Notes under the pieces: model-generated
What the model saw: only the letters and a program-made list of their open reading frames with translations
What the model was told of the DNA's origin: nothing
Database searches by the model: none
NCBI GenBank assembly: GCA_903875045.1
Contig: CAIQUS010000175.1
Location: 10,409 to 74,408, forward strand
Direction: 5' to 3'
Source: an uncultured Bacteroidales bacterium
Lineage (GTDB): Bacteria; Bacteroidota; Bacteroidia; Bacteroidales; FEN-979
Length of the DNA: 64,000 bases
Made by a program: the position numbers and the translations under genes
Part shown: piece by piece, positions 1 to 64,000 of the stretch
Layout: each line of letters begins with the position of its first letter
Position numbering within the stretch: position 1 is the first letter of the stretch

Positions 1-347
1 CGGTGAATACCTTTGCCCAGACTGTTGAACCTCAGCATAAACTTCAGCCCCGGTGTAAAATTCTTGTCTCTGATTGCCCATCCCTGAATGCTGTCAGTCA
101 GTTTGAAAAACAAGGTATCGCCGGTAAACTGCGCGTGGATGGAGGAGAAACTGAGAACACTGTCAACCACAACAGAAAAGAGGGGCTGGGAAACCGGAAG
201 ATCAATTTTACCCGCTTTTTCGGTAATAACAGATTTGATCATGAACAGGTTCGCCGGATCGTGCCCTAAGTTTTGCAGGTTTGTTTGGGCAAACAGTTGA
301 TATGAAATTTGAAGTAAAAGAGATGACAACCAGAAGACCTTTTTCAT
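1..347 (-). CDS. secreted hypothetical protein, N-terminal part only (gene runs off the left edge)
   Basis: Absent from the ORF track because no stop lies in the window. ATG at 347 (minus) opens a stop-free frame down to position 1: MKKVFWLSSLLLQISYQLFAQTNLQNLGHD..., a typical signal peptide. Track ORFs 3..269 and 88..300 (+) look like its antisense shadow. Confidence 0.5.
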   Translation of the reverse strand, partial: MKKVFWLSSLLLQISYQLFAQTNLQNLGHDPANLFMIKSVITEKAGKIDLPVSQPLFSVVVDSVLSFSSIHAQFTGDTLFFKLTDSIQGWAIRDKNFTPGLKFMLRFNSLGKGIH

Positions 348-359
348 GACAAACGACCA

Positions 360-851
360 TTATCGTTTTCCGTAAAACAGATCACGTTGTGAAAAAGCAT
401 GCTCATGTTCCAGCAGCCATTTTTTCCGCTTCAGTCCGCCGCGGTAACCGACCAAACGGCCATTTGATCCGATGACCCGGTGGCAGGGGACAATAATTGA
501 AACCGGGTTATTGCCGTTTGCCCCGCCCACTGCCCTGAATGCCTTGACATTACCGGTTCTTCGAGCCAATTCAAGGTAAGAGATGGTTTGTCCATAAGGT
601 ATTTTCAAAAGTTCGTTCCAAACCTTCAGCTGAAAAGGGGAACCATCAAGGTCAAGTTTGATGTCAAATTCGACCCGGGAGCCATGGAAATACTCATCGA
701 GTTGATCGATGCAGGTCCTGAGACATGCAGGGATATGCTGAGGTTTGACCTTAAAATTAAGGAAATACAAACTATTTATCCCTTTTTCTGAACCAGTAAC
801 CTCCAGATGGCCAATGGGTGTTTTCAGGAAGGCCCGATGCATCGGGTTCAT
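360..851 (-). CDS. ogt: O6-alkylguanine-DNA alkyltransferase (MGMT/Ogt family)
   Basis: Active-site motif PCHRVIGSNG and the DNA-binding wing (YGQTISYLELARRTG) are present. I start at MNPMHRAF (851) rather than the track start 923, because the upstream gene's stop codon is at 853-855 and the extension is not protein-like. Confidence 0.85.
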   Translation of the reverse strand: MNPMHRAFLKTPIGHLEVTGSEKGINSLYFLNFKVKPQHIPACLRTCIDQLDEYFHGSRVEFDIKLDLDGSPFQLKVWNELLKIPYGQTISYLELARRTGNVKAFRAVGGANGNNPVSIIVPCHRVIGSNGRLVGYRGGLKRKKWLLEHEHAFSQRDLFYGKR

Positions 852-852
852 A

Positions 853-1065
853 TCAGGGAGTTTTTGCTTTCCAACTTTTCCAGGAAAAAAACAGCATGAT
901 AAGTCCGAAGACCAGCATGCCACATCCCGACCAGAGATTGATATTTATACCCAGCGACCGGCTGTACAAGGCTTCGTCGCCTCCGGTAACAATTCCGAAT
1001 ACAGTAAGAAGGAACCCCAGGATGGTGAACATCAGGCCTATCGGAAATTTTATATCTATACCCAT
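853..1065 (-). CDS. small two-TM membrane protein, probable accessory subunit of the upstream symporter
   Basis: 70 aa with two hydrophobic helices (FPIGLMFTILGFLLTVFGIV and SGCGMLVFGLIMLFF). Sits 68 nt downstream of the SSS transporter on the same strand and abuts ogt. Confidence 0.5.
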   Translation of the reverse strand: MGIDIKFPIGLMFTILGFLLTVFGIVTGGDEALYSRSLGININLWSGCGMLVFGLIMLFFSWKSWKAKTP

Positions 1066-1133
1066 AGTGTTAATTAGTTAATATGATGATGTGATATTGT
1101 GATAATGTGATGATTTGAGCCTGCGTTGTTTTC

Positions 1134-2867
1134 CTACCAGAATAATATTGTTAATATGGTACCGATGGTGAGTACCAGTATTGCCAGGGTGGATGAACGC
1201 TGATACCATGCCACATCAGTTTCGATATGTCGTGGTGTGAGGGAATAAACAAGTCCTTTCAGCTCATCGTCCGATTTTTTCTGTTTTGTTGCAAGTGACA
1301 GAAAAACAGTGACCAATGCGCTGGTTGTGAAAGCAAAAATAGCGGTCCAGAAATTCTGCGCCATTTCCACAGGGTATGTATGAAGGTTGGTAATCCAGCC
1401 ACCTTTTACAAGGGTTGCAGCACCTTCAGGAACAGTTAATCCATGGTGCAACAGTGCAATGAAGAAACCTGCCAGCAAGCCGGTAAAGGCAGCATGGCCG
1501 GTCGTTCTTTTCCAGAACATTCCTAAAAAGATGACCGCAAACAACGGGGCATTGATCATGGAGAAAATTGTTTGCAGGAAATCCATGATATTTCCGAAAA
1601 GGCTGGCAAGGTAAGCTGCTGCAATACTAACGATAACCCCAAAAATCGTTGCCATGCGACCGACAAACAAATAATGTTTGTCATCGGCTTCCTTATTCGA
1701 AGTAACCGGACGAATATAGCTCTGGTAAATATCGTAGGTCCATACTGTGTTGAACGCGGATACATTTCCGGCCATTCCCGACATGAAGGAGGCAAGTAAG
1801 GCCGTAATTCCCAATCCCAGTACACCGGCAGGCAGGTATTGCTTCAACAGTGCGATGATGGTGTAATCATAATTATAATGGCCTGGTGAAATTTCAGGTA
1901 AAGTGAAACCAGATCCTTGTTTATTCAACAGGACAAGGGCAGCAATTCCGGGAACGATGATAAGAAATGGAATGAACATCTTAGGCAATGCGCCAATAAG
2001 AGGCGTATTCCTGGCTGCTGTTGGCGATTCGGCCGACATGGCGCGTTGTACAATTAAAAAGTTGGTGCACCAATATCCAAAAGATAACACAAATCCAAGA
2101 CCGGCAGCGATGCCATACCATTCAACACCCAGTGGATTCGCTTTGGCCGATCCGGTGTATTTCCACGTTGTTGTCCATGTATCGGGTGCAAATCCTTTTG
2201 CCGACACGATCGGAGCCAGTTGTTCTTTCATCCCATCCCATCCGCCTAAGTCCTGAAGACTCAGAATTACAATAGGCAGCAGGCCGATGACAATGATAAA
2301 GAATTGCAGGACTTCGTTGTAAATCGCAGAAGAGAGGCCGCCAAGGTAAGTATAACCGAGAACGATGGCAGCGGAAAGCACCAGGCTGAGATGGAAGTTC
2401 CACCCCAATACTTTTTCCATCAGGATGGCCAGTGCATACATCGAAATTCCGGATGCCAGGATGGTCATTACCGCAAAAAGGATGGCATTTAACCCTCGGG
2501 TTTTTTCATCAAATCTCAACTTCAGATATTCCGGAACAGACCTCGCTTTTGATCCATAATAAAAAGGCATCATGAATAAAGCAAGGAACACCATGGCCGG
2601 GATGGCGCCAACCCAATAAAAGTGAGTTGTTAACATGCCATACTTTGCCCCTGATCCGGTCATACCCATTACTTCAAGGGCTCCAAGATTTGTCGAGATA
2701 AAAGCAAGGCCGGCGACCCATGCCGGCATTGATCGTCCGGCTTCAAGGAATGCATTGGCATCCTTCATATAACGTTTTAGCGCCCATCCGATCCCCAGAA
2801 CAAAGGCGAAATATACGATCATGATGGTGTAATCAATCCAGCTGAGAACAAAACCTGTTTCTGTCAT
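1134..2867 (-). CDS. sodium:solute symporter (SSS) family transporter
   Basis: About 13 hydrophobic segments. The SSS-like N-terminal region reads FLEAGRSMPAWVAGLAFISTNLGALEVMGMTGSGAKYG. Start placed at MTETGFVLSWIDY (2867); the track ORF extends to 2927. Confidence 0.85.
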   Translation of the reverse strand: MTETGFVLSWIDYTIMIVYFAFVLGIGWALKRYMKDANAFLEAGRSMPAWVAGLAFISTNLGALEVMGMTGSGAKYGMLTTHFYWVGAIPAMVFLALFMMPFYYGSKARSVPEYLKLRFDEKTRGLNAILFAVMTILASGISMYALAILMEKVLGWNFHLSLVLSAAIVLGYTYLGGLSSAIYNEVLQFFIIVIGLLPIVILSLQDLGGWDGMKEQLAPIVSAKGFAPDTWTTTWKYTGSAKANPLGVEWYGIAAGLGFVLSFGYWCTNFLIVQRAMSAESPTAARNTPLIGALPKMFIPFLIIVPGIAALVLLNKQGSGFTLPEISPGHYNYDYTIIALLKQYLPAGVLGLGITALLASFMSGMAGNVSAFNTVWTYDIYQSYIRPVTSNKEADDKHYLFVGRMATIFGVIVSIAAAYLASLFGNIMDFLQTIFSMINAPLFAVIFLGMFWKRTTGHAAFTGLLAGFFIALLHHGLTVPEGAATLVKGGWITNLHTYPVEMAQNFWTAIFAFTTSALVTVFLSLATKQKKSDDELKGLVYSLTPRHIETDVAWYQRSSTLAILVLTIGTILTILFW

Positions 2868-2993
2868 TGTTTTTTGTTTTTTTATCTCATGCTGAAGCAT
2901 GAGGTTGTATGAGGTTAGAGCAAACAAAATTAGAAGTATATTTTTATTAACGGTAACTTTGAAGCCGGAAAATCATAAAAAGGATAAAAAACA

Positions 2994-4151
2994 TTGAAAA
3001 CAAGTGCATTTTTAGTATTTATAACCATCGTCCTCATTGTCTACGGACTGGTTAACAGTTATATTTTTGTGCGGGGCTTGCAGGCAATCCCGATAGGTTC
3101 GGCCTGGAGACCATGGTATATTGCTGGGTTTTGGTGCATCGCATCCACTTTTATCCTGGCGAGATTTATGGAACGGGCATATCCGGGCGGCTTTACCGGG
3201 GTTGTTACCTGGATTGGATCATTCTGGCTTGCTTTTATGCTTTATTTTATTTTGATTGCCATATTCATTGATCTCGCCCGGGCAATTAACTATTTTCTAC
3301 ACATCATCCCGCAATCATTTTATGTTGATTACCAGAAAACCAAGGTAATCTTACTATTGAGTACCCTTGCATTGGTCTCAATCATTGTGGTGATTGGGTT
3401 CATCAATGCCCGGACACCCGTGATCAGGAAACTGGAACTGCATATCGGAAAGGTAGTAAACGGCGACAAATCTCTCAACATCGTGATGGCTTCCGACATC
3501 CACCTTGGGACCATCATTGCAAAGCGAAAAGCCAACAGGCTGGTTGCCTCGATCAATGAGTTGCATCCCGACATTGTTCTTTTTGCCGGTGATGTGGTAG
3601 ATGAAGATCTTGCCCCTGTGATCAATAACAACCTGGGTGTGAATCTTTTGCAGATCAGATCAAAACTTGGTGTATATGCAATCACCGGGAACCATGAATA
3701 CATAGGAGGCGTTGAACCTGCTGTAAAATATCTCCGTGAACATGGCGTTACGATGCTGCGTGATACAGCCATATTCATCGGAGAAAGGTTTTATCTTGTG
3801 GGTCGTGAGGACCGGGACCGGTCGCGGTTTTCGGGTAAAAACCGCAAGGAATTAGCTGAACTGATGCAACTTGTCTCCCCAGGTTACCCTGTGATCCTGT
3901 TAGATCATCAACCATTCAATCTGGAGCATTCCGTTGAACAAGGTATTGACCTTCAGCTTTCAGGCCATACGCATCATGGGCAGCTTTGGCCATTCAACCA
4001 TATTACCAACGCAATATATGAGATCAGTTGCGGTTACAAACTGATCGGGAATACCCATTTTTACGTATCTACAGGGTTTGGCACATGGGGCCCGCCGGTG
4101 AGGTTGGGTAACCGGCCTGAAATTGTACAGATAAAGTTAACTTTTGATTAG
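2994..4151 (+). CDS. membrane-anchored metallophosphoesterase (YkuE-like calcineurin-fold phosphatase)
   Basis: Four N-terminal TM helices are followed by the metallophosphoesterase motifs SDIHLG, GDVVDE, GNHEY and GHTHHGQ. A TTG start is the first possible start after an in-frame TAA. Confidence 0.85.
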   Translation: MKTSAFLVFITIVLIVYGLVNSYIFVRGLQAIPIGSAWRPWYIAGFWCIASTFILARFMERAYPGGFTGVVTWIGSFWLAFMLYFILIAIFIDLARAINYFLHIIPQSFYVDYQKTKVILLLSTLALVSIIVVIGFINARTPVIRKLELHIGKVVNGDKSLNIVMASDIHLGTIIAKRKANRLVASINELHPDIVLFAGDVVDEDLAPVINNNLGVNLLQIRSKLGVYAITGNHEYIGGVEPAVKYLREHGVTMLRDTAIFIGERFYLVGREDRDRSRFSGKNRKELAELMQLVSPGYPVILLDHQPFNLEHSVEQGIDLQLSGHTHHGQLWPFNHITNAIYEISCGYKLIGNTHFYVSTGFGTWGPPVRLGNRPEIVQIKLTFD

Positions 4152-4183
4152 TCAGGGGGTTGGAAGATATAGAAACAGCACTT

Positions 4184-5419
4184 ATGAAAAAACTATCGTT
4201 CAGAACTTACCCGGTTATTGCACTCTTTACAGTGCTTCTTATTGTTTCAATCATACTGGTTGTAATCTATTATCAACGGGAAGCCCCTCCCAAACCGGTA
4301 TCTGCCTCCACTCCTCCCCCTGCGATGGCCTATGGGATCCGGATGGACAGTATGAATATTGTTTATGGTTCTGTTTCAAACAATCAAAACCTTTCGGCAT
4401 TGTTATCCGCTTATGTTCCGGATGGTACGATTGACCAGATTGCAAAAAATACCCGGGAAATTTTTGATGTGCGGAAAATCAAAGCAGGCAACCGGTTTGC
4501 AAGGGTGTTTTCAAAGGATACCTTAAAACGAACGCTGTTTTTTATTTATGAAATCAATCCGATTGATTTTGTTGTTTACGACCTGAGAGATTCACTGAAA
4601 GTATATAAAAACAAGAAAAAAGTAACAAGGTTGATCAAAACCGCAAGCGGAACAATCACAAGTTCACTTTGGAACTGTTTTGTAGAGAATAAACTGGATG
4701 TCAATCTCGGGCTTGCACTTTCGGATGTTTATGCGTGGACAGTCGATTTTTACGGATTGCAGAAGGGAGACAATTTCAAGGTAATCTACGAAGAATTATT
4801 TGTTGATAATAAAATGATCGGCATCGACCGTATCCTCGCTTCAAAATTCCAGACCAACGGCAAAGATTTCTATGCCTACCATTTTGAACAGCAAGGCAAG
4901 GGTGCCTATTTTGATGAAAACGGCATAAGCCTTCAACGTTCATTCTTAAAAGCCCCGCTTACCTTTTCACGCATCAGCTCACGTTTTTCACGGTCGCGTA
5001 TGCACCCGATCCTGCGCATTGCCCGCCCCCATTTCGGAGTTGATTATTCAGCGCCACGCGGCACACCTGTGGTATCACTGGGAGATGGAAACGTTAAAGA
5101 AGTCGGGTTTCATGGTGGATTCGGGCGTTTCATCAGCATCCACCACAATTCCGTTTATACCACCACCTATGCCCATTTGTCGGGCTACGCAAAAGGACTG
5201 AAACCAGGCAACCATGTTCAGCAGGGACAGGTGATCGGGTATGTTGGCAGCAGTGGCCTTTCTACGGGGCCACACCTTGATTTCAGGGTATATAAAAATG
5301 GTAGTCCGACTGACCCGTTGAAACTGGAATCGCCCCCATCAAAACCTGTTGAAGCCAAAGATATGCAAAGGTTTATGCAACTGGTTGCAAAGATGAATAC
5401 GGAGTTGAAGGCAAAGTGA
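4184..5419 (+). CDS. M23 family peptidoglycan metalloendopeptidase
   Basis: HFGVDYSAPRGTPVVSLGDG (HxxxD) and GSSGLSTGPHLDFRV motifs, with an N-terminal TM anchor. ATG at 4184 (MKKLSFRTY) is preferred over the TTG at 4160. Confidence 0.85.
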   Translation: MKKLSFRTYPVIALFTVLLIVSIILVVIYYQREAPPKPVSASTPPPAMAYGIRMDSMNIVYGSVSNNQNLSALLSAYVPDGTIDQIAKNTREIFDVRKIKAGNRFARVFSKDTLKRTLFFIYEINPIDFVVYDLRDSLKVYKNKKKVTRLIKTASGTITSSLWNCFVENKLDVNLGLALSDVYAWTVDFYGLQKGDNFKVIYEELFVDNKMIGIDRILASKFQTNGKDFYAYHFEQQGKGAYFDENGISLQRSFLKAPLTFSRISSRFSRSRMHPILRIARPHFGVDYSAPRGTPVVSLGDGNVKEVGFHGGFGRFISIHHNSVYTTTYAHLSGYAKGLKPGNHVQQGQVIGYVGSSGLSTGPHLDFRVYKNGSPTDPLKLESPPSKPVEAKDMQRFMQLVAKMNTELKAK

Positions 5420-5441
5420 GGGAATGGCTGGGTAATGCAGC

Positions 5442-6086
5442 TCAATCATCTGAGATGTTTAAATCATAAATACTACGGATGCTTGAAAAGTATGCGCCCA
5501 GGTTCACATCAAGCTCTTTCAGCAATCCGTTATGCAGGTCGTATACCCAGGCATGGATTTGCGGGAAACCGGTTTTATACCATCTGCGCTGTACATGGTC
5601 AATTTTAACAATATTCACGCACTGTTCGATCACATTCAGTTCCACCAGCCTGTCAAATTTCAACCGGGGATCATCCATTTCATCCAATTCATGCTGATGA
5701 ATCCGGTATACATCGCGTAAAGTTTGCAGCCAACTGTTCAATTGCCCCATATCTGTTGGATGTAAGGCTGCTTTCACTCCCCCGCAACCATAGTGACCGC
5801 ATACGATGATATGTTGTATGTCAAGGTATTCTACTGCATATTGAATCACTGCGTTAATATTGTTGTCGGTGCCAACGACAAGGTTTGCAATGTTGCGGTG
5901 AACGAACACCTCTCCCTCATCCAGTCCCATGATCACATTGGCAGGAACCCTGCTGTCGGAGCAGCCTATGTATAAAAAATGGGGTTTCTGATCGCGTGCA
6001 AGCTTTTCAAAAAAGTGTTCATCCTGGGCAAGTTTACTTTGCACCCAGGCTTTATTGTTCTCAAAAATCTGAAGGTATGAATCCAT
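5442..6086 (-). CDS. can: beta-class carbonic anhydrase
   Basis: Reads co-linearly with E. coli Can as I recall it. Zinc-ligand motifs CSDSRVP and GHYGCGG are present, plus FVHRNIANLV. Confidence 0.9.
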   Translation of the reverse strand: MDSYLQIFENNKAWVQSKLAQDEHFFEKLARDQKPHFLYIGCSDSRVPANVIMGLDEGEVFVHRNIANLVVGTDNNINAVIQYAVEYLDIQHIIVCGHYGCGGVKAALHPTDMGQLNSWLQTLRDVYRIHQHELDEMDDPRLKFDRLVELNVIEQCVNIVKIDHVQRRWYKTGFPQIHAWVYDLHNGLLKELDVNLGAYFSSIRSIYDLNISDD

Positions 6087-6284
6087 GTGCTGTTTAAATT
6101 TGAATAAAATTACAAAAATCAGCGATAGCCGATTTTTTTTTACCTCAACCCCCGATGAATGATTCTTGTTTTTTCCCTTTTCTTAGCAAAATACTCTTTG
6201 ATTTGCTCAAAATCCAAATCTGCAATTTCACGGCTAATTTCATCCCTGGCTTGACGCATAAATTCTACTGCATCAAACTCTTTT

Positions 6285-6751
6285 TTATTTTTCGCTTTCA
6301 AAACTTATCATTTCTTGCGGTGAATGAATTTCGAGCATTGGATAACCGGATTTTAGATTGACCGCATTATATCCCCGGATCCGGTTATAATTCAAAATGT
6401 GCTTAAAATTCCAGCTAATTAAAACATCAGCTCTGTTAATCGTGGCTAAAACTATATGAATACAATCATCTCTGCTTGTTTTGCCAACTACATTTTCGGT
6501 ATGTATCTATCCGCCAGTTCAATGGATTCAGGAGTGATCTCAATATACTCAATCATTTCTTTTGGCAATCCATTGCTAAAGTCCTTTACTTTTTGAGGAG
6601 CATTTCCCAATTCACTTTCAGTTAACTCAGAATAGAGGATTCGAGTATTCTCGTTTTGGATTGAAGCAAACAACTGCTTCGTAATCAACTCAAACTCCTC
6701 GTCAAATTATCCTCCGAAAACAGATGTGTCAATATAATATTTGGGCTTCAT
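6285..6751 (-). pseudogene. PIN-domain toxin gene (type II TA-like), disrupted
   Basis: Minus-strand reading gives MKPKYYIDTSVFGG-TAA-FDEEFELITKQLF...ADRYIPKM-TAG. After a frame change it continues ENVVGKTSRDDCIHIVLATINRADVLISWNFKHILNYNRIRGYNAVNLKSGYPMLEIHSPQE. That is one in-frame stop plus one frameshift in an otherwise recognisable PIN-like protein. Confidence 0.6.
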
Positions 6752-6810
6752 AAGGCTTGTCTTTAATACCCAGATAGCATTTTTGACAAACCTTTCACAA
6801 TAATTTCCTT

Positions 6811-6903
6811 GCCCATAACGTCTACTTGCAGCCGCAACAAAGGTTAATCTTTACAAAGCAGAATTAATTATGGTTTTGTTGCAGGTGCAAACTCGTTATG
6901 GGC
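6811..6903. repeat. 93-bp imperfect palindrome with GCCCATAAC / GTTATGGGC termini (attC-like hairpin)
   Basis: The left arm gcccataacgtctacttgcagccgcaacaaagg (6811-6843) pairs with the right arm ggttttgttgcaggtgcaaactcgttatgggc (6872-6903), with a few bulges. The 12-mer cttgcccataac recurs at 7415-7426. Confidence 0.55.
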
Positions 6904-6912
6904 ACGGTTTTC

Positions 6913-7272
6913 TTATTCCTTTTTGAGCTCAAATAATTTTTTATTTGTCTCGCTATCAAATGATAATAAGTGGTCAGTTATGCTGTCGTGAGTAAAATAA
7001 ACCATTTTGTTGCCCAAAATGGCAACCATCTTTTGATTTTTTAAATCAAATAATGCGTTCGTTTTTTCATCAGGTGCTTTTGTCCGTGAAATTTCAAAAC
7101 CATTTCCTTTTTTTGAAATTGTTATATGAGATACTAGATTGTCAGTCCTTTCCGGGGTAATAACCCATTTACCAATGAATTTTTCGCTTTGTGCACATGA
7201 TGTCTTTGTGGAAAATAAACAAACGGTTAAGGAAATAAAGGCCACGATAAAGAATATTTTACTTTTTCCCAT
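6913..7272 (-). CDS. small secreted/lipoprotein-like hypothetical protein
   Basis: 119-aa ORF with signal peptide MGKSKIFFIVAFISLTVCLFSTKTSCAQ. I recognise no family. Confidence 0.55.
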   Translation of the reverse strand: MGKSKIFFIVAFISLTVCLFSTKTSCAQSEKFIGKWVITPERTDNLVSHITISKKGNGFEISRTKAPDEKTNALFDLKNQKMVAILGNKMVYFTHDSITDHLLSFDSETNKKLFELKKE

Positions 7273-7547
7273 TTTATTAATATTAAATTGTAATACTAAA
7301 TTAGCATGTCTGATTATGCTCCGTTTGGGTGGTTTCTGGTCTCCACTTTCTTAATTATTCTGTGTCTGTCACTATAGGTTGTCAGCCTTTCTATGACCTT
7401 TGTTGTTTATTAAACTTGCCCATAACTCGCTAACCACAACATTGTGTTTATTTCGATTCCTTACGCAATTAATTTGGTAATAATTCGTAAAAATATGCTA
7501 AAAAGTGGAATAATTGTTCTAATCACAAAAAAAATCATAAAATATGC

Positions 7548-7584
7548 ATAAAAATCAAAAACCCTGCCATTGCTGACAGGGTTT
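7548..7584 (-). terminator. rho-independent terminator (minus strand)
   Basis: Stem aaaccctg / cagggttt (7559-7566 and 7577-7584) around a 10-nt loop. On the minus strand it is followed by TTTTGATTTTTAT. Confidence 0.6.
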
Positions 7585-7902
7585 GAATGCACACACACTT
7601 CACTTGAACAAATGTAATAGTTTACCAGGTTATTTTTTTTACCGTCTGCACCGTTCTGGATCATATCTGGCTTTTCATGCCACCACAGGAACCGGGATTG
7701 TTTCCGGTTGGCCTGGCCAGGTCAACGAGCGAAACGGTGAGCGCACCAATGGGGCGCGGGGCGACGCTGGCTATTACCAGCACACCGATTACCCATAGGG
7801 GTTTACCCCGATGGCGGTGCCGATCGTGGCCCCCGACAGAACCACGAAAATGAGTGTCACCATAATTTTCATTGTATATTTCATGACAGGTGAACGGGAG
7901 AG

Positions 7903-7934
7903 CCCTCTCCCTGAAGAGAGGGTTGGGTGAGGTG
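7903..7934. repeat. GC-rich hairpin repeat, half-copy (family F1)
   Basis: ccctctc-cctgaa-gagaggg hairpin followed by ttgggtgaggtg. The same hairpin plus a GGGTTGAGTGAGGTG arm occurs at 25923-25954, and related sequence occurs at 32307-32381. Confidence 0.6.
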
Positions 7935-7989
7935 AATTGAGGAAAGGCAAAATTGCAGTATTTTGAGTATTTTAGCAAAAAAAAATCCG

Positions 7990-10900
7990 ATGGTAAAACA
8001 ATACGATCTCCTGCTTATCCTGTTTTTTTGTTTTTCGTCAGTAAATACATTTTCCAGTGGTGGCCCCGGTGATACCACCACGGTACAAACCTTTACTTTT
8101 GGTTCGAAGCAGGAAGGCAAATTTCTATTTCCTGATGGGTCGCACCGGTGGGGCAAAATTTTGATGGATTATACCCTTAAATGCAACCCTGCCCAGAATC
8201 CTGCCTGCGGGGAATGGGATTATCTCACCTATACTTATCTGTACAGGCACACCGGTAAATGGGATTCAACCAGGTATACCCATGCCAATTACACCTGGAA
8301 TGGTCAAACACCGGATTCACTGATGTATATGGACAACGATTCGTGGTCATTCATACCTTATTTCGAATATTTCAATCAAACCCTGCCGGCGACAACTGCC
8401 CTGGCTGGTGACAGCACCAGCAAATCCCGGTATTTTTTTAGCAATGATGCCACCGATTCAAGGTCCCAGTTTATTTATACTTCTGCCGAACTTGCCCTGG
8501 CCGGAGTCCTGCCGGGCGAAATCACCGGTTTACGCTTCAAATTTTCAGAAGTTGGAAGTCCACTTAAAAGACTCAGAATCAGGATTAAAAACACAACATC
8601 TGATTCCCTGAATCCTGTAAATATTGAAAGTTCAGGGTTTAACGAGGTGCTGGCCCGTGACTGGAAGTTCGATGGGATTGGCTGGCAGATAATCCCGTTC
8701 ACCTTTCCATTTACATGGGATGGAACCTCGAGCATCATTGTGGATATCAGCTATGAAAAACGCTTGCCTGGCGGGCTGAATGAGACTTTTTCAGGGATTC
8801 CGGCATCAGGTTCTCTGATAAGTTCCGGCGTTGATGACGGATTTTTAAAGTTCCGGGATATGGATTTTGTGAAAGTTCCGGCATCAGTTTTTTCAACACT
8901 CGACAGTGAGGTCACGGTGGCTTTCTGGCAATATGGCGATCCGTTGCTGCAGCCGCAGGATAACACGCTGTTTGAGGGGTTTGACAGTGCCGGCAGAAGG
9001 GTGCTCAATGTTCATCTGCCCTGGAGCAATGGCAGGGTATACTGGGATGCCGGTCGTGATTCGACCGGTTACGACCGCATCAACCAAATGGTGAGTGACC
9101 CTGCGAAATACCGTGGAAAATGGAACCACTGGGCTTTTACCAAGGATGCCATCAAAGGACGGATGAAGATTTATCTGAATGGCCAGCTATGGTTTATGCA
9201 GGGAACCAGATACCGTACTTTTGCGGGAATAAAAACGTTCAGGATCGGAAGCGATGGTTCAGGCACTGCAAACTTTTATGATGGTTTGCTTGATGAGTTT
9301 TCAATTTGGAACAAAGCGCTCAGCGATACGGCCATCCGGGCATTCATGTATCAGGATATTTCAAATAATCATCCCGATTATATGCACTTGCTCGCCTATT
9401 ATCAATTCAATTCCATGGCCGGTTTTACGGCATTTGATGCCTCTCCCGGCGGGCATGATGCAACTTTGTCCGGATATCCTGAATGGCAGGGATACAAGGG
9501 AAAAGATCTTTTCCGGAATTTCAATAAGTTGAACGATCGTCCATGTGTTATTCTGGAACAGGGAAACTACAATTCCGCCACACTCGATTCAACCTTAAAA
9601 GTGGACACCGTTGCTAAATCACCCATTATGATTGTTCTTTATGGCGACACCATTCATCCCTACCTTCCTACCGATACACTCACCAAATACCCTGCATGGT
9701 ATGCTGATTATATTTATAATCCGCACGGGCAGGCCATCGATTCTGCTTTAGTAACCCCAAACGGGATGTTCCGCAAAAAGGATTACATCTATTACGGAAA
9801 GCCCTTCGAACTTCTTGAAAGATTTGAACTGGCAAGGTACATCACCCCTTATGGGAACAACCTGAGCCTGGGAAATGGCTGGACCTGGCAATTTGACCTT
9901 ACCGATTATGCACCGTTGCTGCGCGATTCTGTACACCTTTCAGCCGGGAACTGGCAGGAGTTACTCGATATGAAATTCAGGATGATCGAAGGAATACCAC
10001 CCAGGGATGTCCTTGGAATTATGAATATTTATTCCGGAAATCATGGATATGCCAACGAAAGCCAGCATAACCTTCCGCCAGTTACGGTAATCATTGACAC
10101 CAATGTGCACCAGGCCCGATTAAAGATGCGCATCACAGGACATGGTTTCGGCGGAAACCTCAATTGTTCAGAATTTTGCTCACGCACCAATGAACTGAAA
10201 ATTGATGGACTGCATGCATATAATCACGTTGTATGGCGGGCCGACTGTGGCCTGAACCCCCTTTACCCGCAGGGGGGAACATGGCTCTACGACCGTGCTG
10301 AGTGGTGCCCGGGGGCTGAAGTACGGACGAAAAATTTTGAATTGTCCCATCTGGTCATTCCAGGAGATTCGATGACAATTGATTACGACCTTCAGCAGGG
10401 CTATATCTGGAATGGACAGGGAAGCTGGCCTTATTATGCCATTGAATCTCAGCTAATCACTTATGGGAAGCCAAATTTCAAACTGGATGCTGCCATGGAA
10501 GAGATACTGGCACCAAACGACCAAAAACTCTATAACAGGTATAACCCCCTTTGCGGACGTCCCTTCATTGCCATCAAAAACAATGGCACAGAATCTTTAC
10601 ACAGTGCGGTCATTGAATTCGGCCCGGCAGGAGGGAAAGTTCAATCTTATACCTGGACGGGTAATCTTGCCTTCCAGGATACTGCGCGGATTCTGCTTCC
10701 TGCCATTGACTGGAGCGACTGGACCGGTGGAGATAACCGGTTTTTATTTCGGGTTTCCCATCCGAATGGCGGAACAGACGAGTACACTGTGAATGATGCC
10801 ATGAGCGCCCCATTTGTCATTCCGCCAACATGGGAAAATCAACTCATTTTAAAGTTTAAAACAAATCATCTGGCAAGTTCACTGTCATGGGCTTTAACCG

Positions 10901-11439
10901 ATCAGGATGGTGGTATCGTATACGAGAATGGTCCGTTGGAAAACAATACGATTTATATTGATACTTTCAACTTGTCAAAAGGCTGTTACCGGATGATCAT
11001 CCGCAATGCCGATGGTGAAGGGCTTAATTACTGGGCCAACATGCCACCTTATGGCAACGGTACTTCCGGGTATGCACAGATCAAGAGCATGTCGGGGGCG
11101 TTGATAAAATCTTTCCAGGGAGATTTTGGCAGGGAGGTCGCCCAGAGTTTCACAGTGGGGATGACCATCGATGTACCTGAATTGCATCCCGGGGGATATG
11201 TCAATATCTATCCAAATCCCACACAAGGAAACTTTGATATTGCGATCATTCTCGATCACCCTCAAAAAGTGTCCGTTTACATACATGATGCCATGGGAAA
11301 AAGGATTTACCGGGAAATTTTTAACATGATTGAACGAAAAGTCATTCCCATGGAACTAACCTCCTCCCCTGCTGGAATCTACATTGTTACCATTATTACA
11401 GAAACAGGAACAACCATGAATAAAATTGTGAAATATTAA
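7990..11439 (+). CDS. T9SS-secreted PNGase F-like protein with inserted LamG (concanavalin-A-like) domain
   Basis: The N-terminus TVQTFTFGSKQEGKFLFPD...KCNPAQNPACGEWDYL resembles the first beta-sandwich of PNGase F (CDEWDR region). RITGHGFGGNLNCSEFC...PQGGTWLYDRAEWCPGAEV resembles the second (GWGH...CAEWC...RAGWCPG). A LamG signature LDEFSIWNKALS lies between them. The C-terminus IYPNPTQGNFDI...IVKY is a T9SS sorting domain. ATG at 7990 with a signal peptide is preferred to the track start 7963. Confidence 0.7.
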   Translation: MVKQYDLLLILFFCFSSVNTFSSGGPGDTTTVQTFTFGSKQEGKFLFPDGSHRWGKILMDYTLKCNPAQNPACGEWDYLTYTYLYRHTGKWDSTRYTHANYTWNGQTPDSLMYMDNDSWSFIPYFEYFNQTLPATTALAGDSTSKSRYFFSNDATDSRSQFIYTSAELALAGVLPGEITGLRFKFSEVGSPLKRLRIRIKNTTSDSLNPVNIESSGFNEVLARDWKFDGIGWQIIPFTFPFTWDGTSSIIVDISYEKRLPGGLNETFSGIPASGSLISSGVDDGFLKFRDMDFVKVPASVFSTLDSEVTVAFWQYGDPLLQPQDNTLFEGFDSAGRRVLNVHLPWSNGRVYWDAGRDSTGYDRINQMVSDPAKYRGKWNHWAFTKDAIKGRMKIYLNGQLWFMQGTRYRTFAGIKTFRIGSDGSGTANFYDGLLDEFSIWNKALSDTAIRAFMYQDISNNHPDYMHLLAYYQFNSMAGFTAFDASPGGHDATLSGYPEWQGYKGKDLFRNFNKLNDRPCVILEQGNYNSATLDSTLKVDTVAKSPIMIVLYGDTIHPYLPTDTLTKYPAWYADYIYNPHGQAIDSALVTPNGMFRKKDYIYYGKPFELLERFELARYITPYGNNLSLGNGWTWQFDLTDYAPLLRDSVHLSAGNWQELLDMKFRMIEGIPPRDVLGIMNIYSGNHGYANESQHNLPPVTVIIDTNVHQARLKMRITGHGFGGNLNCSEFCSRTNELKIDGLHAYNHVVWRADCGLNPLYPQGGTWLYDRAEWCPGAEVRTKNFELSHLVIPGDSMTIDYDLQQGYIWNGQGSWPYYAIESQLITYGKPNFKLDAAMEEILAPNDQKLYNRYNPLCGRPFIAIKNNGTESLHSAVIEFGPAGGKVQSYTWTGNLAFQDTARILLPAIDWSDWTGGDNRFLFRVSHPNGGTDEYTVNDAMSAPFVIPPTWENQLILKFKTNHLASSLSWALTDQDGGIVYENGPLENNTIYIDTFNLSKGCYRMIIRNADGEGLNYWANMPPYGNGTSGYAQIKSMSGALIKSFQGDFGREVAQSFTVGMTIDVPELHPGGYVNIYPNPTQGNFDIAIILDHPQKVSVYIHDAMGKRIYREIFNMIERKVIPMELTSSPAGIYIVTIITETGTTMNKIVKY

Positions 11440-11458
11440 CAGTTTTGTTTTTATTTCC

Positions 11459-11466
11459 TAAGTTTG
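11459..11466 (+). promoter_or_regulatory. candidate Bacteroidota -7 promoter box (TAAGTTTG)
   Basis: Matches the TAnnTTTG consensus, 28 nt upstream of the ATG at 11494. A TTTG at 11444-11447 is closer than the usual -33 spacing. Confidence 0.25.
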
Positions 11467-11493
11467 CAGCAAATTTACTAAAACTAAAACCTC

Positions 11494-12228
11494 ATGAAAA
11501 AAACGTTATCCGTTGCAATCATTGCCTTGTTATTTATTGCAGGCCCCCTTATGTCACAAAAACAACTCTATTTTGGGCTTGCCGGTACCGGATTGAGTTC
11601 TGTTATCACCAACCAGAATAATTATGGACTACCCTTTGAAATGGATTATGCTTTTACCATGGGAGGCTCTGGCAATGCAAACATCGGTTTCGACTTTAGC
11701 AACAATATTGGATTGAAACTTGAAATCGGATATTCAATCCTGGGCCAGAAATACACTGACACTTACAATGATACGGTTTATAGCAGAAATATTAAACTGA
11801 ACTATTTACAAATTCCGTTGTTATTTAAATTCAGAACCGGAGGGGATGTGGCAAAATTCTATCTGTTGGTAGGTCCACAGCTTAACCTGCTCCTTTCTGC
11901 TTCGCAGAAGTATTTGAAACAGGATGACATCTTCAATGAAAACTTTACCCCTTCGGACTGGACCAAACCTGTTTTAATCGGTCAGGAAACAATCACCGAC
12001 CGTTATAATTCAATGGATATCATGGGCCGGCTGGATATCGGGGTAGATATCAACCTTGCCAAAAGTCTCTTTTTAAATGTCGGCCTCACCATGGCTTATG
12101 GATTTACGGATATCAACGCAACCGACTGGCAGATAAAAGATCATACCGGGAATTATAATCCTTCCCATAACATTTATGGTGGCATCAACTTTGGCATCAA
12201 TTATGTCTTACCCATCGGATCGAAGTAA
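11494..12228 (+). CDS. outer-membrane beta-barrel protein (porin-family/PorT-like fold)
   Basis: Signal peptide MKKTLSVAIIALLFIAGPLMSQ. Alternating-polarity beta strands run throughout, with an aromatic-rich C-terminal strand (GGINFGINYVL). Confidence 0.6.
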   Translation: MKKTLSVAIIALLFIAGPLMSQKQLYFGLAGTGLSSVITNQNNYGLPFEMDYAFTMGGSGNANIGFDFSNNIGLKLEIGYSILGQKYTDTYNDTVYSRNIKLNYLQIPLLFKFRTGGDVAKFYLLVGPQLNLLLSASQKYLKQDDIFNENFTPSDWTKPVLIGQETITDRYNSMDIMGRLDIGVDINLAKSLFLNVGLTMAYGFTDINATDWQIKDHTGNYNPSHNIYGGINFGINYVLPIGSK

Positions 12229-12255
12229 GTATCTGAAAAATAAAATGTTAGATGG

Positions 12256-12285
12256 AGGCTGCCTGAATAGGTGGCCTTTTTTTTT
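12256..12285. terminator. possible bidirectional terminator between convergent genes
   Basis: An imperfect stem, aggctgc / gtggcct with G-U pairs, is followed by a run of nine T. It lies between the stop at 12228 (+) and the stop at 12284 (-). Confidence 0.4.
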
Positions 12286-13795
12286 ACAAAGTAAACCACG
12301 AACTGCCATCACTGTAGTCCTCAACAATCTGTGGCGAATTATTCATTTTAAAGGTGCCAAGCAAGCCGGAAACCTCCTGCCTGATTTCAACCATTGCATT
12401 GTCCACCATATCCTGCCTGAAGCCTTTTGAACCCAATGTTATCACCAGTTCCATTGAAACGATCCTGCTCACTATTTTGCCCAGTTCCACCAACTTCCGT
12501 TGAGGCAGGGTGGTCAATAAATCAAACTGCAACTGATCCTGCATTGCCCTTGCTGCATTTTCGGTGTGCCGGTAGTGTTTAAGAAAACTGTACAGATTAT
12601 GTTCCCTTGATTTTTTCATTCGCTTTATCAATCCTTCAGCAACCTGTGCATAAAGCATATCGTTTGAGCCTTCAAAAATCTGAAATGGCCGGCTATCGAT
12701 AATCCCACGGCCTCCAATATGGCTGAATCTGTATGCCTTAGCCCCGGTAAGTTGAACGAGAGATTGAGCTGCTTCCTGCATAAGATCCGTTACGAAACTT
12801 TTTATCGAATTGGCAACCATGCTACTGGCAGAGAGGTCATGCTCCAATCCTGCATTTTGGCTGCTATAGGCACACATAGCTGAAGCAATCGTAAAAGATG
12901 CCTGAAGTCTTGCCAGGCGCTGCTGAACCTGATCGTAATGAATCAGGCTGTGTCCCCCGGCCCTTCGATGCCGGCAATGGTCAAAAGCCTCATCCATCAT
13001 CCGCTGAATAAAACCAAGCGCCATACCCGGAAAATGGAGGCGGCTTCTGTGCAACAGGTCGAGGAGCAACTTGATCCCTGTAGTTTTTGGAACAAGACGG
13101 TGCGATGCCGGTACATGTATATCAATCAGGTTTCGCCCGTAAGGAATCTGGTGAAGTCCAAGATTGTCAAAAAGTTCATCTACTACGATTTTCTGCCCAG
13201 GCTGTGTCACATCGCAGATGAAAAAATCGATGTCGCGTTTAAGTTCACCGCTGACACCCATTTCGCGGGCGGTGAGCAGCCAGTATTGGGCGGAGCCAGT
13301 GAGCCCTGCCCAGTGTTTTGTACCCCGGATTTGAAAATGACCATCGTCCCTGGCAATGAAAGAAGTTTGCATATTCAGTGCATCGGTTCCGAAACCGGGT
13401 TCAGTGATCATGAGTCCGCCCATGTTCCCATCGTTCATAAACTTGCTGAAAATCACGCCTTTGACCTCCTCCCTGGCATATTTTACCACGGGTTGGATAA
13501 ACAATCCCGAATTGATGCCGAGCGTGAGTGAAAGGGCAAGCGATTCATACGAAGCCGCAGAAAGCGTTGCCAGAATTTCATCGATCCGCCCTCCCCTGCC
13601 GCCAAACTCACATGGAATGCTAACAGAAAGCGGGTTAACAGGCATAATTTCATTGAGTAGACCGGATGGGATACCACGTGGCAGAATTAACCGATCCGTT
13701 TCTTCCTGTTCCCTGTATACTTTCTTCATCCGGTCCTTCAAATCTTTCAGAAACGACTGAAAAGGGATCTGCTCATACATACTGCTAATTTTCAT
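12284..13795 (-). CDS. acyl-CoA dehydrogenase family protein
   Basis: 503 aa with ACAD-like blocks: GGLMITEPGFGTDALNMQT, GTKHWAGLTG, FEGSNDMLYAQVAEGL. Confidence 0.8.
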   Translation of the reverse strand: MKISSMYEQIPFQSFLKDLKDRMKKVYREQEETDRLILPRGIPSGLLNEIMPVNPLSVSIPCEFGGRGGRIDEILATLSAASYESLALSLTLGINSGLFIQPVVKYAREEVKGVIFSKFMNDGNMGGLMITEPGFGTDALNMQTSFIARDDGHFQIRGTKHWAGLTGSAQYWLLTAREMGVSGELKRDIDFFICDVTQPGQKIVVDELFDNLGLHQIPYGRNLIDIHVPASHRLVPKTTGIKLLLDLLHRSRLHFPGMALGFIQRMMDEAFDHCRHRRAGGHSLIHYDQVQQRLARLQASFTIASAMCAYSSQNAGLEHDLSASSMVANSIKSFVTDLMQEAAQSLVQLTGAKAYRFSHIGGRGIIDSRPFQIFEGSNDMLYAQVAEGLIKRMKKSREHNLYSFLKHYRHTENAARAMQDQLQFDLLTTLPQRKLVELGKIVSRIVSMELVITLGSKGFRQDMVDNAMVEIRQEVSGLLGTFKMNNSPQIVEDYSDGSSWFTL

Positions 13796-14010
13796 TTATT
13801 GATTTCCAGTTGTTCAAGCTCAAGCCCACATCTGGTTTTATGGTGCAAATGTACCAGTTTCTCAGGAAATATTTCTTTGACAATCCTATGAAAATATTTG
13901 AAAACCAAAATGTTTGATTAAGGTAATATTTCAAATAAAAAGTGACGTTTTTTTTTGGGCCATGTATACGTGAAAATGTTTACTTTTAACCTTGCTAACA
14001 ATGCATTCAA

Positions 14011-16101
14011 ATGAAAACTAAACCAGACCTAAATAAACCGGGCACTGATGTAGTAAAAGACATACAACTGAGTGATATTTTCGATATTGACGAGATACAG
14101 CACCTGCAGGATTTATTTTCAGATGCCATGGGTGTCGCGTCCATTATCACCCATCCGGATGGTACGCCAATAACGAAACCGAGTAATTTCTGCAGGTTGT
14201 GCAATGACATTATCCGTAATACAGAAAGAGGACGTGCAAATTGCTATCAGTCGGATGCAATTCTTGGTCGTATGAGCACTTCAGGGGCAATTGTGCAGCC
14301 TTGCCTGAGCGGAGGTTTATGGGATGCAGGAGCCGGCATTGCTGTGGGCGGTAAAAATATTGCCAACTGGTTAATCGGACAGGTACGGAACGAGGAATTG
14401 GATGAGCAGCGAATGATTCGGTACGCCGATGAGATTGGTGCAAACAAAGAAGAGTTCATGGCGGCGTTGAGGGAAGTCCCGATGATGTCCCTTGACCAGT
14501 TTAAAAAAGTTTCGAATATGCTTTTTGCATTTGCCAATGAACTTTCACAAAAGGTTTACAACAATTTTCAACTGAAAATGCAAAATGCTGCACATGAAGA
14601 TGCATTGAACGCATTACGTGAAAGTGAAGAGTTTAACCGCCAAATCATGCAGAATGCCAACGAAGGTATTTGGATGGTTGACATGAATGAAAATACAACC
14701 TACATCAACAGTAAAATGGCGGATATGTTAGGCTATACTGTTGAGGAGATGACCGGAATGAATGTGTCTGACTTTCTGATTCCTGAAGATATCCAGGATC
14801 ACAGAGATAAAACATTTCAGCGGATGGCCGGGAACCCCGGTCATTATGAGCGGCGAATTAAACAAAAAAACGGAGAGGAAATATGGACGATTGTTTCTTC
14901 AAGTTCAATCATCGATAAAACAGGTGTTTATTCCGGTTCGCTCGGTATGTTTCAGGACATCACTGAGCGTAAACAAGCTGAGGAAAAAATCAAAAAAATC
15001 GGACTCCATTATCAGGCCATCATTGAAAAAGCACCTGACGGGATTGTACTGATCAATAACGACGGAGCATTTATCTACGTCAGCCCTGCGGCTGCGAAGA
15101 TGTTCGGACTCAGTGTTGAAGAGGCGATTTCCCGTCACCCCAATGACTACACACATCCTGATGATTTGCCTATGGTTTTAGGCGAATTATTCAAGTTGCT
15201 TGAAGATCCTTCATATACTCCAACCCTGCAATACCGTTTCGCCGATAACACCGGAAACTGGAAATGGATTGAAAGTACGATGAGTAATTTGCTTGCTGAT
15301 CCCAATGTTGAAGCGATTGTGATTAATTTCCGTGATATCTCTGACCGAAAACAGTCAGAAAAAGAGCTACGTGAATTAAACAATGAATTGGATACACGTG
15401 TTCAACAACGTACAACTGAACTGGAGGCAGCCATTAAAGAGCTTGAAACATTTTCCTACTCTGTTTCACATGACCTGAAAGCGCCATTGAGGCACATCAA
15501 TGGATTTCTTGAGATTTTTCTTGAAAAAACATCTGCAAACTTCACGGAAGAAGAACTTGGTTATCTGAAAAACATTTCCCGTTCTGCATCGGAAATGGGG
15601 CTGCTGATTGATGCAATCCTCTCCTTTTCGAGGCTCAACCAGGCTGAATTACGAAAAACCAGAATCCAGTCCTCTGTAATGGTCCGGCAAGTTATTAATT
15701 TCTTTGAACCGGAAATACAAAACAGGCAGATTACTTTCCATGTTGAGCCACTTCATGATGTTCAAGGTGATGAAGGCCTTATCAGGCAAGTATGGACCAA
15801 CCTGATTTCAAATGCGATCAAATATACCGGTAAAAAGTCTGAAGCGATAATCGAAATTGGCAGTTTCTCAACCCCAACTGAAACTGCTTTTTTTGTAAAA
15901 GACAACGGCGCAGGGTTTAACATGAAATATGTACATAAATTATTTGGTGTTTTCCAACGGCTGCATAAGTCACGTGAATTTGACGGGATAGGGATCGGAT
16001 TGGCCAATGTTAACCGAATCGTTAAGCGTCATGGGGGCCATTGCCGGGCCGAAGGCGAACAGGATAAAGGTGCGACTTTTCACTTTAGTATACCGGATTA
16101 A
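14011..16101 (+). CDS. sensor histidine kinase: PocR - PAS - PAS - HisKA/HATPase (class-A transmitter)
   Basis: PocR-type domain (IFDIDEIQHLQDLFSDAMGVASIITHPDGTPITKPSNFCRLC...ANCYQSD...QPCLSGGLWDAG...GQV). Two PAS S-boxes. H-box FSYSVSHDLKAPLRHINGF, N-box NLISNAIKYTG, G-boxes DNGAGF and GIGIGLANV. Confidence 0.9.
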   Translation: MKTKPDLNKPGTDVVKDIQLSDIFDIDEIQHLQDLFSDAMGVASIITHPDGTPITKPSNFCRLCNDIIRNTERGRANCYQSDAILGRMSTSGAIVQPCLSGGLWDAGAGIAVGGKNIANWLIGQVRNEELDEQRMIRYADEIGANKEEFMAALREVPMMSLDQFKKVSNMLFAFANELSQKVYNNFQLKMQNAAHEDALNALRESEEFNRQIMQNANEGIWMVDMNENTTYINSKMADMLGYTVEEMTGMNVSDFLIPEDIQDHRDKTFQRMAGNPGHYERRIKQKNGEEIWTIVSSSSIIDKTGVYSGSLGMFQDITERKQAEEKIKKIGLHYQAIIEKAPDGIVLINNDGAFIYVSPAAAKMFGLSVEEAISRHPNDYTHPDDLPMVLGELFKLLEDPSYTPTLQYRFADNTGNWKWIESTMSNLLADPNVEAIVINFRDISDRKQSEKELRELNNELDTRVQQRTTELEAAIKELETFSYSVSHDLKAPLRHINGFLEIFLEKTSANFTEEELGYLKNISRSASEMGLLIDAILSFSRLNQAELRKTRIQSSVMVRQVINFFEPEIQNRQITFHVEPLHDVQGDEGLIRQVWTNLISNAIKYTGKKSEAIIEIGSFSTPTETAFFVKDNGAGFNMKYVHKLFGVFQRLHKSREFDGIGIGLANVNRIVKRHGGHCRAEGEQDKGATFHFSIPD

Positions 16102-16113
16102 CAACGGATTCAA

Positions 16114-18582
16114 ATGAAAGAGGAACCAAAAAGAAAAAACAAAAAGACTGAAAATTTAATTGAGATTCAGTTTATTGACCTTTTTAACCTTGAAAAGGTC
16201 CAGCAGATGCAGGATCTTTTTGCAGATGCTACGGGTGTGGCTTCAATCATAACGCATCCCGATGGTACGCCTATTACGAAACCCAGCAATTTTTGCAGGC
16301 TTTGCAAGGATATCATCCGAAAAACTGAAAAAGGGCTTGCAAACTGTTATCATTCTGATGCAGTGCTTGGTAGTCACAGTAATAGCAAACCTGCGGTTCT
16401 GCCTTGTCTGAGCGGAGAATTATGGGACGCCGGAGCACAAATTACTGTTGGTGATAAGCATATTGCAAACTGGTTAATCGGGCAGGTCAGGAATGAGGCC
16501 TTGGATGAACAGCGTGTTATTCAGTATGCCGATGAAATCGGGGTCAATCAGGATGATTTTTTGGCAGCGCTGCGCGAAGTCCCGGTAATGCCGGTTGATC
16601 AGTTTGAAAAAGTATCGAAATTGCTTTTTTCTTTGGCAATGGAATTTTCTGAAAAAGCACTCAGTAATCTTCAATTGAAATTACAGACGGATGAACAAGA
16701 AAAGGCCAAAGAGACGATCCGTGAAATTGAATGGTTTAACAAGCGTATCATTGAAACAGCCAATGAAGGAATCTGGGTTCTGGATACAGATTACAATACA
16801 ACCTTCCTGAATGCCAAAATGGCTGGAATGCTTGGATATTCGATTGAAGAGGTAATGGCCATGAAAATGACTGAATTTATTTTCCCCGACGATCATCTGG
16901 ATCATCTTGAAAAAAGGGCTCAGCGTGTTGCAGGGAAACCTGGTTTTTATGAGCGTAAGTTTAAACAAAAAAATGGCTCGGCAATATGGACACTTGTATC
17001 ATCTACACCAATCATTGATGAGGATGGCACTTTTATCGGTTCCTTCGGCATGATCCTGGACATCAACGAACGCAAGAAGGCAGATGAAGAACTTCTGGAA
17101 AGGAAAATCAAGTACAGGGGATTGAGTGAAGCAGCTTTTGAAGCGATTTTTTTCTCCGAAAAGGGCATTTGCATTGAACAGAACCAAACTGCAGAAAGGA
17201 TGTTTGGTTATACTTCTGAGGAAGCCATTGGCAGGTATGGAACTGACTGGATAGTACCTGAAGACAGGGCCATGGTCATGGAAAATATGGTGCGAGGCTT
17301 CGAGGAACCTTATGAAGCAACCGCATTAAAAAAAGATGGCACCACGTTCCCTTGCATGTTACGTGGCAAGATGATGCATTACAAAGGGAAAAATGTCCGG
17401 GTTACATCGTTAAACGATATTACCGTTCGCAAACAAACGGAGATTGCGCTCAAGGAGAGCGAGGCACGATTCAGAAACCTGTTGGAAGAGGTAGAATCTG
17501 TCTCCATTCAGGGGTATGGGCCTGATGGTACCACACAATACTGGAACCAGGCTTCGGAGCATTTGTATGGATACACAGCAGAAGAGGCAATCGGAAACAA
17601 CCTCCTTGACCTCATCATACCACCAGAATTACGCGGGGATGTTAAGCAGGCAATCCAGTGGATGGCTGAAACCGGTAAGTCGGTTCCTTCATCGGAATTA
17701 TCTCTGATGCGCAAGGATGGTTCTCGTGTCCCGGTTTTCTCCCACCACACCATCATTAAACTACCCGGCAGGAAGCAGGAATTATTCTGCATTGACATGG
17801 ACCTTACCGAGCGAAAAAAGTCAGAAAACGAGATCCATCAATTGAACCTGGAATTGGATCAACGTGTCATTCAACGCACTGCACAGCTGGAATCTGCCAT
17901 CAGGGAACTTGAATCTTTTTCCTATTCCGTGTCACATGATTTGAAAGCGCCATTGAGGCACATCAACGGATTTCTGAAACTCTTTCTTGAAAACATTTCA
18001 GTCGAACTGACCAGGGAAGAACTTGGGTATTTGAATAAGGTGACTGTTGCAGCAATTGAAATGGAACACCTGATTGATGCAATACTTTCATTTTCAAGAC
18101 TAAATACCACAGAGTTACGAAAAACAACCATTCATTCAACCTTGCTGGTTAAACAGGTAGTCAAATTCTTCGAACAGGAAACATCACAACGAATAATTGC
18201 CTTCAACATCGCCCCCCTGCCCGATATTATGGGCGATGAAGGGATGATCCGGCAAGTATGGACAAACCTGATATCAAATGCAATAAAGTATACAGGTAAA
18301 CTTTCCGAAGCCGTCATTGACATTGGCAGTGAAACTTTGGATGACAAAACAACTTTTTTTATCAAAGATAACGGAGCAGGGTTCAACATGAAATATGCTG
18401 ATAAACTTTTCGGGGCATTCAAAAGACTGCATTCAGCAAGGGAATTCGAAGGTATAGGGATCGGGTTGGCCAATGTTAACCGGATTGTCAGGCGCCACGG
18501 AGGGCACTGCCATGCCACAGGCGAACAGGGTAACGGGGCTACTTTTTATTTTTCAATACCAAACCAACCACCTAATACCTGA
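16114..18582 (+). CDS. sensor histidine kinase: PocR - PAS x3 - HisKA/HATPase (class-A transmitter)
   Basis: The N-terminal ~170 aa are a close paralog of the PocR domain in the preceding gene, with the same four Cys. Three PAS modules follow, then the H-box FSYSVSHDLKAPLRHINGF. Confidence 0.9.
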   Translation: MKEEPKRKNKKTENLIEIQFIDLFNLEKVQQMQDLFADATGVASIITHPDGTPITKPSNFCRLCKDIIRKTEKGLANCYHSDAVLGSHSNSKPAVLPCLSGELWDAGAQITVGDKHIANWLIGQVRNEALDEQRVIQYADEIGVNQDDFLAALREVPVMPVDQFEKVSKLLFSLAMEFSEKALSNLQLKLQTDEQEKAKETIREIEWFNKRIIETANEGIWVLDTDYNTTFLNAKMAGMLGYSIEEVMAMKMTEFIFPDDHLDHLEKRAQRVAGKPGFYERKFKQKNGSAIWTLVSSTPIIDEDGTFIGSFGMILDINERKKADEELLERKIKYRGLSEAAFEAIFFSEKGICIEQNQTAERMFGYTSEEAIGRYGTDWIVPEDRAMVMENMVRGFEEPYEATALKKDGTTFPCMLRGKMMHYKGKNVRVTSLNDITVRKQTEIALKESEARFRNLLEEVESVSIQGYGPDGTTQYWNQASEHLYGYTAEEAIGNNLLDLIIPPELRGDVKQAIQWMAETGKSVPSSELSLMRKDGSRVPVFSHHTIIKLPGRKQELFCIDMDLTERKKSENEIHQLNLELDQRVIQRTAQLESAIRELESFSYSVSHDLKAPLRHINGFLKLFLENISVELTREELGYLNKVTVAAIEMEHLIDAILSFSRLNTTELRKTTIHSTLLVKQVVKFFEQETSQRIIAFNIAPLPDIMGDEGMIRQVWTNLISNAIKYTGKLSEAVIDIGSETLDDKTTFFIKDNGAGFNMKYADKLFGAFKRLHSAREFEGIGIGLANVNRIVRRHGGHCHATGEQGNGATFYFSIPNQPPNT

Positions 18583-18589
18583 TAAAAAA

Positions 18590-19240
18590 ATGCCAATGAT
18601 CGATAATAAACTTTTTTTAACCTATCAATCCAGTCTGCTTTCTGGCTCCCGATCGGGCTGCACTCAGATTGTGAACGGTCTGATCAAGTCGGAAATATCA
18701 ATCAAAGAACTGTATATCAATCTTTTTCAGCGTTCGATGTACGAAGTGGGAACCCTTTGGGAACAAAACAAAATATCCGTAGCAACAGAACACCTGTGTA
18801 CATCGGTTACCGAATACCTGATCAGTCTGTGCTACCCTTCGATTTTCTCGGCGGAACATACCGGTAAAAAAGCTATCATAACTTGTACGCCAGGCGAATA
18901 TCATCAGATCGGTGCACGAATGGTAGCCGACTATTTCGAACTTCATGGATGGGATGGCTATTATTTAGGGGCAGATACGCCTGCAGATGAACTGATCAAG
19001 TTTACAACTGAAAAACTCCCAGACCTGATGGCCATTTCCATCAGTGTTTCATTCAACCATGCCAACCTGCTCCGGCTGGTTGATAAAATACGGCATACCT
19101 TTCCCGACCTGACCATTTTGGTTGGCGGACAGGGATTCAGATGGGGAGGCGACGAGGCGTTCCAATCTTTGGAAAATATTTATCTCATCAGGTCCCTCGA
19201 TGAACTTGAAACGAAATTCTTAAATCCCCAGGCAACATGA
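18590..19240 (+). CDS. stand-alone cobalamin (B12)-binding domain protein, CarH/AerR-like
   Basis: Four-helix-bundle motif W-x9-E-H (LWEQNKISVATEHL, nt 18758-18793). Rossmann-type B12 motif E-x-H-x-x-G (GEYHQIGARMV, nt 18896-18913). Start at MPMIDNK (18590), 7 nt after the previous stop. Confidence 0.8.
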   Translation: MPMIDNKLFLTYQSSLLSGSRSGCTQIVNGLIKSEISIKELYINLFQRSMYEVGTLWEQNKISVATEHLCTSVTEYLISLCYPSIFSAEHTGKKAIITCTPGEYHQIGARMVADYFELHGWDGYYLGADTPADELIKFTTEKLPDLMAISISVSFNHANLLRLVDKIRHTFPDLTILVGGQGFRWGGDEAFQSLENIYLIRSLDELETKFLNPQAT

Positions 19241-20358
19241 TGCCCGAAACCTCCCCTATCCTTGCCGACTACATCATGCGCGATTCTACCATGGTTTTCC
19301 TTATCATTGGTAAAGAAGGGAACATTTTGGAATCCAACAATTTTACTGATGCACTTGTTGGTAAGAAGTTAAAAGGCCTTGCATTAAATGAGCTTTTTAT
19401 TGATTTCGGCAAGGCTCTTGACCTGGATCAGCTCTTGAAAGAATCCACTGAAAAAACACTTGTGAACCTTTCTACAGCAGCAAATCTTCCTGAAACGTAT
19501 TACTTCCGGTTTTACGATCTTGGCAACACCATACTAGCTCTGGGTGAAGCCAATAATTATGAGATCGGGCTTTTGCGCAAAAGCATGTTGGAGTTAAACC
19601 AGGAACTGAACAACCTTACCCGGGAACTTCAAAAAAAGAATGCAGAGTTAAAGAAACTCAACGAACTGAAAAACCAATTCCTTGGTATTGCTGCGCATGA
19701 TCTGAGGAATCCGATCGGGATCATCATGGGTTATAGTGATTTTCTTTTGGAAGAATTGATCGAAGAACTTACGCCTGATCAGATTGTAATGCTGGAAACC
19801 ATTCAGAATACAAGTGAGTTTATGCTGCATTTACTGAATGAACTCTTAGACCTCAGCGCCATTGAATCGGGTAAACTGAGATTAGAAAAACAAAAATCAG
19901 ACATTTCAGCCCTGATCAGGAAAAATATCACCATCAATGGTGTTATCGCGGCAAAAAAGAATATTCAAATTCAGATGCAGTCTTTTGAATCCATTCCCGA
20001 TGTATTGTTTGATGAAAACAAAATCGAACAGATACTTAACAACTTGATTAGCAATGCTATAAAATTTTCATTGGCTGGTACGACGGTCAGAGTAAATCTC
20101 TTTTTAACCGGCGACCATGTTACCGTGGCGGTGGCCGATCAGGGCCAGGGTATCCCGCCTCACGAAATTGACAGGTTATTTAAACCATTTCAGGTTACCA
20201 GCGTAAAAAGTACAGGGGGTGAAAAATCAACCGGACTGGGGCTGTCGATCGTACGGAATATTATCCTGGGGCATGGTGGTAAGATATGGGTTGAGAGCAA
20301 GGTCGGTGTCGGGTCGACGTTTTACTTTTCACTCCCCCTCCTGCGACCTAGCCCGTAA
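19237..20358 (+). CDS. histidine kinase with degenerate PAS-like N-terminal domain, translationally coupled to the B12-binding protein
   Basis: Its ATG overlaps the upstream stop (ATGA). H-box FLGIAAHDLRNPIG, N-box NLISNAIKFS, G-boxes DQGQGI and GLGLSIV. Confidence 0.9.
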   Translation: MMPETSPILADYIMRDSTMVFLIIGKEGNILESNNFTDALVGKKLKGLALNELFIDFGKALDLDQLLKESTEKTLVNLSTAANLPETYYFRFYDLGNTILALGEANNYEIGLLRKSMLELNQELNNLTRELQKKNAELKKLNELKNQFLGIAAHDLRNPIGIIMGYSDFLLEELIEELTPDQIVMLETIQNTSEFMLHLLNELLDLSAIESGKLRLEKQKSDISALIRKNITINGVIAAKKNIQIQMQSFESIPDVLFDENKIEQILNNLISNAIKFSLAGTTVRVNLFLTGDHVTVAVADQGQGIPPHEIDRLFKPFQVTSVKSTGGEKSTGLGLSIVRNIILGHGGKIWVESKVGVGSTFYFSLPLLRPSP

Positions 20359-20422
20359 CCGACTTTGGAGAGTTTTGACAAAGAATAAAACCTAAAATCC
20401 GGACCCAAAAACAGTTGAAATT

Positions 20423-20866
20423 ATGACAAAAGATGATTTAATTTTAAAAGCTGAGGCGCTAAGGCAGCCATCGGATCTATCGGCAAAAGAATTTAACGAA
20501 AAAGGTCAGTTTCTGGCTGCAGAAATGAACCGGCTGATGCTTACACGAACTGACCTTGATAACCTGATCGGTCAGGGCAATATCACAATGATGGAGGATA
20601 ACCACCGGAACCATGCCCGGTTCATGTCATCTGTATTTATCTGTTTCCAACCCGATGTTCTTGTTGAAACAGTACTTTGGGTATACAGGGCCTACCGTGC
20701 CCATGGATTTCACCTCACCTATTGGCCTGCTCAGCTCGATCAATGGGTTGAACTTTTGAAGGTACAGCTGTCACCTGAAACGTTTCAGGAAATTTACCCT
20801 TTCTATCATTGGATGATCATCCACCAGTCGGCATTTGTAAATGAAAGCGATAAAATGAGAGGTTAA
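20423..20866 (+). CDS. hypothetical all-alpha His/Trp-rich protein
   Basis: 147-aa ORF in the same transcriptional direction, with small gaps on both sides. I recognise no family. Notable segments are MEDNHRNHARFM, YRAYRAHGFHLTYWP and FYHWMIIHQ. Confidence 0.6.
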   Translation: MTKDDLILKAEALRQPSDLSAKEFNEKGQFLAAEMNRLMLTRTDLDNLIGQGNITMMEDNHRNHARFMSSVFICFQPDVLVETVLWVYRAYRAHGFHLTYWPAQLDQWVELLKVQLSPETFQEIYPFYHWMIIHQSAFVNESDKMRG

Positions 20867-20893
20867 GCAGAAAAGTGTGCTATAAAATGGATT

Positions 20894-23521
20894 ATGGAGA
20901 GTAAAAAGAAAAAGATACTGATTATTGATGATAACAAGGATAACCATGTTGTGCTGAAAGCATTGCTAAACGAGTCGTTCCCCGATATTTCGATCCTGTC
21001 CGCTTTATCTGGTGCAGTTGGCCTTGAACTGGCAGCTTCTGACGACCCTGATGTGATCCTGCTCGATATTATCATGCCTGGCATGGATGGTTTTGAAGTT
21101 TGTCAAAGATTGAAAAATGACAAAAACCTCGGCGATATCCCGGTCGTTTTTGTAACTTCACTGATGGGTGAAAAGGAAACCCGGATTCGTGCCCTGGAAG
21201 TTGGTGCCGAAGCCTTCCTGACCAAACCCGTCGATGAAATTGAACTTACTGCCCAGATCCGTGCCATGTTGAAGATCAAAGCGGCCAACCTTGAAAAACG
21301 TGATGAAAAAAGAAAGCTTGTTTCGGTGGTGGAGGAACAGCTCCTTGAGATAAAATCAACTCAAATTGCCACCCTGAACATGCTCGAAGATGTGACCAGG
21401 GAAAATGAGGCTCGTAAGAAAAGTGAGGAAGCCTTATCCAAAAGCGAAGAAAAATACAGGACCATTTTTGAAAATGTTCAGGATGTATTTTATCAAACCA
21501 ATCTCGAGGGTGCAATTATTGACATCAGCCCGTCTATTTTTTATTTCTCTCAATATACACGGGAGGAACTGATCGGTGCCCCTGTATTCACCTTGTATTT
21601 CAACCGCAGTGACAGGCAAAACCTTATCAATACTATTTTTAAAAATGGCGAGTTAAGAGATTATGAATTAAAGTTTAAGAAAAAAAACGGTGAGATAAAC
21701 TATGTTTCAATCAATGCCCGGTTGATTTACGATGCCAATGGAAAACCAACCCATATTGATGGGGCCATCAGGGATATCCATTTTCGTAAACTGGCAGGAA
21801 ATCGCATGGATATTTCTTCGCGAATCCTGAATTCACTGAATACTTCCTCGATCCTCTCTCATACCATCAAACTCACCATCGACCTTATTCAAAATGAAAC
21901 CGGGTGTGATGCTATTGGAATCCGGTTAAAAAATGGTACCGATTTTCCTTTTTATATCCAGAGTGGTTTCAGTGATGATTTTCTTCGTACCGAAAATACC
22001 CTTCTCGGAAAAACAGAAGCTGGTACAGTATGCCTCGATAACAACGGCAACCCTTGTCTCGAATGTACCTGCGGCCTCGTTATTTCTGATCAAAAAAACA
22101 CCTCAAATCCTTTGTTTACCGAAGGTGGGAGTTTCTTTACAAACTACTCACCTGTATTATTGGATCTTACTGGCTCTGATGAACCCAGACATCACCCCCG
22201 CAACCTTTGTATTCATGAAGGCTTTCTATCATTTGCCCTTATTCCGATTCGTGCGAAAGGGGAAATTGTCGGACTGATGCAGCTGAATGACCGGAAAAAA
22301 GATTGCTTTACCACCGACATGATCCAGTTCCTTGAGAGCATTGGCGAAATTATCGGTGTTGCAGTGATGCGACGACACGCCGAAGAAGCGCTTGAAAGAA
22401 GCCACAAACTGCTTTTTAATCTTTCTGAACAGGTACCGGGCGTAATTTATCAATACAGGCTTTACCCCGATGGACACTCCTGCTTCCCCTATTCGAGTTC
22501 GGGTATGAACGAAATTTATGAAGTGACCCCCGAGGAGGTACGTGAGGATGCGACAGCTGTATTTGGAATGATACATCCCGATGACCACTCTCGTGTTTCT
22601 GAATTAATTTATGAATCAGCCCGTACACTGAAACATTTCGATTGCGAGTACCGTGTCATTCTGCCACGGCAGGGATTGCGCTGGCGGTATAGCGATGCAC
22701 TGCCCCAACGGATGGAGGATAACAGCACACTCTGGCATGGAATTATTTATGACATCACTGCCAGAAAAGAGGTGGAAAAAGAGTTGCTGGAGTTAAACAA
22801 CGATTTGGATAAACGTGTAAACCAGCGCACTGCTGAACTTGAAGCTGCAAATAAAGACCTGGAAGCTTTTTCATACTCTGTTTCCCATGATCTCAAAGCG
22901 CCTTTGAGGCACATCAATGGATTTATCGGGCTCTTTCTTGAGAATAAAACAACAGAATTCACGGAAGAAGAATTGGGATACCTGAAAAAAATTACGGATG
23001 CAGCAGGCGAAATGGCGCACCTGATCGACGCGTTACTTTCATTTTCAAGGCTGAACCTGGCCGAATTGCACAAGGCCAGGATCAATACACCAGAAATGGT
23101 CAGACAGGTTATCAATTTTTTTGAACCGGAAATGCAAAACAGAAAAATCACATTCAATTTGGGAACACTTCCTGAAATAAAAGGGGATGAAGAACTAATG
23201 CATCTGGTTTGGACCAACCTGATTGCAAATGCCATTAAATATACCAGTAAAAAACCTGAAGCAGTTATCGATATTGGCAGTATGTCAACCGATAAGGAAA
23301 CTACCTTTTACATCAGGGATAACGGGGCTGGATTTAATATGAAGTATGCCTCCAAATTATTCGGGGTCTTTCAGAGGCTTCATAAATCAAGGGATTTCGA
23401 TGGCGTTGGAATTGGATTGGCCAATGTGAGCAGGATTGTCAGGCGGCATGGGGGACAGTGTCGTGCAGAAGGGGAACCGGATAAGGGGGCAACTTTTTAC
23501 TTTAGCATTCCCTCATCATAA
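20894..23521 (+). CDS. receiver-PAS-GAF-PAS histidine kinase (class-A transmitter)
   Basis: N-terminal REC (IIDDNKDN...LLDIIMPGMDG...FLTKP). PAS (KYRTIFENVQDVFYQT). GAF with the Cys cluster CLDNNGNPCLECTCG. A second PAS. H-box FSYSVSHDLKAPLRHINGF. Confidence 0.9.
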   Translation: MESKKKKILIIDDNKDNHVVLKALLNESFPDISILSALSGAVGLELAASDDPDVILLDIIMPGMDGFEVCQRLKNDKNLGDIPVVFVTSLMGEKETRIRALEVGAEAFLTKPVDEIELTAQIRAMLKIKAANLEKRDEKRKLVSVVEEQLLEIKSTQIATLNMLEDVTRENEARKKSEEALSKSEEKYRTIFENVQDVFYQTNLEGAIIDISPSIFYFSQYTREELIGAPVFTLYFNRSDRQNLINTIFKNGELRDYELKFKKKNGEINYVSINARLIYDANGKPTHIDGAIRDIHFRKLAGNRMDISSRILNSLNTSSILSHTIKLTIDLIQNETGCDAIGIRLKNGTDFPFYIQSGFSDDFLRTENTLLGKTEAGTVCLDNNGNPCLECTCGLVISDQKNTSNPLFTEGGSFFTNYSPVLLDLTGSDEPRHHPRNLCIHEGFLSFALIPIRAKGEIVGLMQLNDRKKDCFTTDMIQFLESIGEIIGVAVMRRHAEEALERSHKLLFNLSEQVPGVIYQYRLYPDGHSCFPYSSSGMNEIYEVTPEEVREDATAVFGMIHPDDHSRVSELIYESARTLKHFDCEYRVILPRQGLRWRYSDALPQRMEDNSTLWHGIIYDITARKEVEKELLELNNDLDKRVNQRTAELEAANKDLEAFSYSVSHDLKAPLRHINGFIGLFLENKTTEFTEEELGYLKKITDAAGEMAHLIDALLSFSRLNLAELHKARINTPEMVRQVINFFEPEMQNRKITFNLGTLPEIKGDEELMHLVWTNLIANAIKYTSKKPEAVIDIGSMSTDKETTFYIRDNGAGFNMKYASKLFGVFQRLHKSRDFDGVGIGLANVSRIVRRHGGQCRAEGEPDKGATFYFSIPSS

Positions 23522-23582
23522 ATGGGAAGCATTTGACAGGCAAATAAAACTTATAAATAATTCACTACTATTAAATATTCAA

Positions 23583-25874
23583 ATGGAAAACAGGATAAGC
23601 ATTCTTCACCTCGAAGATCAGGAGGCAGACTCGATTCTGATAAAATCGTTAATCAGCAAATGGTTCAATTCTTTTGACTATTATTTTGTTGATGATGAAG
23701 ACAGTTTCATGAAAGCGCTTGAGGAGAAAAAGATTGATGTTATATTATCTGATTTTGAACTCCCGGATTATTCGGGATCAGATGCACTTCTTCTTGTAAA
23801 AAAACAGTACCCGCATATTCCGTTTATATTCGTTACAGGCAAAATGGGAGAAGACTCTGCGATTGAATCACTTCTGAATGGTGCCACGGATTATGTGATG
23901 AAATCTAAACCGGAACGCCTTGTACCAGCCATTAAACGTGTACTCTACGAAGCGGAATTGCTGAAAGACCGTATTGCTTCTGACAAAGCATTGCGCGACA
24001 GTGAAGAAAAATATCGCAACCTGGTTGAAAATATCAGCGATGTCATTTTTGAAGTCGACAGTCAATGGAAAATTCAATATATTAGTCCGGTAATAGAGAA
24101 AATTATTGGCTTTACACCAAAAGAGTTAACCGGCAACTCTTTTATCAATTTCGTATACGATCGTGATACGCCAACGCTCACTGATCTATTTTCTGAACTT
24201 CACCATAAGGTTGAAGCAGCGCACGAACACAGGTGCATGACCAAAACCGGGGATATTTGCTGGGTGCGTACCTCCATCAAAGGAATTTTTGAAGGTGACA
24301 CATTTATTGGCGGCAGCGGTACATTAATTGACATTACCAAACGGAAGCAGGATGAGGAGGCTCTTTTTAAGGAACAATACCTCATGGAAATTCTGATGAA
24401 CATCATCCCCGACCATCTCTATTTTAAAGACATTGACAGCAAATTTATCAGGATCAGTAAATCCAATAATTCCTCCTTTCATCTGAATGACGCATCAGAA
24501 GCCATTGGTAAAACCGACTATGATTTTTTCACGGAAGAACATGCGCGGACTGCATACGAGGATGAACAGGAAATCATCAGAACCGGGAAACCAATCATCA
24601 AGGAGGAAAGGGAAACTTGGGTCAATGGTCCCGACACGTGGGTTTTTACAACAAAACTGCCCCTGCGCGACCGCGAAGGGAACATTGTGGGCACTTTTGG
24701 TATTTCCAGGGATATAACAGAACGTAAACGGTTTGAAGAGGAACTGCTTAAAGCAAAAGAGAGAGCTGAAGCCAGCGACCGGCTTAAAACCGCATTTATG
24801 CGCAACATCTCCCACGAAATCCGTACACCCCTGAATGGGATTCTGGGATTTGGACAATTGGTTTCAGAACCCAATATTTCGCACTCCGACAAAGAAGAGT
24901 TCCTCATGATGCTGAATGAGAGTTGCGACAGGCTTATCAATACGGTGACCAACATCATGGATACCTCACTCATCGTATCCGGTAACCAGGATGTACAAAA
25001 GAAGAATGTTTCGCTGGTTGGTATGCTCGATGAACTCTATAACAAATTCAATCACCGCTGTGTACAGAAAAAAATAGTCCTGTCGGTACAAAAGCAACCG
25101 GTTCCGGATGATTTCCTTATAAAATCAGACCCGGAACTTTTAAACAAAGTGATGAACCACCTCATCGACAATGCCATTAAATACACCAAGGCTGGTTTCA
25201 TTGAATTCGGCAGCCGCATTGCGGAAAAAGATGTAGTTCTTTTTGTAAAGGATTCAGGAATAGGGATAAGTGTCAGCGAACAACAACGTATTTTCGAGCA
25301 CTTCAGCCAGGGAGATGTTTCGAATACCCGCGATCATGAAGGCAGCGGGCTTGGTCTTTCTATTGCAAAAGGACTGGTGGAACTGCTTGGTGGACGTATT
25401 TGGGTCGAATCGGTGAAGGGCGAAGGATCATCGTTTTTCGTCACAATCCCCATGGAAGATACCGAAACGGAGAACCTTGTTACTCCGCTGAAAAGCATCG
25501 AAAAATCTGACAAACCACTTATCCTGATTGCAGATGACGAAGAAACAAACTGTATGTTGCTGGAACGGATTCTCAGAAAGGAGGGAATTGATGTTGTTGT
25601 TGTAACCGATGGTCAGCAAGCAGTGGAAGCCTGCAGGCAAAACGAGGCGATATCCATGGTGCTTATGGATCTTAAAATGCCCGTCATGGACGGTTTTGAA
25701 GCAACCAAAATCATTAAAGGTTTTAACCCTGATTTGCCTGTAATTGCACTTTCGGCATTTGCACTCAGCGGGGATGAAAAACGCGCACTGGCAGCCGGTT
25801 GCAACGATTATATGACGAAACCATTGCGTAAGGATTTGCTGTTGCGTAAACTATTGCAATATGGGGTACATTGA
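23583..25874 (+). CDS. hybrid histidine kinase: REC - PAS - PAS - HisKA/HATPase - REC
   Basis: Start at MENRISILHLEDQEAD (23583); the track ORF's N-terminal extension overlaps the previous gene. H-box [15 protein letters not shown]-terminal REC (LIADDEETN...LMDLKMPVMDG...MTKP). Confidence 0.9.
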   Translation: MENRISILHLEDQEADSILIKSLISKWFNSFDYYFVDDEDSFMKALEEKKIDVILSDFELPDYSGSDALLLVKKQYPHIPFIFVTGKMGEDSAIESLLNGATDYVMKSKPERLVPAIKRVLYEAELLKDRIASDKALRDSEEKYRNLVENISDVIFEVDSQWKIQYISPVIEKIIGFTPKELTGNSFINFVYDRDTPTLTDLFSELHHKVEAAHEHRCMTKTGDICWVRTSIKGIFEGDTFIGGSGTLIDITKRKQDEEALFKEQYLMEILMNIIPDHLYFKDIDSKFIRISKSNNSSFHLNDASEAIGKTDYDFFTEEHARTAYEDEQEIIRTGKPIIKEERETWVNGPDTWVFTTKLPLRDREGNIVGTFGISRDITERKRFEEELLKAKERAEASDRLKTAFMRNISHEIRTPLNGILGFGQLVSEPNISHSDKEEFLMMLNESCDRLINTVTNIMDTSLIVSGNQDVQKKNVSLVGMLDELYNKFNHRCVQKKIVLSVQKQPVPDDFLIKSDPELLNKVMNHLIDNAIKYTKAGFIEFGSRIAEKDVVLFVKDSGIGISVSEQQRIFEHFSQGDVSNTRDHEGSGLGLSIAKGLVELLGGRIWVESVKGEGSSFFVTIPMEDTETENLVTPLKSIEKSDKPLILIADDEETNCMLLERILRKEGIDVVVVTDGQQAVEACRQNEAISMVLMDLKMPVMDGFEATKIIKGFNPDLPVIALSAFALSGDEKRALAAGCNDYMTKPLRKDLLLRKLLQYGVH

Positions 25875-25878
25875 AAAA

Positions 25879-25954
25879 CACCTCAACCCCCAACCCCTTC
25901 TCCTCAAGGAGAAGGGAAAATTCCCTCTCCTTGAAGAGAGGGTTGAGTGAGGTG
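25879..25954. repeat. GC-rich nested-hairpin element (family F1), complete copy
   Basis: Outer arms cacctcaaccc ... gggttgagtgaggtg enclose two hairpins: cccttctcc-tcaa-ggagaaggg (25895-25916) and ccctctc-cttgaa-gagaggg (25923-25942). Confidence 0.75.
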
Positions 25955-25982
25955 AATGGAAATTAGAATTTAACATATATTT

Positions 25983-26450
25983 ATGGAAAACCAACCGGCA
26001 GAAATTTTCTGTTTCACCATCGAAAATCAACAGTTTGCGATTCCTTTGACCTGTGTCGACCAGGTTCTTATGGCCGTTGCTGTATCTCCCGTGCCGAATT
26101 CTTCCGAACTTTTACATGGGCTCATCGATTACCATGGAACCCTGGTAGCTGTTATTAACCTTAGGTTCAGACTAAAATTGCCTTTAAAGCCCATCCGCAT
26201 CAGCAACAGATTTATCATTGCCAATACCTCCAAACGGAAAATTGCCCTCGTGGCCGATGAAGTATATGGTGTTATTGTACCTGAGATTAAGGACCTGATT
26301 TCGGCTGATGACCTGGACACTGATTTGGAAGCCACCGGAATTCTCCGTCGTGATGACGGAATCATCCTCATCTATGATATTGAAGGCTTTCTTTCCAATC
26401 AGGATGAAATTTTAATATATGATACAATTGATAATACAATAAATGAATAA
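25983..26450 (+). CDS. cheW: CheW-like coupling protein
   Basis: 155-aa single CheW domain (FAIPLTCVDQVL...LHGLIDYHGTLVAVINLR...IALVADEV). Confidence 0.85.
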   Translation: MENQPAEIFCFTIENQQFAIPLTCVDQVLMAVAVSPVPNSSELLHGLIDYHGTLVAVINLRFRLKLPLKPIRISNRFIIANTSKRKIALVADEVYGVIVPEIKDLISADDLDTDLEATGILRRDDGIILIYDIEGFLSNQDEILIYDTIDNTINE

Positions 26451-26453
26451 GTT

Positions 26454-27932
26454 ATGATCCCGGAGCATCATCTGCAGGAATTAAGGACAATGGTTGCAAT
26501 GCAGCTGGGCTGGGATTTCCCAGCCAACCGCAGCAATGACCTTGAGCGTGGAATTCTTGCTACAGCAAAAGAACTTGGGATCACCGAAACACCAAAGGCC
26601 ATTCACAGCTGGTTGGCTGGTATGTCATGGAATAAAAAGGAACTTGATATTCTCTCCTCCCACCTCACGGTTGGCGAAACCTATTTTTTTCGTGAAAAAG
26701 CTGGTTTGGACGTTTTCAAACAAAGGATCATCCCTGAAATCATCAGAGAGCGCATAGGAAGTGACCAGTACTTCCGCCTCTGGTGTGCAGGATGCTGTAC
26801 AGGCGAAGAACCGTACACCCTGGCCATAATCCTCCATGAATTGATCCCGGATATCCGGAACTGGAAAATTTCAATCCTTGCGACCGACATCAACCGTACA
26901 TTCCTGAAAAAAGCCCAAACCGGAATTTACAGCCAATGGTCATTTCGCGAAACACCCCAGGCAGCAAAAAACAGGTATTTTTCTACAGTTGGCAAAGATT
27001 GGGAAATTATCCCGGAAATCAAAAAGATGGTGAGTTTCTCCTATCTCAACCTCGCTGAAGATCAGTATCCGTCAACGCTGACGAATACTCATAACCTGGA
27101 TGTGATTTTCTGCCGGAATGTATTGATGTATTTCATCCCGCAACAGATCAGGACGACTGCCCAACGCTTCTATCAATCTCTCTCTGACAACGGATGGCTC
27201 ATCACCAGTGCTGTTGAAATGCATGACGACTATTTTTCTGATTTTTCCGGCGTGAGGTGCGAACAAGGCACTTTTTACAGAAAGGTGTCAAAAACTACCG
27301 GAATCCCTAATGCCGCAGATTTGGATCCCCGGATCAGATTCATTCCGCAACGGAGTAAGCCCGTGACCAACAGAAAAGGCAAAGTGGCTCCTTCACCCGG
27401 ATATAAACCTATTGCAGTGAAGTCACTGGAAAAAACCGGAGATCAATTACTTCCCGACTTAAAAACAGTTCAGGATCATTTTGATAAGGGAAGGTATCAG
27501 CTTTGTATTGAACAATCGATCCATTTACTCGCGGTAAAACCGTTGGCCACCAAAGCGTTAACCTTGTTGGTTCAATCTTTTGCGAACATGGGAAACCTCA
27601 CAGAAGCACGAATGTGGGGCGAAAAACTGCTTTTACAGAATGACATAACGGCTGATGCCTATTATCTGGTGGCTACCATATTGATGGAGGAAAATGAACC
27701 TCTGAAGGCCGAATCCACCTTGAAACGGGCGCTGTACCTTGATCCTCAACATCTTTTATCACACTTTCTGATGGGAAACATTGTTCGTCAACTTGGTAAA
27801 AATGTTGTTGCTGCCAAACATTTCAGGAACGTAAAAGACCTCCTGGCACCATTTCAGGATAACGAAGTGGTACCCGGGTCTGAAGGGTTAACCGCCGGAA
27901 GAATGAAATCAATTATAGAAACGATATTGTGA
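26454..27932 (+). CDS. cheR: chemotaxis protein methyltransferase CheR with C-terminal TPR extension
   Basis: ETYFFRE motif. SAM-binding FRLWCAGCCTGEEPYTLAI and ILATDIN. The C-terminal ~130 aa are TPR-like (AYYLVATILMEENEPLKAESTLKRALYLDP), as in WspC/FrzF-type CheR. Confidence 0.9.
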   Translation: MIPEHHLQELRTMVAMQLGWDFPANRSNDLERGILATAKELGITETPKAIHSWLAGMSWNKKELDILSSHLTVGETYFFREKAGLDVFKQRIIPEIIRERIGSDQYFRLWCAGCCTGEEPYTLAIILHELIPDIRNWKISILATDINRTFLKKAQTGIYSQWSFRETPQAAKNRYFSTVGKDWEIIPEIKKMVSFSYLNLAEDQYPSTLTNTHNLDVIFCRNVLMYFIPQQIRTTAQRFYQSLSDNGWLITSAVEMHDDYFSDFSGVRCEQGTFYRKVSKTTGIPNAADLDPRIRFIPQRSKPVTNRKGKVAPSPGYKPIAVKSLEKTGDQLLPDLKTVQDHFDKGRYQLCIEQSIHLLAVKPLATKALTLLVQSFANMGNLTEARMWGEKLLLQNDITADAYYLVATILMEENEPLKAESTLKRALYLDPQHLLSHFLMGNIVRQLGKNVVAAKHFRNVKDLLAPFQDNEVVPGSEGLTAGRMKSIIETIL

Positions 27933-27964
27933 TGAATGTCGAAATTAATACGTAAACTTGACAG

Positions 27965-28477
27965 ATGAAAGATGAACAGTTGATTCTTCAGGAGCGTGCA
28001 AAAAAGATTGCAGGATGGAAAACTGAATTGACATCAAAAGGCGAATCGCTTGTGGTGGTTGAATTTCAGCTTATTCCTGAAAGATATTGCATTGCCGGTT
28101 CCTTTGTTACAGAGGTTTTACCTCTCAAAGCAATCACGCCGATTCCCGGTGTTCCTGCCTTTGTTCTTGGTGTGATGAATGTACGGGGAAAAATCATCTC
28201 CATCATCAACCTTAAAACCTTCTTCAACCTGAAAGAGACAGGTATTACTCAACTGAATAAGATTATCATCGTCAAACAAAACCAAATGGAATTTGCAATA
28301 GTGACCGATGCAATAACAGGGACACGCGAAATTTTACTGAGCAGCCTGAGCGCTCCCCCGGTCACACTCAGTGGCATTGGTGCTGATTATATAAAAGGTG
28401 TCACACCCGATGGGCTTATTCTGCTCGACATTGCGACGGTTTTATCAAGTAAATCAATCATTGTAAATCAAAAATAA
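27965..28477 (+). CDS. cheW: CheW-like coupling protein (second copy)
   Basis: 170-aa CheW domain (YCIAGSFVTEVLPLKAITPIPGVPAFVLGVMNVRGKIISIINL). Confidence 0.85.
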   Translation: MKDEQLILQERAKKIAGWKTELTSKGESLVVVEFQLIPERYCIAGSFVTEVLPLKAITPIPGVPAFVLGVMNVRGKIISIINLKTFFNLKETGITQLNKIIIVKQNQMEFAIVTDAITGTREILLSSLSAPPVTLSGIGADYIKGVTPDGLILLDIATVLSSKSIIVNQK

Positions 28478-28549
28478 ATAAATACTTCCCCCGGAAGTGG
28501 GAGTGAAAAGGTCAGGTTTATTAATCAATTAATCAACAGGAGAAAAATT

Positions 28550-30043
28550 ATGAAATCAAAATCTATTCTCAGTACCCGTTCAAAACTTTTTTTGGGTTTC
28601 GGACTCATATTATTGGGTGTAATTGCCCTGGTAATCGTAGCCTATATTAATATGGTGAAACTGAACAAAATTGAAGATGAAATCATACAATCGTTTGAGG
28701 TTACCGAGATATTGATACAAATCAGGTCGGATGAGAACAGGATGAGAACCCTGATGCTGGAGATGATTCTCAATAAGGATGAGATAAAGAATAAAAAACT
28801 GGAAAAATCGATTCTCGAAAAGGTCGACTCAGTTTCAAAATTTTTATCCCAAATCAAAGAGAAAATTAAATTTTTCCCGGAAAATGTTGAAAAATTTGAT
28901 ACCCTTGAGAAACAAATGATATACTATTGTGAAATCCGCATGCAACTCATTGACTTAATCAAAGCTGATAAATTAGACGACGCAAAAGCCTTTATTGACG
29001 AAAAGGTAGATCCACAATGGGATGTGGCTAGGAATTACACATACACATTGCAAAAATCGCAGCAAAAGCACAGGGACATGAATGATGCAGAATTGAAAGA
29101 TGCATCAAGAATTGAAACTATTACCCTGATTACGATGGGAATTGGTTTGGTAGCACTGTCACTGATCATTTTAGCCTGGATGTTCAGAATGCTTAGAAAG
29201 ATTTTCGCCGAGATCAACAACAGCGTGAATATCCTTGGAACATCTGCCACAGAAATCCTTACTACAGTTACGGAAGTATCCACCGGCGCCACTGAAACGG
29301 CAACCTCTGTTGCTGAAACGGCCACCACCGTGGAGGAAATCCGCCAAACAGCCATGCTGGCCACCCAGAAAGCGCAATCGGTGCTACTTAGCTCACAACG
29401 AGCTTCAGAAGCAGCTGAAAATGGAAAGGAATCTGTTCTTCAAACCATTGAAGGCATGAAACGTATTGACCAGCAAATGAACCTGATCGCAGAAACCATT
29501 GTGAAACTATCAGAACAAAACCGATCCATTGGCGAAATTACATCAACAGTAAACGACATTGCTGATCAGTCTAACCTGCTGGCAGTCAATGCCGCCATTG
29601 AGGCAGCCAAAGCCGGTGAACAGGGACGCGGCTTTGCCGTTGTCGCCCAGGAAATCAGAAGCCTGTCGGAACAGTCAAAACAGGCTACTACTCAGGTGAA
29701 GGAGATTTTGAACGATGTTCAAAAAGCTGTAAATCAAGCCGTAATGGCTACTGAACAAGGATCAAAAGCAGTCGAAAATGGCAGCAATCTTGCCACACAG
29801 AGTGGTGAGATGATCGAAACCCTTGCTGATAGCGTAAATGAAGCAGCCCAATCTGTTATTCAGATTTCAACCTCCATCCAGCAACAGATGACAGGTATGG
29901 ACCAGATTGTACCTGCTTTGGGAAATATTAAACAAGCCAGCGAGCAAAATGTAGTTGGTATCAGGCAAACACAAACAGCAGCCCACAACCTGAATGATCT
30001 TGGGCAGAATCTGAAAAAAATTGTTGAAAAGTTCACTATCTGA
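28550..30043 (+). CDS. methyl-accepting chemotaxis protein (two TM segments, helical periplasmic domain)
   Basis: TM1 LFLGFGLILLGVIALVIVAYI and TM2 ITLITMGIGLVALSLIILAWMF. The conserved hairpin tip reads ADQSNLLAVNAAIEAAKAGEQGRGFAVVAQEIRSLSEQS. I see no obvious HAMP between TM2 and the signalling domain. Confidence 0.9.
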   Translation: MKSKSILSTRSKLFLGFGLILLGVIALVIVAYINMVKLNKIEDEIIQSFEVTEILIQIRSDENRMRTLMLEMILNKDEIKNKKLEKSILEKVDSVSKFLSQIKEKIKFFPENVEKFDTLEKQMIYYCEIRMQLIDLIKADKLDDAKAFIDEKVDPQWDVARNYTYTLQKSQQKHRDMNDAELKDASRIETITLITMGIGLVALSLIILAWMFRMLRKIFAEINNSVNILGTSATEILTTVTEVSTGATETATSVAETATTVEEIRQTAMLATQKAQSVLLSSQRASEAAENGKESVLQTIEGMKRIDQQMNLIAETIVKLSEQNRSIGEITSTVNDIADQSNLLAVNAAIEAAKAGEQGRGFAVVAQEIRSLSEQSKQATTQVKEILNDVQKAVNQAVMATEQGSKAVENGSNLATQSGEMIETLADSVNEAAQSVIQISTSIQQQMTGMDQIVPALGNIKQASEQNVVGIRQTQTAAHNLNDLGQNLKKIVEKFTI

Positions 30044-30050
30044 ACCTGCC

Positions 30051-32276
30051 ATGGATAAAAAGCAAGAAGCGTTTCTACTCGAGTTGATTTCTGACTTCAA
30101 AATCGAAGCAGCTGAGCATCATAAGGCTATTGTAAATGGTTTGCTGAAACTTGAAAAGAATCCCCCTGTTCCTGATTCAAAGTCATTGATCGAAACTGTT
30201 TTCCGTGAAATTCACAGCCTTAAAGGAGCTGCAAGGGCTGTAAACCTCATGGACATAGAACGACTTTGTCAATCCATTGAAAGTGTTTTTCACCTTGCCA
30301 AACAAGGAACACTTATGTTATCTGCTCCGCTGTTCGATATTTTGTATAAGGCTGTTGACATCCTCGGAGTGATGCTTTTGGAAGTTGAAGTCAAGGATAA
30401 AAGGATCGGGGCAAATACTTTATCCCAGTTGATGAAACGAATAGAACTTCAAATTAGTCAAAGCACACACGATAAGATAGATGCTCCGGCACCATTACAA
30501 GATGAGCAAATTAAGAAGGAAGAAGTCGTCGTAAAACCTGCCATCCCACCAGTTGAGATGCCTCAGGCTGAAAAGATTGAAGAAGAGCAGCCGGAACCGG
30601 TATCTGCTTTGGATTCATTGCCATTACAGCCTGCCGGTGTTGAAAAGCCTGCATCAAGTGACACTGTAAGAATTGCAACATCAAAACTTGGCGTGCTTTT
30701 ACGTGAAGCTGAAGAGTTTATTTCGGTCAAAGCCACACTGGGATTCTATATCAAGGAGTTGAAAAAAAAGCAGTTTAAAGAACTTAACCTGCTTGTGAAC
30801 GAGATGGAGCAGTTCCACCGGTCCATGTCACGCATGGTGGATGACCTTTTATTGGACATTAAAACGACGTTGCTTTACCCCTTTTCATCGCTCCTTGAAA
30901 TCGTTCCAAAAATTGTAAGGGATCTCGGAAAATCATATAACAAGGAGATCAAATTAACGATTCACGGAGGGGAAATTGAAATTGACAGGCGAATCCTTGA
31001 AGAGATCAAGGATCCGCTGATCCACCTGATCCGAAACTGCATCGACCATGGCATCGAACCTGTTGAAATAAGGAAACAGGCCGGGAAAATCTCAACCGGG
31101 AGCCTTGAAATTTCGGTCATACAAATAACGGGACGGGATGTGGAATTACATATTCACGATGATGGCGCCGGAATCGACAAAGCACGGGTCATCAAATCGG
31201 CCCTTAAAATGGGCATTGTTACCAACGATGCAATTAGCCGCATGACTGACAAAGAGATATATAATTTGATTTTCAGGTCGGGAGTTTCAACAAGTCCTTT
31301 CATTACCGATATTTCAGGCAGGGGACTGGGAATGGCTATTGTTGCTGAAAAGGTATCCAACTTAGGCGGAAACATTGCCATGGATTCCATTCCCGGACAA
31401 GGGACCACTTTTGTGATCAGCCTGCCCGTTACACTATCCACTTTCAGGGGTATTTTAATCCGGATCAACGAACAATTGTTCATCATACCCACTACTTCCG
31501 TTGAAAGGGCCATTCGGGTATTCAAAAAGGATATTAAATCTGTTGAGTCAAAACAAATCATTACACAAAATAACGAAAGCTTTGCATTGGTAAGGGTCGG
31601 CGATGTACTGGGTCTCCCTCACAGGAAATCAAAAAATGACGTTGGACTGCCAATGCCGGTATTAATTCTTACCCTGGCCCGGAAAAAAATCGCCTTTATG
31701 GTTGACGAAGTTTTGGGAGAGCAGGAAGGCATGGTAAAACATCTCGGGCCTCAATTGGTCCATGTCCGCAATATTGCGGGTGCCACCGTTCTTGGCAATG
31801 GCCGGGTAATTCCAATTCTCAATGTTGAAGAGATGATGGAATCGGCCACACATGTCATGGAAACCGCTCCGGATACTGAAACATCAGGCAGTACAGAAAA
31901 TTCGGAAGGAGGACCAAAACATATTCTTGTAGCCGAAGACTCGATCACTTTGCGTTCATTGCTTAGAAATATCATTGAATCATCAGGTTATAGCGTAAAA
32001 ACAGCTGTGGACGGAATGGAGGCTCTGCAGTTTTTAAAAAATGAGACGTTCGACCTGGTTGTTTCAGATGTTGAAATGCCAAGACTGAATGGTTTTGATT
32101 TAACAGCCAAAATAAGGGGTGACAAACGACTTTCCGATATCCCGGTCATACTGGTCACGGCACTTGATTCGGCCGATGACAGACAGAAAGGAATGGAATC
32201 GGGCGCCAATGCCTATATTATCAAAGGAAGTTTTGAGCAAAGCAATCTGACTGAAATGATTAAAAGGTTGATATGA
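30051..32276 (+). CDS. cheA: CheA-CheY hybrid kinase (HPt - linker - dimerisation - HATPase - CheW-like - REC)
   Basis: HPt HSLKGAARAV. A Pro/Glu-rich linker. HATPase (HLIRNCIDHGIE, DDGAGID, GRGLGMAIV). P5 CheW-like domain. C-terminal REC (LVAEDSITL...VSDVEMPRLNG...IIKG). Start at MDKKQEAF, 7 nt after the mcp stop. Confidence 0.9.
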   Translation: MDKKQEAFLLELISDFKIEAAEHHKAIVNGLLKLEKNPPVPDSKSLIETVFREIHSLKGAARAVNLMDIERLCQSIESVFHLAKQGTLMLSAPLFDILYKAVDILGVMLLEVEVKDKRIGANTLSQLMKRIELQISQSTHDKIDAPAPLQDEQIKKEEVVVKPAIPPVEMPQAEKIEEEQPEPVSALDSLPLQPAGVEKPASSDTVRIATSKLGVLLREAEEFISVKATLGFYIKELKKKQFKELNLLVNEMEQFHRSMSRMVDDLLLDIKTTLLYPFSSLLEIVPKIVRDLGKSYNKEIKLTIHGGEIEIDRRILEEIKDPLIHLIRNCIDHGIEPVEIRKQAGKISTGSLEISVIQITGRDVELHIHDDGAGIDKARVIKSALKMGIVTNDAISRMTDKEIYNLIFRSGVSTSPFITDISGRGLGMAIVAEKVSNLGGNIAMDSIPGQGTTFVISLPVTLSTFRGILIRINEQLFIIPTTSVERAIRVFKKDIKSVESKQIITQNNESFALVRVGDVLGLPHRKSKNDVGLPMPVLILTLARKKIAFMVDEVLGEQEGMVKHLGPQLVHVRNIAGATVLGNGRVIPILNVEEMMESATHVMETAPDTETSGSTENSEGGPKHILVAEDSITLRSLLRNIIESSGYSVKTAVDGMEALQFLKNETFDLVVSDVEMPRLNGFDLTAKIRGDKRLSDIPVILVTALDSADDRQKGMESGANAYIIKGSFEQSNLTEMIKRLI

Positions 32277-32306
32277 AAGACACTCCCCTGCGCTTTGAGG
32301 AGAAAG

Positions 32307-32444
32307 CACCTCACCCAACCCTCTCCTCAACGAGAGGGCTCCCCCCTTCTCCTTGAGGAGAAGGGGCCGGGGGTTGAGGTGCATTGTTCAGAAGGGGCCG
32401 GGGGTTGAGGTGCTTTTCTCAGCAGGGGCCGGGAGTTGAGGTGA
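32307..32444. repeat. composite GC-rich element (family F1) ending in 3 tandem 31-bp units
   Basis: cacctcacccaaccctctcctcaacgagaggg, then the hairpin ccccttctcc-ttga-ggagaagggg (32343-32366). Next come three copies of a(a)ggggccggg(g/a)gttgaggtg at 32361, 32392 and 32424 (31-bp period). The element fills most of the only large gap in the che cluster. Confidence 0.8.
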
Positions 32445-32480
32445 AGTGGTAAAACAGAAGTGTGACGAGGTAAGAATAAA

Positions 32481-33587
32481 ATGATGAACGAAAAAAAAAT
32501 ACGGGTTTTAATTGTGGAGGATACACTCGTTGGACAGGGTTTATTGAAAGGAATTTTAGCAGAAGATCCAAGGTTCGAGGTGATCGGACTTGCACAGAAT
32601 GGAAAACTGGCCGTTGATTTCGTTGCAAAATACCTTCCCGATGTGGTTAGTATGGATATTTATATGCCTGTAATGGATGGTGTTGAAGCTACACGGCTCA
32701 TCATGCGCATTGCACCCGTCCCGATAGTGATTGTAAGCAGTTTTTACAATACAAGTGAAATAAAAATGTCATTCAGCATTCTGGAAGCCGGCGCTTTAAC
32801 CATTCTTCCCAGGCCTTATGGCCCCGGTCATCCTGAATTTACCCGGACTGCCCGAAATTACAGGAATACGCTAAAAATGATGTCGGAAGTGAAGGTTTTC
32901 GCAAGGCGTACAAGTTCATTTCCTGATGCTTCAGACCATGACAGAAGCCGAAAAGTTTCTCAAACTAATCCTTCGGCTCCGCTAAACTCAGGTAGCCCAC
33001 GCAATGGTATGGTGAAACCGGGTGCCCTGGAAAAATACAAAATCATTGCCATTGGCGCATCTGCAGGAGGTCCTATTGCCACTCAATCGATTCTTCAAGG
33101 GCTTCAAAAAACCATTCCTGTTCCTATACTGATCGTTCAGCATATTGATTCAAATTTTGCTGAAGGGTATTGCGATTGGTTAAACGCATCTTCCAATCTA
33201 CCGGTTCACATTGCTTCCAATGGAATGCAAATGCTCCCCGGACATGTCTATCTGCCCCCAGGAGACCTCCACCTTGGATTGCTGCGTGAAGGGGTAATCG
33301 CTGTTTCAAACAATCCGCCAGAGAAAGGTTTACGCCCTGCTGTCAGCTTCCTTTTTAAATCTGTTAATATGGTGTATGGCAAACATTCCATCTGTATCCT
33401 TTTATCAGGAATGGGAGCCGATGGTGCCACAGAGTTGAAAACCTTACATGATGCAGGTGCACTTACCATTGCCCAGGATGCCCAAACTGCACTGGTACAT
33501 GGCATGCCTGGGGAAGCAATCCGGTTAGGGGGGGCATCCCGGATTCTTTCGCCCAATGAAATAGTTAGTGAAATTAGTAAAATTTAA
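32481..33587 (+). CDS. cheB: protein-glutamate methylesterase CheB (REC + methylesterase)
   Basis: REC (RVLIVEDT...SMDIYMPVMDG). Catalytic blocks IAIGASAGGP, LIVQHID and LSGMGADG. Confidence 0.9.
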   Translation: MMNEKKIRVLIVEDTLVGQGLLKGILAEDPRFEVIGLAQNGKLAVDFVAKYLPDVVSMDIYMPVMDGVEATRLIMRIAPVPIVIVSSFYNTSEIKMSFSILEAGALTILPRPYGPGHPEFTRTARNYRNTLKMMSEVKVFARRTSSFPDASDHDRSRKVSQTNPSAPLNSGSPRNGMVKPGALEKYKIIAIGASAGGPIATQSILQGLQKTIPVPILIVQHIDSNFAEGYCDWLNASSNLPVHIASNGMQMLPGHVYLPPGDLHLGLLREGVIAVSNNPPEKGLRPAVSFLFKSVNMVYGKHSICILLSGMGADGATELKTLHDAGALTIAQDAQTALVHGMPGEAIRLGGASRILSPNEIVSEISKI

Positions 33588-33598
33588 AAATAAAAAAA

Positions 33599-34858
33599 AT
33601 GAACATGCAAACATCATTTCAGATTTCATTGGGTAAAGGCTATATTCTGGCCGTTGAAGATTCCATGGTCCAGGCTAAAAAACTGAAGAATTTTTTAGAC
33701 ACCAACAACCTGAACAGTGTGATTTTTTCAAATGCAATCGATGCATTCACTGCAGCAATTGAGAATCCGCCCATACTTGTGATCAGTGATATTGTTATGC
33801 CTGAAATGGATGGATACGAATTCTGTTCAAAACTAAAATCGCATCCGGTATTAAGAGAAATACCTGTCATCCTGCTCACCTCCCTGCGTGATTCACTGGA
33901 TATCATCAAAGGATTGCAGGCCGGTGCTGATAATTTTATTACAAAGCCTTATGAGGAGCAATACTTGCTGTCAAGAATTCATTACCTTCTTGCTAACCGC
34001 GACATGAGGAGTAGCGGTTCAGCAGAAATGGTAATGGAAATCATGTTCAGGGGGGGGAAATATAAAATCAACTCCGATAAAAAACAGATATTGGACTTGC
34101 TCTTATCTGTTTATGAAGCCGCTGTTGAAAGAAATGATCAATTAATTTCAACCCAGGCCGAACTCCAGGCATCAAATGAAAACCTGACGGCTGCCAACCA
34201 GGAGCTGGATGCTTTTTCTGCCACCGTATCGCATGACTTGCGTTCTCCCTTGAATATTGTAGCCGGTTATACCCAGGTTATTCAGGAGAGTTATGCAGAT
34301 GTCCTCGATGCTGAAGCAAAGGATTTTCTGGACAGGATCCTTACCTCTGCTTTTTCAATGTCGAAACTCATTGACGATCTGCTTCAGTTTTCGCGATCGG
34401 GAAGAACGGAAATTCGCACCGAATTCGTCAACCTTAGCGAAATGGCAAGCGCAATTGTTGAAGAAATTGTTCCCCGGGATAAAGGCAATAAAGCTGTATT
34501 CAATATCCAAAGCGGGCTATTGTCAAAGGCTGACCCAAACCTGATTCATGTGGTACTCGTTAATTTGTTGGGAAATGCCTTGAAATATTCCGGTAAAGTT
34601 GAGAACCCTGTGATTACCTTCGACAAGACTGGTTCAGGCAGAGAGACTGTTTTCTATATCAAAGACAACGGGGCCGGCTTTAACATGGCCAAAGCGGATA
34701 AGCTTTTCAATCCTTTTCAGCGTCTCCATAGCAATCAGGAATTTGTTGGTACCGGCGTAGGCCTTGCTACAGTTCGGCGAATTATTGAACGACATGGAGG
34801 CAGGATATGGGCAGAATCGGAGCCTGGAAAAGGAGCTACTTTCTTTTTTACATTATAA
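33599..34858 (+). CDS. receiver-histidine kinase (REC - coiled coil - HisKA/HATPase)
   Basis: REC (LAVEDSMVQ...[11 protein letters not shown]...ITKP). H-box [31 protein letters not shown] and GTGVGLATV. It sits in the position occupied by WspR in Wsp clusters. Confidence 0.9.
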
Positions 34859-34865
34859 CCGAAGG

Positions 34866-37100
34866 ATGAAGAAGCATCTGATCGCCATATTGCTCTTTGC
34901 TGCAGTATTTGCCGGTGTCCTTTTCACCTGGCAAACCATTAGACGCGCTGACCGGGAACTGCGCGATGATTTGCTATTAAAAACCCGGATGGTCGCCCAT
35001 TCAGTAGATTTCGAACTTCTGAAGGCGCTGACAGGTACATCGTCTGACCTTGAAAAACCAGAATATCTAAAGATTAAGCAACAGCTTACCTTTATCAGGA
35101 ATGCCAATCCGCATTGCCGTTTCATTTATCTGATAGGCTGCAGGCCGGGCGATACCGTATTTTTCTTCGTCGACAGCGAGCCAGCAGGATCAAAGGATGA
35201 ATCACCCGCCGGGCAAATCTATGAGGATGTTCCCGACGACTATCGCCGTGTGTTTAAAACCGGTGTTGCTGTCACTGAAGGTCCTGCCACCGACCGCTGG
35301 GGCACCTGGCTCACAGGGCTCATTCCGATGGTTGATCCGGCATCGGGTAAAATTATCGCGGTGCTCTGTATGGATATTAATGCGAACACCTGGAAGTGGG
35401 ATGTTGCCGCAAGAGCGGCCCTTCCTGTTGGTTTAATGTTGTTGCTCCTGATTGTGATTGTAGCAGCTGCAAGGGATATCATTAGTCGTAAAAAGGCGGC
35501 GAAAGAACTTCTCATCGCAAAGGAGCAGGCAGATGCTGCCAGCAATGCCAAATCAGAATTTCTTGCCAACATGAGCCACGAAATTCGTACACCCCTCAAC
35601 GGTGTGATCGGGTTCACCGATTTACTGTTAAAAACCCCACTCAACGAAGTACAGCAGAAATATGTTGAAAATGTAAATATTTCAGGTCATTCATTGCTTG
35701 GCGTGATCAACGATATTCTTGACTTTTCAAAAATTGAAGCAGGAAAACTGGATATTGAAGTCATAAGAATGGATATCATTGAACTGGCCGAGCAGGCAAC
35801 CGACATTATCAAATATCAGGCAGGGAAAAAAGGGCTTGAACTTCTGCTCGACATTCAGCCTGATATGCCTCGCTTTGCTGTTGTTGACCCAATCCGGCTG
35901 AAACAGATACTGGTAAATCTTCTGGGAAATGCAGTGAAATTTACCGAATCAGGTGAAGTGCTGTTAAAGGTACACTTTACCCCGAAAGATACTGTATCAG
36001 GATTTTTCAGTTTTGCAATACGGGATACCGGAATCGGCATCAATGAGGAACAGAAAAAAAAGTTGTTTAAAGCCTTTTCCCAGGCCGATACTTCAACCAC
36101 CCGAAAATTCGGTGGCACCGGTCTTGGGCTTACAATTTCAAATATGCTTGCCGAAAAGATGGGAAGTAAAATTGAAGTGGAAAGTGAGATCGGGAAAGGC
36201 TCAAAATTCTTTTTTACAATTGAAACTATTTGTGGGTATGGTGAGAAGCTTGATTCACAAAGCCTTTCGCACATAAACAGGGTAATGGTCATCGATGATA
36301 ACGACCAAAACCGTTTGATCCTTGAGCGTGTCTTTGAAAGTTGGGGCATTGGTTTTACTGGTTGCAGCAACGGGCTGGATGCTCTGAAAATCATCGAACC
36401 GACTAACCCTTATGATGTAATTATTGTTGATTATCACATGCCATTTCTCAATGGTTTAACAACGATAAAACGAATTCGGGAGGATCTGAAACTCACTCCG
36501 GAAATGCAACCGGTAATCCTTTTGCATAGTGTGTCGGAAGATGAAGGGATTCATGATGAATGCAAAAGGCTTGGTGTAAGGTTTAACCTGCATAAACCCG
36601 TGAAATCCCAGGAATTGATCCAGTACCTTAAAAATCTTCACAAACATCCAAATTCTGAGTTGCCAGATGCTGAAAGGACAAAAAGGGAAGAAATTGTGCT
36701 ATCCGTCACCGGGGATCAGCCGGTCATTCTGATTGCTGAAGATGTAAAAATGAATATGATGCTGATCAAAGCTGTGATTGGTAAACTGCTGCCCGATGCT
36801 AAAATTATTGAGGCTGTCAATGGCAAAGAGGCGGTGGAAACAATCAGGAAGATCACACCAACATTGGTATTAATGGACGTTCAGATGCCTGTGATGGATG
36901 GTATTCATGCAACCATGGAGATAAGAAAAAATGAACAGCGTGGCCATGCGCATATTCCAATCATCGCACTTACCGCAGGAGCGCTGAAAACGGAAGAAGA
37001 GATTTGCCGAAATGCCGGAATGGATGATTTTCTGACTAAACCCATTGAACCGAAAGCACTGCAGACGATTTTAAAAAAATATTTAGCCTCTTCAGGGTAA
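34866..37100 (+). CDS. hybrid sensor kinase: 2-TM periplasmic sensor - HisKA/HATPase - REC - REC
   Basis: Start at [20 protein letters not shown] (34866). A ~190-aa periplasmic domain lies between TM1 and TM2 ([17 protein letters not shown]). H-box [11 protein letters not shown]. Two complete receivers (VIDDNDQN...VDYHMP and IAEDVKMN...[11 protein letters not shown]). Confidence 0.9.
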
Positions 37101-37163
37101 GGATCAAAGGCAATTTTGATTGCTTGCCTGAAACAGGGTTTTGCTTCAACAAAAAAATAAAAT

Positions 37164-38690
37164 ATGATCGCTGACCCAATTGATAACAAATCACCTTCAG
37201 AATCCCTGAACAGCCTTCGGTTTAGTGAAATATTCAACCTCGAAGAACTTCAGCGAATGCAGGATTTGCTCTCTGATTCTACAGGGATTTCGTCAGTGAT
37301 TAAGCTAACTGATGGTACACCGGTTACCAGGCCAAGCATTTTTCAACCGCAGCATCATGAAATGGCTCCTTTCCCGGAAACATGGAGTAATGCTGCAACC
37401 ATTGAACTGGATGGTAAACCTGTTGCCAGTTGGCTGATCAGCTATGAAAAAAATGGGGAGACGGATGAACAGAACACATTGCATCTGAACAAGGCTGCAC
37501 AGTTGTTATCGGCCTATTCCAATGAAATTTCATCAAAGGCCAACAATCATTTGAAGCAGCTTCAACGAATTGATGAGATTGAGAAGAAAAATGCATTGTT
37601 GAAAGAAAATGAGGAAAAACTCAAAGCATTATTTGAAACGATGCCAAATGGGTTTTACCGCTCTACACCCGACGGATATTATGTTGATGCAAATCTGGCC
37701 ATGGTGAAAATGCTGGGGTATGATTCCAAAGAGGAACTCCTGAAGGTCTATATTCCAACCGACATTTATGTAAGTCCTGCAGAAAGAGACGATTTCAACA
37801 GATCAAATGAAGATTTTATCAGTGATTTTGAAGTTTACCGCCTGAAAACCAAAGATGGACGGATAATATGGCTTGAGGACAATGCCAGATATATCAGGGA
37901 CGAAAACGGGAAATTAATTTACAATGAAGGAATTTGTCGCGACATTACTGACCGCCTGAGATCTGAAGCTGAAATTAAACTTCAGAATGAGCAGCTTATA
38001 AAATTAAATGCAGAAAAAGACAAATTCTTCTCCATCATCGCCCACGACCTGCGCAGCCCCTTCAATAGTTTCCTGGGACTTACCAAAATAATGGCAGAAG
38101 AACTTCCTTCGCTCACCATGGCCGAAATACAGATGTTTGCAGTCAGTATGGAGAAATCAGCCGCCAATCTGTTCCGGTTGCTCGAAAACCTGCTTCAATG
38201 GGCAAGAATGCAGCAAGGGTTAATTCCAATCAACCAGGAGGTTGTTAGCTTACTCCCCGTTGTGGATGAAAGCATTGAAATGATGCTTGAACAGGCAAAA
38301 ACCAAAAATATTGCCATTAAGAATGATATTCCTGACGATTTAAAAGTATTTGCAGATAGCAATATCCTACAAACTGTGATCAGAAACCTCGTATCGAATG
38401 CGGTGAAATTTACCCTCAAAGGAGGAAATATTACCCTTTCTGCAAATGAAACCGGAAATAACTGCATCGAAATATCTATAAGAGATTCCGGAATTGGGAT
38501 GGACCACGCCATCATGGATAATTTATTCAGGCTCGATGTTCAAACAAGCAGAAAAGGCACCGATGGCGAACCAAGCAGCGGACTCGGGTTGATCCTCTGC
38601 AAAGATTTCATTGAAAAACATGGAGGGAATTTAAGAGTAGAAAGCGAAGAAGGAAAAGGCTCAACTTTTTATTTTACAATACCCTATTAG
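37164..38690 (+). CDS. histidine kinase with degenerate PocR-like domain - PAS - HisKA/HATPase (class-B transmitter)
   Basis: The N-terminus FSEIFNLEELQRMQDLLSDSTGISSVIKLTDGTPVTRPS aligns with the PocR domains of 14011 and 16114, but the Cys-containing core is missing. H-box FFSIIAHDLRSPFNSFLG. C-terminus GEPSSGLGLILCKDFIEKHGG. Confidence 0.85.
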   Translation: MIADPIDNKSPSESLNSLRFSEIFNLEELQRMQDLLSDSTGISSVIKLTDGTPVTRPSIFQPQHHEMAPFPETWSNAATIELDGKPVASWLISYEKNGETDEQNTLHLNKAAQLLSAYSNEISSKANNHLKQLQRIDEIEKKNALLKENEEKLKALFETMPNGFYRSTPDGYYVDANLAMVKMLGYDSKEELLKVYIPTDIYVSPAERDDFNRSNEDFISDFEVYRLKTKDGRIIWLEDNARYIRDENGKLIYNEGICRDITDRLRSEAEIKLQNEQLIKLNAEKDKFFSIIAHDLRSPFNSFLGLTKIMAEELPSLTMAEIQMFAVSMEKSAANLFRLLENLLQWARMQQGLIPINQEVVSLLPVVDESIEMMLEQAKTKNIAIKNDIPDDLKVFADSNILQTVIRNLVSNAVKFTLKGGNITLSANETGNNCIEISIRDSGIGMDHAIMDNLFRLDVQTSRKGTDGEPSSGLGLILCKDFIEKHGGNLRVESEEGKGSTFYFTIPY

Positions 38691-38693
38691 AAT

Positions 38694-40697
38694 ATGAAAA
38701 AACTATTGCCATTTTTTTTCCTTTTGATGCCATGCACAGAATCACCTGCACAAAAACAAGGTAATGAACTCATTGATTCATTGACATGGAGACTGAAAAG
38801 TGCCATTGAGGATACAGGCAAGGTGAGATTATTAGGAAAATTATCCTTCCAGTATTACAGGTTTGATACCGACAGCGGGATTTATTATGCTGAAAAAGCC
38901 ATCATGCTTGCTGAACAGCTGAATTGGGACTTAGGCCTGGCATTTTCCTATAATTATCTGGGCACCAATTATGCAGTAAAGGGTAATTACCCGAAGGCAT
39001 TGGAGTATTTTCATAAATCCCTGTCAAAATATACGGCCATTGGCGACAAACAAGGCGTAGCATTTTTATGCAACAATCTGGGCAACTTTTATCGGATCCG
39101 AAAAGAATTTCCTAAAGCCATTGAATTCATCCAAAAAGCAATTGCGATCAACATAAATGGGAATAATAAACTGGACCTGGCAAAAAATTACAACAACCTG
39201 GGGTCTGTGTACAATTTAATGGCCAATTATCCGAAATCAAATGATTTTTACCTGCGGGCATTAAGCCTGGCCCGTGAAATCAATAATCAGGAACTTGTCG
39301 CATTGCTCCTGACCAACATTGCTGAGAACAAATCAAAAATGAAAGACTATTGCGAGGCCCTTGAATTGGGACTGGAAGCCATTAAAATAAGCGAGGAGTT
39401 GGATGCTGATTACGACCGCGCCGTTTATTGCGGATACGTTGCGGAAATATATTTTTTAATTGCCAGTGATAGCGTAAAGGTTACCAGGCAATGCCGCTAT
39501 TATTTTCTTGACAAGCATAAGGATCTGCTATATGCAGAAAAGTATCTGATAATTTCGATCCAATTGTTAGAGAAGATCAATGACCAGGCCCTGTTGTCGG
39601 AGAATTCACTGCTGCTTTCACAGGTCTACGAGAAATTAGGCGATGATAAAAATGCACTGGTGTACTATAAGAAATATTCGACAAATAAAGATTCGGTATT
39701 TTCCAATGATAACAATGTTAAAATTGCCATCATCGAAAAAAAGCGGGAAGTTGAACTTAAGGATCAGCAGATTATCATTCAACAGCTGATGATTGAAAAA
39801 AAGAATGCCCTCATTGCCACCCAGGTTGTTCTTCTCATCCTGTTTGTGCTCATGACTGCACTCATTTCCTACTACTTTTATAGAAAAAGAAAAAAGCAAA
39901 AGGCAATTCGTATCGAAGAGGAGAGAAAAAAGGAACAGAATGATATCCTCAAACAGAATGAAATATTGGAGTCAAGGGTGGCCGAGCGTACCAGACAACT
40001 TGAAAGTATCAATAGAGAGCTCACTTTCCATACCAATGAAATTGAACAGTTTACCTACATTGCTACCCATGACCTGCAGGAACCTTTGCGTACACTCAGT
40101 AGTTTTAGCGGCATTATCAAAGAGGAATATGGCGGAAAACTCGATGATGACGGAAATAAATATATTGACTTTATTTACCAGTCATCAAACCGGATGACAG
40201 AACTGGTAAGGGGTTTACTTGAGTTTTCCCTATTGGGAAAGACACGCGAAACGACCATTGTTGATTGCAATGATGTCGTTGCCGAAGTGCTTGCCGATAT
40301 GGGTGGTTCTATTCAGGAAAGTAATGCCAGGATAACCGTACAGGATCTTCCCATGGTAAACGGATGTGCCACAGAATTAAGGCTGTTATTCCAGAATCTG
40401 ATCAACAATGCCATCAAATATCGGAACAGGGATGTTCCCCCGGAAATAACCATTTCAGCGGAAAAGCACCATCAGGAATGGGTCTTTGCGATCCATGACA
40501 ATGGCATTGGAATTCCGGAAAAAGATCGTGAAAGAATTTTCATCATTTTCAAACGGTTGCATAATCGGAATGAGTATGGTGGAACTGGCATCGGACTGGC
40601 ACATTGTAAGAAAATAGTGGAATTGCATGGGGGAAATATCCGGGTAGAACCTGGGAAGGAGAATGGATCCATTTTCAAATTTTCAATTCCGGTATGA
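38694..40697 (+). CDS. TPR-repeat / single-TM histidine kinase (class-C transmitter)
   Basis: Signal peptide, then about seven TPR-like repeats (AFSYNYLGTNYAVKGNYPKALEYFHKSL and similar). TM ALIATQVVLLILFVLMTALISYYF. H-box FTYIATHDLQEPLRT. TGIGLAHCKKIVELHGG. Confidence 0.9.
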   Translation: MKKLLPFFFLLMPCTESPAQKQGNELIDSLTWRLKSAIEDTGKVRLLGKLSFQYYRFDTDSGIYYAEKAIMLAEQLNWDLGLAFSYNYLGTNYAVKGNYPKALEYFHKSLSKYTAIGDKQGVAFLCNNLGNFYRIRKEFPKAIEFIQKAIAININGNNKLDLAKNYNNLGSVYNLMANYPKSNDFYLRALSLAREINNQELVALLLTNIAENKSKMKDYCEALELGLEAIKISEELDADYDRAVYCGYVAEIYFLIASDSVKVTRQCRYYFLDKHKDLLYAEKYLIISIQLLEKINDQALLSENSLLLSQVYEKLGDDKNALVYYKKYSTNKDSVFSNDNNVKIAIIEKKREVELKDQQIIIQQLMIEKKNALIATQVVLLILFVLMTALISYYFYRKRKKQKAIRIEEERKKEQNDILKQNEILESRVAERTRQLESINRELTFHTNEIEQFTYIATHDLQEPLRTLSSFSGIIKEEYGGKLDDDGNKYIDFIYQSSNRMTELVRGLLEFSLLGKTRETTIVDCNDVVAEVLADMGGSIQESNARITVQDLPMVNGCATELRLLFQNLINNAIKYRNRDVPPEITISAEKHHQEWVFAIHDNGIGIPEKDRERIFIIFKRLHNRNEYGGTGIGLAHCKKIVELHGGNIRVEPGKENGSIFKFSIPV

Positions 40698-40773
40698 AAA
40701 ACAGCAGGAAAATATCATAGTAACCAGGGTCATTCAAAAGGGTAATGTCATGATTGCGTAAGGCTTGTCATAT

Positions 40774-42558
40774 ATGATTAATAACTTACAAATGAGAAAT
40801 TTAGGCATATATTCACGAATACTGATCATGATCATATTAACCGGTCTGTTTTTCTTAATTCTTTTAACAATATTTTACCTGACGAACAAGAAGCAGGAAG
40901 ATTTATTACATCGTTCATCCCAGGCGCAGTACAACAATGAAGTGAACTCTTTACTCATACTAAAAACAGCAACGATCAAACAAGTTGTGTTTGATTATAC
41001 TTTCTGGAATGAATTTGTGGCAAATATCTATAAAAACGATACCGTTTGGTTCGAAAATAACATTTCAACCGTTCTCAAATCCTTCCATTTTGACTATATA
41101 TGTGTTTTTGACACCAATTTTAATCTTGTTCATGAAGCTTCTGAAGGAGGAATTGTTACGCCTGGTTTTATTTCCAGTGAAATTTTGAAAGAGGTCAGAA
41201 AAACAAAATTCATACACTTTTTTCAAAATACGGATAATGGATTGATTGAGATTAGTGGTGCCACCATTCATCCCGACAATGATCCTTCACACACCCTCAC
41301 AAAACCAAGTGGTTATTTATTCATAGTGAAAAGCTGGAATCGAAACTTTCTGGAGCAATTGATGGAGCTTAGTGTTTCAAAAATTGAGATCTACTTTCAT
41401 TCTGATTCGATCCCCAACAATGATCCTAACGCCATTGCGGCAGTAAAACGACTCCCCGGCTGGAATGATGAATGCGCAGCCCAGATCGTTTTTACAAGAA
41501 CCCTCACTTCCTTCCAGCTATACCATAAAATGTCAGTGGTAATCATGCTGGTCATGTTAGGCTCTGTGTTGGGTACCTGGTTTGTTTTTCATATGATGAC
41601 ACGAAAGTTGATCAATGAACCATTAAAACTGGTAACACATATCCTGAAAACGGGAAGTCTGAAACATATCAGTGAACTTCAGCAGTGCAAAGGTGAGTTC
41701 AGGGATATCGGGATGCTTTTTAGCAATTTCATTAACCAGAAGGATCAGCTCAGGCTTGCCAAGGAAAATGCGGATGAGGCTCACAACCGATACATCACTG
41801 AACGATTGCAGGCAGATAAAGAAATTCTTGAATTAAATGAGAATCTCGACCATCTTGTCAAACAACGTACAGCCGAACTTGAAACCGCAAACAGGGAGCT
41901 TGAAACTTTCTCGTTCTCTGTTTCACATGATTTAAAAACGCCATTAAGGCATATTACCGGGTATATTGGTCTTTTTACAGAAAGTAAATCAGCAGAACTC
42001 ACTGAGGACGAATCAGGATACCTTAAAAAAATTACCATTGCAGCCACACAGATGTCCCAGCTGATTGATGCATTGTTGACATTTTCAAGGCTCAACCTTA
42101 CCCAATTGAGAAAAACAAAGATTTCTTCAAATGATATGGTTCTTCAGGTTCTTAACTTCTTTGAACCGGATCTGACAAATCGAAAAATCTCATTCAACAT
42201 AGCACCTCTGCCCGATATAAAAGGCGATGAGGATATGATCCGGCAAGTCTGGACGAACCTGATATCAAATGCAATAAAATATACCGGCAAAAAACCTGAA
42301 GCAATTATTGAAATTGGCAGTGAGACAAATAACGGCGAAACAACCTTTTTTGTGAAAGATAACGGTGCAGGCTTTAACATGAAATACGCCGAAAAATTAT
42401 TTAATGTTTTCCAGCGGTTGCATAAACCCAGGGATTTTGAAGGAATCGGGATTGGACTAGCCAATGTAAACCGGATCGTAAAGCGCCATGGGGGCCAATG
42501 TCGCGCCGAAGGTGAGCCGGACAAAGGAGCAGTGTTCTATTTTAGTTTACCGGAATAA
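40774..42558 (+). CDS. CHASE4-like extracytoplasmic sensor histidine kinase (class-A transmitter)
   Basis: TM1 ILIMIILTGLFFLILLTIFYL. A sensor segment with the CHASE4-like pattern DYTFWNEFVANIYKND...FDYICVFDTNFNLVHEA. TM2. H-box FSFSVSHDLKTPLRHITGY. Start ATG 40774 or 40792; the track gives TTG 40765. Confidence 0.85.
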   Translation: MINNLQMRNLGIYSRILIMIILTGLFFLILLTIFYLTNKKQEDLLHRSSQAQYNNEVNSLLILKTATIKQVVFDYTFWNEFVANIYKNDTVWFENNISTVLKSFHFDYICVFDTNFNLVHEASEGGIVTPGFISSEILKEVRKTKFIHFFQNTDNGLIEISGATIHPDNDPSHTLTKPSGYLFIVKSWNRNFLEQLMELSVSKIEIYFHSDSIPNNDPNAIAAVKRLPGWNDECAAQIVFTRTLTSFQLYHKMSVVIMLVMLGSVLGTWFVFHMMTRKLINEPLKLVTHILKTGSLKHISELQQCKGEFRDIGMLFSNFINQKDQLRLAKENADEAHNRYITERLQADKEILELNENLDHLVKQRTAELETANRELETFSFSVSHDLKTPLRHITGYIGLFTESKSAELTEDESGYLKKITIAATQMSQLIDALLTFSRLNLTQLRKTKISSNDMVLQVLNFFEPDLTNRKISFNIAPLPDIKGDEDMIRQVWTNLISNAIKYTGKKPEAIIEIGSETNNGETTFFVKDNGAGFNMKYAEKLFNVFQRLHKPRDFEGIGIGLANVNRIVKRHGGQCRAEGEPDKGAVFYFSLPE

Positions 42559-42571
42559 TTTGCAATATGCC

Positions 42572-44062
42572 ATGACGAAAAAATATCTGCTATACATGGT
42601 CATCATCTGGGTAATGGTGATCACAATATCATTCTCCTGGAATTATTACATCATCAGATCCGGTACGTTAGAACTTGTTATGAACAAGGCACATTCATTT
42701 TTCAGCCAGATAGTTGTTACCCGGGCCTGGAATTCATCACATGGCGGAATATACGTGCCGGTAACGGTAAAAACTCAGCCAAACCCTTATTTAAGTGATT
42801 CATTGAGGGATGTAGTCACCATTGATGGCTTAAAACTGACCAAAATCAATCCGGCATTTATGACTCGTCAAATTGCTGAAATCAATAATGTTGAGAATGA
42901 GTTGCGGTTTCATATCACCAGTTTGAATCCGATCAGGCCGGGAAACATAGCCGATCAATGGGAAAATAAGGTGTTGAAGGGGTTTGAACGGAATAAAGAT
43001 GAAATTCTGGAATTGGTGCAAAACGACTCTGTGTCCGAATACCGTTACATGGCACCTTTGATAACAGCTAAAAGTTGTCTGAAATGCCATGCCGTTCAAG
43101 GGTATGAGGAGGGCGACATCAGAGGGGGTATCAGTATTTCCTTCCCTTCAGCCCTTTATACAAATTCACAGGAGAGTCAGACATTTTACCTGTTAACAGC
43201 CCATTTACTGATTCTGATCCTTGGGCTTGCAGGATTGGCAAAATATTACAAAACAACCAGCCATTACTTTTCCGTGATTAAAATAAAAAATGATGAATTG
43301 GAAACCGAACGTAATTTGCTTCGTCAGGCCAACCTTGATTTGTCGAGACTGGTAGCCGAAAAGGATAAGTTTTTTTCAATCCTTGCACATGACCTGCGAA
43401 ACCCGTTCAATGGTTTTTTAGGGTTGACCGAGGTGATGGCCGATGATTTGCCCGATATGACCAGGGATGAAATTCATGGCATGGCTTTGAGCCTCAAGAA
43501 ATCGGCGATAAACGTATTCGGTCTTTTGGAAAATCTGCTTGACTGGTCGAGGATGGAACAAGGGTTGATTCCTTTCAATCCTGCTGAGATACAAATTCTT
43601 CCGATCATTGAGGAAAGCATTGTACCGGCCATGGAAGTTGCTAAAAATAAAGAGATCGGAATAACTTACGATATTCCGTCTGATTTAGTTGTTTTTGCTG
43701 ATCCAAATTTCATCCAGGCCATCGTCCGGAATCTTGTAATGAATGCGGTGAAATTTACTCCCCGGGGAGGCTTGGTCACAATTTCTGCTAAACCAACTGC
43801 ACATCGATTCATCGAAATTGCCATTCAAGATTCTGGCATCGGTATGTCGGAAGATATGGTTGATAATCTGTTTCACTTTGATGGTCAGACAAATAGAAAA
43901 GGGACAGCGGGTGAACCCAGTTCCGGCCTGGGATTGCTGATCTGCAAGGATTTTATCGAAAAGCATCACGGCAAGATGAGCGTAGAGAGTAAAGAAGGAT
44001 TAGGAAGTACTTTTTATTTTACATTACCAATCGGAAATGAACATGAAAAATCTGATCATTGA
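42572..44062 (+). CDS. c-type-heme (Tll0287/DUF3365-like) sensor histidine kinase (class-B transmitter)
   Basis: TM anchor, then the DUF3365 pattern NPAFMTRQ...LNPIRPGNIADQWE...YRYMAPLITAKSCLKCHAVQGYEEGDIRGGISISFP, with CxxCH at nt 43076-43090. TM2. H-box FFSILAHDLRNPFNGFLG. Confidence 0.85.
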   Translation: MTKKYLLYMVIIWVMVITISFSWNYYIIRSGTLELVMNKAHSFFSQIVVTRAWNSSHGGIYVPVTVKTQPNPYLSDSLRDVVTIDGLKLTKINPAFMTRQIAEINNVENELRFHITSLNPIRPGNIADQWENKVLKGFERNKDEILELVQNDSVSEYRYMAPLITAKSCLKCHAVQGYEEGDIRGGISISFPSALYTNSQESQTFYLLTAHLLILILGLAGLAKYYKTTSHYFSVIKIKNDELETERNLLRQANLDLSRLVAEKDKFFSILAHDLRNPFNGFLGLTEVMADDLPDMTRDEIHGMALSLKKSAINVFGLLENLLDWSRMEQGLIPFNPAEIQILPIIEESIVPAMEVAKNKEIGITYDIPSDLVVFADPNFIQAIVRNLVMNAVKFTPRGGLVTISAKPTAHRFIEIAIQDSGIGMSEDMVDNLFHFDGQTNRKGTAGEPSSGLGLLICKDFIEKHHGKMSVESKEGLGSTFYFTLPIGNEHEKSDH

Positions 44063-44108
44063 TTCTGGCCAGGAATCCCCAAATATTCACCCGGGCAATC
44101 CTTTCTTC

Positions 44109-46514
44109 ATGAAAGGGAGCCTGACCCGGGATAAAATGGCTGAAATTATCCTGGTATTGTTTCTGACACTCACTTCAACAACTTTGCAAGGCCAGCAATT
44201 TTCGGCTGAGAAGAATGTATACACCGTTGCCATTGACAAAGAATATGAACCGTATGAATTTTTAAACCATGAAAACCACGCAGATGGTTTTACAACTGAT
44301 CTGTTAAGGGAAATCGGCCTCGCTACCGGCATAACTTTTACTTTTATTCCGATGACATGGAGTGAAGCATTTACGGCATTTAACCAGGGGAAAGTTGATC
44401 TGGTCAATATGATTTACACCCCCGAACGAGCCATGCTTTACGATTTTTCAATACCTCACAGTCAAATCACACAGGCTCTTTTTCGTGCAGAAAATGCTCC
44501 CGGCATTCAAAATATATCTTCTTTAGCCGGTCATCGTATTGGTTTTCAAGAAAATGACATTTCGCTGACGAATTTCGCAAACCGTACCGACTTTAAAAAA
44601 GTTATTTTCAATTCCAAGTTAGACGGTCTGTTAAATATTAATATTGGTGAAATAGATGCTTTTTTCTGTGCGCAGCAGCCTGGTATCAGCATCATACTCA
44701 AGTACAATTTTAAAAATGTAGACCTCGCAGAAGGAGAACTCTTCTCACAAAATTTCGCCTTTGCAACCCATAAGGGAAAGCCTGGTCTCATTGGCTTGCT
44801 CAATCATCAGATCAATGAATTAGAGGCTTCCGGAAAATTGCAGGCACTCCAGGACAAATGGCTTTCAAGAAAGCTCAGTGTTCCTGGCTGGAAGGAAAAA
44901 AACCAGGTTTTCCTTTTGACGCTGGGAGGTATCCTGTGCGGATCCTTCATTTTACTTCTGATTTGGACCAGAAGTTTACAGAGCCGGGTATTGTCTAAAA
45001 CAAAGTCATTAAAAGCGAGTGAGGAACGATTCAGGCTGTTATTTGAAGGAGCACCGGATGCCATGATCCTTACTGATGCGGTAACCTGGAACGTGCTTGA
45101 AGTAAACAATGCTACTTGCCGGTTATTGGGAAAAGACCGCGAAGATATCATTGGGATTCACCAATCTGACCTGCATCCACCTCATCTGGAATTAAGTTCA
45201 AAAAAGATATTTGAAAATCATTTACTTGATTTACAGGTTCATGGGTTTACCCAGCCGGCTGAGACTGTCATTCTTCGTTCTGATGGTGCAGAAGTTCCCG
45301 TTGAAATACTCTCCCAGATAATTCAGATTAATGAACGTCCTGTGGTCATGGGCACATTTCGTGATATCACCGGGAGAAAGCAGGCAGAAATGGCTGCACG
45401 TGACAGTGAACGAAAAGTCAATAACATACTTGAAAAATCACCATTCCACATCTGGGCATTTGACGGAGAGATCTACAATTATGTAAATAAAGCATACTTT
45501 GATTATACCGGTTTGGAAAAAACCAAAACGTTAACACCTGAAACATGGACAAATTATGTTCATCCCGATGATTTGGCCGAAGCCGGAAAAATATGGGCGA
45601 ACGCATGGAGTTACCAGGTTGAGCATGATAATTATTTCCGGTTGATCAGCAAGGAAGGCATCTACAGGGATTTTTGGTGTCATGCTGTACCTATTTTTGA
45701 TGAACAGGGAAAATTCAAAATGTTTCAGGGTTTCAATATCGACATTACCGATCGTACAAAGGCTGAAAAAGCGCTTAACCAGTTAAATGTGGAATTGGAT
45801 CAGCGTGTTAAACAACGTACTGCCGAACTTGAAGACGCGAACAAGGCACTTGAATCTTTTTCCTATTCTGTTTCGCACGATTTGAAAGCACCTTTAAATC
45901 ATATCAAAGGGTTTATCAATCTTTTCTTTCAAAACAGTTCCACCGAACTAACAGAAGAAGGACAGGAATATTTGAAAAAGATCACTGCGGAAGCAACCCA
46001 CATGGGAAACCTGATTGAAGCCATGCTGGCTTTTGCGCGGCTGACGTTAGCTCCCTTGCAAAAAACCAGGATACATTCATCAGATATGGTGCAGCAGGTG
46101 ATTCATTTTTATGCCCCGGAATTGGAAAACAGAAACGTCACATTTAAAGTGGCACCCTTGCCGGATATTTACGGAGATGAAGACCTCCTCAGGCAGGTGT
46201 GGGCCAACTTCATCTCGAATGCCATTAAATATACTGGCAGGAAGGCAGAGGCAGTCATAGAAATAGGTGCCATCGTCACCAAAAGTGAAACAACTTTCTT
46301 TATTAAGGATAACGGCGCCGGTTTTCACATGAAGCATGCTGAAAAATTATTCGGAGTTTTCCAACGATTGCATAAAATGAGTGATTTCGAAGGTGTTGGG
46401 ATCGGACTTGCCAACGTGAACAGGATTGTATTCCGTCATGGTGGCACCTGCCGCGCTGAAGGAGAACCGGAAAAAGGAGCAACCTTTTATTTTTGCTTAC
46501 CCAACTCAACTTAA
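44109..46514 (+). CDS. periplasmic solute-binding (SBP_bac_3) - TM - PAS - PAS histidine kinase (class-A transmitter)
   Basis: Venus-flytrap-like domain (YTVAIDKEYEPYEF...GFTTDLLREIG...MTWSEAF...GKVDLV). TM FLLTLGGILCGSFILLLIW. Two PAS modules. H-box FSYSVSHDLKAPLNHIKGF. The start is uncertain: 44109, 44136, or the track's 44037, which overlaps the previous gene. Confidence 0.85.
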   Translation: MKGSLTRDKMAEIILVLFLTLTSTTLQGQQFSAEKNVYTVAIDKEYEPYEFLNHENHADGFTTDLLREIGLATGITFTFIPMTWSEAFTAFNQGKVDLVNMIYTPERAMLYDFSIPHSQITQALFRAENAPGIQNISSLAGHRIGFQENDISLTNFANRTDFKKVIFNSKLDGLLNINIGEIDAFFCAQQPGISIILKYNFKNVDLAEGELFSQNFAFATHKGKPGLIGLLNHQINELEASGKLQALQDKWLSRKLSVPGWKEKNQVFLLTLGGILCGSFILLLIWTRSLQSRVLSKTKSLKASEERFRLLFEGAPDAMILTDAVTWNVLEVNNATCRLLGKDREDIIGIHQSDLHPPHLELSSKKIFENHLLDLQVHGFTQPAETVILRSDGAEVPVEILSQIIQINERPVVMGTFRDITGRKQAEMAARDSERKVNNILEKSPFHIWAFDGEIYNYVNKAYFDYTGLEKTKTLTPETWTNYVHPDDLAEAGKIWANAWSYQVEHDNYFRLISKEGIYRDFWCHAVPIFDEQGKFKMFQGFNIDITDRTKAEKALNQLNVELDQRVKQRTAELEDANKALESFSYSVSHDLKAPLNHIKGFINLFFQNSSTELTEEGQEYLKKITAEATHMGNLIEAMLAFARLTLAPLQKTRIHSSDMVQQVIHFYAPELENRNVTFKVAPLPDIYGDEDLLRQVWANFISNAIKYTGRKAEAVIEIGAIVTKSETTFFIKDNGAGFHMKHAEKLFGVFQRLHKMSDFEGVGIGLANVNRIVFRHGGTCRAEGEPEKGATFYFCLPNST

Positions 46515-46598
46515 CCCCAAACCCAAGGGTGGATGTTCTCCCCTTCTCCAGGCGAGGCATCATATTCACTTTTGAGAATACAACTAACAGACAACCTC

Positions 46599-48299
46599 AT
46601 GAACAACCACCAAAAAACGAAGGAAGAACTTATTCAGGAATTACGGGAATTGCAGCAGGAAAATAATAGAATTTCATCCCTGAATGCGATCAGCAAGGCT
46701 GAAAGAGAAGAAGCGGAGAAGGCATTGAGAGTGAGTGAAGAAAGATTCCGCACCCTTTTTGAACGCACTGTAAACGGCGTACGCATTGTAAACCAGGAAG
46801 GTTTTATTATCGAAGAAAACCGGGCTATGTCTGAAATTACCGGCATTCCAAACGAGCAAACCATTGCCAGACCAATTTGGGATATTCTTTTTCGACAAAC
46901 TCCATTTGCCAGCCAAACACCTGAAACGTATAGCCGGATCAAGGAGGCTATAGCAAAGATCCTTCGTGAAGGGAGATTTCCTGAAAATTGGATAACATTG
47001 ACGAACAATTTACAATCTGCAGATGGATCCTTAAAAACCGTCAAATCGAACTATTTTTCAGTAAAAACACCATACGAAACCTTGTTTTATGCAATTGTCC
47101 ATGATGTAACTGATATTGTAAAAGCTCATGACGAATTGCTTGCTGCAAAAACCGAAATTGAAAAAAGCGAAGAAACATATCGTAAAGATCTCATCCTGTT
47201 ACATTCCATTTTTGAAAGCCCGATGGATATCATCATTTTTGCACTCGATACCAATTATTGTTACACCGCTTTTACCAAATTTCATAGTCAGACCATTAAA
47301 AAGATTTGGGGGGTTGATATTCAGATTGGAATGAACATGCTTGATGTAATTTTAAGACCCGATGACCGGGAAAAGGCGAAGAAAAATTTTGATAGGGTTT
47401 TAAATGGGGAGAAATTTATTTTGACTGAGGAATATGGCGATCAGGAACGGTACAGAACTTTTTACGACAATCATTACAGTTGTATTAAAAATTCAGATGG
47501 TCAAGTCGTTGGCATATCGGTTTTTGTGATTGATGTAACACAGCGCAGGCAGGCAGAAATTAGCATTAACCAGTTAAATGAAACCCTTGAAGACCGGATC
47601 GCTGAGCGCACCAATGAACTTGAACTCAAAATGAAGGAAATTGAACAATTTACCTACATCGCATCCCACGACCTTCAGGAACCGCTCCGGACAATGATTA
47701 CCCTGACAAGGCTTCTTCAGGAAGAGAACGCCGGAAAATTAAATGAGGATGGAAATAAATCCATTGAATTGATTTCCAATTCAGCAATCCGCATGAATGA
47801 ATTGGTCAAGGGATTACTCGACTATTCCTTTCTTGGGCAGGAACGGGTTTTAACAAAGGTTGATTGCAGCAAAATTGTTGGTGAAGTACTTTCTGACATG
47901 GCTGATTCCATCAGGATAAGTCAGGCAAAAATAACCCTGTGTGAACTCCCATTCGTTGATGGTTATGCGACAGAATTAAGATTGTTGTTCCAGAACCTTA
48001 TCAACAATTCGATCAAATTCCGCTCAAAAGAAAAATTCCCTGAGATAAAAATTTCAGCCGGCGATAGGGAAAAAGATTATATCTTTACAATTGAGGATAA
48101 TGGCATCGGTATTCAGGCAAGCGACAAAGAAAAAATTTTCATCATCTTCAAACGCACTCACAACCGGAATGAATATGAGGGAACGGGTATTGGCCTGGCG
48201 CATTGCAAAAAAATAGTAAAATTGCATGGAGGGAAGATTTGGGTGGAATCCACACCCGGTATCGGAAGTGCATTTAGTTTTACAATCCCAAAACAGTAA
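46599..48299 (+). CDS. cytoplasmic PAS - PAS histidine kinase (class-C transmitter)
   Basis: Start at MNNHQKTKEEL (46599). PAS S-boxes (RFRTLFERTVNG and LLHSIFESPMD). H-box FTYIASHDLQEPLRT. TGIGLAHCKKIVKLHGG. Confidence 0.9.
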   Translation: MNNHQKTKEELIQELRELQQENNRISSLNAISKAEREEAEKALRVSEERFRTLFERTVNGVRIVNQEGFIIEENRAMSEITGIPNEQTIARPIWDILFRQTPFASQTPETYSRIKEAIAKILREGRFPENWITLTNNLQSADGSLKTVKSNYFSVKTPYETLFYAIVHDVTDIVKAHDELLAAKTEIEKSEETYRKDLILLHSIFESPMDIIIFALDTNYCYTAFTKFHSQTIKKIWGVDIQIGMNMLDVILRPDDREKAKKNFDRVLNGEKFILTEEYGDQERYRTFYDNHYSCIKNSDGQVVGISVFVIDVTQRRQAEISINQLNETLEDRIAERTNELELKMKEIEQFTYIASHDLQEPLRTMITLTRLLQEENAGKLNEDGNKSIELISNSAIRMNELVKGLLDYSFLGQERVLTKVDCSKIVGEVLSDMADSIRISQAKITLCELPFVDGYATELRLLFQNLINNSIKFRSKEKFPEIKISAGDREKDYIFTIEDNGIGIQASDKEKIFIIFKRTHNRNEYEGTGIGLAHCKKIVKLHGGKIWVESTPGIGSAFSFTIPKQ

Positions 48300-48305
48300 A
48301 CAACC

Positions 48306-48734
48306 ATGAAGAAATTAAACTGTGTATTGCTTGTGGACGATAACGAGTCTGACAATTTTATTCACAAAAGGGTTCTTGAAAAATCCGAGATCACCAAAAG
48401 CATTGCTGTTGCCCTGAACGGTCAGGAAGCGCTTGATTTTCTTAAAACAAAAATTAACAAGCCACAATCGGAAGATGCATATTGTCAGCCTGATTTGATT
48501 TTTCTGGATATCAACATGCCGGTCATGGATGGGTGGGAGTTTCTTGATGAATATCATAAACTTGAAAATGATCAGAAAGGGAAAGTGGTTTTTATCATGC
48601 TCACAACCTCTTTGAACCCGGTCGACAGGAGCAGAGCCGAACAAATGATTACCGGCGGATGTTTTCAGTTCAAACCCCTTACCCAGGAAATGATTAATAC
48701 CATCATGAAGATTCACTTTCCGGAATACCTTTAG
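48306..48734 (+). CDS. single-domain (receiver-only) response regulator
   Basis: 142 aa: LLVDDNESDN...LIFLDINMPVMDGWEF...IMLTTS...FKPL. There is no output domain. It begins 6 nt after the preceding kinase, the same architecture as Rcp1-type partners of SHDLQEPLR-type kinases. Confidence 0.9.
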   Translation: MKKLNCVLLVDDNESDNFIHKRVLEKSEITKSIAVALNGQEALDFLKTKINKPQSEDAYCQPDLIFLDINMPVMDGWEFLDEYHKLENDQKGKVVFIMLTTSLNPVDRSRAEQMITGGCFQFKPLTQEMINTIMKIHFPEYL

Positions 48735-48868
48735 AATTTTTGAATTTGGATGTCAGGTTAATACTTTCGGCTCAGGTCAGGTTACCGGCAAGTTACCGTT
48801 AAGTATTAGTAATTATCATATTTTTTAAACAAATACACACAGTAATAAAAAACGTAAACCTAAAGAAA

Positions 48869-49687
48869 ATGAAAACAATTATTATTTCAATCACTTTAAT
48901 GCTTTTCAACATGATATCAGTATTTGCACAAGATGCCGAAGGATGTGTTGATCATCCGCTATTTAACAGAATGCCGAATTATACAATAAGAGAATGTGCT
49001 AAAAACTTTGGTATTACTGATCTGGTTATGGCTGATGGCAATTCAAAAACTATTGAAGGTTACAAAACCACGGTTACTTATGATTTTAATACAGAAGGCG
49101 GAAAACAAGCATATTCTTTTTATCAAGTTGTAAAGAACTACGAAAACGCCCTTGCCAAATATGGTGTGAAAAGAATTTATTTGGCTTCACAATATGCAAC
49201 TCTATTTTGCAAATCAGGAGGGAAATCTATTTGGATTGGTATTGAAGCTGCTTCAGATGTTGCAGAATCATATACGCTTACCATTATGGAAATTGAAGAG
49301 ATGAAACAAGATATTCAAGCATCTGCAATACTTGACGGGTTAAACAAAGATGGTTTTATAGCGCTGGATATACTTTTCGAAACAGGAAAATCTGTAATAC
49401 AAAAAGAGTCTCTACCAATCATTGACCAGATCTATGAAATGTTGAAAGGGGCTCCAAACATGAAAATATCAATTGAAGGTCATACGGATAATGTTGGTGA
49501 TGCTGCCAGTAACAAAAAACTTAGTAACGACAGGGCAAAATCCGTTGTGGATGTTCTCATTGCAAAGGGTATCGACAAATCAAGATTGTCGTCAATTGGC
49601 TGGGGCCAGGAAAAACCAGTTGCCGATAACAGAACTGATGAAGGCAGAGCCAAAAACAGACGTGTGGAAATTGTAAAGAAATCATAA
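48869..49687 (+). CDS. OmpA-family protein
   Basis: Signal peptide. C-terminal OmpA domain: FETGKSVIQKES...GHTDNVGDAASNKKLSNDRAKSVVDVL...RAKNRRVEIV. Confidence 0.85.
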   Translation: MKTIIISITLMLFNMISVFAQDAEGCVDHPLFNRMPNYTIRECAKNFGITDLVMADGNSKTIEGYKTTVTYDFNTEGGKQAYSFYQVVKNYENALAKYGVKRIYLASQYATLFCKSGGKSIWIGIEAASDVAESYTLTIMEIEEMKQDIQASAILDGLNKDGFIALDILFETGKSVIQKESLPIIDQIYEMLKGAPNMKISIEGHTDNVGDAASNKKLSNDRAKSVVDVLIAKGIDKSRLSSIGWGQEKPVADNRTDEGRAKNRRVEIVKKS

Positions 49688-49698
49688 ACGTTGATCAT

Positions 49699-49762
49699 CA
49701 ATCCCAAATCGTAAATCGTAAATCGTAAATCCCAAATCGTAAATCGTAAATCCCAAATCCCC
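49699..49762. repeat. 7-bp tandem array (family F2)
   Basis: The minus-strand reading is GGG GATTTGG GATTTAC GATTTAC GATTTGG GATTTAC GATTTAC GATTTAC GATTTGG GATTG. It starts 12 nt after the OmpA-family stop and ends on the base before the hglS ATG (49763). Confidence 0.9.
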
Positions 49763-50569
49763 ATGTCCCACCACACAATCTTCGACCACCTCTGGGCCGA
49801 CTACTGCCACCAGAATCCTTCCACAAAAAAGGTTTACGATCTGTTTATTGGTGAAGGCGAAACAGTCATCAACGACCATATTGCCATTCGGACATTCCGG
49901 CATCCGGCCATCGGAGTGGATGGTCTATCGCGGATCTTTCTGAAAAACGGTTATGAATACCGGGGTGACTACCATTTCGAAACAAAAAAATTGTATGCCA
50001 AACACTTTGAACACAAAACCGACCAGGAGGCTCCGCGTGTGTTTATCAGTGAATTGCTAACCGGGGAATTCAGTCCTTTTTTACAGCATACAGTTGGCAA
50101 ATGGATCTCGCAAATCCCGGTAACCATGTATGATTCAGATGATCTGATCTTTGCCGGGAATATTTCAGGTAAACCTTCATTTGAAGTGTATGAAAAGTTA
50201 CGGACTGAATCGGAATACGCGGCCTGGCTGTATGTGAATGGTTTTTGTGCCAACCATTTTACAGTCAGTGTAAACCGCTTGAATAAATTGGATTCCGTCC
50301 GGAAAGTCAACGAATTTCTGAAATTGCATGGGTTTCAGCTTAACGATACCGGCGGGGAAATCCAGGGAACCCCTGAAGAACTCCTTGAGCAATCAAGCAT
50401 ACGGGCAGGAATGGTGAATTTTGATTTTATCGAAGGAACATTTGAAATTCCGGGATGCTACTATGAATTTGCAAAGCGATACCCCGACACCAATGGCAAA
50501 TTGTATAGCGGTTTTATTGCAAAATCGGCCGATAAAATATTCGAATCCACGAATTTTTATAAAAAGTGA
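49763..50569 (+). CDS. hglS: DUF1338 / 2-oxoadipate dioxygenase-decarboxylase (HglS-like)
   Basis: 268 aa. The N-terminal pattern IFDHLWADYCHQNPSTKKVYDLF...VINDHIAIRTF is typical of DUF1338 (VOC-fold). Size and the C-terminal FIAKSADKIFEST also fit the family. Confidence 0.7.
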   Translation: MSHHTIFDHLWADYCHQNPSTKKVYDLFIGEGETVINDHIAIRTFRHPAIGVDGLSRIFLKNGYEYRGDYHFETKKLYAKHFEHKTDQEAPRVFISELLTGEFSPFLQHTVGKWISQIPVTMYDSDDLIFAGNISGKPSFEVYEKLRTESEYAAWLYVNGFCANHFTVSVNRLNKLDSVRKVNEFLKLHGFQLNDTGGEIQGTPEELLEQSSIRAGMVNFDFIEGTFEIPGCYYEFAKRYPDTNGKLYSGFIAKSADKIFESTNFYKK

Positions 50570-52065
50570 CCAATCCTTTTACATCAATTTTCGGATTTGT
50601 ACTGTTTATGGTGGGAATTTCCTGTTCCGATGGCGGTTCAGGACAGGGACACGAAAAAAAATCCATACCAAAACCGGGTGTGGTCCATGAAAAAATAGTG
50701 TGTGCAGAGAGGCCAGGCAGATCGTATGCCTTGTATCTGCCGGAACCGGCCCCACCTCAAACAAGTGAGGCATCCCCGCCGGGTTCTGCTCAAAGAGGCC
50801 AGGACCAGCCATCTCCCCCACCTCACCAACGGAGTCGGAATTCAGGCAATCAGCTTTATCCTGTTTTGATTGTTTTTGATCCGCATGGCGACGGGATGTT
50901 TCCGCTCAAATTGTATCAGAATCTGGCTGAAAAATATGGATTTATCATGCTGGGGTCGAATGATTCCAAAAACGGGCTGCCGGCAGAAGAAGTAAATAGC
51001 ATTGCAGATGCCTTGATACATGAAGCTCGTACTGTTTATCCTGTGGACACAAACCGCATTTATCTTCTCGGGTTTTCAGGAGGTGCGCGTGTTGCAGCCA
51101 TGGCAGCGCTTTATCAGGTTCAGGTGAAAGGGATCATTGGTTGCGGTGCCGGGTTTGGTAACACTGAACAGCCAATCAAATACAAATTTGATTACTTCGG
51201 TATTGCCGGAACTGCAGATTTCAACATGCATGAAATGCTGCAGTTGGATGATGCTTTAACCAGGGCAGGTTTTCGCCATTTCATCACTACCTTCCCCGGG
51301 ATACATGCCTGGCCCCCCGTCGCGGTGATGGAGGATGGTTTTATCTGGATCACCCTCAATGCAATGAAAGATGGGATGGTAAAAAAAGATGATTCCTTTA
51401 TTTCCGGTGTGAATACCTGGTTTGAGAAACGCTTTGAGACGTTGGTCAAAAATAACGAACTCATCGGGGCCGCAAACATTTGCAGGGAGGCAGTCTCTTT
51501 CCTCGAAGGCTTGAAACCTGTAGATTATTTCAATGGTGAACTTACCAGACTTGAAAAACAACCAGCCTACCTTGCGCAGCTTGCCTTGCGTGAAAGCGTT
51601 ATGAAGAGTGAAGAAGAAGAAAAACAGGAACTGATGCAGGCCTTGCAGGCCAAAGACCTGGCCTGGTGGACCAAAAGAATTTCGAATTTCAAATCTCGAG
51701 TTTCAAAAAATGAATTAATAAACAGCAAGATTAACCCCGAAGATACGCTGAAAAACAGGAGATTGCTTTCTTTCTTAAGCCTTTACTGTTATATGAATGC
51801 CAATGCAGCACTGGCCCGGCAGGACGAAAACGCAGCAATAAAAATTATCGCTATATATGAACTTGTTGATCCGGTAAACCCCGAACCCAATTACATGCGT
51901 GCGGTTTTGCTGGCCCGGCGGTCGGACAATGAAGCGGCTTTAACCCAGCTCAGCATGTCCGTTTCAAAAGGGTTTACGGATAAAGCACGTTTGAACGCAC
52001 AACCTGAATTCCGCCAACTGAACAGCTCAACCTCCTGGGATGACTTGATGAAAAGTATAAAATAA
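50566..52065 (+). CDS. lipoprotein with alpha/beta-hydrolase-like N-domain and helical-repeat C-domain
   Basis: A GTG start overlaps the hglS stop (GTGA). Lipobox FMVGISC. Esterase-like blocks YALYLP...VLIVFDPHGDG...IYLLGFSGGARVA (GxSxG). Contains an in-frame Pro-rich GC-rich segment at 50740-50853. Confidence 0.6.
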   Translation: MTNPFTSIFGFVLFMVGISCSDGGSGQGHEKKSIPKPGVVHEKIVCAERPGRSYALYLPEPAPPQTSEASPPGSAQRGQDQPSPPPHQRSRNSGNQLYPVLIVFDPHGDGMFPLKLYQNLAEKYGFIMLGSNDSKNGLPAEEVNSIADALIHEARTVYPVDTNRIYLLGFSGGARVAAMAALYQVQVKGIIGCGAGFGNTEQPIKYKFDYFGIAGTADFNMHEMLQLDDALTRAGFRHFITTFPGIHAWPPVAVMEDGFIWITLNAMKDGMVKKDDSFISGVNTWFEKRFETLVKNNELIGAANICREAVSFLEGLKPVDYFNGELTRLEKQPAYLAQLALRESVMKSEEEEKQELMQALQAKDLAWWTKRISNFKSRVSKNELINSKINPEDTLKNRRLLSFLSLYCYMNANAALARQDENAAIKIIAIYELVDPVNPEPNYMRAVLLARRSDNEAALTQLSMSVSKGFTDKARLNAQPEFRQLNSSTSWDDLMKSIK

Positions 52066-55000
52066 TGGATAACAAACAGTTTCAGCTCAAAATAGCAGGT
52101 TTGCAAACTGCATTCGAAGGTGATATTTATTCGGATGATACCCACCGGCTGCTTTATGCAACCGATGCATCGGCCTACCGGGAAATCCCTTTAGGGGTCG
52201 CACGACCAAAAAATGCCGGCGATATCAGGCAACTTATCCGGTTTGCCAATGAAACAAAGGTTCCGCTTATTCCGCGTGCTGCCGGTACTTCACTGGCCGG
52301 CCAGGTAGTTGGTTCCGGACTGGTGGTGGATGTGTCGCGCTACATGACGCAAATCCTGGAGATCAATGCTGCAGAACACTGGGTACGGGTGCAACCGGGC
52401 GTAATCCTCGACGAACTGAATAAAGTTGTTGAAAAACAGGGACTTTTCTTCGGCCCCGAAACCAGCACATCCAGCCGCTGTATGATGGGCGGCATGACAG
52501 GTAACAACTCATGCGGAGCCCACTCTATCCTTTATGGCAGTACCCGTGATCATGTGATTTCAGTCAAAGGATTGCTAAGCGATGGTTCTGAAGTGGAATT
52601 CAGTGAATTAACCCCGGATGAATTCAGGAATAAATGTTCCGGGGATGCACTTGAAAACAAAATATACCGTCAGATCAGCGAAATACTCTCCGACCCTGAA
52701 ACACAGGAAAACATCCGGAAAGAGTACCCCGATCCCTCTATTCACCGGCGCAACACAGGCTACGCTTTGGATCTTCTTTTAAACACAGCACCTTTTCGTC
52801 CCGGGGTGGAATTTTCCAATTTCCAATTTCCAATTTCCAATTTCGAAACGAACCCTTCGCCTGTCCACCCGCCCACCCGCCCACTTGTCCACCCCTTCAA
52901 CTTCTGCAAACTCATCGTCGGCAGCGAAGGTACCCTCATCTTCATGACCGAGATCAAGTTGAACCTGGTTCCTTTGCCACCGAAGGAGAAAGCGTTGATT
53001 TGTGTGCATTGCCATACCATTGCAGAATCTTTGAAAGCAAACCTGATTGCCCTTAAATATGGTCCCGGTTCTGTAGAATTGATGGATAAGGCAATCATGG
53101 ACTGCACACGCGACAACATCACGCAGCGGCAGAACCGGTTTTTCATCGAAGGTGACCCGGGTGCCATTCTCATCATTGAGTTTGCCCGTGAAACACGGGA
53201 AGAAATATTGGATATTTACACTCGTCTCGAGGCTGAAATGCGTTCTGCCGGACTTGGATATCATTTCCCGATCGTTTTTCCACCCGACGTAAAAAAGGTA
53301 TGGGACCTGCGGAAAGCCGGGCTCGGAGTGCTTTCAAACTATCCGGGCGACCGGAAACCCGTTCCTGTTACGGAAGATACTGCAGTTTCCCCGGCTGTTC
53401 TTCCTGATTATATTGAGGAGTTCAACCAGATGCTTGTCCGTCTCGGGCTTGATTGTGTTTACTACGCCCACGTTGGTTCCGGGGAATTGCATCTTCGTCC
53501 CGTGCTCAACCTCAAGGATCCCGGGGATGTTGAACTTTTTCATACTGTCGCACTTGAAACGGCGAAATTGGTGAAGAAGTACAACGGATCCCTGTCAGGA
53601 GAACATGGCGATGGCCGTTTACGTGGTGAATTCATTCCCCTGATGCTGGGGGAAAAAATCTATAACCTGTTTAAAAGTATCAAGGAAGTTTGGGACCCGA
53701 ACCATATTTTCAATCCGAACAAGATCGTTGATACCCCGAAAATGAATACAAATCTGCGGTTCAAGCCCGGAATGCCTGTGCGTGACATTCCGACCGTATT
53801 TGACTTTTCGGGAAGTCATGGGATTCTTCGCGCAGCAGAACAGTGCAATGGTTCGGGCGACTGCCGCAACACAGTCATCACCGGTCGGTATATGTGTCCG
53901 TCGTACATGGCTGTGAAAGATGAAAACACCACAACACGTGCACGGGCAAACTTGCTCAGGGAGTTTCTAACCAACTCACCAAAATTGAATCCATTTGATC
54001 ATCAGGAGATCTATGATGTGATGGATTTATGCTTATCCTGTAAAGCCTGTAAATCGGAATGCCCTTCGAACGTTGATGTTGCCAAACTAAAAGCCGAATT
54101 TCTCCAACACTGGTATGATGCACATGGAATTTCACTGCGTTCGCGGCTGATCGCCAACATTACACGGGTAAATCAACTTGGAAGCTTCGCTCCTTCCCTT
54201 TTCAATTTCTTTCTGAAAAACCGTCTCTTTTCCGGGATCACAAAAAATATTCTTGGCTTTGCACCTGACAGGAATATCCCGTTACTCTATGCCACAACGC
54301 TCCGCAGCTGGGCGGCTAAAAACCTGCAGCGAGGCAGGGACAGTACCAAATCAGACGCTGACAGACCAACCGGTCGTACCATCTATTTATTTGCCGATGA
54401 ATTCACAAATTTCAATGATGTTGAGATTGGCATCAAGGCCATCAAACTGTTAAATGCCTTCGGTTACCACGTGATTATCCCCGATCATGCTGAAAGCGGT
54501 CGCACTTATCTGTCGAAAGGGCTTATCAGGAAAGCAAAACAACTGGCCGTTGAAAATGTAAATAAATTAAAGGACCTGATCTCCGCTGAAACGCCCTTGA
54601 TCGGTATTGAACCCTCTGCCATCCTCACCTTCCGCGACGAATATCCCGAACTGGTCGATACCTCGCTGAAAGAAACCGCTGTGAATTTGGCGAAAAATGC
54701 ATTGATGTTTGATGAGTTTTTGGTGAAGATCACCTCCGGTGAAGGGAAAGAACACTTTCAAACCCCCTCCGGACTTTTTACAGATAAATCCCGGATTATC
54801 AAGCTGCACGGACATTGCCATCAAAAAGCACTGGCATCTGTCGGATCAACAAAACAGATGCTGATGATACCTGCCAATTATAAGGTGGAGGAGATCAAAT
54901 CGGGTTGCTGCGGCATGGCAGGCTCGTTTGGTTATGAGGAGGAGCACTATGAAGTATCGATGAAAGTCGGGGAACTCGTGCTGTTTCCTGAAGTCAGGAA

Positions 55001-55121
55001 AGCGGCACAGGATGTGATCATCGCAGCCCCGGGAACTTCATGCCGCCACCAGATCATGGATGGCACAGGCAGGAAAGCGTTGCATCCGATTGAGGTGCTC
55101 TTTGATGCGTTGGGGAGATAG
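52065..55121 (+). CDS. ydiJ: FAD-linked oxidase fused to Fe-S/CCG domains (YdiJ-like, candidate D-2-hydroxyglutarate dehydrogenase)
   Basis: The ATG overlaps the upstream stop (TAATG). FAD_binding_4 block IPRAAGTSLAGQ. GlcD-like C-domain GSLSGEHGDGRLR. Ferredoxin-type CLSCKACKSECP plus CNGSGDCRN. C-terminal CCG-type CCGMAGSFG. Confidence 0.8.
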   Translation: MDNKQFQLKIAGLQTAFEGDIYSDDTHRLLYATDASAYREIPLGVARPKNAGDIRQLIRFANETKVPLIPRAAGTSLAGQVVGSGLVVDVSRYMTQILEINAAEHWVRVQPGVILDELNKVVEKQGLFFGPETSTSSRCMMGGMTGNNSCGAHSILYGSTRDHVISVKGLLSDGSEVEFSELTPDEFRNKCSGDALENKIYRQISEILSDPETQENIRKEYPDPSIHRRNTGYALDLLLNTAPFRPGVEFSNFQFPISNFETNPSPVHPPTRPLVHPFNFCKLIVGSEGTLIFMTEIKLNLVPLPPKEKALICVHCHTIAESLKANLIALKYGPGSVELMDKAIMDCTRDNITQRQNRFFIEGDPGAILIIEFARETREEILDIYTRLEAEMRSAGLGYHFPIVFPPDVKKVWDLRKAGLGVLSNYPGDRKPVPVTEDTAVSPAVLPDYIEEFNQMLVRLGLDCVYYAHVGSGELHLRPVLNLKDPGDVELFHTVALETAKLVKKYNGSLSGEHGDGRLRGEFIPLMLGEKIYNLFKSIKEVWDPNHIFNPNKIVDTPKMNTNLRFKPGMPVRDIPTVFDFSGSHGILRAAEQCNGSGDCRNTVITGRYMCPSYMAVKDENTTTRARANLLREFLTNSPKLNPFDHQEIYDVMDLCLSCKACKSECPSNVDVAKLKAEFLQHWYDAHGISLRSRLIANITRVNQLGSFAPSLFNFFLKNRLFSGITKNILGFAPDRNIPLLYATTLRSWAAKNLQRGRDSTKSDADRPTGRTIYLFADEFTNFNDVEIGIKAIKLLNAFGYHVIIPDHAESGRTYLSKGLIRKAKQLAVENVNKLKDLISAETPLIGIEPSAILTFRDEYPELVDTSLKETAVNLAKNALMFDEFLVKITSGEGKEHFQTPSGLFTDKSRIIKLHGHCHQKALASVGSTKQMLMIPANYKVEEIKSGCCGMAGSFGYEEEHYEVSMKVGELVLFPEVRKAAQDVIIAAPGTSCRHQIMDGTGRKALHPIEVLFDALGR
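52809..52895. repeat. 7-bp array plus inverted 8-bp array embedded in frame inside the ydiJ-like CDS
   Basis: Four perfect CCAATTT units at 52816-52843. Then ctgtccac ccgcccac ccgcccac ttgtccac (52861-52892), the reverse complement of the GTGGRCRR units found at 55122-55171. Confidence 0.85.
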
Positions 55122-55171
55122 CGGGCAGGTGGACAGGTGGGCAGGTTGGCAAGTGGGCAAGTGACAGGTGG
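55122..55171. repeat. 8-bp tandem array (family F3)
   Basis: cgggcag GTGGACAG GTGGGCAG GTTGGCAA GTGGGCAA GTGACAG GTGG begins on the base after the TAG stop at 55119-55121. Confidence 0.9.
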
Positions 55172-55215
55172 ATGAATCATTTTGTATCTTTGCAAAAGAT
55201 AAAACTTACCAAAGG

Positions 55216-57615
55216 GTGATAAGATCTTTTTTTTCTATACCGTGCTTTCTCTGGATTTTTAGTATTTGTGGGATTTTTGTTTCAACAAATGCGTCAGGGC
55301 AGCTCACAGTTGTGCAGGGAGCCGCTTTGGGAATGACTCCTTTGCAACTCGTGCAAAACTACCTGGTTGGAGCCGGAATTACGGTGAGCAATGTCACATT
55401 TAACGGGACTTCCGAAAGCATCACCTCCAATCAGGTTGGTACTTTTGCCACATCTGGTGGCGCAACAACCCAACTGGGACTTGCAGGTGGTATATTGATG
55501 ACTTCGGGCAAGGCAAGCATTGCCATCGGGCCAAATAATTCGGGAAGCGCCGGGTATCAGGTTGGCGGACCTGGTGATCCTGACCTCAACGTGTTGTCGG
55601 GATCCAACACCTTCGATAAAGCAGTGATCGAATTTGATTTCATTCCTCAGTTTGACACCGTGCGGTTTCGATATGTATTCGGATCTGATGAATTCTTTGA
55701 ATATTGTAACCAGTTCAATGATGCATTTGGCTTCTTCCTTAGCGGGCCGGGGATCTCTGGTACTTTTTCCAATAACAGTGTGAACATCGCCCGTATGCCG
55801 GGTTCGCTGAATAACTATGTAACGATCAACAATATTTGTGCAAATACATTGTCACGCTGGTCAAATCCATCAGGCGGTACATATTACCAATACGATGGCC
55901 TTACTTACGTTTACACAGCCTGGTACGTTGTACAGCCATGCAATACCTACCATATCAAGCTGGCTATTGGTGATGCTGTTGATAAACAGTATGATTCGGG
56001 GGTGTTTCTCGAACAGAACAGTTTCAGCAGTCCCGGGGTGAATATGATCAACAACAGTACCATTCCGCTTCTTGGAAACAAAGCCGTTGAAGGTTGCAAC
56101 GATGTGGCCATTAATTTCAGACTGGAGGCCATCCTTACCTACCCGTATACCATTCATTACTCGGTTGGGGGAACGGCAGTGAATGGCATTGACTACACTC
56201 AGATAAACGATTACGTAACCTTTCCGCCGGGTGAAGACAGTGTGAACGTGATGATCCATCCCATTCCCGATAACCTGCCGGAAGGTCAGAAGACGGTAAT
56301 TCTCAGCCTGAACCAGATTTCATGTGATGGTCAGGTTAAAAGAGATACAGTATATATCGACGACTATATCCCGATGACCATTGAACCAAATCATGATACC
56401 ACTATGTGTTACGGAGGCAGTATCGTCCTGAAAGCCAATACCACCGGTGGAATCATGCCACTTGCCTACCATTGGAATTTCCCGGGAAACGACAGCATTG
56501 CATTCCTCACTCCACCGGTTGGCAACAATGTTTATACGATAAAAGTTACAGATGTTTGTACTCATGCGGTATCTGATACGGCACTGGTTTTGGTTCATCC
56601 GGTTCCTGTGGCCAATGCCGGAACAAATGTGACCATTGCCAACGGAACCAGCACCACCCTGCATGGCACGGCAAGCGGCGGATATGGGAATTACAGCTTT
56701 TCATGGACATCAAATCCTCCGGGTTTCACTTCATCCCTTGCTGAACCATCAACAGGGAATATGACCCACTCAATTATTTATTTACTTACAGTCACTGACC
56801 TTTCCAGTGGTTGTGTGAGTTTATCATCCCAGGTGATTGTATCGGTTGAAGGTGGCATCCTTTCTGTCAACCCTGTTTCAATACCCGACGCGGTGTGCCT
56901 CGGTGACACGGCACATCTTTTTGCCTTGTCCGGAGGCGGTTCAGGTATCTATTCTTACCAGTGGAGTTCAACTCCTGCCGGATTTACTTCCACAGAATCA
57001 AATCCATTCGTAACTCCAACAGAAACAACGTCCTACAGCATTGTTGTCAACGATGGGTTTAACCAATTGAACAGAAGTACCAATGTAGTCGTTTATCCGC
57101 TGCCACAAATCCATCTTGGCCCGGTTGACTCCAGCGTTTGTATTTATGACATTGTGAACCTTGATGCAGGCAACCAGGGTTCAACCTACAAATGGTCGGA
57201 CGGTTCAACCAGCCGCTATCTTAGCGCTTCCACCACAGGAATCGGTTACGACGTTCAAACCTATTCCGTTACAGTAACCAATCAAAACGGATGCGCCAAC
57301 GAGGCAACTATCCATATCGTTTTCACTTTTGACGATTGCGTTGGTGTTGAGGAACATTCTGCAAATGCAAACTTTTCGGTGTTTCCAAATCCGGCACACG
57401 GAACCTTCAGGCTTCTGGTCAGGACTCCGGTTGTTCAAGCGACCGTAGAATTGATTAACATGTTTGGAACAACCATTTTAAGCGGTTCCCTCATTCGATC
57501 AGCAAATCCTGTGATGGACCACGTGTTTGATATTTCAGGTATTCCAGCGGGAATGTATATCCTGTTTGTAAGAAGTGATGCGTTTTCCGGCTCGGTTAAG
57601 CTGGTCGTTCAGTAA
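55216..57615 (+). CDS. T9SS-secreted choice-of-anchor-L domain protein with Ig-like repeats
   Basis: Signal peptide (V)IRSFFSIPCFLWIFSICGIFVSTNASGQ. Choice-of-anchor-L pattern TPLQLVQNYLVGAGITVSNVTFNG...GPGDPDL...AVIEFDFIP...RFRYVFGSDEFFEY...NDAFGFFLSGPGI. C-terminus FSVFPNPAHGTFRL...VKLVVQ is a T9SS sorting domain. There is no ATG, so GTG 55216 is preferred to GTG 55168, which lies inside the repeat. Confidence 0.8.
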   Translation: MIRSFFSIPCFLWIFSICGIFVSTNASGQLTVVQGAALGMTPLQLVQNYLVGAGITVSNVTFNGTSESITSNQVGTFATSGGATTQLGLAGGILMTSGKASIAIGPNNSGSAGYQVGGPGDPDLNVLSGSNTFDKAVIEFDFIPQFDTVRFRYVFGSDEFFEYCNQFNDAFGFFLSGPGISGTFSNNSVNIARMPGSLNNYVTINNICANTLSRWSNPSGGTYYQYDGLTYVYTAWYVVQPCNTYHIKLAIGDAVDKQYDSGVFLEQNSFSSPGVNMINNSTIPLLGNKAVEGCNDVAINFRLEAILTYPYTIHYSVGGTAVNGIDYTQINDYVTFPPGEDSVNVMIHPIPDNLPEGQKTVILSLNQISCDGQVKRDTVYIDDYIPMTIEPNHDTTMCYGGSIVLKANTTGGIMPLAYHWNFPGNDSIAFLTPPVGNNVYTIKVTDVCTHAVSDTALVLVHPVPVANAGTNVTIANGTSTTLHGTASGGYGNYSFSWTSNPPGFTSSLAEPSTGNMTHSIIYLLTVTDLSSGCVSLSSQVIVSVEGGILSVNPVSIPDAVCLGDTAHLFALSGGGSGIYSYQWSSTPAGFTSTESNPFVTPTETTSYSIVVNDGFNQLNRSTNVVVYPLPQIHLGPVDSSVCIYDIVNLDAGNQGSTYKWSDGSTSRYLSASTTGIGYDVQTYSVTVTNQNGCANEATIHIVFTFDDCVGVEEHSANANFSVFPNPAHGTFRLLVRTPVVQATVELINMFGTTILSGSLIRSANPVMDHVFDISGIPAGMYILFVRSDAFSGSVKLVVQ

Positions 57616-57748
57616 ACCTTTTTGCATCCTTTCCGGTACATCAATCCCCTGCAGTTTCAGCGATTTCCGTATGTTGAGTGACTTTTGTCAGGTATTTCGG
57701 TGTAAAGTTATGCTGAATTCAATTTAACCTGATTTTTTTTTCAACAGT

Positions 57749-57779
57749 TTTGTTAGTTCCCGAAAAATGAGTAGGTTTG
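57749..57779 (+). promoter_or_regulatory. candidate Bacteroidota promoter (-33 TTTG / -7 TAGGTTTG)
   Basis: TTTG at 57749-57752 and TAGGTTTG at 57772-57779 are 19 nt apart, matching the Bacteroides TTTG-N19-21-TAnnTTTG consensus. It lies 64 nt upstream of the ATG at 57843. Confidence 0.4.
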
Positions 57780-57842
57780 CACACAATCTCCTGATATTTA
57801 TAAATTCCAAACTATATTTCAAACTCAAAAAGCGAGGTTAGC

Positions 57843-59180
57843 ATGAAAAAAAATGTAATTATTATTGGTGCTGCCGGAAGAGATTTTCATAATTTCAACA
57901 CGTACTATCGCGATAACGCCGATTTTAACGTGGTAGCTTTTACAGCTGCACAAATTCCGGACATAGATGGTCGAAAATACCCTGCCGAACTGGCTGGTAA
58001 ACTTTATCCCAAGGGAATACCCATTTTTGCCGAATCTGAACTGGTTCCGCTGATCAAAAAACACAATGTTGAAATCTGCAACTTTGCCTACAGCGATGTC
58101 CCTTACCAGAGGGTGATGAACATCAGTTCCATCGTGAATGCGGCCGGGGCCAATTTTTTATTGATCGGGCCGAAAGACACCATGATCAAAAGTACAAAAC
58201 CTGTGATTGCTGTTGGTGCCACCCGTACCGGCTGCGGCAAAAGCCAGACTTCACGGAGAATTATTGAAATCCTGATGGCAAAAGGTCTCAAGGTTGTTGC
58301 GGTTCGTCACCCGATGCCATACGGCGACCTGGTTGCTCAGAAAGTTCAGCGTTTTGCAACAGTTGGCGACCTGGCGAAACACAAATGTACCATTGAAGAG
58401 ATGGAAGAGTATGAACCACATGTTGACCGCGGAAATGTTATTTATGCAGGCGTTGATTATGAAGCCATCCTGCGTGCCGCCGAGAAAGATCCGGATGGCT
58501 GCGACATTATCCTCTGGGACGGTGGAAACAATGACTTCCCTTTCTACAAACCCGATCTGATGGTCACGGTAGCCGACCCTCACCGCCCTGGTGCTGAGGA
58601 AAGTTATTACCCCGGTGAAGTAAATATCCGGATTGCAGATGTGGTTGTTCTGAATAAAATCGATTCTGCTTATCCTGAAAACATTAAAACGGTTCGGGAT
58701 AATATTCAGAAAATCAATCCGAAAGCAATTGTTGTCGATGGCGCCTCCCCTATCCGTGTTGATGATGAATCAATCATCCGCGGGAAAAGAGTGCTTGTGA
58801 TCGAAGATGGCCCTACACTTACCCACGGCGAAATGAAGATTGGCGCAGGTGTGGTGGCGGCCCAGAAATATGGCGCTGCCGAATTGGTTGACCCACGCCC
58901 TTATGTTGTTGGAAAATTGGCAGAAACATTTCGCATTTATCCAAATATCGGCCAATTGTTGCCTGCAATGGGCTATGGCGATCAGCAGGTCAAGGATCTT
59001 GAAGCCACCATCAATAAAGTTGTCTGCGATTCAGTGGTCATTGCCACGCCGATCGATCTCAACCGTCTCGTGAAGATCAAGAAACCAAATACCAGGGTTT
59101 ACTATGATCTTCAGGAAATCGGAAAACCCGATCTCGATGATATTCTGGATGGTTTTCTGAAAAAACACAAAATTAAGTAG
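57843..59180 (+). CDS. COG2403-type P-loop NTPase (cyclic 2,3-diphosphoglycerate synthetase-like)
   Basis: 445 aa. N-terminus MKKNVIIIGAAGRDFHNFN...FTAAQIPDI and P-loop VGATRTGCGKSQTS. The layout resembles the predicted-GTPase/cpgS family as I recall it. Confidence 0.6.
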   Translation: MKKNVIIIGAAGRDFHNFNTYYRDNADFNVVAFTAAQIPDIDGRKYPAELAGKLYPKGIPIFAESELVPLIKKHNVEICNFAYSDVPYQRVMNISSIVNAAGANFLLIGPKDTMIKSTKPVIAVGATRTGCGKSQTSRRIIEILMAKGLKVVAVRHPMPYGDLVAQKVQRFATVGDLAKHKCTIEEMEEYEPHVDRGNVIYAGVDYEAILRAAEKDPDGCDIILWDGGNNDFPFYKPDLMVTVADPHRPGAEESYYPGEVNIRIADVVVLNKIDSAYPENIKTVRDNIQKINPKAIVVDGASPIRVDDESIIRGKRVLVIEDGPTLTHGEMKIGAGVVAAQKYGAAELVDPRPYVVGKLAETFRIYPNIGQLLPAMGYGDQQVKDLEATINKVVCDSVVIATPIDLNRLVKIKKPNTRVYYDLQEIGKPDLDDILDGFLKKHKIK

Positions 59181-59182
59181 TT

Positions 59183-59216
59183 AAAAAAAATCCCGGTATT
59201 CACCGGGATTTTTTTA
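59183..59216 (+). terminator. rho-independent terminator
   Basis: A perfect 8-bp stem atcccggt / accgggat (59190-59197 and 59202-59209) with loop attc. It is preceded by an A-run and followed by TTTTTTT. Confidence 0.85.
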
Positions 59217-59255
59217 TATTTATTTAGCTGACAATCAACGATTAATAATGAAAAA

Positions 59256-60167
59256 ATGAAAAATAAGAGTTTAATCTCCATCAATGATTTTACCAGGGAA
59301 GAGCATATCCGCATCCTCGAACTTGCAGGTGCCTTCGAAAAGCGCCCCAGGCAGCACATTCTTGCTGATTATGTGGTAGCTACCCTGTTTTTCGAACCAT
59401 CCACACGTACACGCCTCAGCTTTGAAAGTGCTGCAACCCGTTTGGGAGCCAAGGTAATCGGTTTTACCGACTCCTCCAGTTCATCTGTGACAAAAGGAGA
59501 ATCGTTGCGGGATACCATACTTACGGTTAGCAATTACTGCGATATCATCGTCATGCGCCATCCGAGGGAAGGTAGCGCACGATTTGCCAGCGAAGTCGCC
59601 AAAGTGCCTGTGATCAATGCCGGTGATGGTGCCAACCAACATCCCACACAAACTCTGCTTGACCTATACTCTATCCGGAAAACACAAGGTTCACTGGATA
59701 ACCTGAATGTTGCCTTTGTGGGCGACCTCAAATACGGACGTACCGTTCATTCGCTCGTGCAGGCCCTGTGCAATTACAAAACAACATTTCACCTTGTTTC
59801 ACCACTTGAGTTAAAACTGCCAAGTTCCATCAAAATGTCAATTAAAGAGAGAAATCTAGAGTATTCTCAATCAACAGACTTGCTTGATGTTATTTCCAAG
59901 GTTGACATTTTATATATGACAAGGATACAGAAGGAACGGTTTTCAGATCCGCTGGATTATGAAAAGGTAAAAAACGCTTATATCCTGCGTAACAGTATGC
60001 TTGCAGATGCCAGATCAAACCTCAGGATACTTCACCCGCTGCCCAGGGTGAATGAGATCACAACCGATGTGGATGATAACCCGATGGCCTACTATTTCAC
60101 TCAGGCACTTAACGGGGTTTTCGTTCGTCAGGCTTTGCTTGCATCAATTCTTGGTGTTGTTGAATAA
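59256..60167 (+). CDS. pyrB: aspartate carbamoyltransferase catalytic subunit
   Basis: STRTRLSFE (carbamoyl-phosphate site), HPTQTLLD and HPLPRVNEI motifs. 303 aa. Confidence 0.95.
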
Positions 60168-60186
60168 CAGATAATAAACCATAATC

Positions 60187-60654
60187 ATGGAAAAAGAAAT
60201 TCTCAGAAAAGAACTCAAGGTCTCTGCCATTGAAAATGGCACGGTCATCGATCATATTCCTTCGGCAAGCGTATTCCAGGTTATCAAAATCTTAAACCTG
60301 ACCGAATACCAGAATCAACTATTGATTGCCACCAACCTCGACAGCCAGAAAATGGGAAAAAAGGGGATTATCAAGGTCAGCAATAAATTTTTCAAAAGCG
60401 ATGAAATTAACAAAATTGCCCTTTTTGCCCCTACTGCAACCCTGATCATCATCAAAAACTTCGAAGTGATTGAAAAGAAAAAAGTCGAAGTTCCCGATTT
60501 CGCCGAAAACATTGTAAAATGTTTTAATCCGAATTGCATTACCAACAACGAAGATGTCAATACCAAATTTACTGTCATCGACAAGACCGATCTGAAACTC
60601 AGATGCCATTACTGTGAAAAAATAACAGCCCGGAAGAATATTGCTTTCAGATAA
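60187..60654 (+). CDS. pyrI: aspartate carbamoyltransferase regulatory subunit
   Basis: VSAIENGTVIDHIP allosteric-domain motif and zinc-domain cysteines CFNPNC...CHYCE. 155 aa, 19 nt after pyrB. Confidence 0.9.
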   Translation: MEKEILRKELKVSAIENGTVIDHIPSASVFQVIKILNLTEYQNQLLIATNLDSQKMGKKGIIKVSNKFFKSDEINKIALFAPTATLIIIKNFEVIEKKKVEVPDFAENIVKCFNPNCITNNEDVNTKFTVIDKTDLKLRCHYCEKITARKNIAFR

Positions 60655-61301
60655 TGTTGCACCACGTCACCAGACTGATTGCCGAAGGCGAACATCAACA
60701 GCTCGATTTTAAATTTGAGATCGCCGATGCACACAAAATCGCCCGTACATTGGTTGCATTTGCAAATACCGATGGCGGGCGGTTATTAGTTGGGGTAAAA
60801 GACAACGGTGCCCTGGCAGGGGTGCGCTCAGAAGAGGAATACTATATGGTTGAGGCGGCTGCCAAAATGTACTGCAGGCCGGAAGTTGATTTCACGGTTA
60901 AAGAGTGGACTTTGAACAAAAAGACGATCCTTGAAATCAGGATTTTGAAAAGCGCAACCCGGCCCCATTTCGCACAACAAAAGGAGGGAAACTGGGTAGC
61001 CTATCATCGGGTAAAGGATCAGAATTTTGTCGTCAACCGTATCCTGATGAGAGTTTGGAAACTCGAAAATGCCAATCACGGAGTGTTTTTGAAATTTACT
61101 GATGCTGAGCGATTTCTTCTTGAATATTTGGAGAATAATACTTCTGTCACGCTGTCAAAGTTTATCCGCCTCACCGGAATTTCCAGAAAAAAAGCGGAAG
61201 ATATTCTTGTCCGGTTTTTGCTCCTTAAAATGGTTAATATGAATTTTACCGAAAATTTAACATTTTTCACCAAGAACCACTCTGCAAAACTCACAGAATA
61301 A
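60654..61301 (+). CDS. AlbA_2 (Schlafen-type, divergent AAA-4) domain protein with C-terminal wHTH-like region
   Basis: GEHQQLDFKFE...IARTLVAFANTDGGRLLVGVKDNGALAGV is the AlbA_2 signature. Its ATG overlaps the pyrI stop (TAATG). Confidence 0.75.
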   Translation: MLHHVTRLIAEGEHQQLDFKFEIADAHKIARTLVAFANTDGGRLLVGVKDNGALAGVRSEEEYYMVEAAAKMYCRPEVDFTVKEWTLNKKTILEIRILKSATRPHFAQQKEGNWVAYHRVKDQNFVVNRILMRVWKLENANHGVFLKFTDAERFLLEYLENNTSVTLSKFIRLTGISRKKAEDILVRFLLLKMVNMNFTENLTFFTKNHSAKLTE

Positions 61302-61323
61302 TGGTTAACTTTGCTGATACGAT

Positions 61324-61959
61324 ATGAAAAGACCACTTTTAGCAACATTCGTGTTTTTCCTGACAGCACAGCTATTCTGCCAGGTGGTGCAACAGAATCC
61401 GGGATCTGCTGATAACGATTTTTTTCTTCAGCCAAAGAAATTTAATTATCATGTTACCCTCGGATCTCAGTTTACCTCTGTTTCCGGCTATGGATCAGGA
61501 TTGAACACCTATATCACTCCGAGTTTCACGTACAATTTAAACAAGCGGTTCACCATCGGAGGAGGGGTAAGTATCATACAGACAAATTATTTCAAGTCCA
61601 GGTCATATTTTCAGAACGAACAAACTGCCGGAAGCAATGGAAATTTTACCAGTGCCATGATATTCATTGACGGACAATATATTGTAAATAAACGACTTAC
61701 ATTATCAGGTTCAGCGTTTAAGCAATTTCCAATCAGTCAGAACCCGTTGCCTTATAACCCCTTCAATCCTGTTTCATCAAAGGGAGCCCAGGGAATTAAC
61801 TTTAATGTTGGCTACCAACTTGGGGAACACGTATTTATCCAGGCAGGGTTTCGTTATTCAGAAGGCATAAACCCCTATTACAATGATCCGTTCAGCCGGA
61901 ACCTGTTTATGAATAATACCTTCGGAGCTCCAACAGGGATTGGGGTTTCAGGGTGGTGA
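61324..61959 (+). CDS. outer-membrane beta-barrel hypothetical protein
   Basis: Signal peptide MKRPLLATFVFFLTAQLFCQ. Alternating beta-strand pattern ending in an aromatic-rich C-terminus. Confidence 0.55.
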   Translation: MKRPLLATFVFFLTAQLFCQVVQQNPGSADNDFFLQPKKFNYHVTLGSQFTSVSGYGSGLNTYITPSFTYNLNKRFTIGGGVSIIQTNYFKSRSYFQNEQTAGSNGNFTSAMIFIDGQYIVNKRLTLSGSAFKQFPISQNPLPYNPFNPVSSKGAQGINFNVGYQLGEHVFIQAGFRYSEGINPYYNDPFSRNLFMNNTFGAPTGIGVSGW

Positions 61960-62002
61960 GGGGATTTACAATTTCAGATTTCAGATTTCAGATTTCAGAT
62001 TG
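61960..62002. repeat. 7-bp tandem array (family F2), opposite orientation to 49699-49762
   Basis: GGG GATTTAC AATTTCA GATTTCA GATTTCA GATTTCA GATTG begins on the base after the TGA stop (61957-61959). It lies between convergent genes. Confidence 0.9.
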
Positions 62003-62028
62003 ATGCGTTCGGGGGTTGCATGCCGGGG

Positions 62029-63255
62029 TTATTCATTTTTATTGAAATGATCTGCAATGTATTTCAGGGCTTCGCTGATATCCATGGCATTGCTTGAAGG
62101 GCCTACCCTGATATAGAAGGCTTCATCGAAGCCAGGTTGTCGCAGGAACACGGGTCGGTTACTTTGCTGACACTGAACCATGCAGACTGTTTTCTCATCC
62201 ATTTTTTCAAGAGTTGTCCGGATATAAGGGCTCACATCCCGGCCCAGGCATGTGCGGATTAATGTCCACAGATGCAGGAGGAATTTATCTTCATTCACAA
62301 ATTTATCGCTTTCGATGCCCTCGATGGAACCATCATCGCGAACGCCAATCAGCAATGCACCCCCGGCGGAGTTTAAAAAAGCCGCCATCGTTTTAAGGCA
62401 TGCCCGTTCAACCGCCTGGTTTGTTTTGCCGGCCCTGATATCCCATCTCAGTGTCGATTTAAATTCGACGGTCTCATTCTCCCCCTCCCTGATGAGCAAC
62501 CCGGTTTGACGGGTCGAATTGGTCCGTTGCTCAAGACATTCCAGGTAATCCTGTGATTGGGCTACATCCAGGAGAATGTCAGAAAGCCGGCTTTCGTCCT
62601 GAATTTTCAAAGCAATCAAACCTTTTGTATATTCCGTGGGGCTGATAATACCAAGAATAAGGACCAATGGCAGCACAATGCCCGAATGGTGCAAACCACT
62701 CAATGTCTGTACGACTATTTTTTTTTCTGCCGTAAGCTGAGTGTAACTGACCCGTATCAATTCGGAAAACGGGTGTGCTTCTGTTTCCTGGACAATGATC
62801 TCACTCATGGTCGAATTTACAAACTCATTGATCGACCTGATCAGTGCAGCCAGCGAGATAAAGGCAAAAGAAAAAAGTCTCTCTTCCGGCTGCAATGATT
62901 GAAAATTAACTTTCCCCATTGTTTTGATTGCCACAAAAGGATCTGATTCAAGTATTTGTTCCCACTTGTCTGGAAAAGGGTCACCTTTGGGTTCAAACAC
63001 ATCTTTTTGAAATGCATATAACACAGGTGCCAGCGCATTTCGTACTCTGATGCCTTGTGCAAACATTAAATCGGTTACGATCAATTGCGCAACACGTTCC
63101 GATTCATGAATAAATTCCTTCCCCTGAACTGTCAGCAAAGGTTTTGCTCCATTGAAAATCTGATATTTCAGATCACACCTGACGATGTCAAGTTGTTCAC
63201 TGTTGACTTCTAAAAAGTTGTTATTCTGATAGTCTGCGAAATCATACATGATCAT
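62029..63255 (-). CDS. two-domain protein: unknown ~290-aa N-domain + C-terminal AlbA_2 (Schlafen-type) domain
   Basis: The C-terminal ENETVEFKSTLRWD...CLKTMAAFLNSAGGALLIGVRDDGSIEGIE is an AlbA_2 signature. I do not recognise the N-terminal two thirds. Start at MIMYDFADY (63255 or 63249) rather than the hydrophobic track extension to 63366. Confidence 0.65.
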   Translation of the reverse strand: MIMYDFADYQNNNFLEVNSEQLDIVRCDLKYQIFNGAKPLLTVQGKEFIHESERVAQLIVTDLMFAQGIRVRNALAPVLYAFQKDVFEPKGDPFPDKWEQILESDPFVAIKTMGKVNFQSLQPEERLFSFAFISLAALIRSINEFVNSTMSEIIVQETEAHPFSELIRVSYTQLTAEKKIVVQTLSGLHHSGIVLPLVLILGIISPTEYTKGLIALKIQDESRLSDILLDVAQSQDYLECLEQRTNSTRQTGLLIREGENETVEFKSTLRWDIRAGKTNQAVERACLKTMAAFLNSAGGALLIGVRDDGSIEGIESDKFVNEDKFLLHLWTLIRTCLGRDVSPYIRTTLEKMDEKTVCMVQCQQSNRPVFLRQPGFDEAFYIRVGPSSNAMDISEALKYIADHFNKNE

Positions 63256-63400
63256 AAAGTTTAAATACCCGACATTAAATGCCTCTCCTACAAGGGAGTG
63301 TCTTACTCCCTCTTCTCTGTTTTGCAGGATGAAAGCAAAGAGAATGAGATAAAATAATAAAAACAAAACTAATTAAAAAAAACATCCCATTTATTATTCC

Positions 63401-63408
63401 TAACTTTG
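63401..63408 (+). promoter_or_regulatory. candidate -7 promoter box (TAACTTTG)
   Basis: Matches TAnnTTTG, 51 nt upstream of the ATG at 63459. No clear -33 TTTG. Confidence 0.25.
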
Positions 63409-63458
63409 AATGCCTGAAAGCACATGATAACCTGAAGGTAAACAAAACAAAAAACAGT

Positions 63459-63839
63459 ATGAAAAATCTGATTCGCCTGACTATTCTACTCCTATTAATC
63501 ACTTTTACCCTGTCGGGATGTTATTACGATAAAGAAAATGAATTGTACCCATCTGTCGGGTGTGGGGATACGACAAATGTGACATACGCCAGGTCAATCG
63601 CACCAATTATGGTTGCAAATTGCAATGTTTGCCACAGTGCTTCCAATCCATCGGGAAATGTCATAACCGATAATTATAACTCATTGAGCACCATTGCAAA
63701 GGATGGAAACCTCTGGTATGCGGTGAATTGGGAAGGAGCAGCACAAACACGTATGCCACAGGGAGCTACTGATACAATTTCCATTTGTGACAGAACAAAA
63801 ATTCAAAAGTGGATTGATGCTGGCAGTCCGAATAACTAA
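63459..63839 (+). CDS. lipoprotein with a single CxxCH heme-c motif
   Basis: Lipobox LSGC, then IAPIMVANCNVCHS (CxxCH). 126 aa. Confidence 0.55.
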   Translation: MKNLIRLTILLLLITFTLSGCYYDKENELYPSVGCGDTTNVTYARSIAPIMVANCNVCHSASNPSGNVITDNYNSLSTIAKDGNLWYAVNWEGAAQTRMPQGATDTISICDRTKIQKWIDAGSPNN

Positions 63840-63885
63840 GCGTTAAAAAATACCGTGAATTGCAAATGAAAAATTTGGTTTTAAT

Positions 63886-64000
63886 ATGAAAACGTGGGTC
63901 AAAATTTTACTTGGATTGATCGTGGTTGGTTTGATCGCCCTGTTGCTGGTATACAAATTCCTTTACAACAAACAACATCCTGATTATGAAAATGTTGAAG
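63886..64000 (+). CDS. membrane-anchored hypothetical protein, N-terminal fragment (runs off the right edge)
   Basis: ATG at 63886 opens MKTWVKILLGLIVVGLIALLLVYKFLYNKQHPDYENVE with no stop before the window end. Not in the track. Confidence 0.4.
   Translation, partial: MKTWVKILLGLIVVGLIALLLVYKFLYNKQHPDYENVE

Follow-up and report, generated by a model that had tools for sequence, protein, structure and literature searches.

Gene content of the chemosensory cluster

We analyzed a 64-kb stretch of DNA from an uncultured Bacteroidales bacterium (hereafter the window), in which eight consecutive predicted genes, all on the plus strand, carry the domains expected of a chemosensory cluster by Pfam. 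The order and domain content that an earlier note had read at 25983-37100 from the letters alone were reproduced for all eight genes. Seven of these genes, cheW, cheR-TPR, cheW, mcp, cheA-REC, cheB and REC-HisKA-HATPase, form the unit conserved in related loci. The features at and around the operon are as follows.

23436..25874, plus strand: upstream hybrid kinase, PAS-PAS-HisKA-HATPase-REC-REC (Pfam domains)
25983..26450, plus strand: cheW, first coupling protein (Pfam CheW, E = 1.7e-23)
26454..27932, plus strand: cheR with C-terminal TPR (Pfam CheR, E = 2.8e-47)
27965..28477, plus strand: cheW, second coupling protein (Pfam CheW, E = 6.5e-29)
28550..30043, plus strand: mcp, 2-TM receptor (Pfam 4HB_MCP_1 and MCPsignal)
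30051..32276, plus strand: cheA-REC hybrid kinase (Pfam Hpt, HATPase, CheW, REC)
32277..32480, no strand assigned: REP-like palindromic repeat in the cheA/cheB gap (read from the sequence)
32481..33587, plus strand: cheB with N-terminal REC (Pfam CheB_methylest, E = 2.1e-54, plus REC)
33599..34858, plus strand: receiver-histidine kinase, the gene in the output position (Pfam REC, HisKA, HATPase_c)
34866..37100, plus strand: 2-TM hybrid kinase (Pfam HisKA, HATPase, REC, REC)
48306..48734, plus strand: stand-alone receiver of 142 aa (Pfam Response_reg, E = 2.7e-12)

Motif inspection revealed intact catalytic and phospho-acceptor motifs in every operon protein. The SAM-binding motif GCCTGEE was found in CheR, and D58 together with the motifs GASAGG, QHI and GMGADG was found in CheB, which also passes the cut-off of the NCBIfam CheB subfamily model. 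CheA is built in the order Hpt, a divergent P3, HATPase, a CheW-like P5 and REC, with no P2 domain found by Pfam, and it retains H55, D673 and the N, G1 and G2 boxes; the ORF opens at TTG 30021, and the ATG at 30051 (MDKKQEAF) agrees with the N-termini of homologues. The C-terminal TPR of CheR at residues 379-458 was matched by TPR_8, TPR_2, ANAPC3 and TPR_16, each slightly below the Pfam cut-off, and CheR homologues give a TPR-class match that is not flagged weak or faint, TPR_19 in one and ANAPC3 in another. The first CheW is the least conserved component, with a median identity of 43% over 24 loci. The gap between cheA and cheB, which is at most 22 bp in 21 of 24 relatives, holds the REP-like repeat here, and its hairpin and flank motifs recur within the window far above chance.

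The receptor comprises a periplasmic four-helix bundle, with hydrophobic segments at 9-41 and 188-219, and a signalling domain with its hairpin tip at E357 and a C-arm of 140 residues. No HAMP domain was found in this protein, the signalling domain beginning right after TM2, as the earlier note had suspected when it saw no obvious HAMP. Residues 213-495 align to 266-548 of the P. putida receptor 6s18, which we take to be of the 40H class, over 283 residues each with small compensating indels, and relative to the 36H receptor Tsr the domain has 28 additional residues (4 heptads). The heptad class, which had been left to be determined, is thus assigned as 40H by length and by alignment to 6s18 and Tsr rather than by a class HMM. 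The MCP is 497 aa long in 19 of 24 relatives, and only one methylation-consensus site was recognized in it.

The search for auxiliary genes with Pfam covered ORFs of at least 150 aa and the 4 longest of 18 listed intergenic ORFs. No flagellar, CheC, CheD, CheV, CheX or CheZ gene was found within the 64-kb window, and proteins with a T9SS tail are encoded at 7963-11439 and 55168-57615, so that Pfam agrees with the earlier reading of a window with T9SS cargo and without CheZ/C/X/D or flagellar genes. The absence of a stand-alone CheY, also claimed, holds for the operon by Pfam but not for the window, which contains the single-domain receiver at 48306-48734. This receiver lies 13 kb from the operon at the distal end of the kinase array, with 6 bp separating its start from the final kinase. 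Its orthologue in locus L011 (72% identity) likewise follows a kinase, and the receiver is unlikely to belong to the che unit.

The receiver-kinase and the gene after cheB in related loci

The output position, directly after cheB, is occupied by a REC-HisKA-HATPase protein as had been proposed. It is laid out as a receiver, a beta-hairpin, a long helix, DHp and CA, and its database homologues begin at codon 3 of the 33599 ORF. D64, H212, N326, D356/G358/G360 and G384/G386/G388 do not vary among 60 homologues of 57-85% identity, and the protein is the most conserved of the operon in 23 of 24 loci. In the AlphaFold2 model, which is of moderate confidence (pLDDT 75.8, pTM 0.45), the long helix 159-231 is predicted to run unbroken from the receiver into DHp. 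The best full-length fold match of this model is Leptospira LvrB (PDB 8vc9; Foldseek E = 4e-21), in which DHp and CA likewise come after a receiver at the N-terminus, making it a receiver-controlled kinase. The two share ~20% identity with a TM-score of ~0.33 and an rmsd of ~25 A, the low score and high deviation arising because the domain arrangement differs; unlike the receiver-kinase, LvrB lies outside any chemosensory cluster.

Related loci were collected with CheA as the seed; all 80 are from MAGs, and 72 are informative for the gene after cheB. This gene opens with an orthologous receiver in 70 of the 72. Fifty loci have a simple receiver-kinase there; in the others the receiver is joined to GAF/PAS kinases of larger size, to a PP2C phosphatase or to GGDEF-EAL, the last of these outputs occurring in 1 of 70 loci of the CheA clade (L048). 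When look-ups were started from the kinase instead, it adjoined cheB in all six homologues, and the linkage of cheB to the receiver-kinase, for which the earlier note had suggested searching related genomes and whose absence there would have undermined its reading, is therefore kept in both directions, in favour of that reading. The spacing between the two genes ranges from -35 to +14 bp (24 loci), and mcp is at the fourth position in essentially all relatives. The closest loci belong to Bacteroidota, namely Bacteroidales and Prolixibacteraceae MAGs, and the same gene order was found in Bacteroidota, Ignavibacteriota, Acidobacteriota, Chloroflexota, Spirochaetota and others. Since it recurs in dozens of independent genomes, the order is not due to chance.

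The receivers after cheB form one orthologous group with at least 44% identity, whether fused to HK, GAF/PAS-HK, GGDEF-EAL or SpoIIE, and all other receivers in the loci score at most 39% identity. As judged from these identities, the receiver after cheB is a dedicated module. Two relatives carry further relay domains: L071 encodes REC-HK-REC-REC-Hpt and then REC-HD, and L085 (Spirochaetota) encodes REC-HK and then a stand-alone REC, as in CheS3/CheY3. On their domain order, both appear to show a relay that continues past the receiver-kinase.

Class assignment and comparison with known systems

Judged by diagnostic features rather than by the MiST/Wuichet-Zhulin HMMs, the operon matches the ACF ("alternative cellular functions") class, because it has a CheA-REC without P2, CheR-TPR, a REC-output regulator, no auxiliaries and a 40H-length receptor. 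The Wsp/ACF-type content recognized in the earlier note (CheA-REC, CheR-TPR, two CheW, one MCP, here of 40H length, and CheB) is thereby borne out. A single-domain CheY in the cluster, a feature of the flagellar classes (F1-F17) that usually comes with auxiliary phosphatases, was not found. ACF is among the classes with a receiver-bearing CheA (PMC10782961), and CheR-TPR has been linked to it (PMC3447774). A kinase in the place of WspR, to which the same note had drawn attention, is not unusual: in cheR-TPR clusters, ~40% of the multidomain regulators bear a HisKA-HATPase module (PMC3447774), and the kinase WspH, which replaces WspR, has already been described, being present in 206 Burkholderia strains (PMC8552884). 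Such a layout is already known as a variant within the non-motility (ACF/Wsp-type) class of chemosensory systems.

The H-system of Burkholderia cenocepacia (WspA-F plus WspH/WspHRR; PMC8552884) likewise has an ACF/Wsp-type core with CheA-REC, CheR, CheB and two CheW. Its WspH resembles the receiver-kinase in architecture, each being the terminal component and joining a receiver to a histidine kinase instead of to GGDEF, and its cognate regulator is also encoded elsewhere, RowR having been implicated genetically (PMC8552884); the lack of HAMP in the MCP sets the present operon apart. Wsp sensu stricto has the order wspA-wspF with mcp first (Kessler et al. 2021) and is confined to beta- and gammaproteobacteria (PMC8552884), whereas the present operon has mcp fourth and belongs to Bacteroidota.

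Che3 of R. centenum (PMC3868531) also combines one MCP, two CheW, CheA-REC, CheR and CheB with a second kinase whose N-terminal domain is a receiver. There CheA3 phosphorylates the CheS3 receiver (CheS3-REC1) and so controls the kinase, a precedent that had been cited accurately for this locus, and the system regulates development, not motility (PMC3868531). The two differ in that CheS3 is a REC-REC-PAS-HWE kinase, while the kinase here is a helix-joined HisKA kinase with a single REC and no PAS, and in that the Che3 cluster encodes the acceptor CheY3, which has no counterpart in the present operon or in its Bacteroidota relatives. The Pseudomonas Wsp system (WspA-F, WspR) has the same component set, its WspA orthologue is classed as 40H (PMC11253619) like the present MCP by length, and its gene after cheB also opens with a receiver. 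Its output, however, is a REC-GGDEF diguanylate cyclase, and its gene order differs as well.

Bacteroidota are generally regarded as poor in chemosensory systems, and no characterized chemosensory example from Bacteroidota was found in the literature. The operon is real and well conserved and adds a Bacteroidales example to the known ACF/Wsp-type layout. It introduces no new signalling principle, since ACF pathways with kinase outputs have been documented before, both by genomics and by experiment. It does define a seven-gene ACF-type unit that is common to many Bacteroidales and Prolixibacteraceae MAGs from anoxic habitats, in which no part is more constrained than the receiver-kinase, and in which kinase, c-di-GMP and PP2C modules are swapped at the output position on one orthologous receiver. 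This is useful for annotation and for choosing a model organism.

Proposed signal flow and alternative explanations

We consider the operon, with a probability of about 75%, to be an ACF-class non-motility chemosensory pathway with a dedicated output receiver fused to a classical histidine kinase. The phosphotransfer steps, sign of regulation, stimulus and final target that we infer would be as follows. The single HAMP-less, 40H-length receptor would detect a periplasmic or membrane cue and control CheA via both CheW proteins. From H55 of CheA-P1, phosphoryl groups could pass to the C-terminal receiver of CheA itself (D673), serving as a sink or regulator; to D58 of CheB, for methylation-based adaptation jointly with CheR-TPR; and to the D64 receiver of the downstream kinase, a transfer suggested by the co-evolution of the receiver after cheB with the che core. 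Phosphorylation of this last receiver would be passed along helix 159-231 into DHp and switch the autokinase/phosphatase state at H212, and the receiver-kinase would then set the phosphorylation level of a response regulator whose gene lies outside the operon, so that gene expression or physiology, not swimming, would be altered. The sign of regulation differs among the precedents, CheS3 being inhibited by its receiver (PMC3868531) and WspH being needed for output (PMC8552884). The final step is left empty because no cognate response regulator was found in the conserved unit among the related loci examined.

The che operon could instead serve as one of the inputs to a larger phosphorelay formed with its neighbours, in which the receiver-kinase or the CheA Hpt trades phosphoryl groups with the flanking REC-REC hybrids and the rest of the 34-kb array, and the earlier note had proposed the array as the input node of a relay with 12 other kinases. 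That count is matched by Pfam, with eleven further HisKA kinases in the window besides the hybrid kinase at 34866, and all 14 kinase genes point the same way, separated by short gaps. Neither flanking hybrid has an Hpt by Pfam, CheA-P1 being the sole one in the window, and in L071 a che-type REC is joined to an HK-REC-REC-Hpt module. The 2-TM hybrid kinase (hydrophobic segments at 1-26 and 178-209; two REC) begins 7 bp after the receiver-kinase and is also present on the other contig of this organism as well as in L006, the nearest relative (73% identity); it was not found in the other related loci and is a lineage-specific neighbour outside the conserved unit. Full-length orthologues of the upstream kinase lie syntenically 5' of cheW1 in L006 (78%), L011 (63%) and L035 (62%), but any kinase at all was found directly 5' of cheW1 in only 10 of 57 loci, the seven-gene unit stands in unrelated surroundings in most genomes, and 4 of the looked-up loci have no kinase 3' of the operon. 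Moreover, the DHp and CA core of the receiver-kinase is only 26-43% identical to those of the neighbouring kinases and differs from all of them in the residues C-terminal of the phospho-acceptor histidine, and the receivers of the flanking hybrids are not che-type. Because the flanking kinases are kept only in the nearest relatives and the DHp of the receiver-kinase is unlike that of its neighbours, the input-node idea loses ground, and we regard a local phosphorelay as unlikely.

It is more doubtful still that the operon is a self-contained module of non-flagellated, uncultured Bacteroidales in which the receiver-kinase plays a role unlike that of CheS3 or WspH. The kinase might then close a loop onto the CheA or CheB receivers, an option raised by the lack of an acceptor encoded alongside it, or directly control a process specific to Bacteroidota, for instance T9SS or gliding, via a conserved orphan regulator.

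We give only a slight probability to genuine taxis, in which the operon would steer T9SS-linked gliding or another kind of motility of a non-flagellated Bacteroidales bacterium and the receiver-kinase would take the place of CheY. The window contains T9SS cargo genes, some relatives carry such genes next to the operon, and the full adaptation pair of CheR and CheB is kept. However, motility or gliding genes were found neither in the window nor linked to the operon in the looked-up loci, the operon has the features of the ACF class and occurs in phyla without T9SS gliding, and CheY acting directly on a motor is faster than a kinase relay.

Least probable of all is that the receiver-kinase is a phosphate sink or phosphatase draining CheA, the real output being the CheA receiver or the methylation state: sink receivers are known in chemosensory systems, that of CheA3 having been described as one (PMC3868531), and the conserved unit encodes no acceptor regulator, but a pure sink would not need the kinase motifs that are invariant in the 60 homologues, the receiver-kinase is the most conserved operon protein, relatives encode downstream acceptors, and both CheS3 and WspH signal forward.

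The chemosensory operon and its conservation

The ORF listing and the Pfam scans verified all eight genes named in the earlier note, with the domains it had stated and all on the forward strand. Each of the following assignments comes from Pfam.

25983-26450, + strand: cheW (first)
26454-27932, + strand: cheR; several TPR models match residues 379-458, each slightly under its own cut-off
27965-28477, + strand: cheW (second)
28550-30043, + strand: mcp (4HB_MCP_1 and MCPsignal)
ORF opening with TTG at 30021, ATG at 30051, + strand: cheA (Hpt-HATPase-CheW-REC)
32481-33587, + strand: cheB
33599-34858, + strand: receiver-kinase (REC-HisKA-HATPase)
34866-37100, + strand: hybrid kinase with two hydrophobic segments and two receivers

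The ATG at 30051 yields the N-terminus MDKKQEAF, common to the homologues in the CheA alignment. A motif check revealed that phospho-acceptor and catalytic motifs are complete across the operon proteins: CheA has both H55 and D673, CheB has D58 and, within its GASAGG, QHI and GMGADG motifs, the catalytic Ser/His/Asp residues, and the receiver-kinase has D64, H212 and the N, G1 and G2 boxes. The NCBIfam scan gave only generic CheA, CheB and CheW equivalogs, most of them below cut-off, and no Wsp-specific models. A promoter and terminator scan, using a sigma-70 consensus unsuited to Bacteroidota, returned counts at or below the shuffled expectation, and an Rfam scan of the whole window produced no matches.

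A search of a large protein collection recovered more than 100 homologues of the receiver-kinase (57-100% identical, 417-432 aa), and nearly all of those with a named source were labelled Bacteroidota or Bacteroidales MAGs. The contigs of six homologues (100, 75, 66, 61, 59 and 59% identity) were inspected, and five showed the identical seven-gene order, from the first cheW to the receiver-kinase, within otherwise unrelated neighbourhoods; the sixth, that of the 100% identical homologue P0001, is the window organism's own, with cheA, cheB and the kinase as the only genes visible in the 3-kb flank.

The CheA alignment was then used to scan one genome per species, and the window proteins were BLASTed against all ORFs of the best 80 loci, all of which are MAGs; the top CheA matches (70-71% identical) came from one Bacteroidota MAG and two uncultured Draconibacterium. 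The window is placed at the level of Bacteroidales, in the vicinity of Draconibacterium/Prolixibacteraceae. Eight of the 80 loci stop before or at cheB, leaving 72 informative. The gene directly after cheB begins with a homologous receiver in 70 of these, and the position is empty in the remaining two (L070 and L083). Thus, the linkage of cheB to a receiver-kinase, for which the earlier note had suggested a search, is kept in related genomes. The gene is a simple REC-HisKA-HATPase of 411-503 aa in 50 of the 70 loci, 41 of them labelled Bacteroidota and the other nine Ignavibacteriota, Acidobacteriota, Chloroflexota, Binatia or Spirochaetota. According to Pfam, larger REC-GAF/PAS-kinase hybrids take its place in 14 loci, REC-SpoIIE phosphatases in two and a REC-PAS-GAF-GGDEF-EAL protein in one, while in three the gene is cut by the contig end. 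Spacing from cheB to the kinase ranges from -35 to +14 bp. Chance juxtaposition of the operon genes is ruled out by the conserved order across related loci. The operon is real and strongly conserved, and it is a Bacteroidota lineage of an already known kind.

Two of these loci deserve separate mention. L069, from a Bacteroidales MAG, carries three output genes with che-type receivers in tandem after cheB (13648-21626), encoding a REC-SpoIIE protein, a REC-HisKA-HATPase and a 1716-aa REC-GAF-PAS(x6)-kinase. L015, from a MAG labelled Alphaproteobacteria, nearly equals the Bacteroidales locus L014: the ORF coordinates of the two agree, as do their identities to the window, and the label of L015 is probably a binning or labelling error.

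The receiver after cheB and its kinase

The first 135 residues of the receiver-kinase were BLASTed against every ORF of the loci that contains a receiver, 279 in all. Regardless of output domain, 69 of the 70 proteins encoded directly after cheB ranked in the top 77, with at least 44% identity, and the other places were taken by the equivalent genes of L001-L005 and by three extra tandem outputs in L058 and L069; no receiver from CheA, CheB or the hybrid kinases nearby exceeded 39%. This ranking indicated that an orthologous receiver stayed with the che core while the effector was exchanged, and this is the strongest sequence-based argument that CheA would serve the retained receiver. Furthermore, the receiver-kinase ranks first in conservation in 23 of the 24 complete loci, with a median identity of 65% versus 43-56% for the other operon proteins.

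In an AlphaFold2 model of the receiver-kinase (60 homologues; pLDDT 75.8, pTM 0.45), the receiver (residues 16-137) is followed by a short beta-hairpin (146-157) and a single long helix (159-231) that runs on into DHp helix 1, bearing H212, and then by DHp helix 2 and the ATP-binding domain. The core is similar to HK853 and bacteriophytochrome kinases, and the best full-length structural match is LvrB, a Leptospira receiver-kinase.

Receptor class and relation to known systems

The MCP has hydrophobic segments at 9-41 and 188-219, a hairpin tip at E357 and a C-terminal arm of 140 residues, or 20 heptads; in 19 of 24 relatives the protein measures exactly 497 aa. Residues 213-495 align to 266-548 of the Pseudomonas putida aromatic-acid receptor 6s18, the aligned stretches being 283 residues each with small, compensating indels, and relative to Tsr there are 28 additional residues, split about evenly between the two arms. 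Since a signalling domain 28 residues longer than that of Tsr amounts to 36H plus four heptads, the heptad class that the earlier note had left to be determined is predicted, by length and alignment, to be 40H. The signalling domain follows TM2 directly, which leaves no space for a HAMP domain; that note had seen no obvious one. The P. syringae WspA orthologue has been classed as 40H and placed in the ACF ("alternative cellular functions") system (PMC11253619).

Most cheR-TPR genes are clustered with genes for multidomain regulators. A HisKA-HATPase module is present in about 40% of these regulators, and Muñoz-Martínez et al. equated the clusters with the ACF class (PMC3447774). In the Burkholderia H-system, found in 206 strains, the hybrid kinase WspH replaces WspR, is independent of c-di-GMP and is genetically linked to the regulator RowR (Kessler et al., PMC8552884). 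In Rhodospirillum centenum Che3, CheA3 phosphorylates REC1 of CheS3, whereby the kinase feeding CheY3 is switched off (He et al., PMC3868531). By analogy, the operon may work like the cheR-TPR/ACF clusters, the H-system and Che3. It differs from Wsp, which is defined by wspA-F synteny and found only in beta- and gammaproteobacteria (PMC8552884), in gene order and taxon, and from Che3 in having neither the CheS3 architecture nor a CheY3. On diagnostic features rather than class HMMs, we filed the operon under the ACF class. A literature search on chemosensory systems of Bacteroidota found nothing relevant.

Signal output and the kinase-rich neighbourhood

The Bacteroidota seven-gene unit encodes no acceptor for the kinase. 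In relatives from other phyla the relay continues: the protein encoded after cheB in a Desulfarculaceae locus is a REC-HisKA-HATPase-REC-REC-Hpt, followed by a REC-HD regulator, and in a Spirochaetota locus a stand-alone receiver follows the receiver-kinase, like CheS3 and CheY3. From this continuation we infer that the receiver-kinase would signal forward to a regulator encoded outside the operon.

The earlier note had reported no stand-alone CheY, which holds for the operon but not for the window, where a single-domain receiver of 142 aa (48306-48734, + strand), below the 150-aa cut-off of the ORF list, lies 6 bp after the last kinase of the surrounding array. It is unlikely to be the missing CheY: here, and likewise in L011, where its 72% orthologue (18256-18687) is found downstream of the che operon, the gene immediately before it encodes another kinase, and the other loci lack it.

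Eleven further HisKA kinases lie on the same strand within 14011-48299; together with the hybrid kinase they make up the 12 other kinases among which the earlier note had proposed the operon as an input node of a larger phosphorelay. This reading is unlikely. Of the 57 loci whose sequence extends far enough upstream, only 10 have a kinase directly before the first cheW. The PAS-HK-REC-REC gene preceding the operon here (23436-25874) has full-length orthologues in the three nearest relatives alone, and the hybrid kinase after the operon was seen again solely in the nearest relative and on a second contig of the window organism. The window kinases form three paralogue groups, with 61-72% identity between the cores of each group. 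The DHp+CA core of the receiver-kinase is 26-43% identical to those of the neighbouring kinases and differs in its specificity region, in the residues after the histidine; a regulator shared with them was rejected on these grounds. With flanking kinases so rare in relatives and the core so divergent, a larger local phosphorelay is a lineage-specific possibility, not a property of the system.

The array itself (14011-48299) comprises 14 co-directional kinase genes over 34 kb and no DNA-binding response regulator. Five of its kinases (14011, 16114, 20894, 40765 and 44037) have DHp+CA cores 61-72% identical and different sensors (PocR-PAS, REC-PAS-GAF, CHASE4 and SBP_bac_3-PAS), and an identity of 61-62% is shared by another two pairs, 37164/42488 and 38694/46533. 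Judged from these comparisons, the array looks as if sensors had been swapped on one common core, and its kinases may converge on shared regulators. Within 14011-20358, two PocR-PAS kinases precede a B12-binding-domain protein (18473-19240), whose gene shares 4 bp with the start of a short kinase gene lacking a recognised sensor (19237-20358); the set may form a sensing unit linked to cobalamin or light. The 535-bp gap within the array holds an ORF of 147 aa (20423-20866) that Pfam does not match.

Elsewhere, the 64-kb window was confirmed to hold T9SS cargo (two T9SS-tail proteins), no flagellar genes and no genes for CheC, CheD, CheV, CheX or CheZ. Near pyrBI, two adjoining genes for Schlafen/AlbA_2-domain proteins (60654-61301 and 62029-63366, - strand) flank a 211-aa ORF with no Pfam match. 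A 1.9-kb stretch of low G+C content (6087-7962; 0.37 versus about 0.44), with no ORF above 119 aa, lies immediately upstream of a 1158-aa T9SS cargo protein. REP-like palindromic intergenic repeats occur at 25875-25960 and 32290-32445 and also at about 6141 and 7903; their hairpin units, CCYTCTCCTYRANGAGARGG, gave nine matches on both strands together (five sites) versus zero expected, with CACCTCAACCCC / GGGGTTGAGGTG as flanking motifs. The 204-bp gap between cheA and cheB is taken up by three such units in tandem, each about 31 bp long; in 21 of 24 relatives this gap is at most 22 bp.

Follow-up and report, generated by a model that had tools for sequence, protein, structure and literature searches.

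Composite arrays of heptamer and octamer repeats within a variable loop of a YdiJ-like oxidoreductase gene in an uncultured Bacteroidales lineage

The YdiJ-like gene and its repeat arrays

We analysed a 64-kb stretch of DNA (the window, meaning the whole of that stretch) in which a gene for a YdiJ-like FAD/Fe-S oxidoreductase carries short tandem repeats within its coding sequence. Profile searches recovered the Pfam domains FAD_binding_4, FAD-oxidase_C and Fer4_17/Fer4_8 in the encoded protein, which has the full YdiJ-type domain architecture, including a 4Fe-4S dicluster and a GlpC-like C-terminus. The name is kept at ‘YdiJ-like’ because the NCBIfam YdiJ equivalog score was 615.6 bits, below the cut-off of 1350. 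Gene order (HGLS, hypothetical gene, YdiJ-like gene) was kept across relatives, and the adjacent HGLS gene (PF07063) supports a role in 2-hydroxyglutarate metabolism. Judged from its sequence, the enzyme is probably a D-2-hydroxyglutarate dehydrogenase in which an FAD-linked oxidase is fused to Fe-S and GlpC-like domains. The features of the window considered here are as follows.

1079..1111, minus strand: intergenic octamer array, TAATGTGA x4.1 on the plus strand, reading TCACATTA along the flanking minus-strand genes
49706..49761, plus strand: intergenic heptamer array AAATCGT / AAATCCC, of the same array class, ending right at the HGLS start codon
50566-52065, plus strand: upstream hypothetical gene, directly before the YdiJ-like gene
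51677..51704, plus strand: degenerate heptamer array GAATTTC / AATCTCG, in frame within the upstream hypothetical gene
52065..55121, plus strand: host gene, YdiJ-like FAD/Fe-S oxidoreductase, 1018 aa (Pfam, NCBIfam, synteny)
52797..52895, plus strand: repeat-derived loop (site 1), R245-P277, 33 aa, delimited from alignments of 120 proteins and 80 genome loci
52809..52843, plus strand: heptamer array, a degenerate GGAATTT followed by (CCAATTT)x4; 35 nt, not a multiple of 3
52844..52860, plus strand: non-repeat spacer CGAAACGAACCCTTCGC, 17 nt
52861..52892, plus strand: C-rich octamer array CTGTCCAC, CCGCCCAC, CCGCCCAC, TTGTCCAC, 32 nt, consensus CYGYCCAC
55122..55171, plus strand: post-stop octamer array GTGGACAG / GTGGGCAG / GTTGGCAA ..., abutting the host stop codon and G-rich on the sense strand
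61971..62001, plus strand: intergenic heptamer array (ATTTCAG)x4.4, of the same array class, between convergent genes

The four CCAATTT copies occupy 52816-22, 52823-29, 52830-36 and 52837-43, with the degenerate GGAATTT at 52809-15, and TRF scored 52813-52844 as period 7 with 4.6 copies and 100% matches. For the octamers, which comprise four units, TRF scored 52865-52884 as period 8 with 2.5 copies. The loop translates as RPGVEFSNFQFPISNFETNPSPVHPPTRPLVHP (aa 245-277) without stops inside the ORF 52065-55121, a loop-spanning peptide of the host protein includes ...FSNFQFPISNFETNPSPVHPPTR, and the repeat segment is free of stops in all six reading frames. Coordinates, TRF calls and the stop-free translation together confirm that 7-bp and 8-bp arrays lie in frame within the gene, as a preliminary description of this DNA had proposed. 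Each of the three parts (35, 17 and 32 nt) is singly out of frame, while their total of 84 nt is in frame; because 7 + 8 = 15 nt, paired heptamer and octamer changes are frame-neutral. Of perfect period-7 arrays spanning 21 nt or more, the 64-kb window has three and 100 dinucleotide shuffles none. A separate contig of 2,868 bp lends independent support to the repeat, as its encoded protein (P0001) is 100% identical over 931 aa, insert included.

An AlphaFold2 model places aa 248-273 in coil, at pLDDT below 50 (28-29 for aa 251-270), between confidently modelled helices, and a second variable loop (site 2, aa ~891-900) is likewise coil with pLDDT below 50. The loop is thus modelled as an unstructured, disordered coil in a low-confidence region, a prediction in keeping with the earlier suggestion of a tolerated loop, which would probably lie at the surface.

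Most arrays in the window, and in the related loci L081, L082 and L083, lie at gene junctions, to which the in-gene array is the exception. The in-gene octamers are the reverse complement of the post-stop array, as already noticed, with 76% complementarity over 42 nt; the best stretch is 15 nt at 93%, the longest exact match is 10 nt, and the exact unit CTGTCCAC is common to both. Inversion between these two arrays, which had been raised as a possibility, is rejected because these stretches of identity are too short and the event would sever 740 conserved residues and destroy the gene. CCAATTT does not occur as an array elsewhere in the window, nor does the spacer have a second copy there, and the exact spacer with its junctions (TTTCGAAACGAACCCTTCGCCTG) had no match in one metagenome collection scanned. 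The nearest heptamer is GAATTTC at 51677-51704, ~1.1 kb upstream, which differs by one mismatch after rotation, followed by ATTTCAG at 61971-62001 with two mismatches. The likeness of the heptamers to intergenic arrays therefore holds loosely for the unit, since the CCAATTT array is unique in the window and its closest counterpart is intragenic, while membership of a shared array class stands (see the sharing test below). In the upstream gene, the corresponding WWxxxI...PEDTL loop is itself variable among relatives, with AATTACG (peptide NYELRIT) in L001 and L012 and SKFKDQG x4 in L083.

Loop expansion among homologs

We compared the loop across homologs of the window gene. About 60 more distant loci, 55-66% identical and spread over four or more annotated phyla (records labelled Bacteroidales, Neomarinimicrobiota, Chlorobiota and Melioribacteraceae), keep a constant stretch of 15-16 aa, L-x3-PF-(6 aa)-FNF, where the query has 43 aa. 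The query loop is 33 residues long vs an ancestral 6, a net gain of 27 aa or 81 bp, and the earlier expectation that distant homologs have a short loop only, making the segment extra, was borne out. Within the clade with at least ~68% identity, dozens of lineages carry arrays of 7- and 8-nt units at site 1 and site 2, and their content differs. Site-1 loops were expanded in 53 of 121 cases. A peptide period of 7 aa was seen in 21 loops, of 8 aa in 16 and of 9 aa in 2, and periods of 5, 6 or 10 aa in none. Overall, two or three loops of the enzyme hold differing arrays in many lineages. At site 2, relatives L001 and L089 carry GC-rich, truly palindromic elements that are not present in the window.

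Octamer arrays homologous to those of the query occur at the same site in L003 (CCGTTCAC x3.8), L009 and L089 (CAGCTTAC x5), which are 80-85% identical to the query and whose loops all finish ..V(H/Y)PFNF. Because the octamers are common to relatives at this distance, the composite at site 1 appears old and turning over in place. The comparisons indicate that only the CCAATTT array is specific to the window genome and that the octamer part is not. The preliminary description read the segment as intergenic-type repeat DNA inserted into the gene; the type was correctly recognised, in that the arrays are of the same class as intergenic ones, but a recent one-off insertion does not fit octamers common to L003, L009 and L089.

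Non-triplet units in frame within a gene raise the question of phase variation, in which the arrays would act as a contingency locus switching the enzyme on and off. The earlier remark that gain or loss of one 7- or 8-nt unit shifts the frame is correct arithmetically, and such arrays are slippage-prone in other bacteria according to the summaries of Mrazek 2007 in PMC4679880 and PMC4692102. No frameshifted copy was found, however, as the ORF was intact in all 120 listed homologs (119 full length, with P0001 truncated by its contig) and in 78 untruncated genome loci. Three assemblies of the P0059 locus that differ by 3-12 SNPs over 18 kb, a stretch with many arrays, showed no array indels, and none separated two assemblies of the P0038 locus. 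The arrays also have only 4-5 copies, and the host, part of a conserved operon, is a housekeeping gene of catabolism and not a surface or restriction-modification gene. We therefore consider a role as a contingency locus extremely improbable.

Array census, polarity and sharing between sites

We surveyed arrays in the window and in flanks of 3-10 kb around related loci. TRF on the window and 82 loci returned 48 arrays of period 7 and 23 of period 8, with at most 17 for any other period; at a lower score threshold and with duplicate assemblies removed, there were 74 period-7 and 37 period-8 arrays in 789 kb. Arrays of period 7 and period 8 abound in the clade, and those of other periods are scarce. 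The 74 heptamer arrays comprise 52 distinct units, on which ground a single conserved unit family is rejected, and TAACTGA and GGGNATC (consensus units from PMC4679880 and PMC4692102) have no counterpart among these 52.

Heptamers lay 5′ of the C-rich octamer strand in all 13 adjacent heptamer/octamer pairs, a count that is phylogenetically non-independent and that we estimate to represent ~10 independent cases. All six intergenic pairs with gene calls were co-oriented with their flanking genes. The arrays are thus polar heptamer-then-octamer composites, typical of gene boundaries in this uncultured Bacteroidales clade. Such consistent polarity, co-oriented with transcription, speaks for a function of the loop or of its DNA or RNA, whether as a selected disordered linker or docking segment, or as an internal regulatory site such as a protein-binding array or an unstructured, G-poor tract of mRNA. 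Intergenic composites directly upstream of start codons also favour this explanation, and heptamer arrays have been proposed as sites for post-transcriptional regulators (PMC4679880). Against it, loop contents are unrelated even between backbones at least 96% identical (P0038, P0045, P0056 and P0059), the repeat loop is absent from many clade members and from all distant homologs, and the post-stop array of the window is oppositely oriented. On balance, a selected function is quite unlikely.

Units were also shared between coding and intergenic arrays. In-CDS and intergenic arrays had units in common in 16.2% of within-locus pairs vs 4.3% of between-locus pairs (odds ratio 4.3, Fisher p = 2.6e-7), with sharing seen in L005, L014, L041, L081 and L088. 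In L082, site 1 and site 2, which are 2.1 kb apart, carry identical copies of a degenerate 28-nt array core, and related copies with 5 mismatches are intergenic in L083 and L086. Units therefore recur at several loci per genome, in CDS loops and between genes alike. For the window genome, the post-stop octamers and the one-mismatch heptamer 1.1 kb upstream weakly suggest copying from another locus.

These patterns bear on whether the arrays arose purely locally, by de novo slippage on the loop's own codons, such that any likeness to intergenic repeats reflects a shared mutational bias towards 7-8-nt units. The high diversity of units (52 among 74 heptamer arrays) is consistent with local origin, as are the inheritance of site-1 octamers among the query, L003, L009 and L089, the restriction of CCAATTT to this locus and the lack of spacer matches in the metagenome collection scanned. 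The last octamer also encodes V-H-P, in a reading continuous with the codons for the ancestral ..V/I-P-F, as seen on comparing L003 (GTTCACCCATTT) with L064 (ATTCCATTT). Against local origin stand the 28-nt core identical at the two L082 sites and its related intergenic copies, the units shared within genomes, among them between CDS and intergenic arrays, and the exact CTGTCCAC contained in both the in-gene and post-stop octamers. We regard a purely local origin as unlikely.

Transposition of a classical non-autonomous mobile element (MITE, RPE or REP-like) into the gene would fit a conserved gene that has gained a stop-free segment in frame, as happens with Rickettsia palindromic elements (RPEs), and the dispersed related composites in relatives. 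An 8-nt inverted pair, GGGGTGGA / TCCACCCC, flanks the composite in the minimum free energy structure. That structure is weak, however (-16.7 kcal/mol, z = -1.02), with 32 of 200 shuffles folding as well or better; the repeats are direct and not inverted, a cross-genome consensus is absent, and direct reading of the sequence revealed no TIR longer than 8 nt, no TSD and no longer inverted repeat bracketing the composite. No Rfam family was detected in 49000-56000 at E ≤ 1, and no copying mechanism, transposase, TIR or TSD was identified for these arrays. Hairpin, RPE and MITE readings are rejected as the fold of the element is not significant, and insertion of such a mobile element is very unlikely. 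The analogy with RPEs drawn in the preliminary description holds functionally, for tolerated in-frame repeat DNA, but not structurally, because the element is non-palindromic and so is not RPE- or MITE-like in structure.

Origin of the composite and comparison with known repeat systems

On this evidence, the segment is likely to combine non-triplet simple-sequence arrays (7-nt units, a spacer and C-rich 8-nt units) into a composite of a lineage-specific, gene-boundary type that occupies an unconstrained loop of the YdiJ-like protein. Replication slippage would expand, contract and homogenise such arrays, template switching or gene conversion would copy them from locus to locus, and selection on the gene would purge variants only where these disrupt the frame or create a stop codon. 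The peptide so produced would be neutral and disordered, would probably lie at the surface as a loop and would serve no function itself. Under this scenario, the site-1 composite would already have existed before relatives with ~85% backbone identity diverged, and a later replacement specific to the window lineage would have given rise to the CCAATTT array.

A more far-reaching proposal is that the composites are a distinct, undescribed class of polar dispersed element, spread by a dedicated copying mechanism and probably acting in intergenic mRNA leaders. Spill-over into genes would then create protein sequence at the three YdiJ sites, in the neighbour-gene loop and possibly in L014, where a linker joins large- and small-subunit domains of the aconitase family, and 7 + 8 = 15 would let the arrays co-vary in frame. 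We consider this possible but rather doubtful.

With arrays of gene-boundary type occupying an unconstrained loop, the locus would be a clear natural case in bacteria of non-coding-type repeat DNA turned into translated protein sequence, and would involve non-triplet units, a type usually kept out of coding regions. The recurrence of arrays at the same loops in dozens of lineages provides a natural map of where a conserved FAD/Fe-S enzyme tolerates insertions, as well as a system for measuring rates of array birth, homogenisation and replacement. Consistent polarity and within-genome unit sharing point to an undescribed copying process and perhaps an intergenic function. In practical terms, the arrays inflate variation in protein length, yield spurious ORFs through their six-frame openness, and can mislead gene callers and protein alignments from MAGs.

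Long simple sequence repeats have 5-11-nt units with heptamers dominant, as far as Mrazek 2007 is summarised in PMC4679880 and PMC4692102, and according to both papers they are under-represented within coding sequence. TAACTGA repeats occur in Beggiatoaceae, cyanobacteria and some Bacteroidetes (PMC4679880) and GGGNATC repeats in Xanthomonas and Nostoc (PMC4692102). The arrays described here resemble these repeats and the cyanobacterial STRR heptamers in being direct tandem repeats of 7-8 nt with low copy number, in lying at boundaries of co-directional genes, frequently right next to a start or stop codon, and in their sporadic, lineage-specific distribution. They differ in that the window arrays lie in frame inside a conserved enzyme CDS despite their non-triplet units, that units are diverse and do not follow one consensus, and that they form polar heptamer-then-octamer composites. 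The literature searched gave no description of such polar composites and, for heptamer or octamer arrays in Bacteroidetes, intergenic descriptions only and none in frame in proteins.

Contingency loci share with the window gene non-triplet tandem repeats in a CDS, where a one-unit change would shift the frame. They differ in that no frame-shifted alleles were seen here, the host is a housekeeping catabolic gene, and the long units (7-8 nt) are present at low copy number.

RPEs are palindromic, ~100-150 bp long and have a family consensus, and Ogata et al. in 2000 reportedly found them inserted in frame in protein-coding genes. The window element is like them in that intergenic-type repeat DNA would be translated as an extra, tolerated segment and the class occurs both between and within genes, but it consists of direct tandem arrays with no significant fold and no cross-genome consensus. 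RPEs have been reviewed in PMC2229807. As regards dispersal, which RPEs show across many genes and intergenic sites, the window has only the related post-stop octamers and a one-mismatch heptamer array in the neighbour gene, and in the flanks surveyed relatives have shared cores at several sites. The best reading is of an element that is RPE-like in behaviour, yet neither an RPE nor a MITE.

A further parallel is the RNase P RNA gene of heterocyst-forming cyanobacteria, inside which Vioque in 1997 is said to have described STRR heptamer arrays. There, too, heptamers of an intergenic class are tolerated inside a functional conserved gene, at a variable, dispensable position. The RNA host lacks a frame constraint, whereas in the YdiJ-like gene the arrays are subject to constraints on both frame and stops and would become protein.

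Composite repeat and its host protein

Re-reading positions 52500-53200 directly gave the parts of the in-gene composite (52797-52895) exactly as the preliminary description had them:

52809-15, + strand: degenerate heptamer GGAATTT
52816-52843, + strand: four perfect CCAATTT units
52844-60, + strand: 17-nt spacer CGAAACGAACCCTTCGC
52861-92, + strand: four octamers, CTGTCCAC, CCGCCCAC, CCGCCCAC and TTGTCCAC

The tandem-repeat finder (TRF) reported the heptamers as a period-7 array of 4.6 copies with 100% matches, and the window contained three perfect arrays of period 7 spanning 21 nt or more, compared to none in 100 dinucleotide-preserving shuffles. As had been claimed, the composite translates without stops, as RPGVEFSNFQFPISNFETNPSPVHPPTRPLVHP, within a plus-strand ORF of 1018 aa (52065-55121). 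Its parts of 35, 17 and 32 nt are each singly out of frame and sum to 84 nt in frame. Because the segment is stop-free in six of six reading frames, two minus-strand ORFs (52760-53176 and 52779-53264; 138 and 161 aa) also cross it, which are probably spurious and not genes. A protein (P0001) encoded on a separate contig of 2,868 bp is 100% identical over 931 aa, insert included, and an assembly artefact is therefore unlikely.

The host protein has Pfam domains FAD_binding_4 (aa 42-179), FAD-oxidase_C (306-554) and a 4Fe-4S dicluster domain. The top NCBIfam model was D-2-hydroxyglutarate dehydrogenase YdiJ (615.6 bits, short of the 1350 required for an equivalog), and the C-terminus was GlpC-like in the same search. 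Gene order in relatives is conserved as HGLS (hydroxyglutarate synthase, PF07063), a hypothetical gene, the YdiJ-like gene and a T9SS-tailed protein; the first three, with a hypothetical protein of ~480-600 aa, recur clade-wide (window 49763-55121 and loci L081-L089 of relatives). This order fits a 2-hydroxyglutarate role, and the conserved trio suggests a module leading from 2-oxoadipate via 2-hydroxyglutarate to 2-oxoglutarate.

ORFs were aligned from 80 genome loci recovered via the family alignment. The ~60 that share 55-66% identity carry annotations as Bacteroidales, Neomarinimicrobiota, Chlorobiota and Melioribacteraceae; nearly all of them had a constant 15-16-aa stretch, L-x3-P-F-(6 aa)-F-N-F (e.g. 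LETDPFTGNGIPFNLS), compared to 43 aa in the window's protein (+27 aa, 81 bp), in agreement with the earlier remark that YdiJ-type proteins have only a short loop there. Alignment with solved GlcD- and LctD-type structures covers aa 39-181 and resumes at aa 276, so that the composite lies where an excursion specific to the YdiJ family ends. An AlphaFold2 model based on 88 homologs (mean pLDDT 81.6) predicted coil for aa 248-273 (pLDDT <50; 10-residue block means 29 and 28), flanked on both sides by confident helices.

Variable loops across the clade

Of the best 120 homologs (named members nearly all annotated as uncultured Bacteroidales or Bacteroidota MAGs), all but contig-truncated P0001 had 68-83% BLASTP identity and were 965-1123 aa long, with a basal length of 976-977 aa. 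Length differences clustered at three main sites:

Site 1, aa 245-277 of the window's protein: the composite
Site 2, about aa 891-900
Site 3, about aa 754-763 (window about 54324-54353): weaker, between the Fe-S and CCG-type halves

In dozens of lineages, sites 1 and 2 carried differing peptides of 7-aa or 8-aa period (MQNANSK-MQNAKSS...LPTYQLTN x3; IQNSKFK x2...HSLNHSFT; KSQVTSH x3; SSVLSPQ x4), a periodicity that marks 7-nt and 8-nt DNA units translated in all three frames. Periodic windows had period 7 in 21 loops, 8 in 16 and 9 in two, with none at 5, 6 or 10. The longest in-frame array seen, (CGGGACA)x30 (208 nt; L088 10730-10937), encodes the TRDAGHG peptide at site 1 of P0012. Four homologs (P0038, P0045, P0056 and P0059) had backbones at least 96% identical and radically different loop contents, while a lineage with the array-free 6-aa loop TGNGVP showed point substitutions only.

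Site 3 inserts reached ~60 aa in some relatives (homologs P0033, P0038 and P0045-P0060), with no obvious periodicity. A further CGGGACA x14 array (L088 5481-5576) lies ~5 kb upstream of the P0012 array inside a small called gene; this ORF is probably spurious and derived from the array. An in-frame heptamer hot spot also exists in the hypothetical gene that separates HGLS from the YdiJ-like gene (ORF 50566-52065), at the loop WWxxxI...PEDTL, which is occupied by RISNFKSRVSKNELINSKI in the window (51677-51704), SKFKDQG x4 in L083, and AATTACG arrays (peptide NYELRIT) in L001 (2614-2653) and L012 (2631-2662); AATTACG also occurs at site 1 of P0067, P0069, P0071 and P0073.

Gain or loss of one unit would shift the frame, as proposed, but no sign of such phase variation was seen. 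The ORF was intact in each of the homologs listed and wherever a locus was not truncated, and no array indels were found in a relative with three assemblies, which differ by 3-12 SNPs over 18 kb with many arrays, or in a second relative with two.

Intergenic arrays, probable copying and polarity

TRF detected 48 period-7 and 23 period-8 arrays in the window plus 82 loci, and at most 17 of any other period; with duplicate assemblies removed and the threshold lowered, there were 74 and 37 in 789 kb. The majority of these arrays lay at gene junctions. Pairs with a common unit (at most one mismatch, any rotation or strand) made up 16.2% of same-locus and 4.3% of different-locus pairs (odds ratio 4.3, p = 2.6e-7), and included CDS-loop and intergenic arrays in L005, L014, L041, L081 and L088. 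L082 carried one composite twice within the same gene, at sites 1 and 2, with an identical 28-nt degenerate-heptamer stretch (ATTAGGCATTGGCCATCAGGTATTAGGG) that has intergenic relatives in L083 and L086 (5 mismatches). This common degeneracy pattern implies inter-site copying rather than independent slippage, and speaks against the main rival reading, in which the arrays arose locally and de novo with no copying at all; we consider that reading improbable.

"Long simple sequence repeats" are known to favour heptamers (Mrazek 2007, through the summaries in PMC4679880 and PMC4692102). We think it fairly probable that a lineage-specific process would make and keep 7-8-nt arrays at gene boundaries, where slippage would drive growth, shrinkage and homogenisation, and that template switching or gene conversion would occasionally copy arrays into others or into sites free of constraint. 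For the few protein loops tolerant of any sequence, keeping the frame open and free of stops would be the sole filter, leaving a neutral, disordered loop.

Within the window, the in-gene to intergenic link is weaker than in relatives. Heptamers had been likened to intergenic arrays, and the nearest heptamer array, GAATTTC, 1.1 kb upstream and inside the neighbouring gene, does match CCAATTT with one mismatch after rotation, but no other CCAATTT array was found in the 64 kb. The proposed reverse-complement octamers were recovered directly after the YdiJ-like stop codon:

55122-55171: post-stop octamer array of GTGGACAG / GTGGGCAG / GTTGGCAA type

They match the in-gene octamers over 42 nt at 76% complementarity (best 15 nt at 93%), with CTGTCCAC as an exact common unit. 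Inversion between the two arrays, also proposed earlier, is implausible given so little shared identity, and would remove 740 conserved residues. For the T9SS gene downstream, the ORF finder chose GTG 55168 as the start, within the array; GTG ~55216 (signal-peptide-like MIRSFF...) seems more likely. The Bacteroidetes -7 promoter box has the consensus TAnnTTTG, and we take TATCTTTG (about 55185-55192) to resemble it, so the array may lie just upstream of a putative promoter. In L014 (356-472, ORF 1-969), an in-frame linker of 39 aa is made of (CAGTCCA)x12 and (ATCACGG)x4.4; judged by the translation, it connects what look like the C-terminus of an aconitase/IPM-isomerase large subunit and a LeuD-like small-subunit domain, and the array may have fused two neighbouring genes.

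When adjacent heptamer/octamer pairs were oriented by the C-rich octamer strand, heptamers were 5' in 13 of 13 (~10 independent cases by our estimate), and the window's element has the same architecture. The six intergenic pairs with gene calls lay between co-directional genes, in the orientation of those genes. At site 1, L003 carries (CCGTTCAC)x3.8, and L009 and L089 (P0002, 85.6% backbone identity) carry about 2.5 ATGCAAA units followed by (CAGCTTAC)x5; the last octamer runs into the conserved PFNF motif (GTTTACCCATTT in L089, GTCCACCCCTTC in the window). These same-site arrays indicate that the composite predates the splits between these lineages, with concerted evolution since, and that specificity to the window's lineage is limited to the CCAATTT heptamers.

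Comparison with known repeat systems

The suggested analogy to Rickettsia palindromic elements (RPEs) stood for functional behaviour and failed for structure: the defining palindrome is absent, with no significant fold (z = -1.02). Terminal inverted repeats were limited to an 8-nt GGGGTGGA / TCCACCCC pair, and neither a target-site duplication around the composite nor an Rfam match to it was found. A true RPE-like case is the CCCCTCCC...GGGAGGG hairpin element in frame at site 2 of relatives (L001 5581-5667; L089), with peptides such as PPPQPSPEGGRE and PLQGRGVGVG. GC-rich palindromic repeats of the same kind, of CCCTCTCC..GGAGAGGG / GGGGTTGAGGTG type (31-nt tandem unit x2.7), occur in intergenic window positions 32280-32450.

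No description of such in-frame array composites was found in the literature searched. The composite DNA belongs to the same known class of short-unit arrays as the cyanobacterial heptamer arrays (STRR) and the TAACTGA and GGGNATC types. STRR reportedly lie inside cyanobacterial rnpB, according to Vioque in 1997, and are the closest precedent for arrays in a functional gene, though the host there is an RNA gene. Unlike these types, the composite is in frame within a conserved enzyme and combines diverse units in a polar heptamer-then-octamer form.
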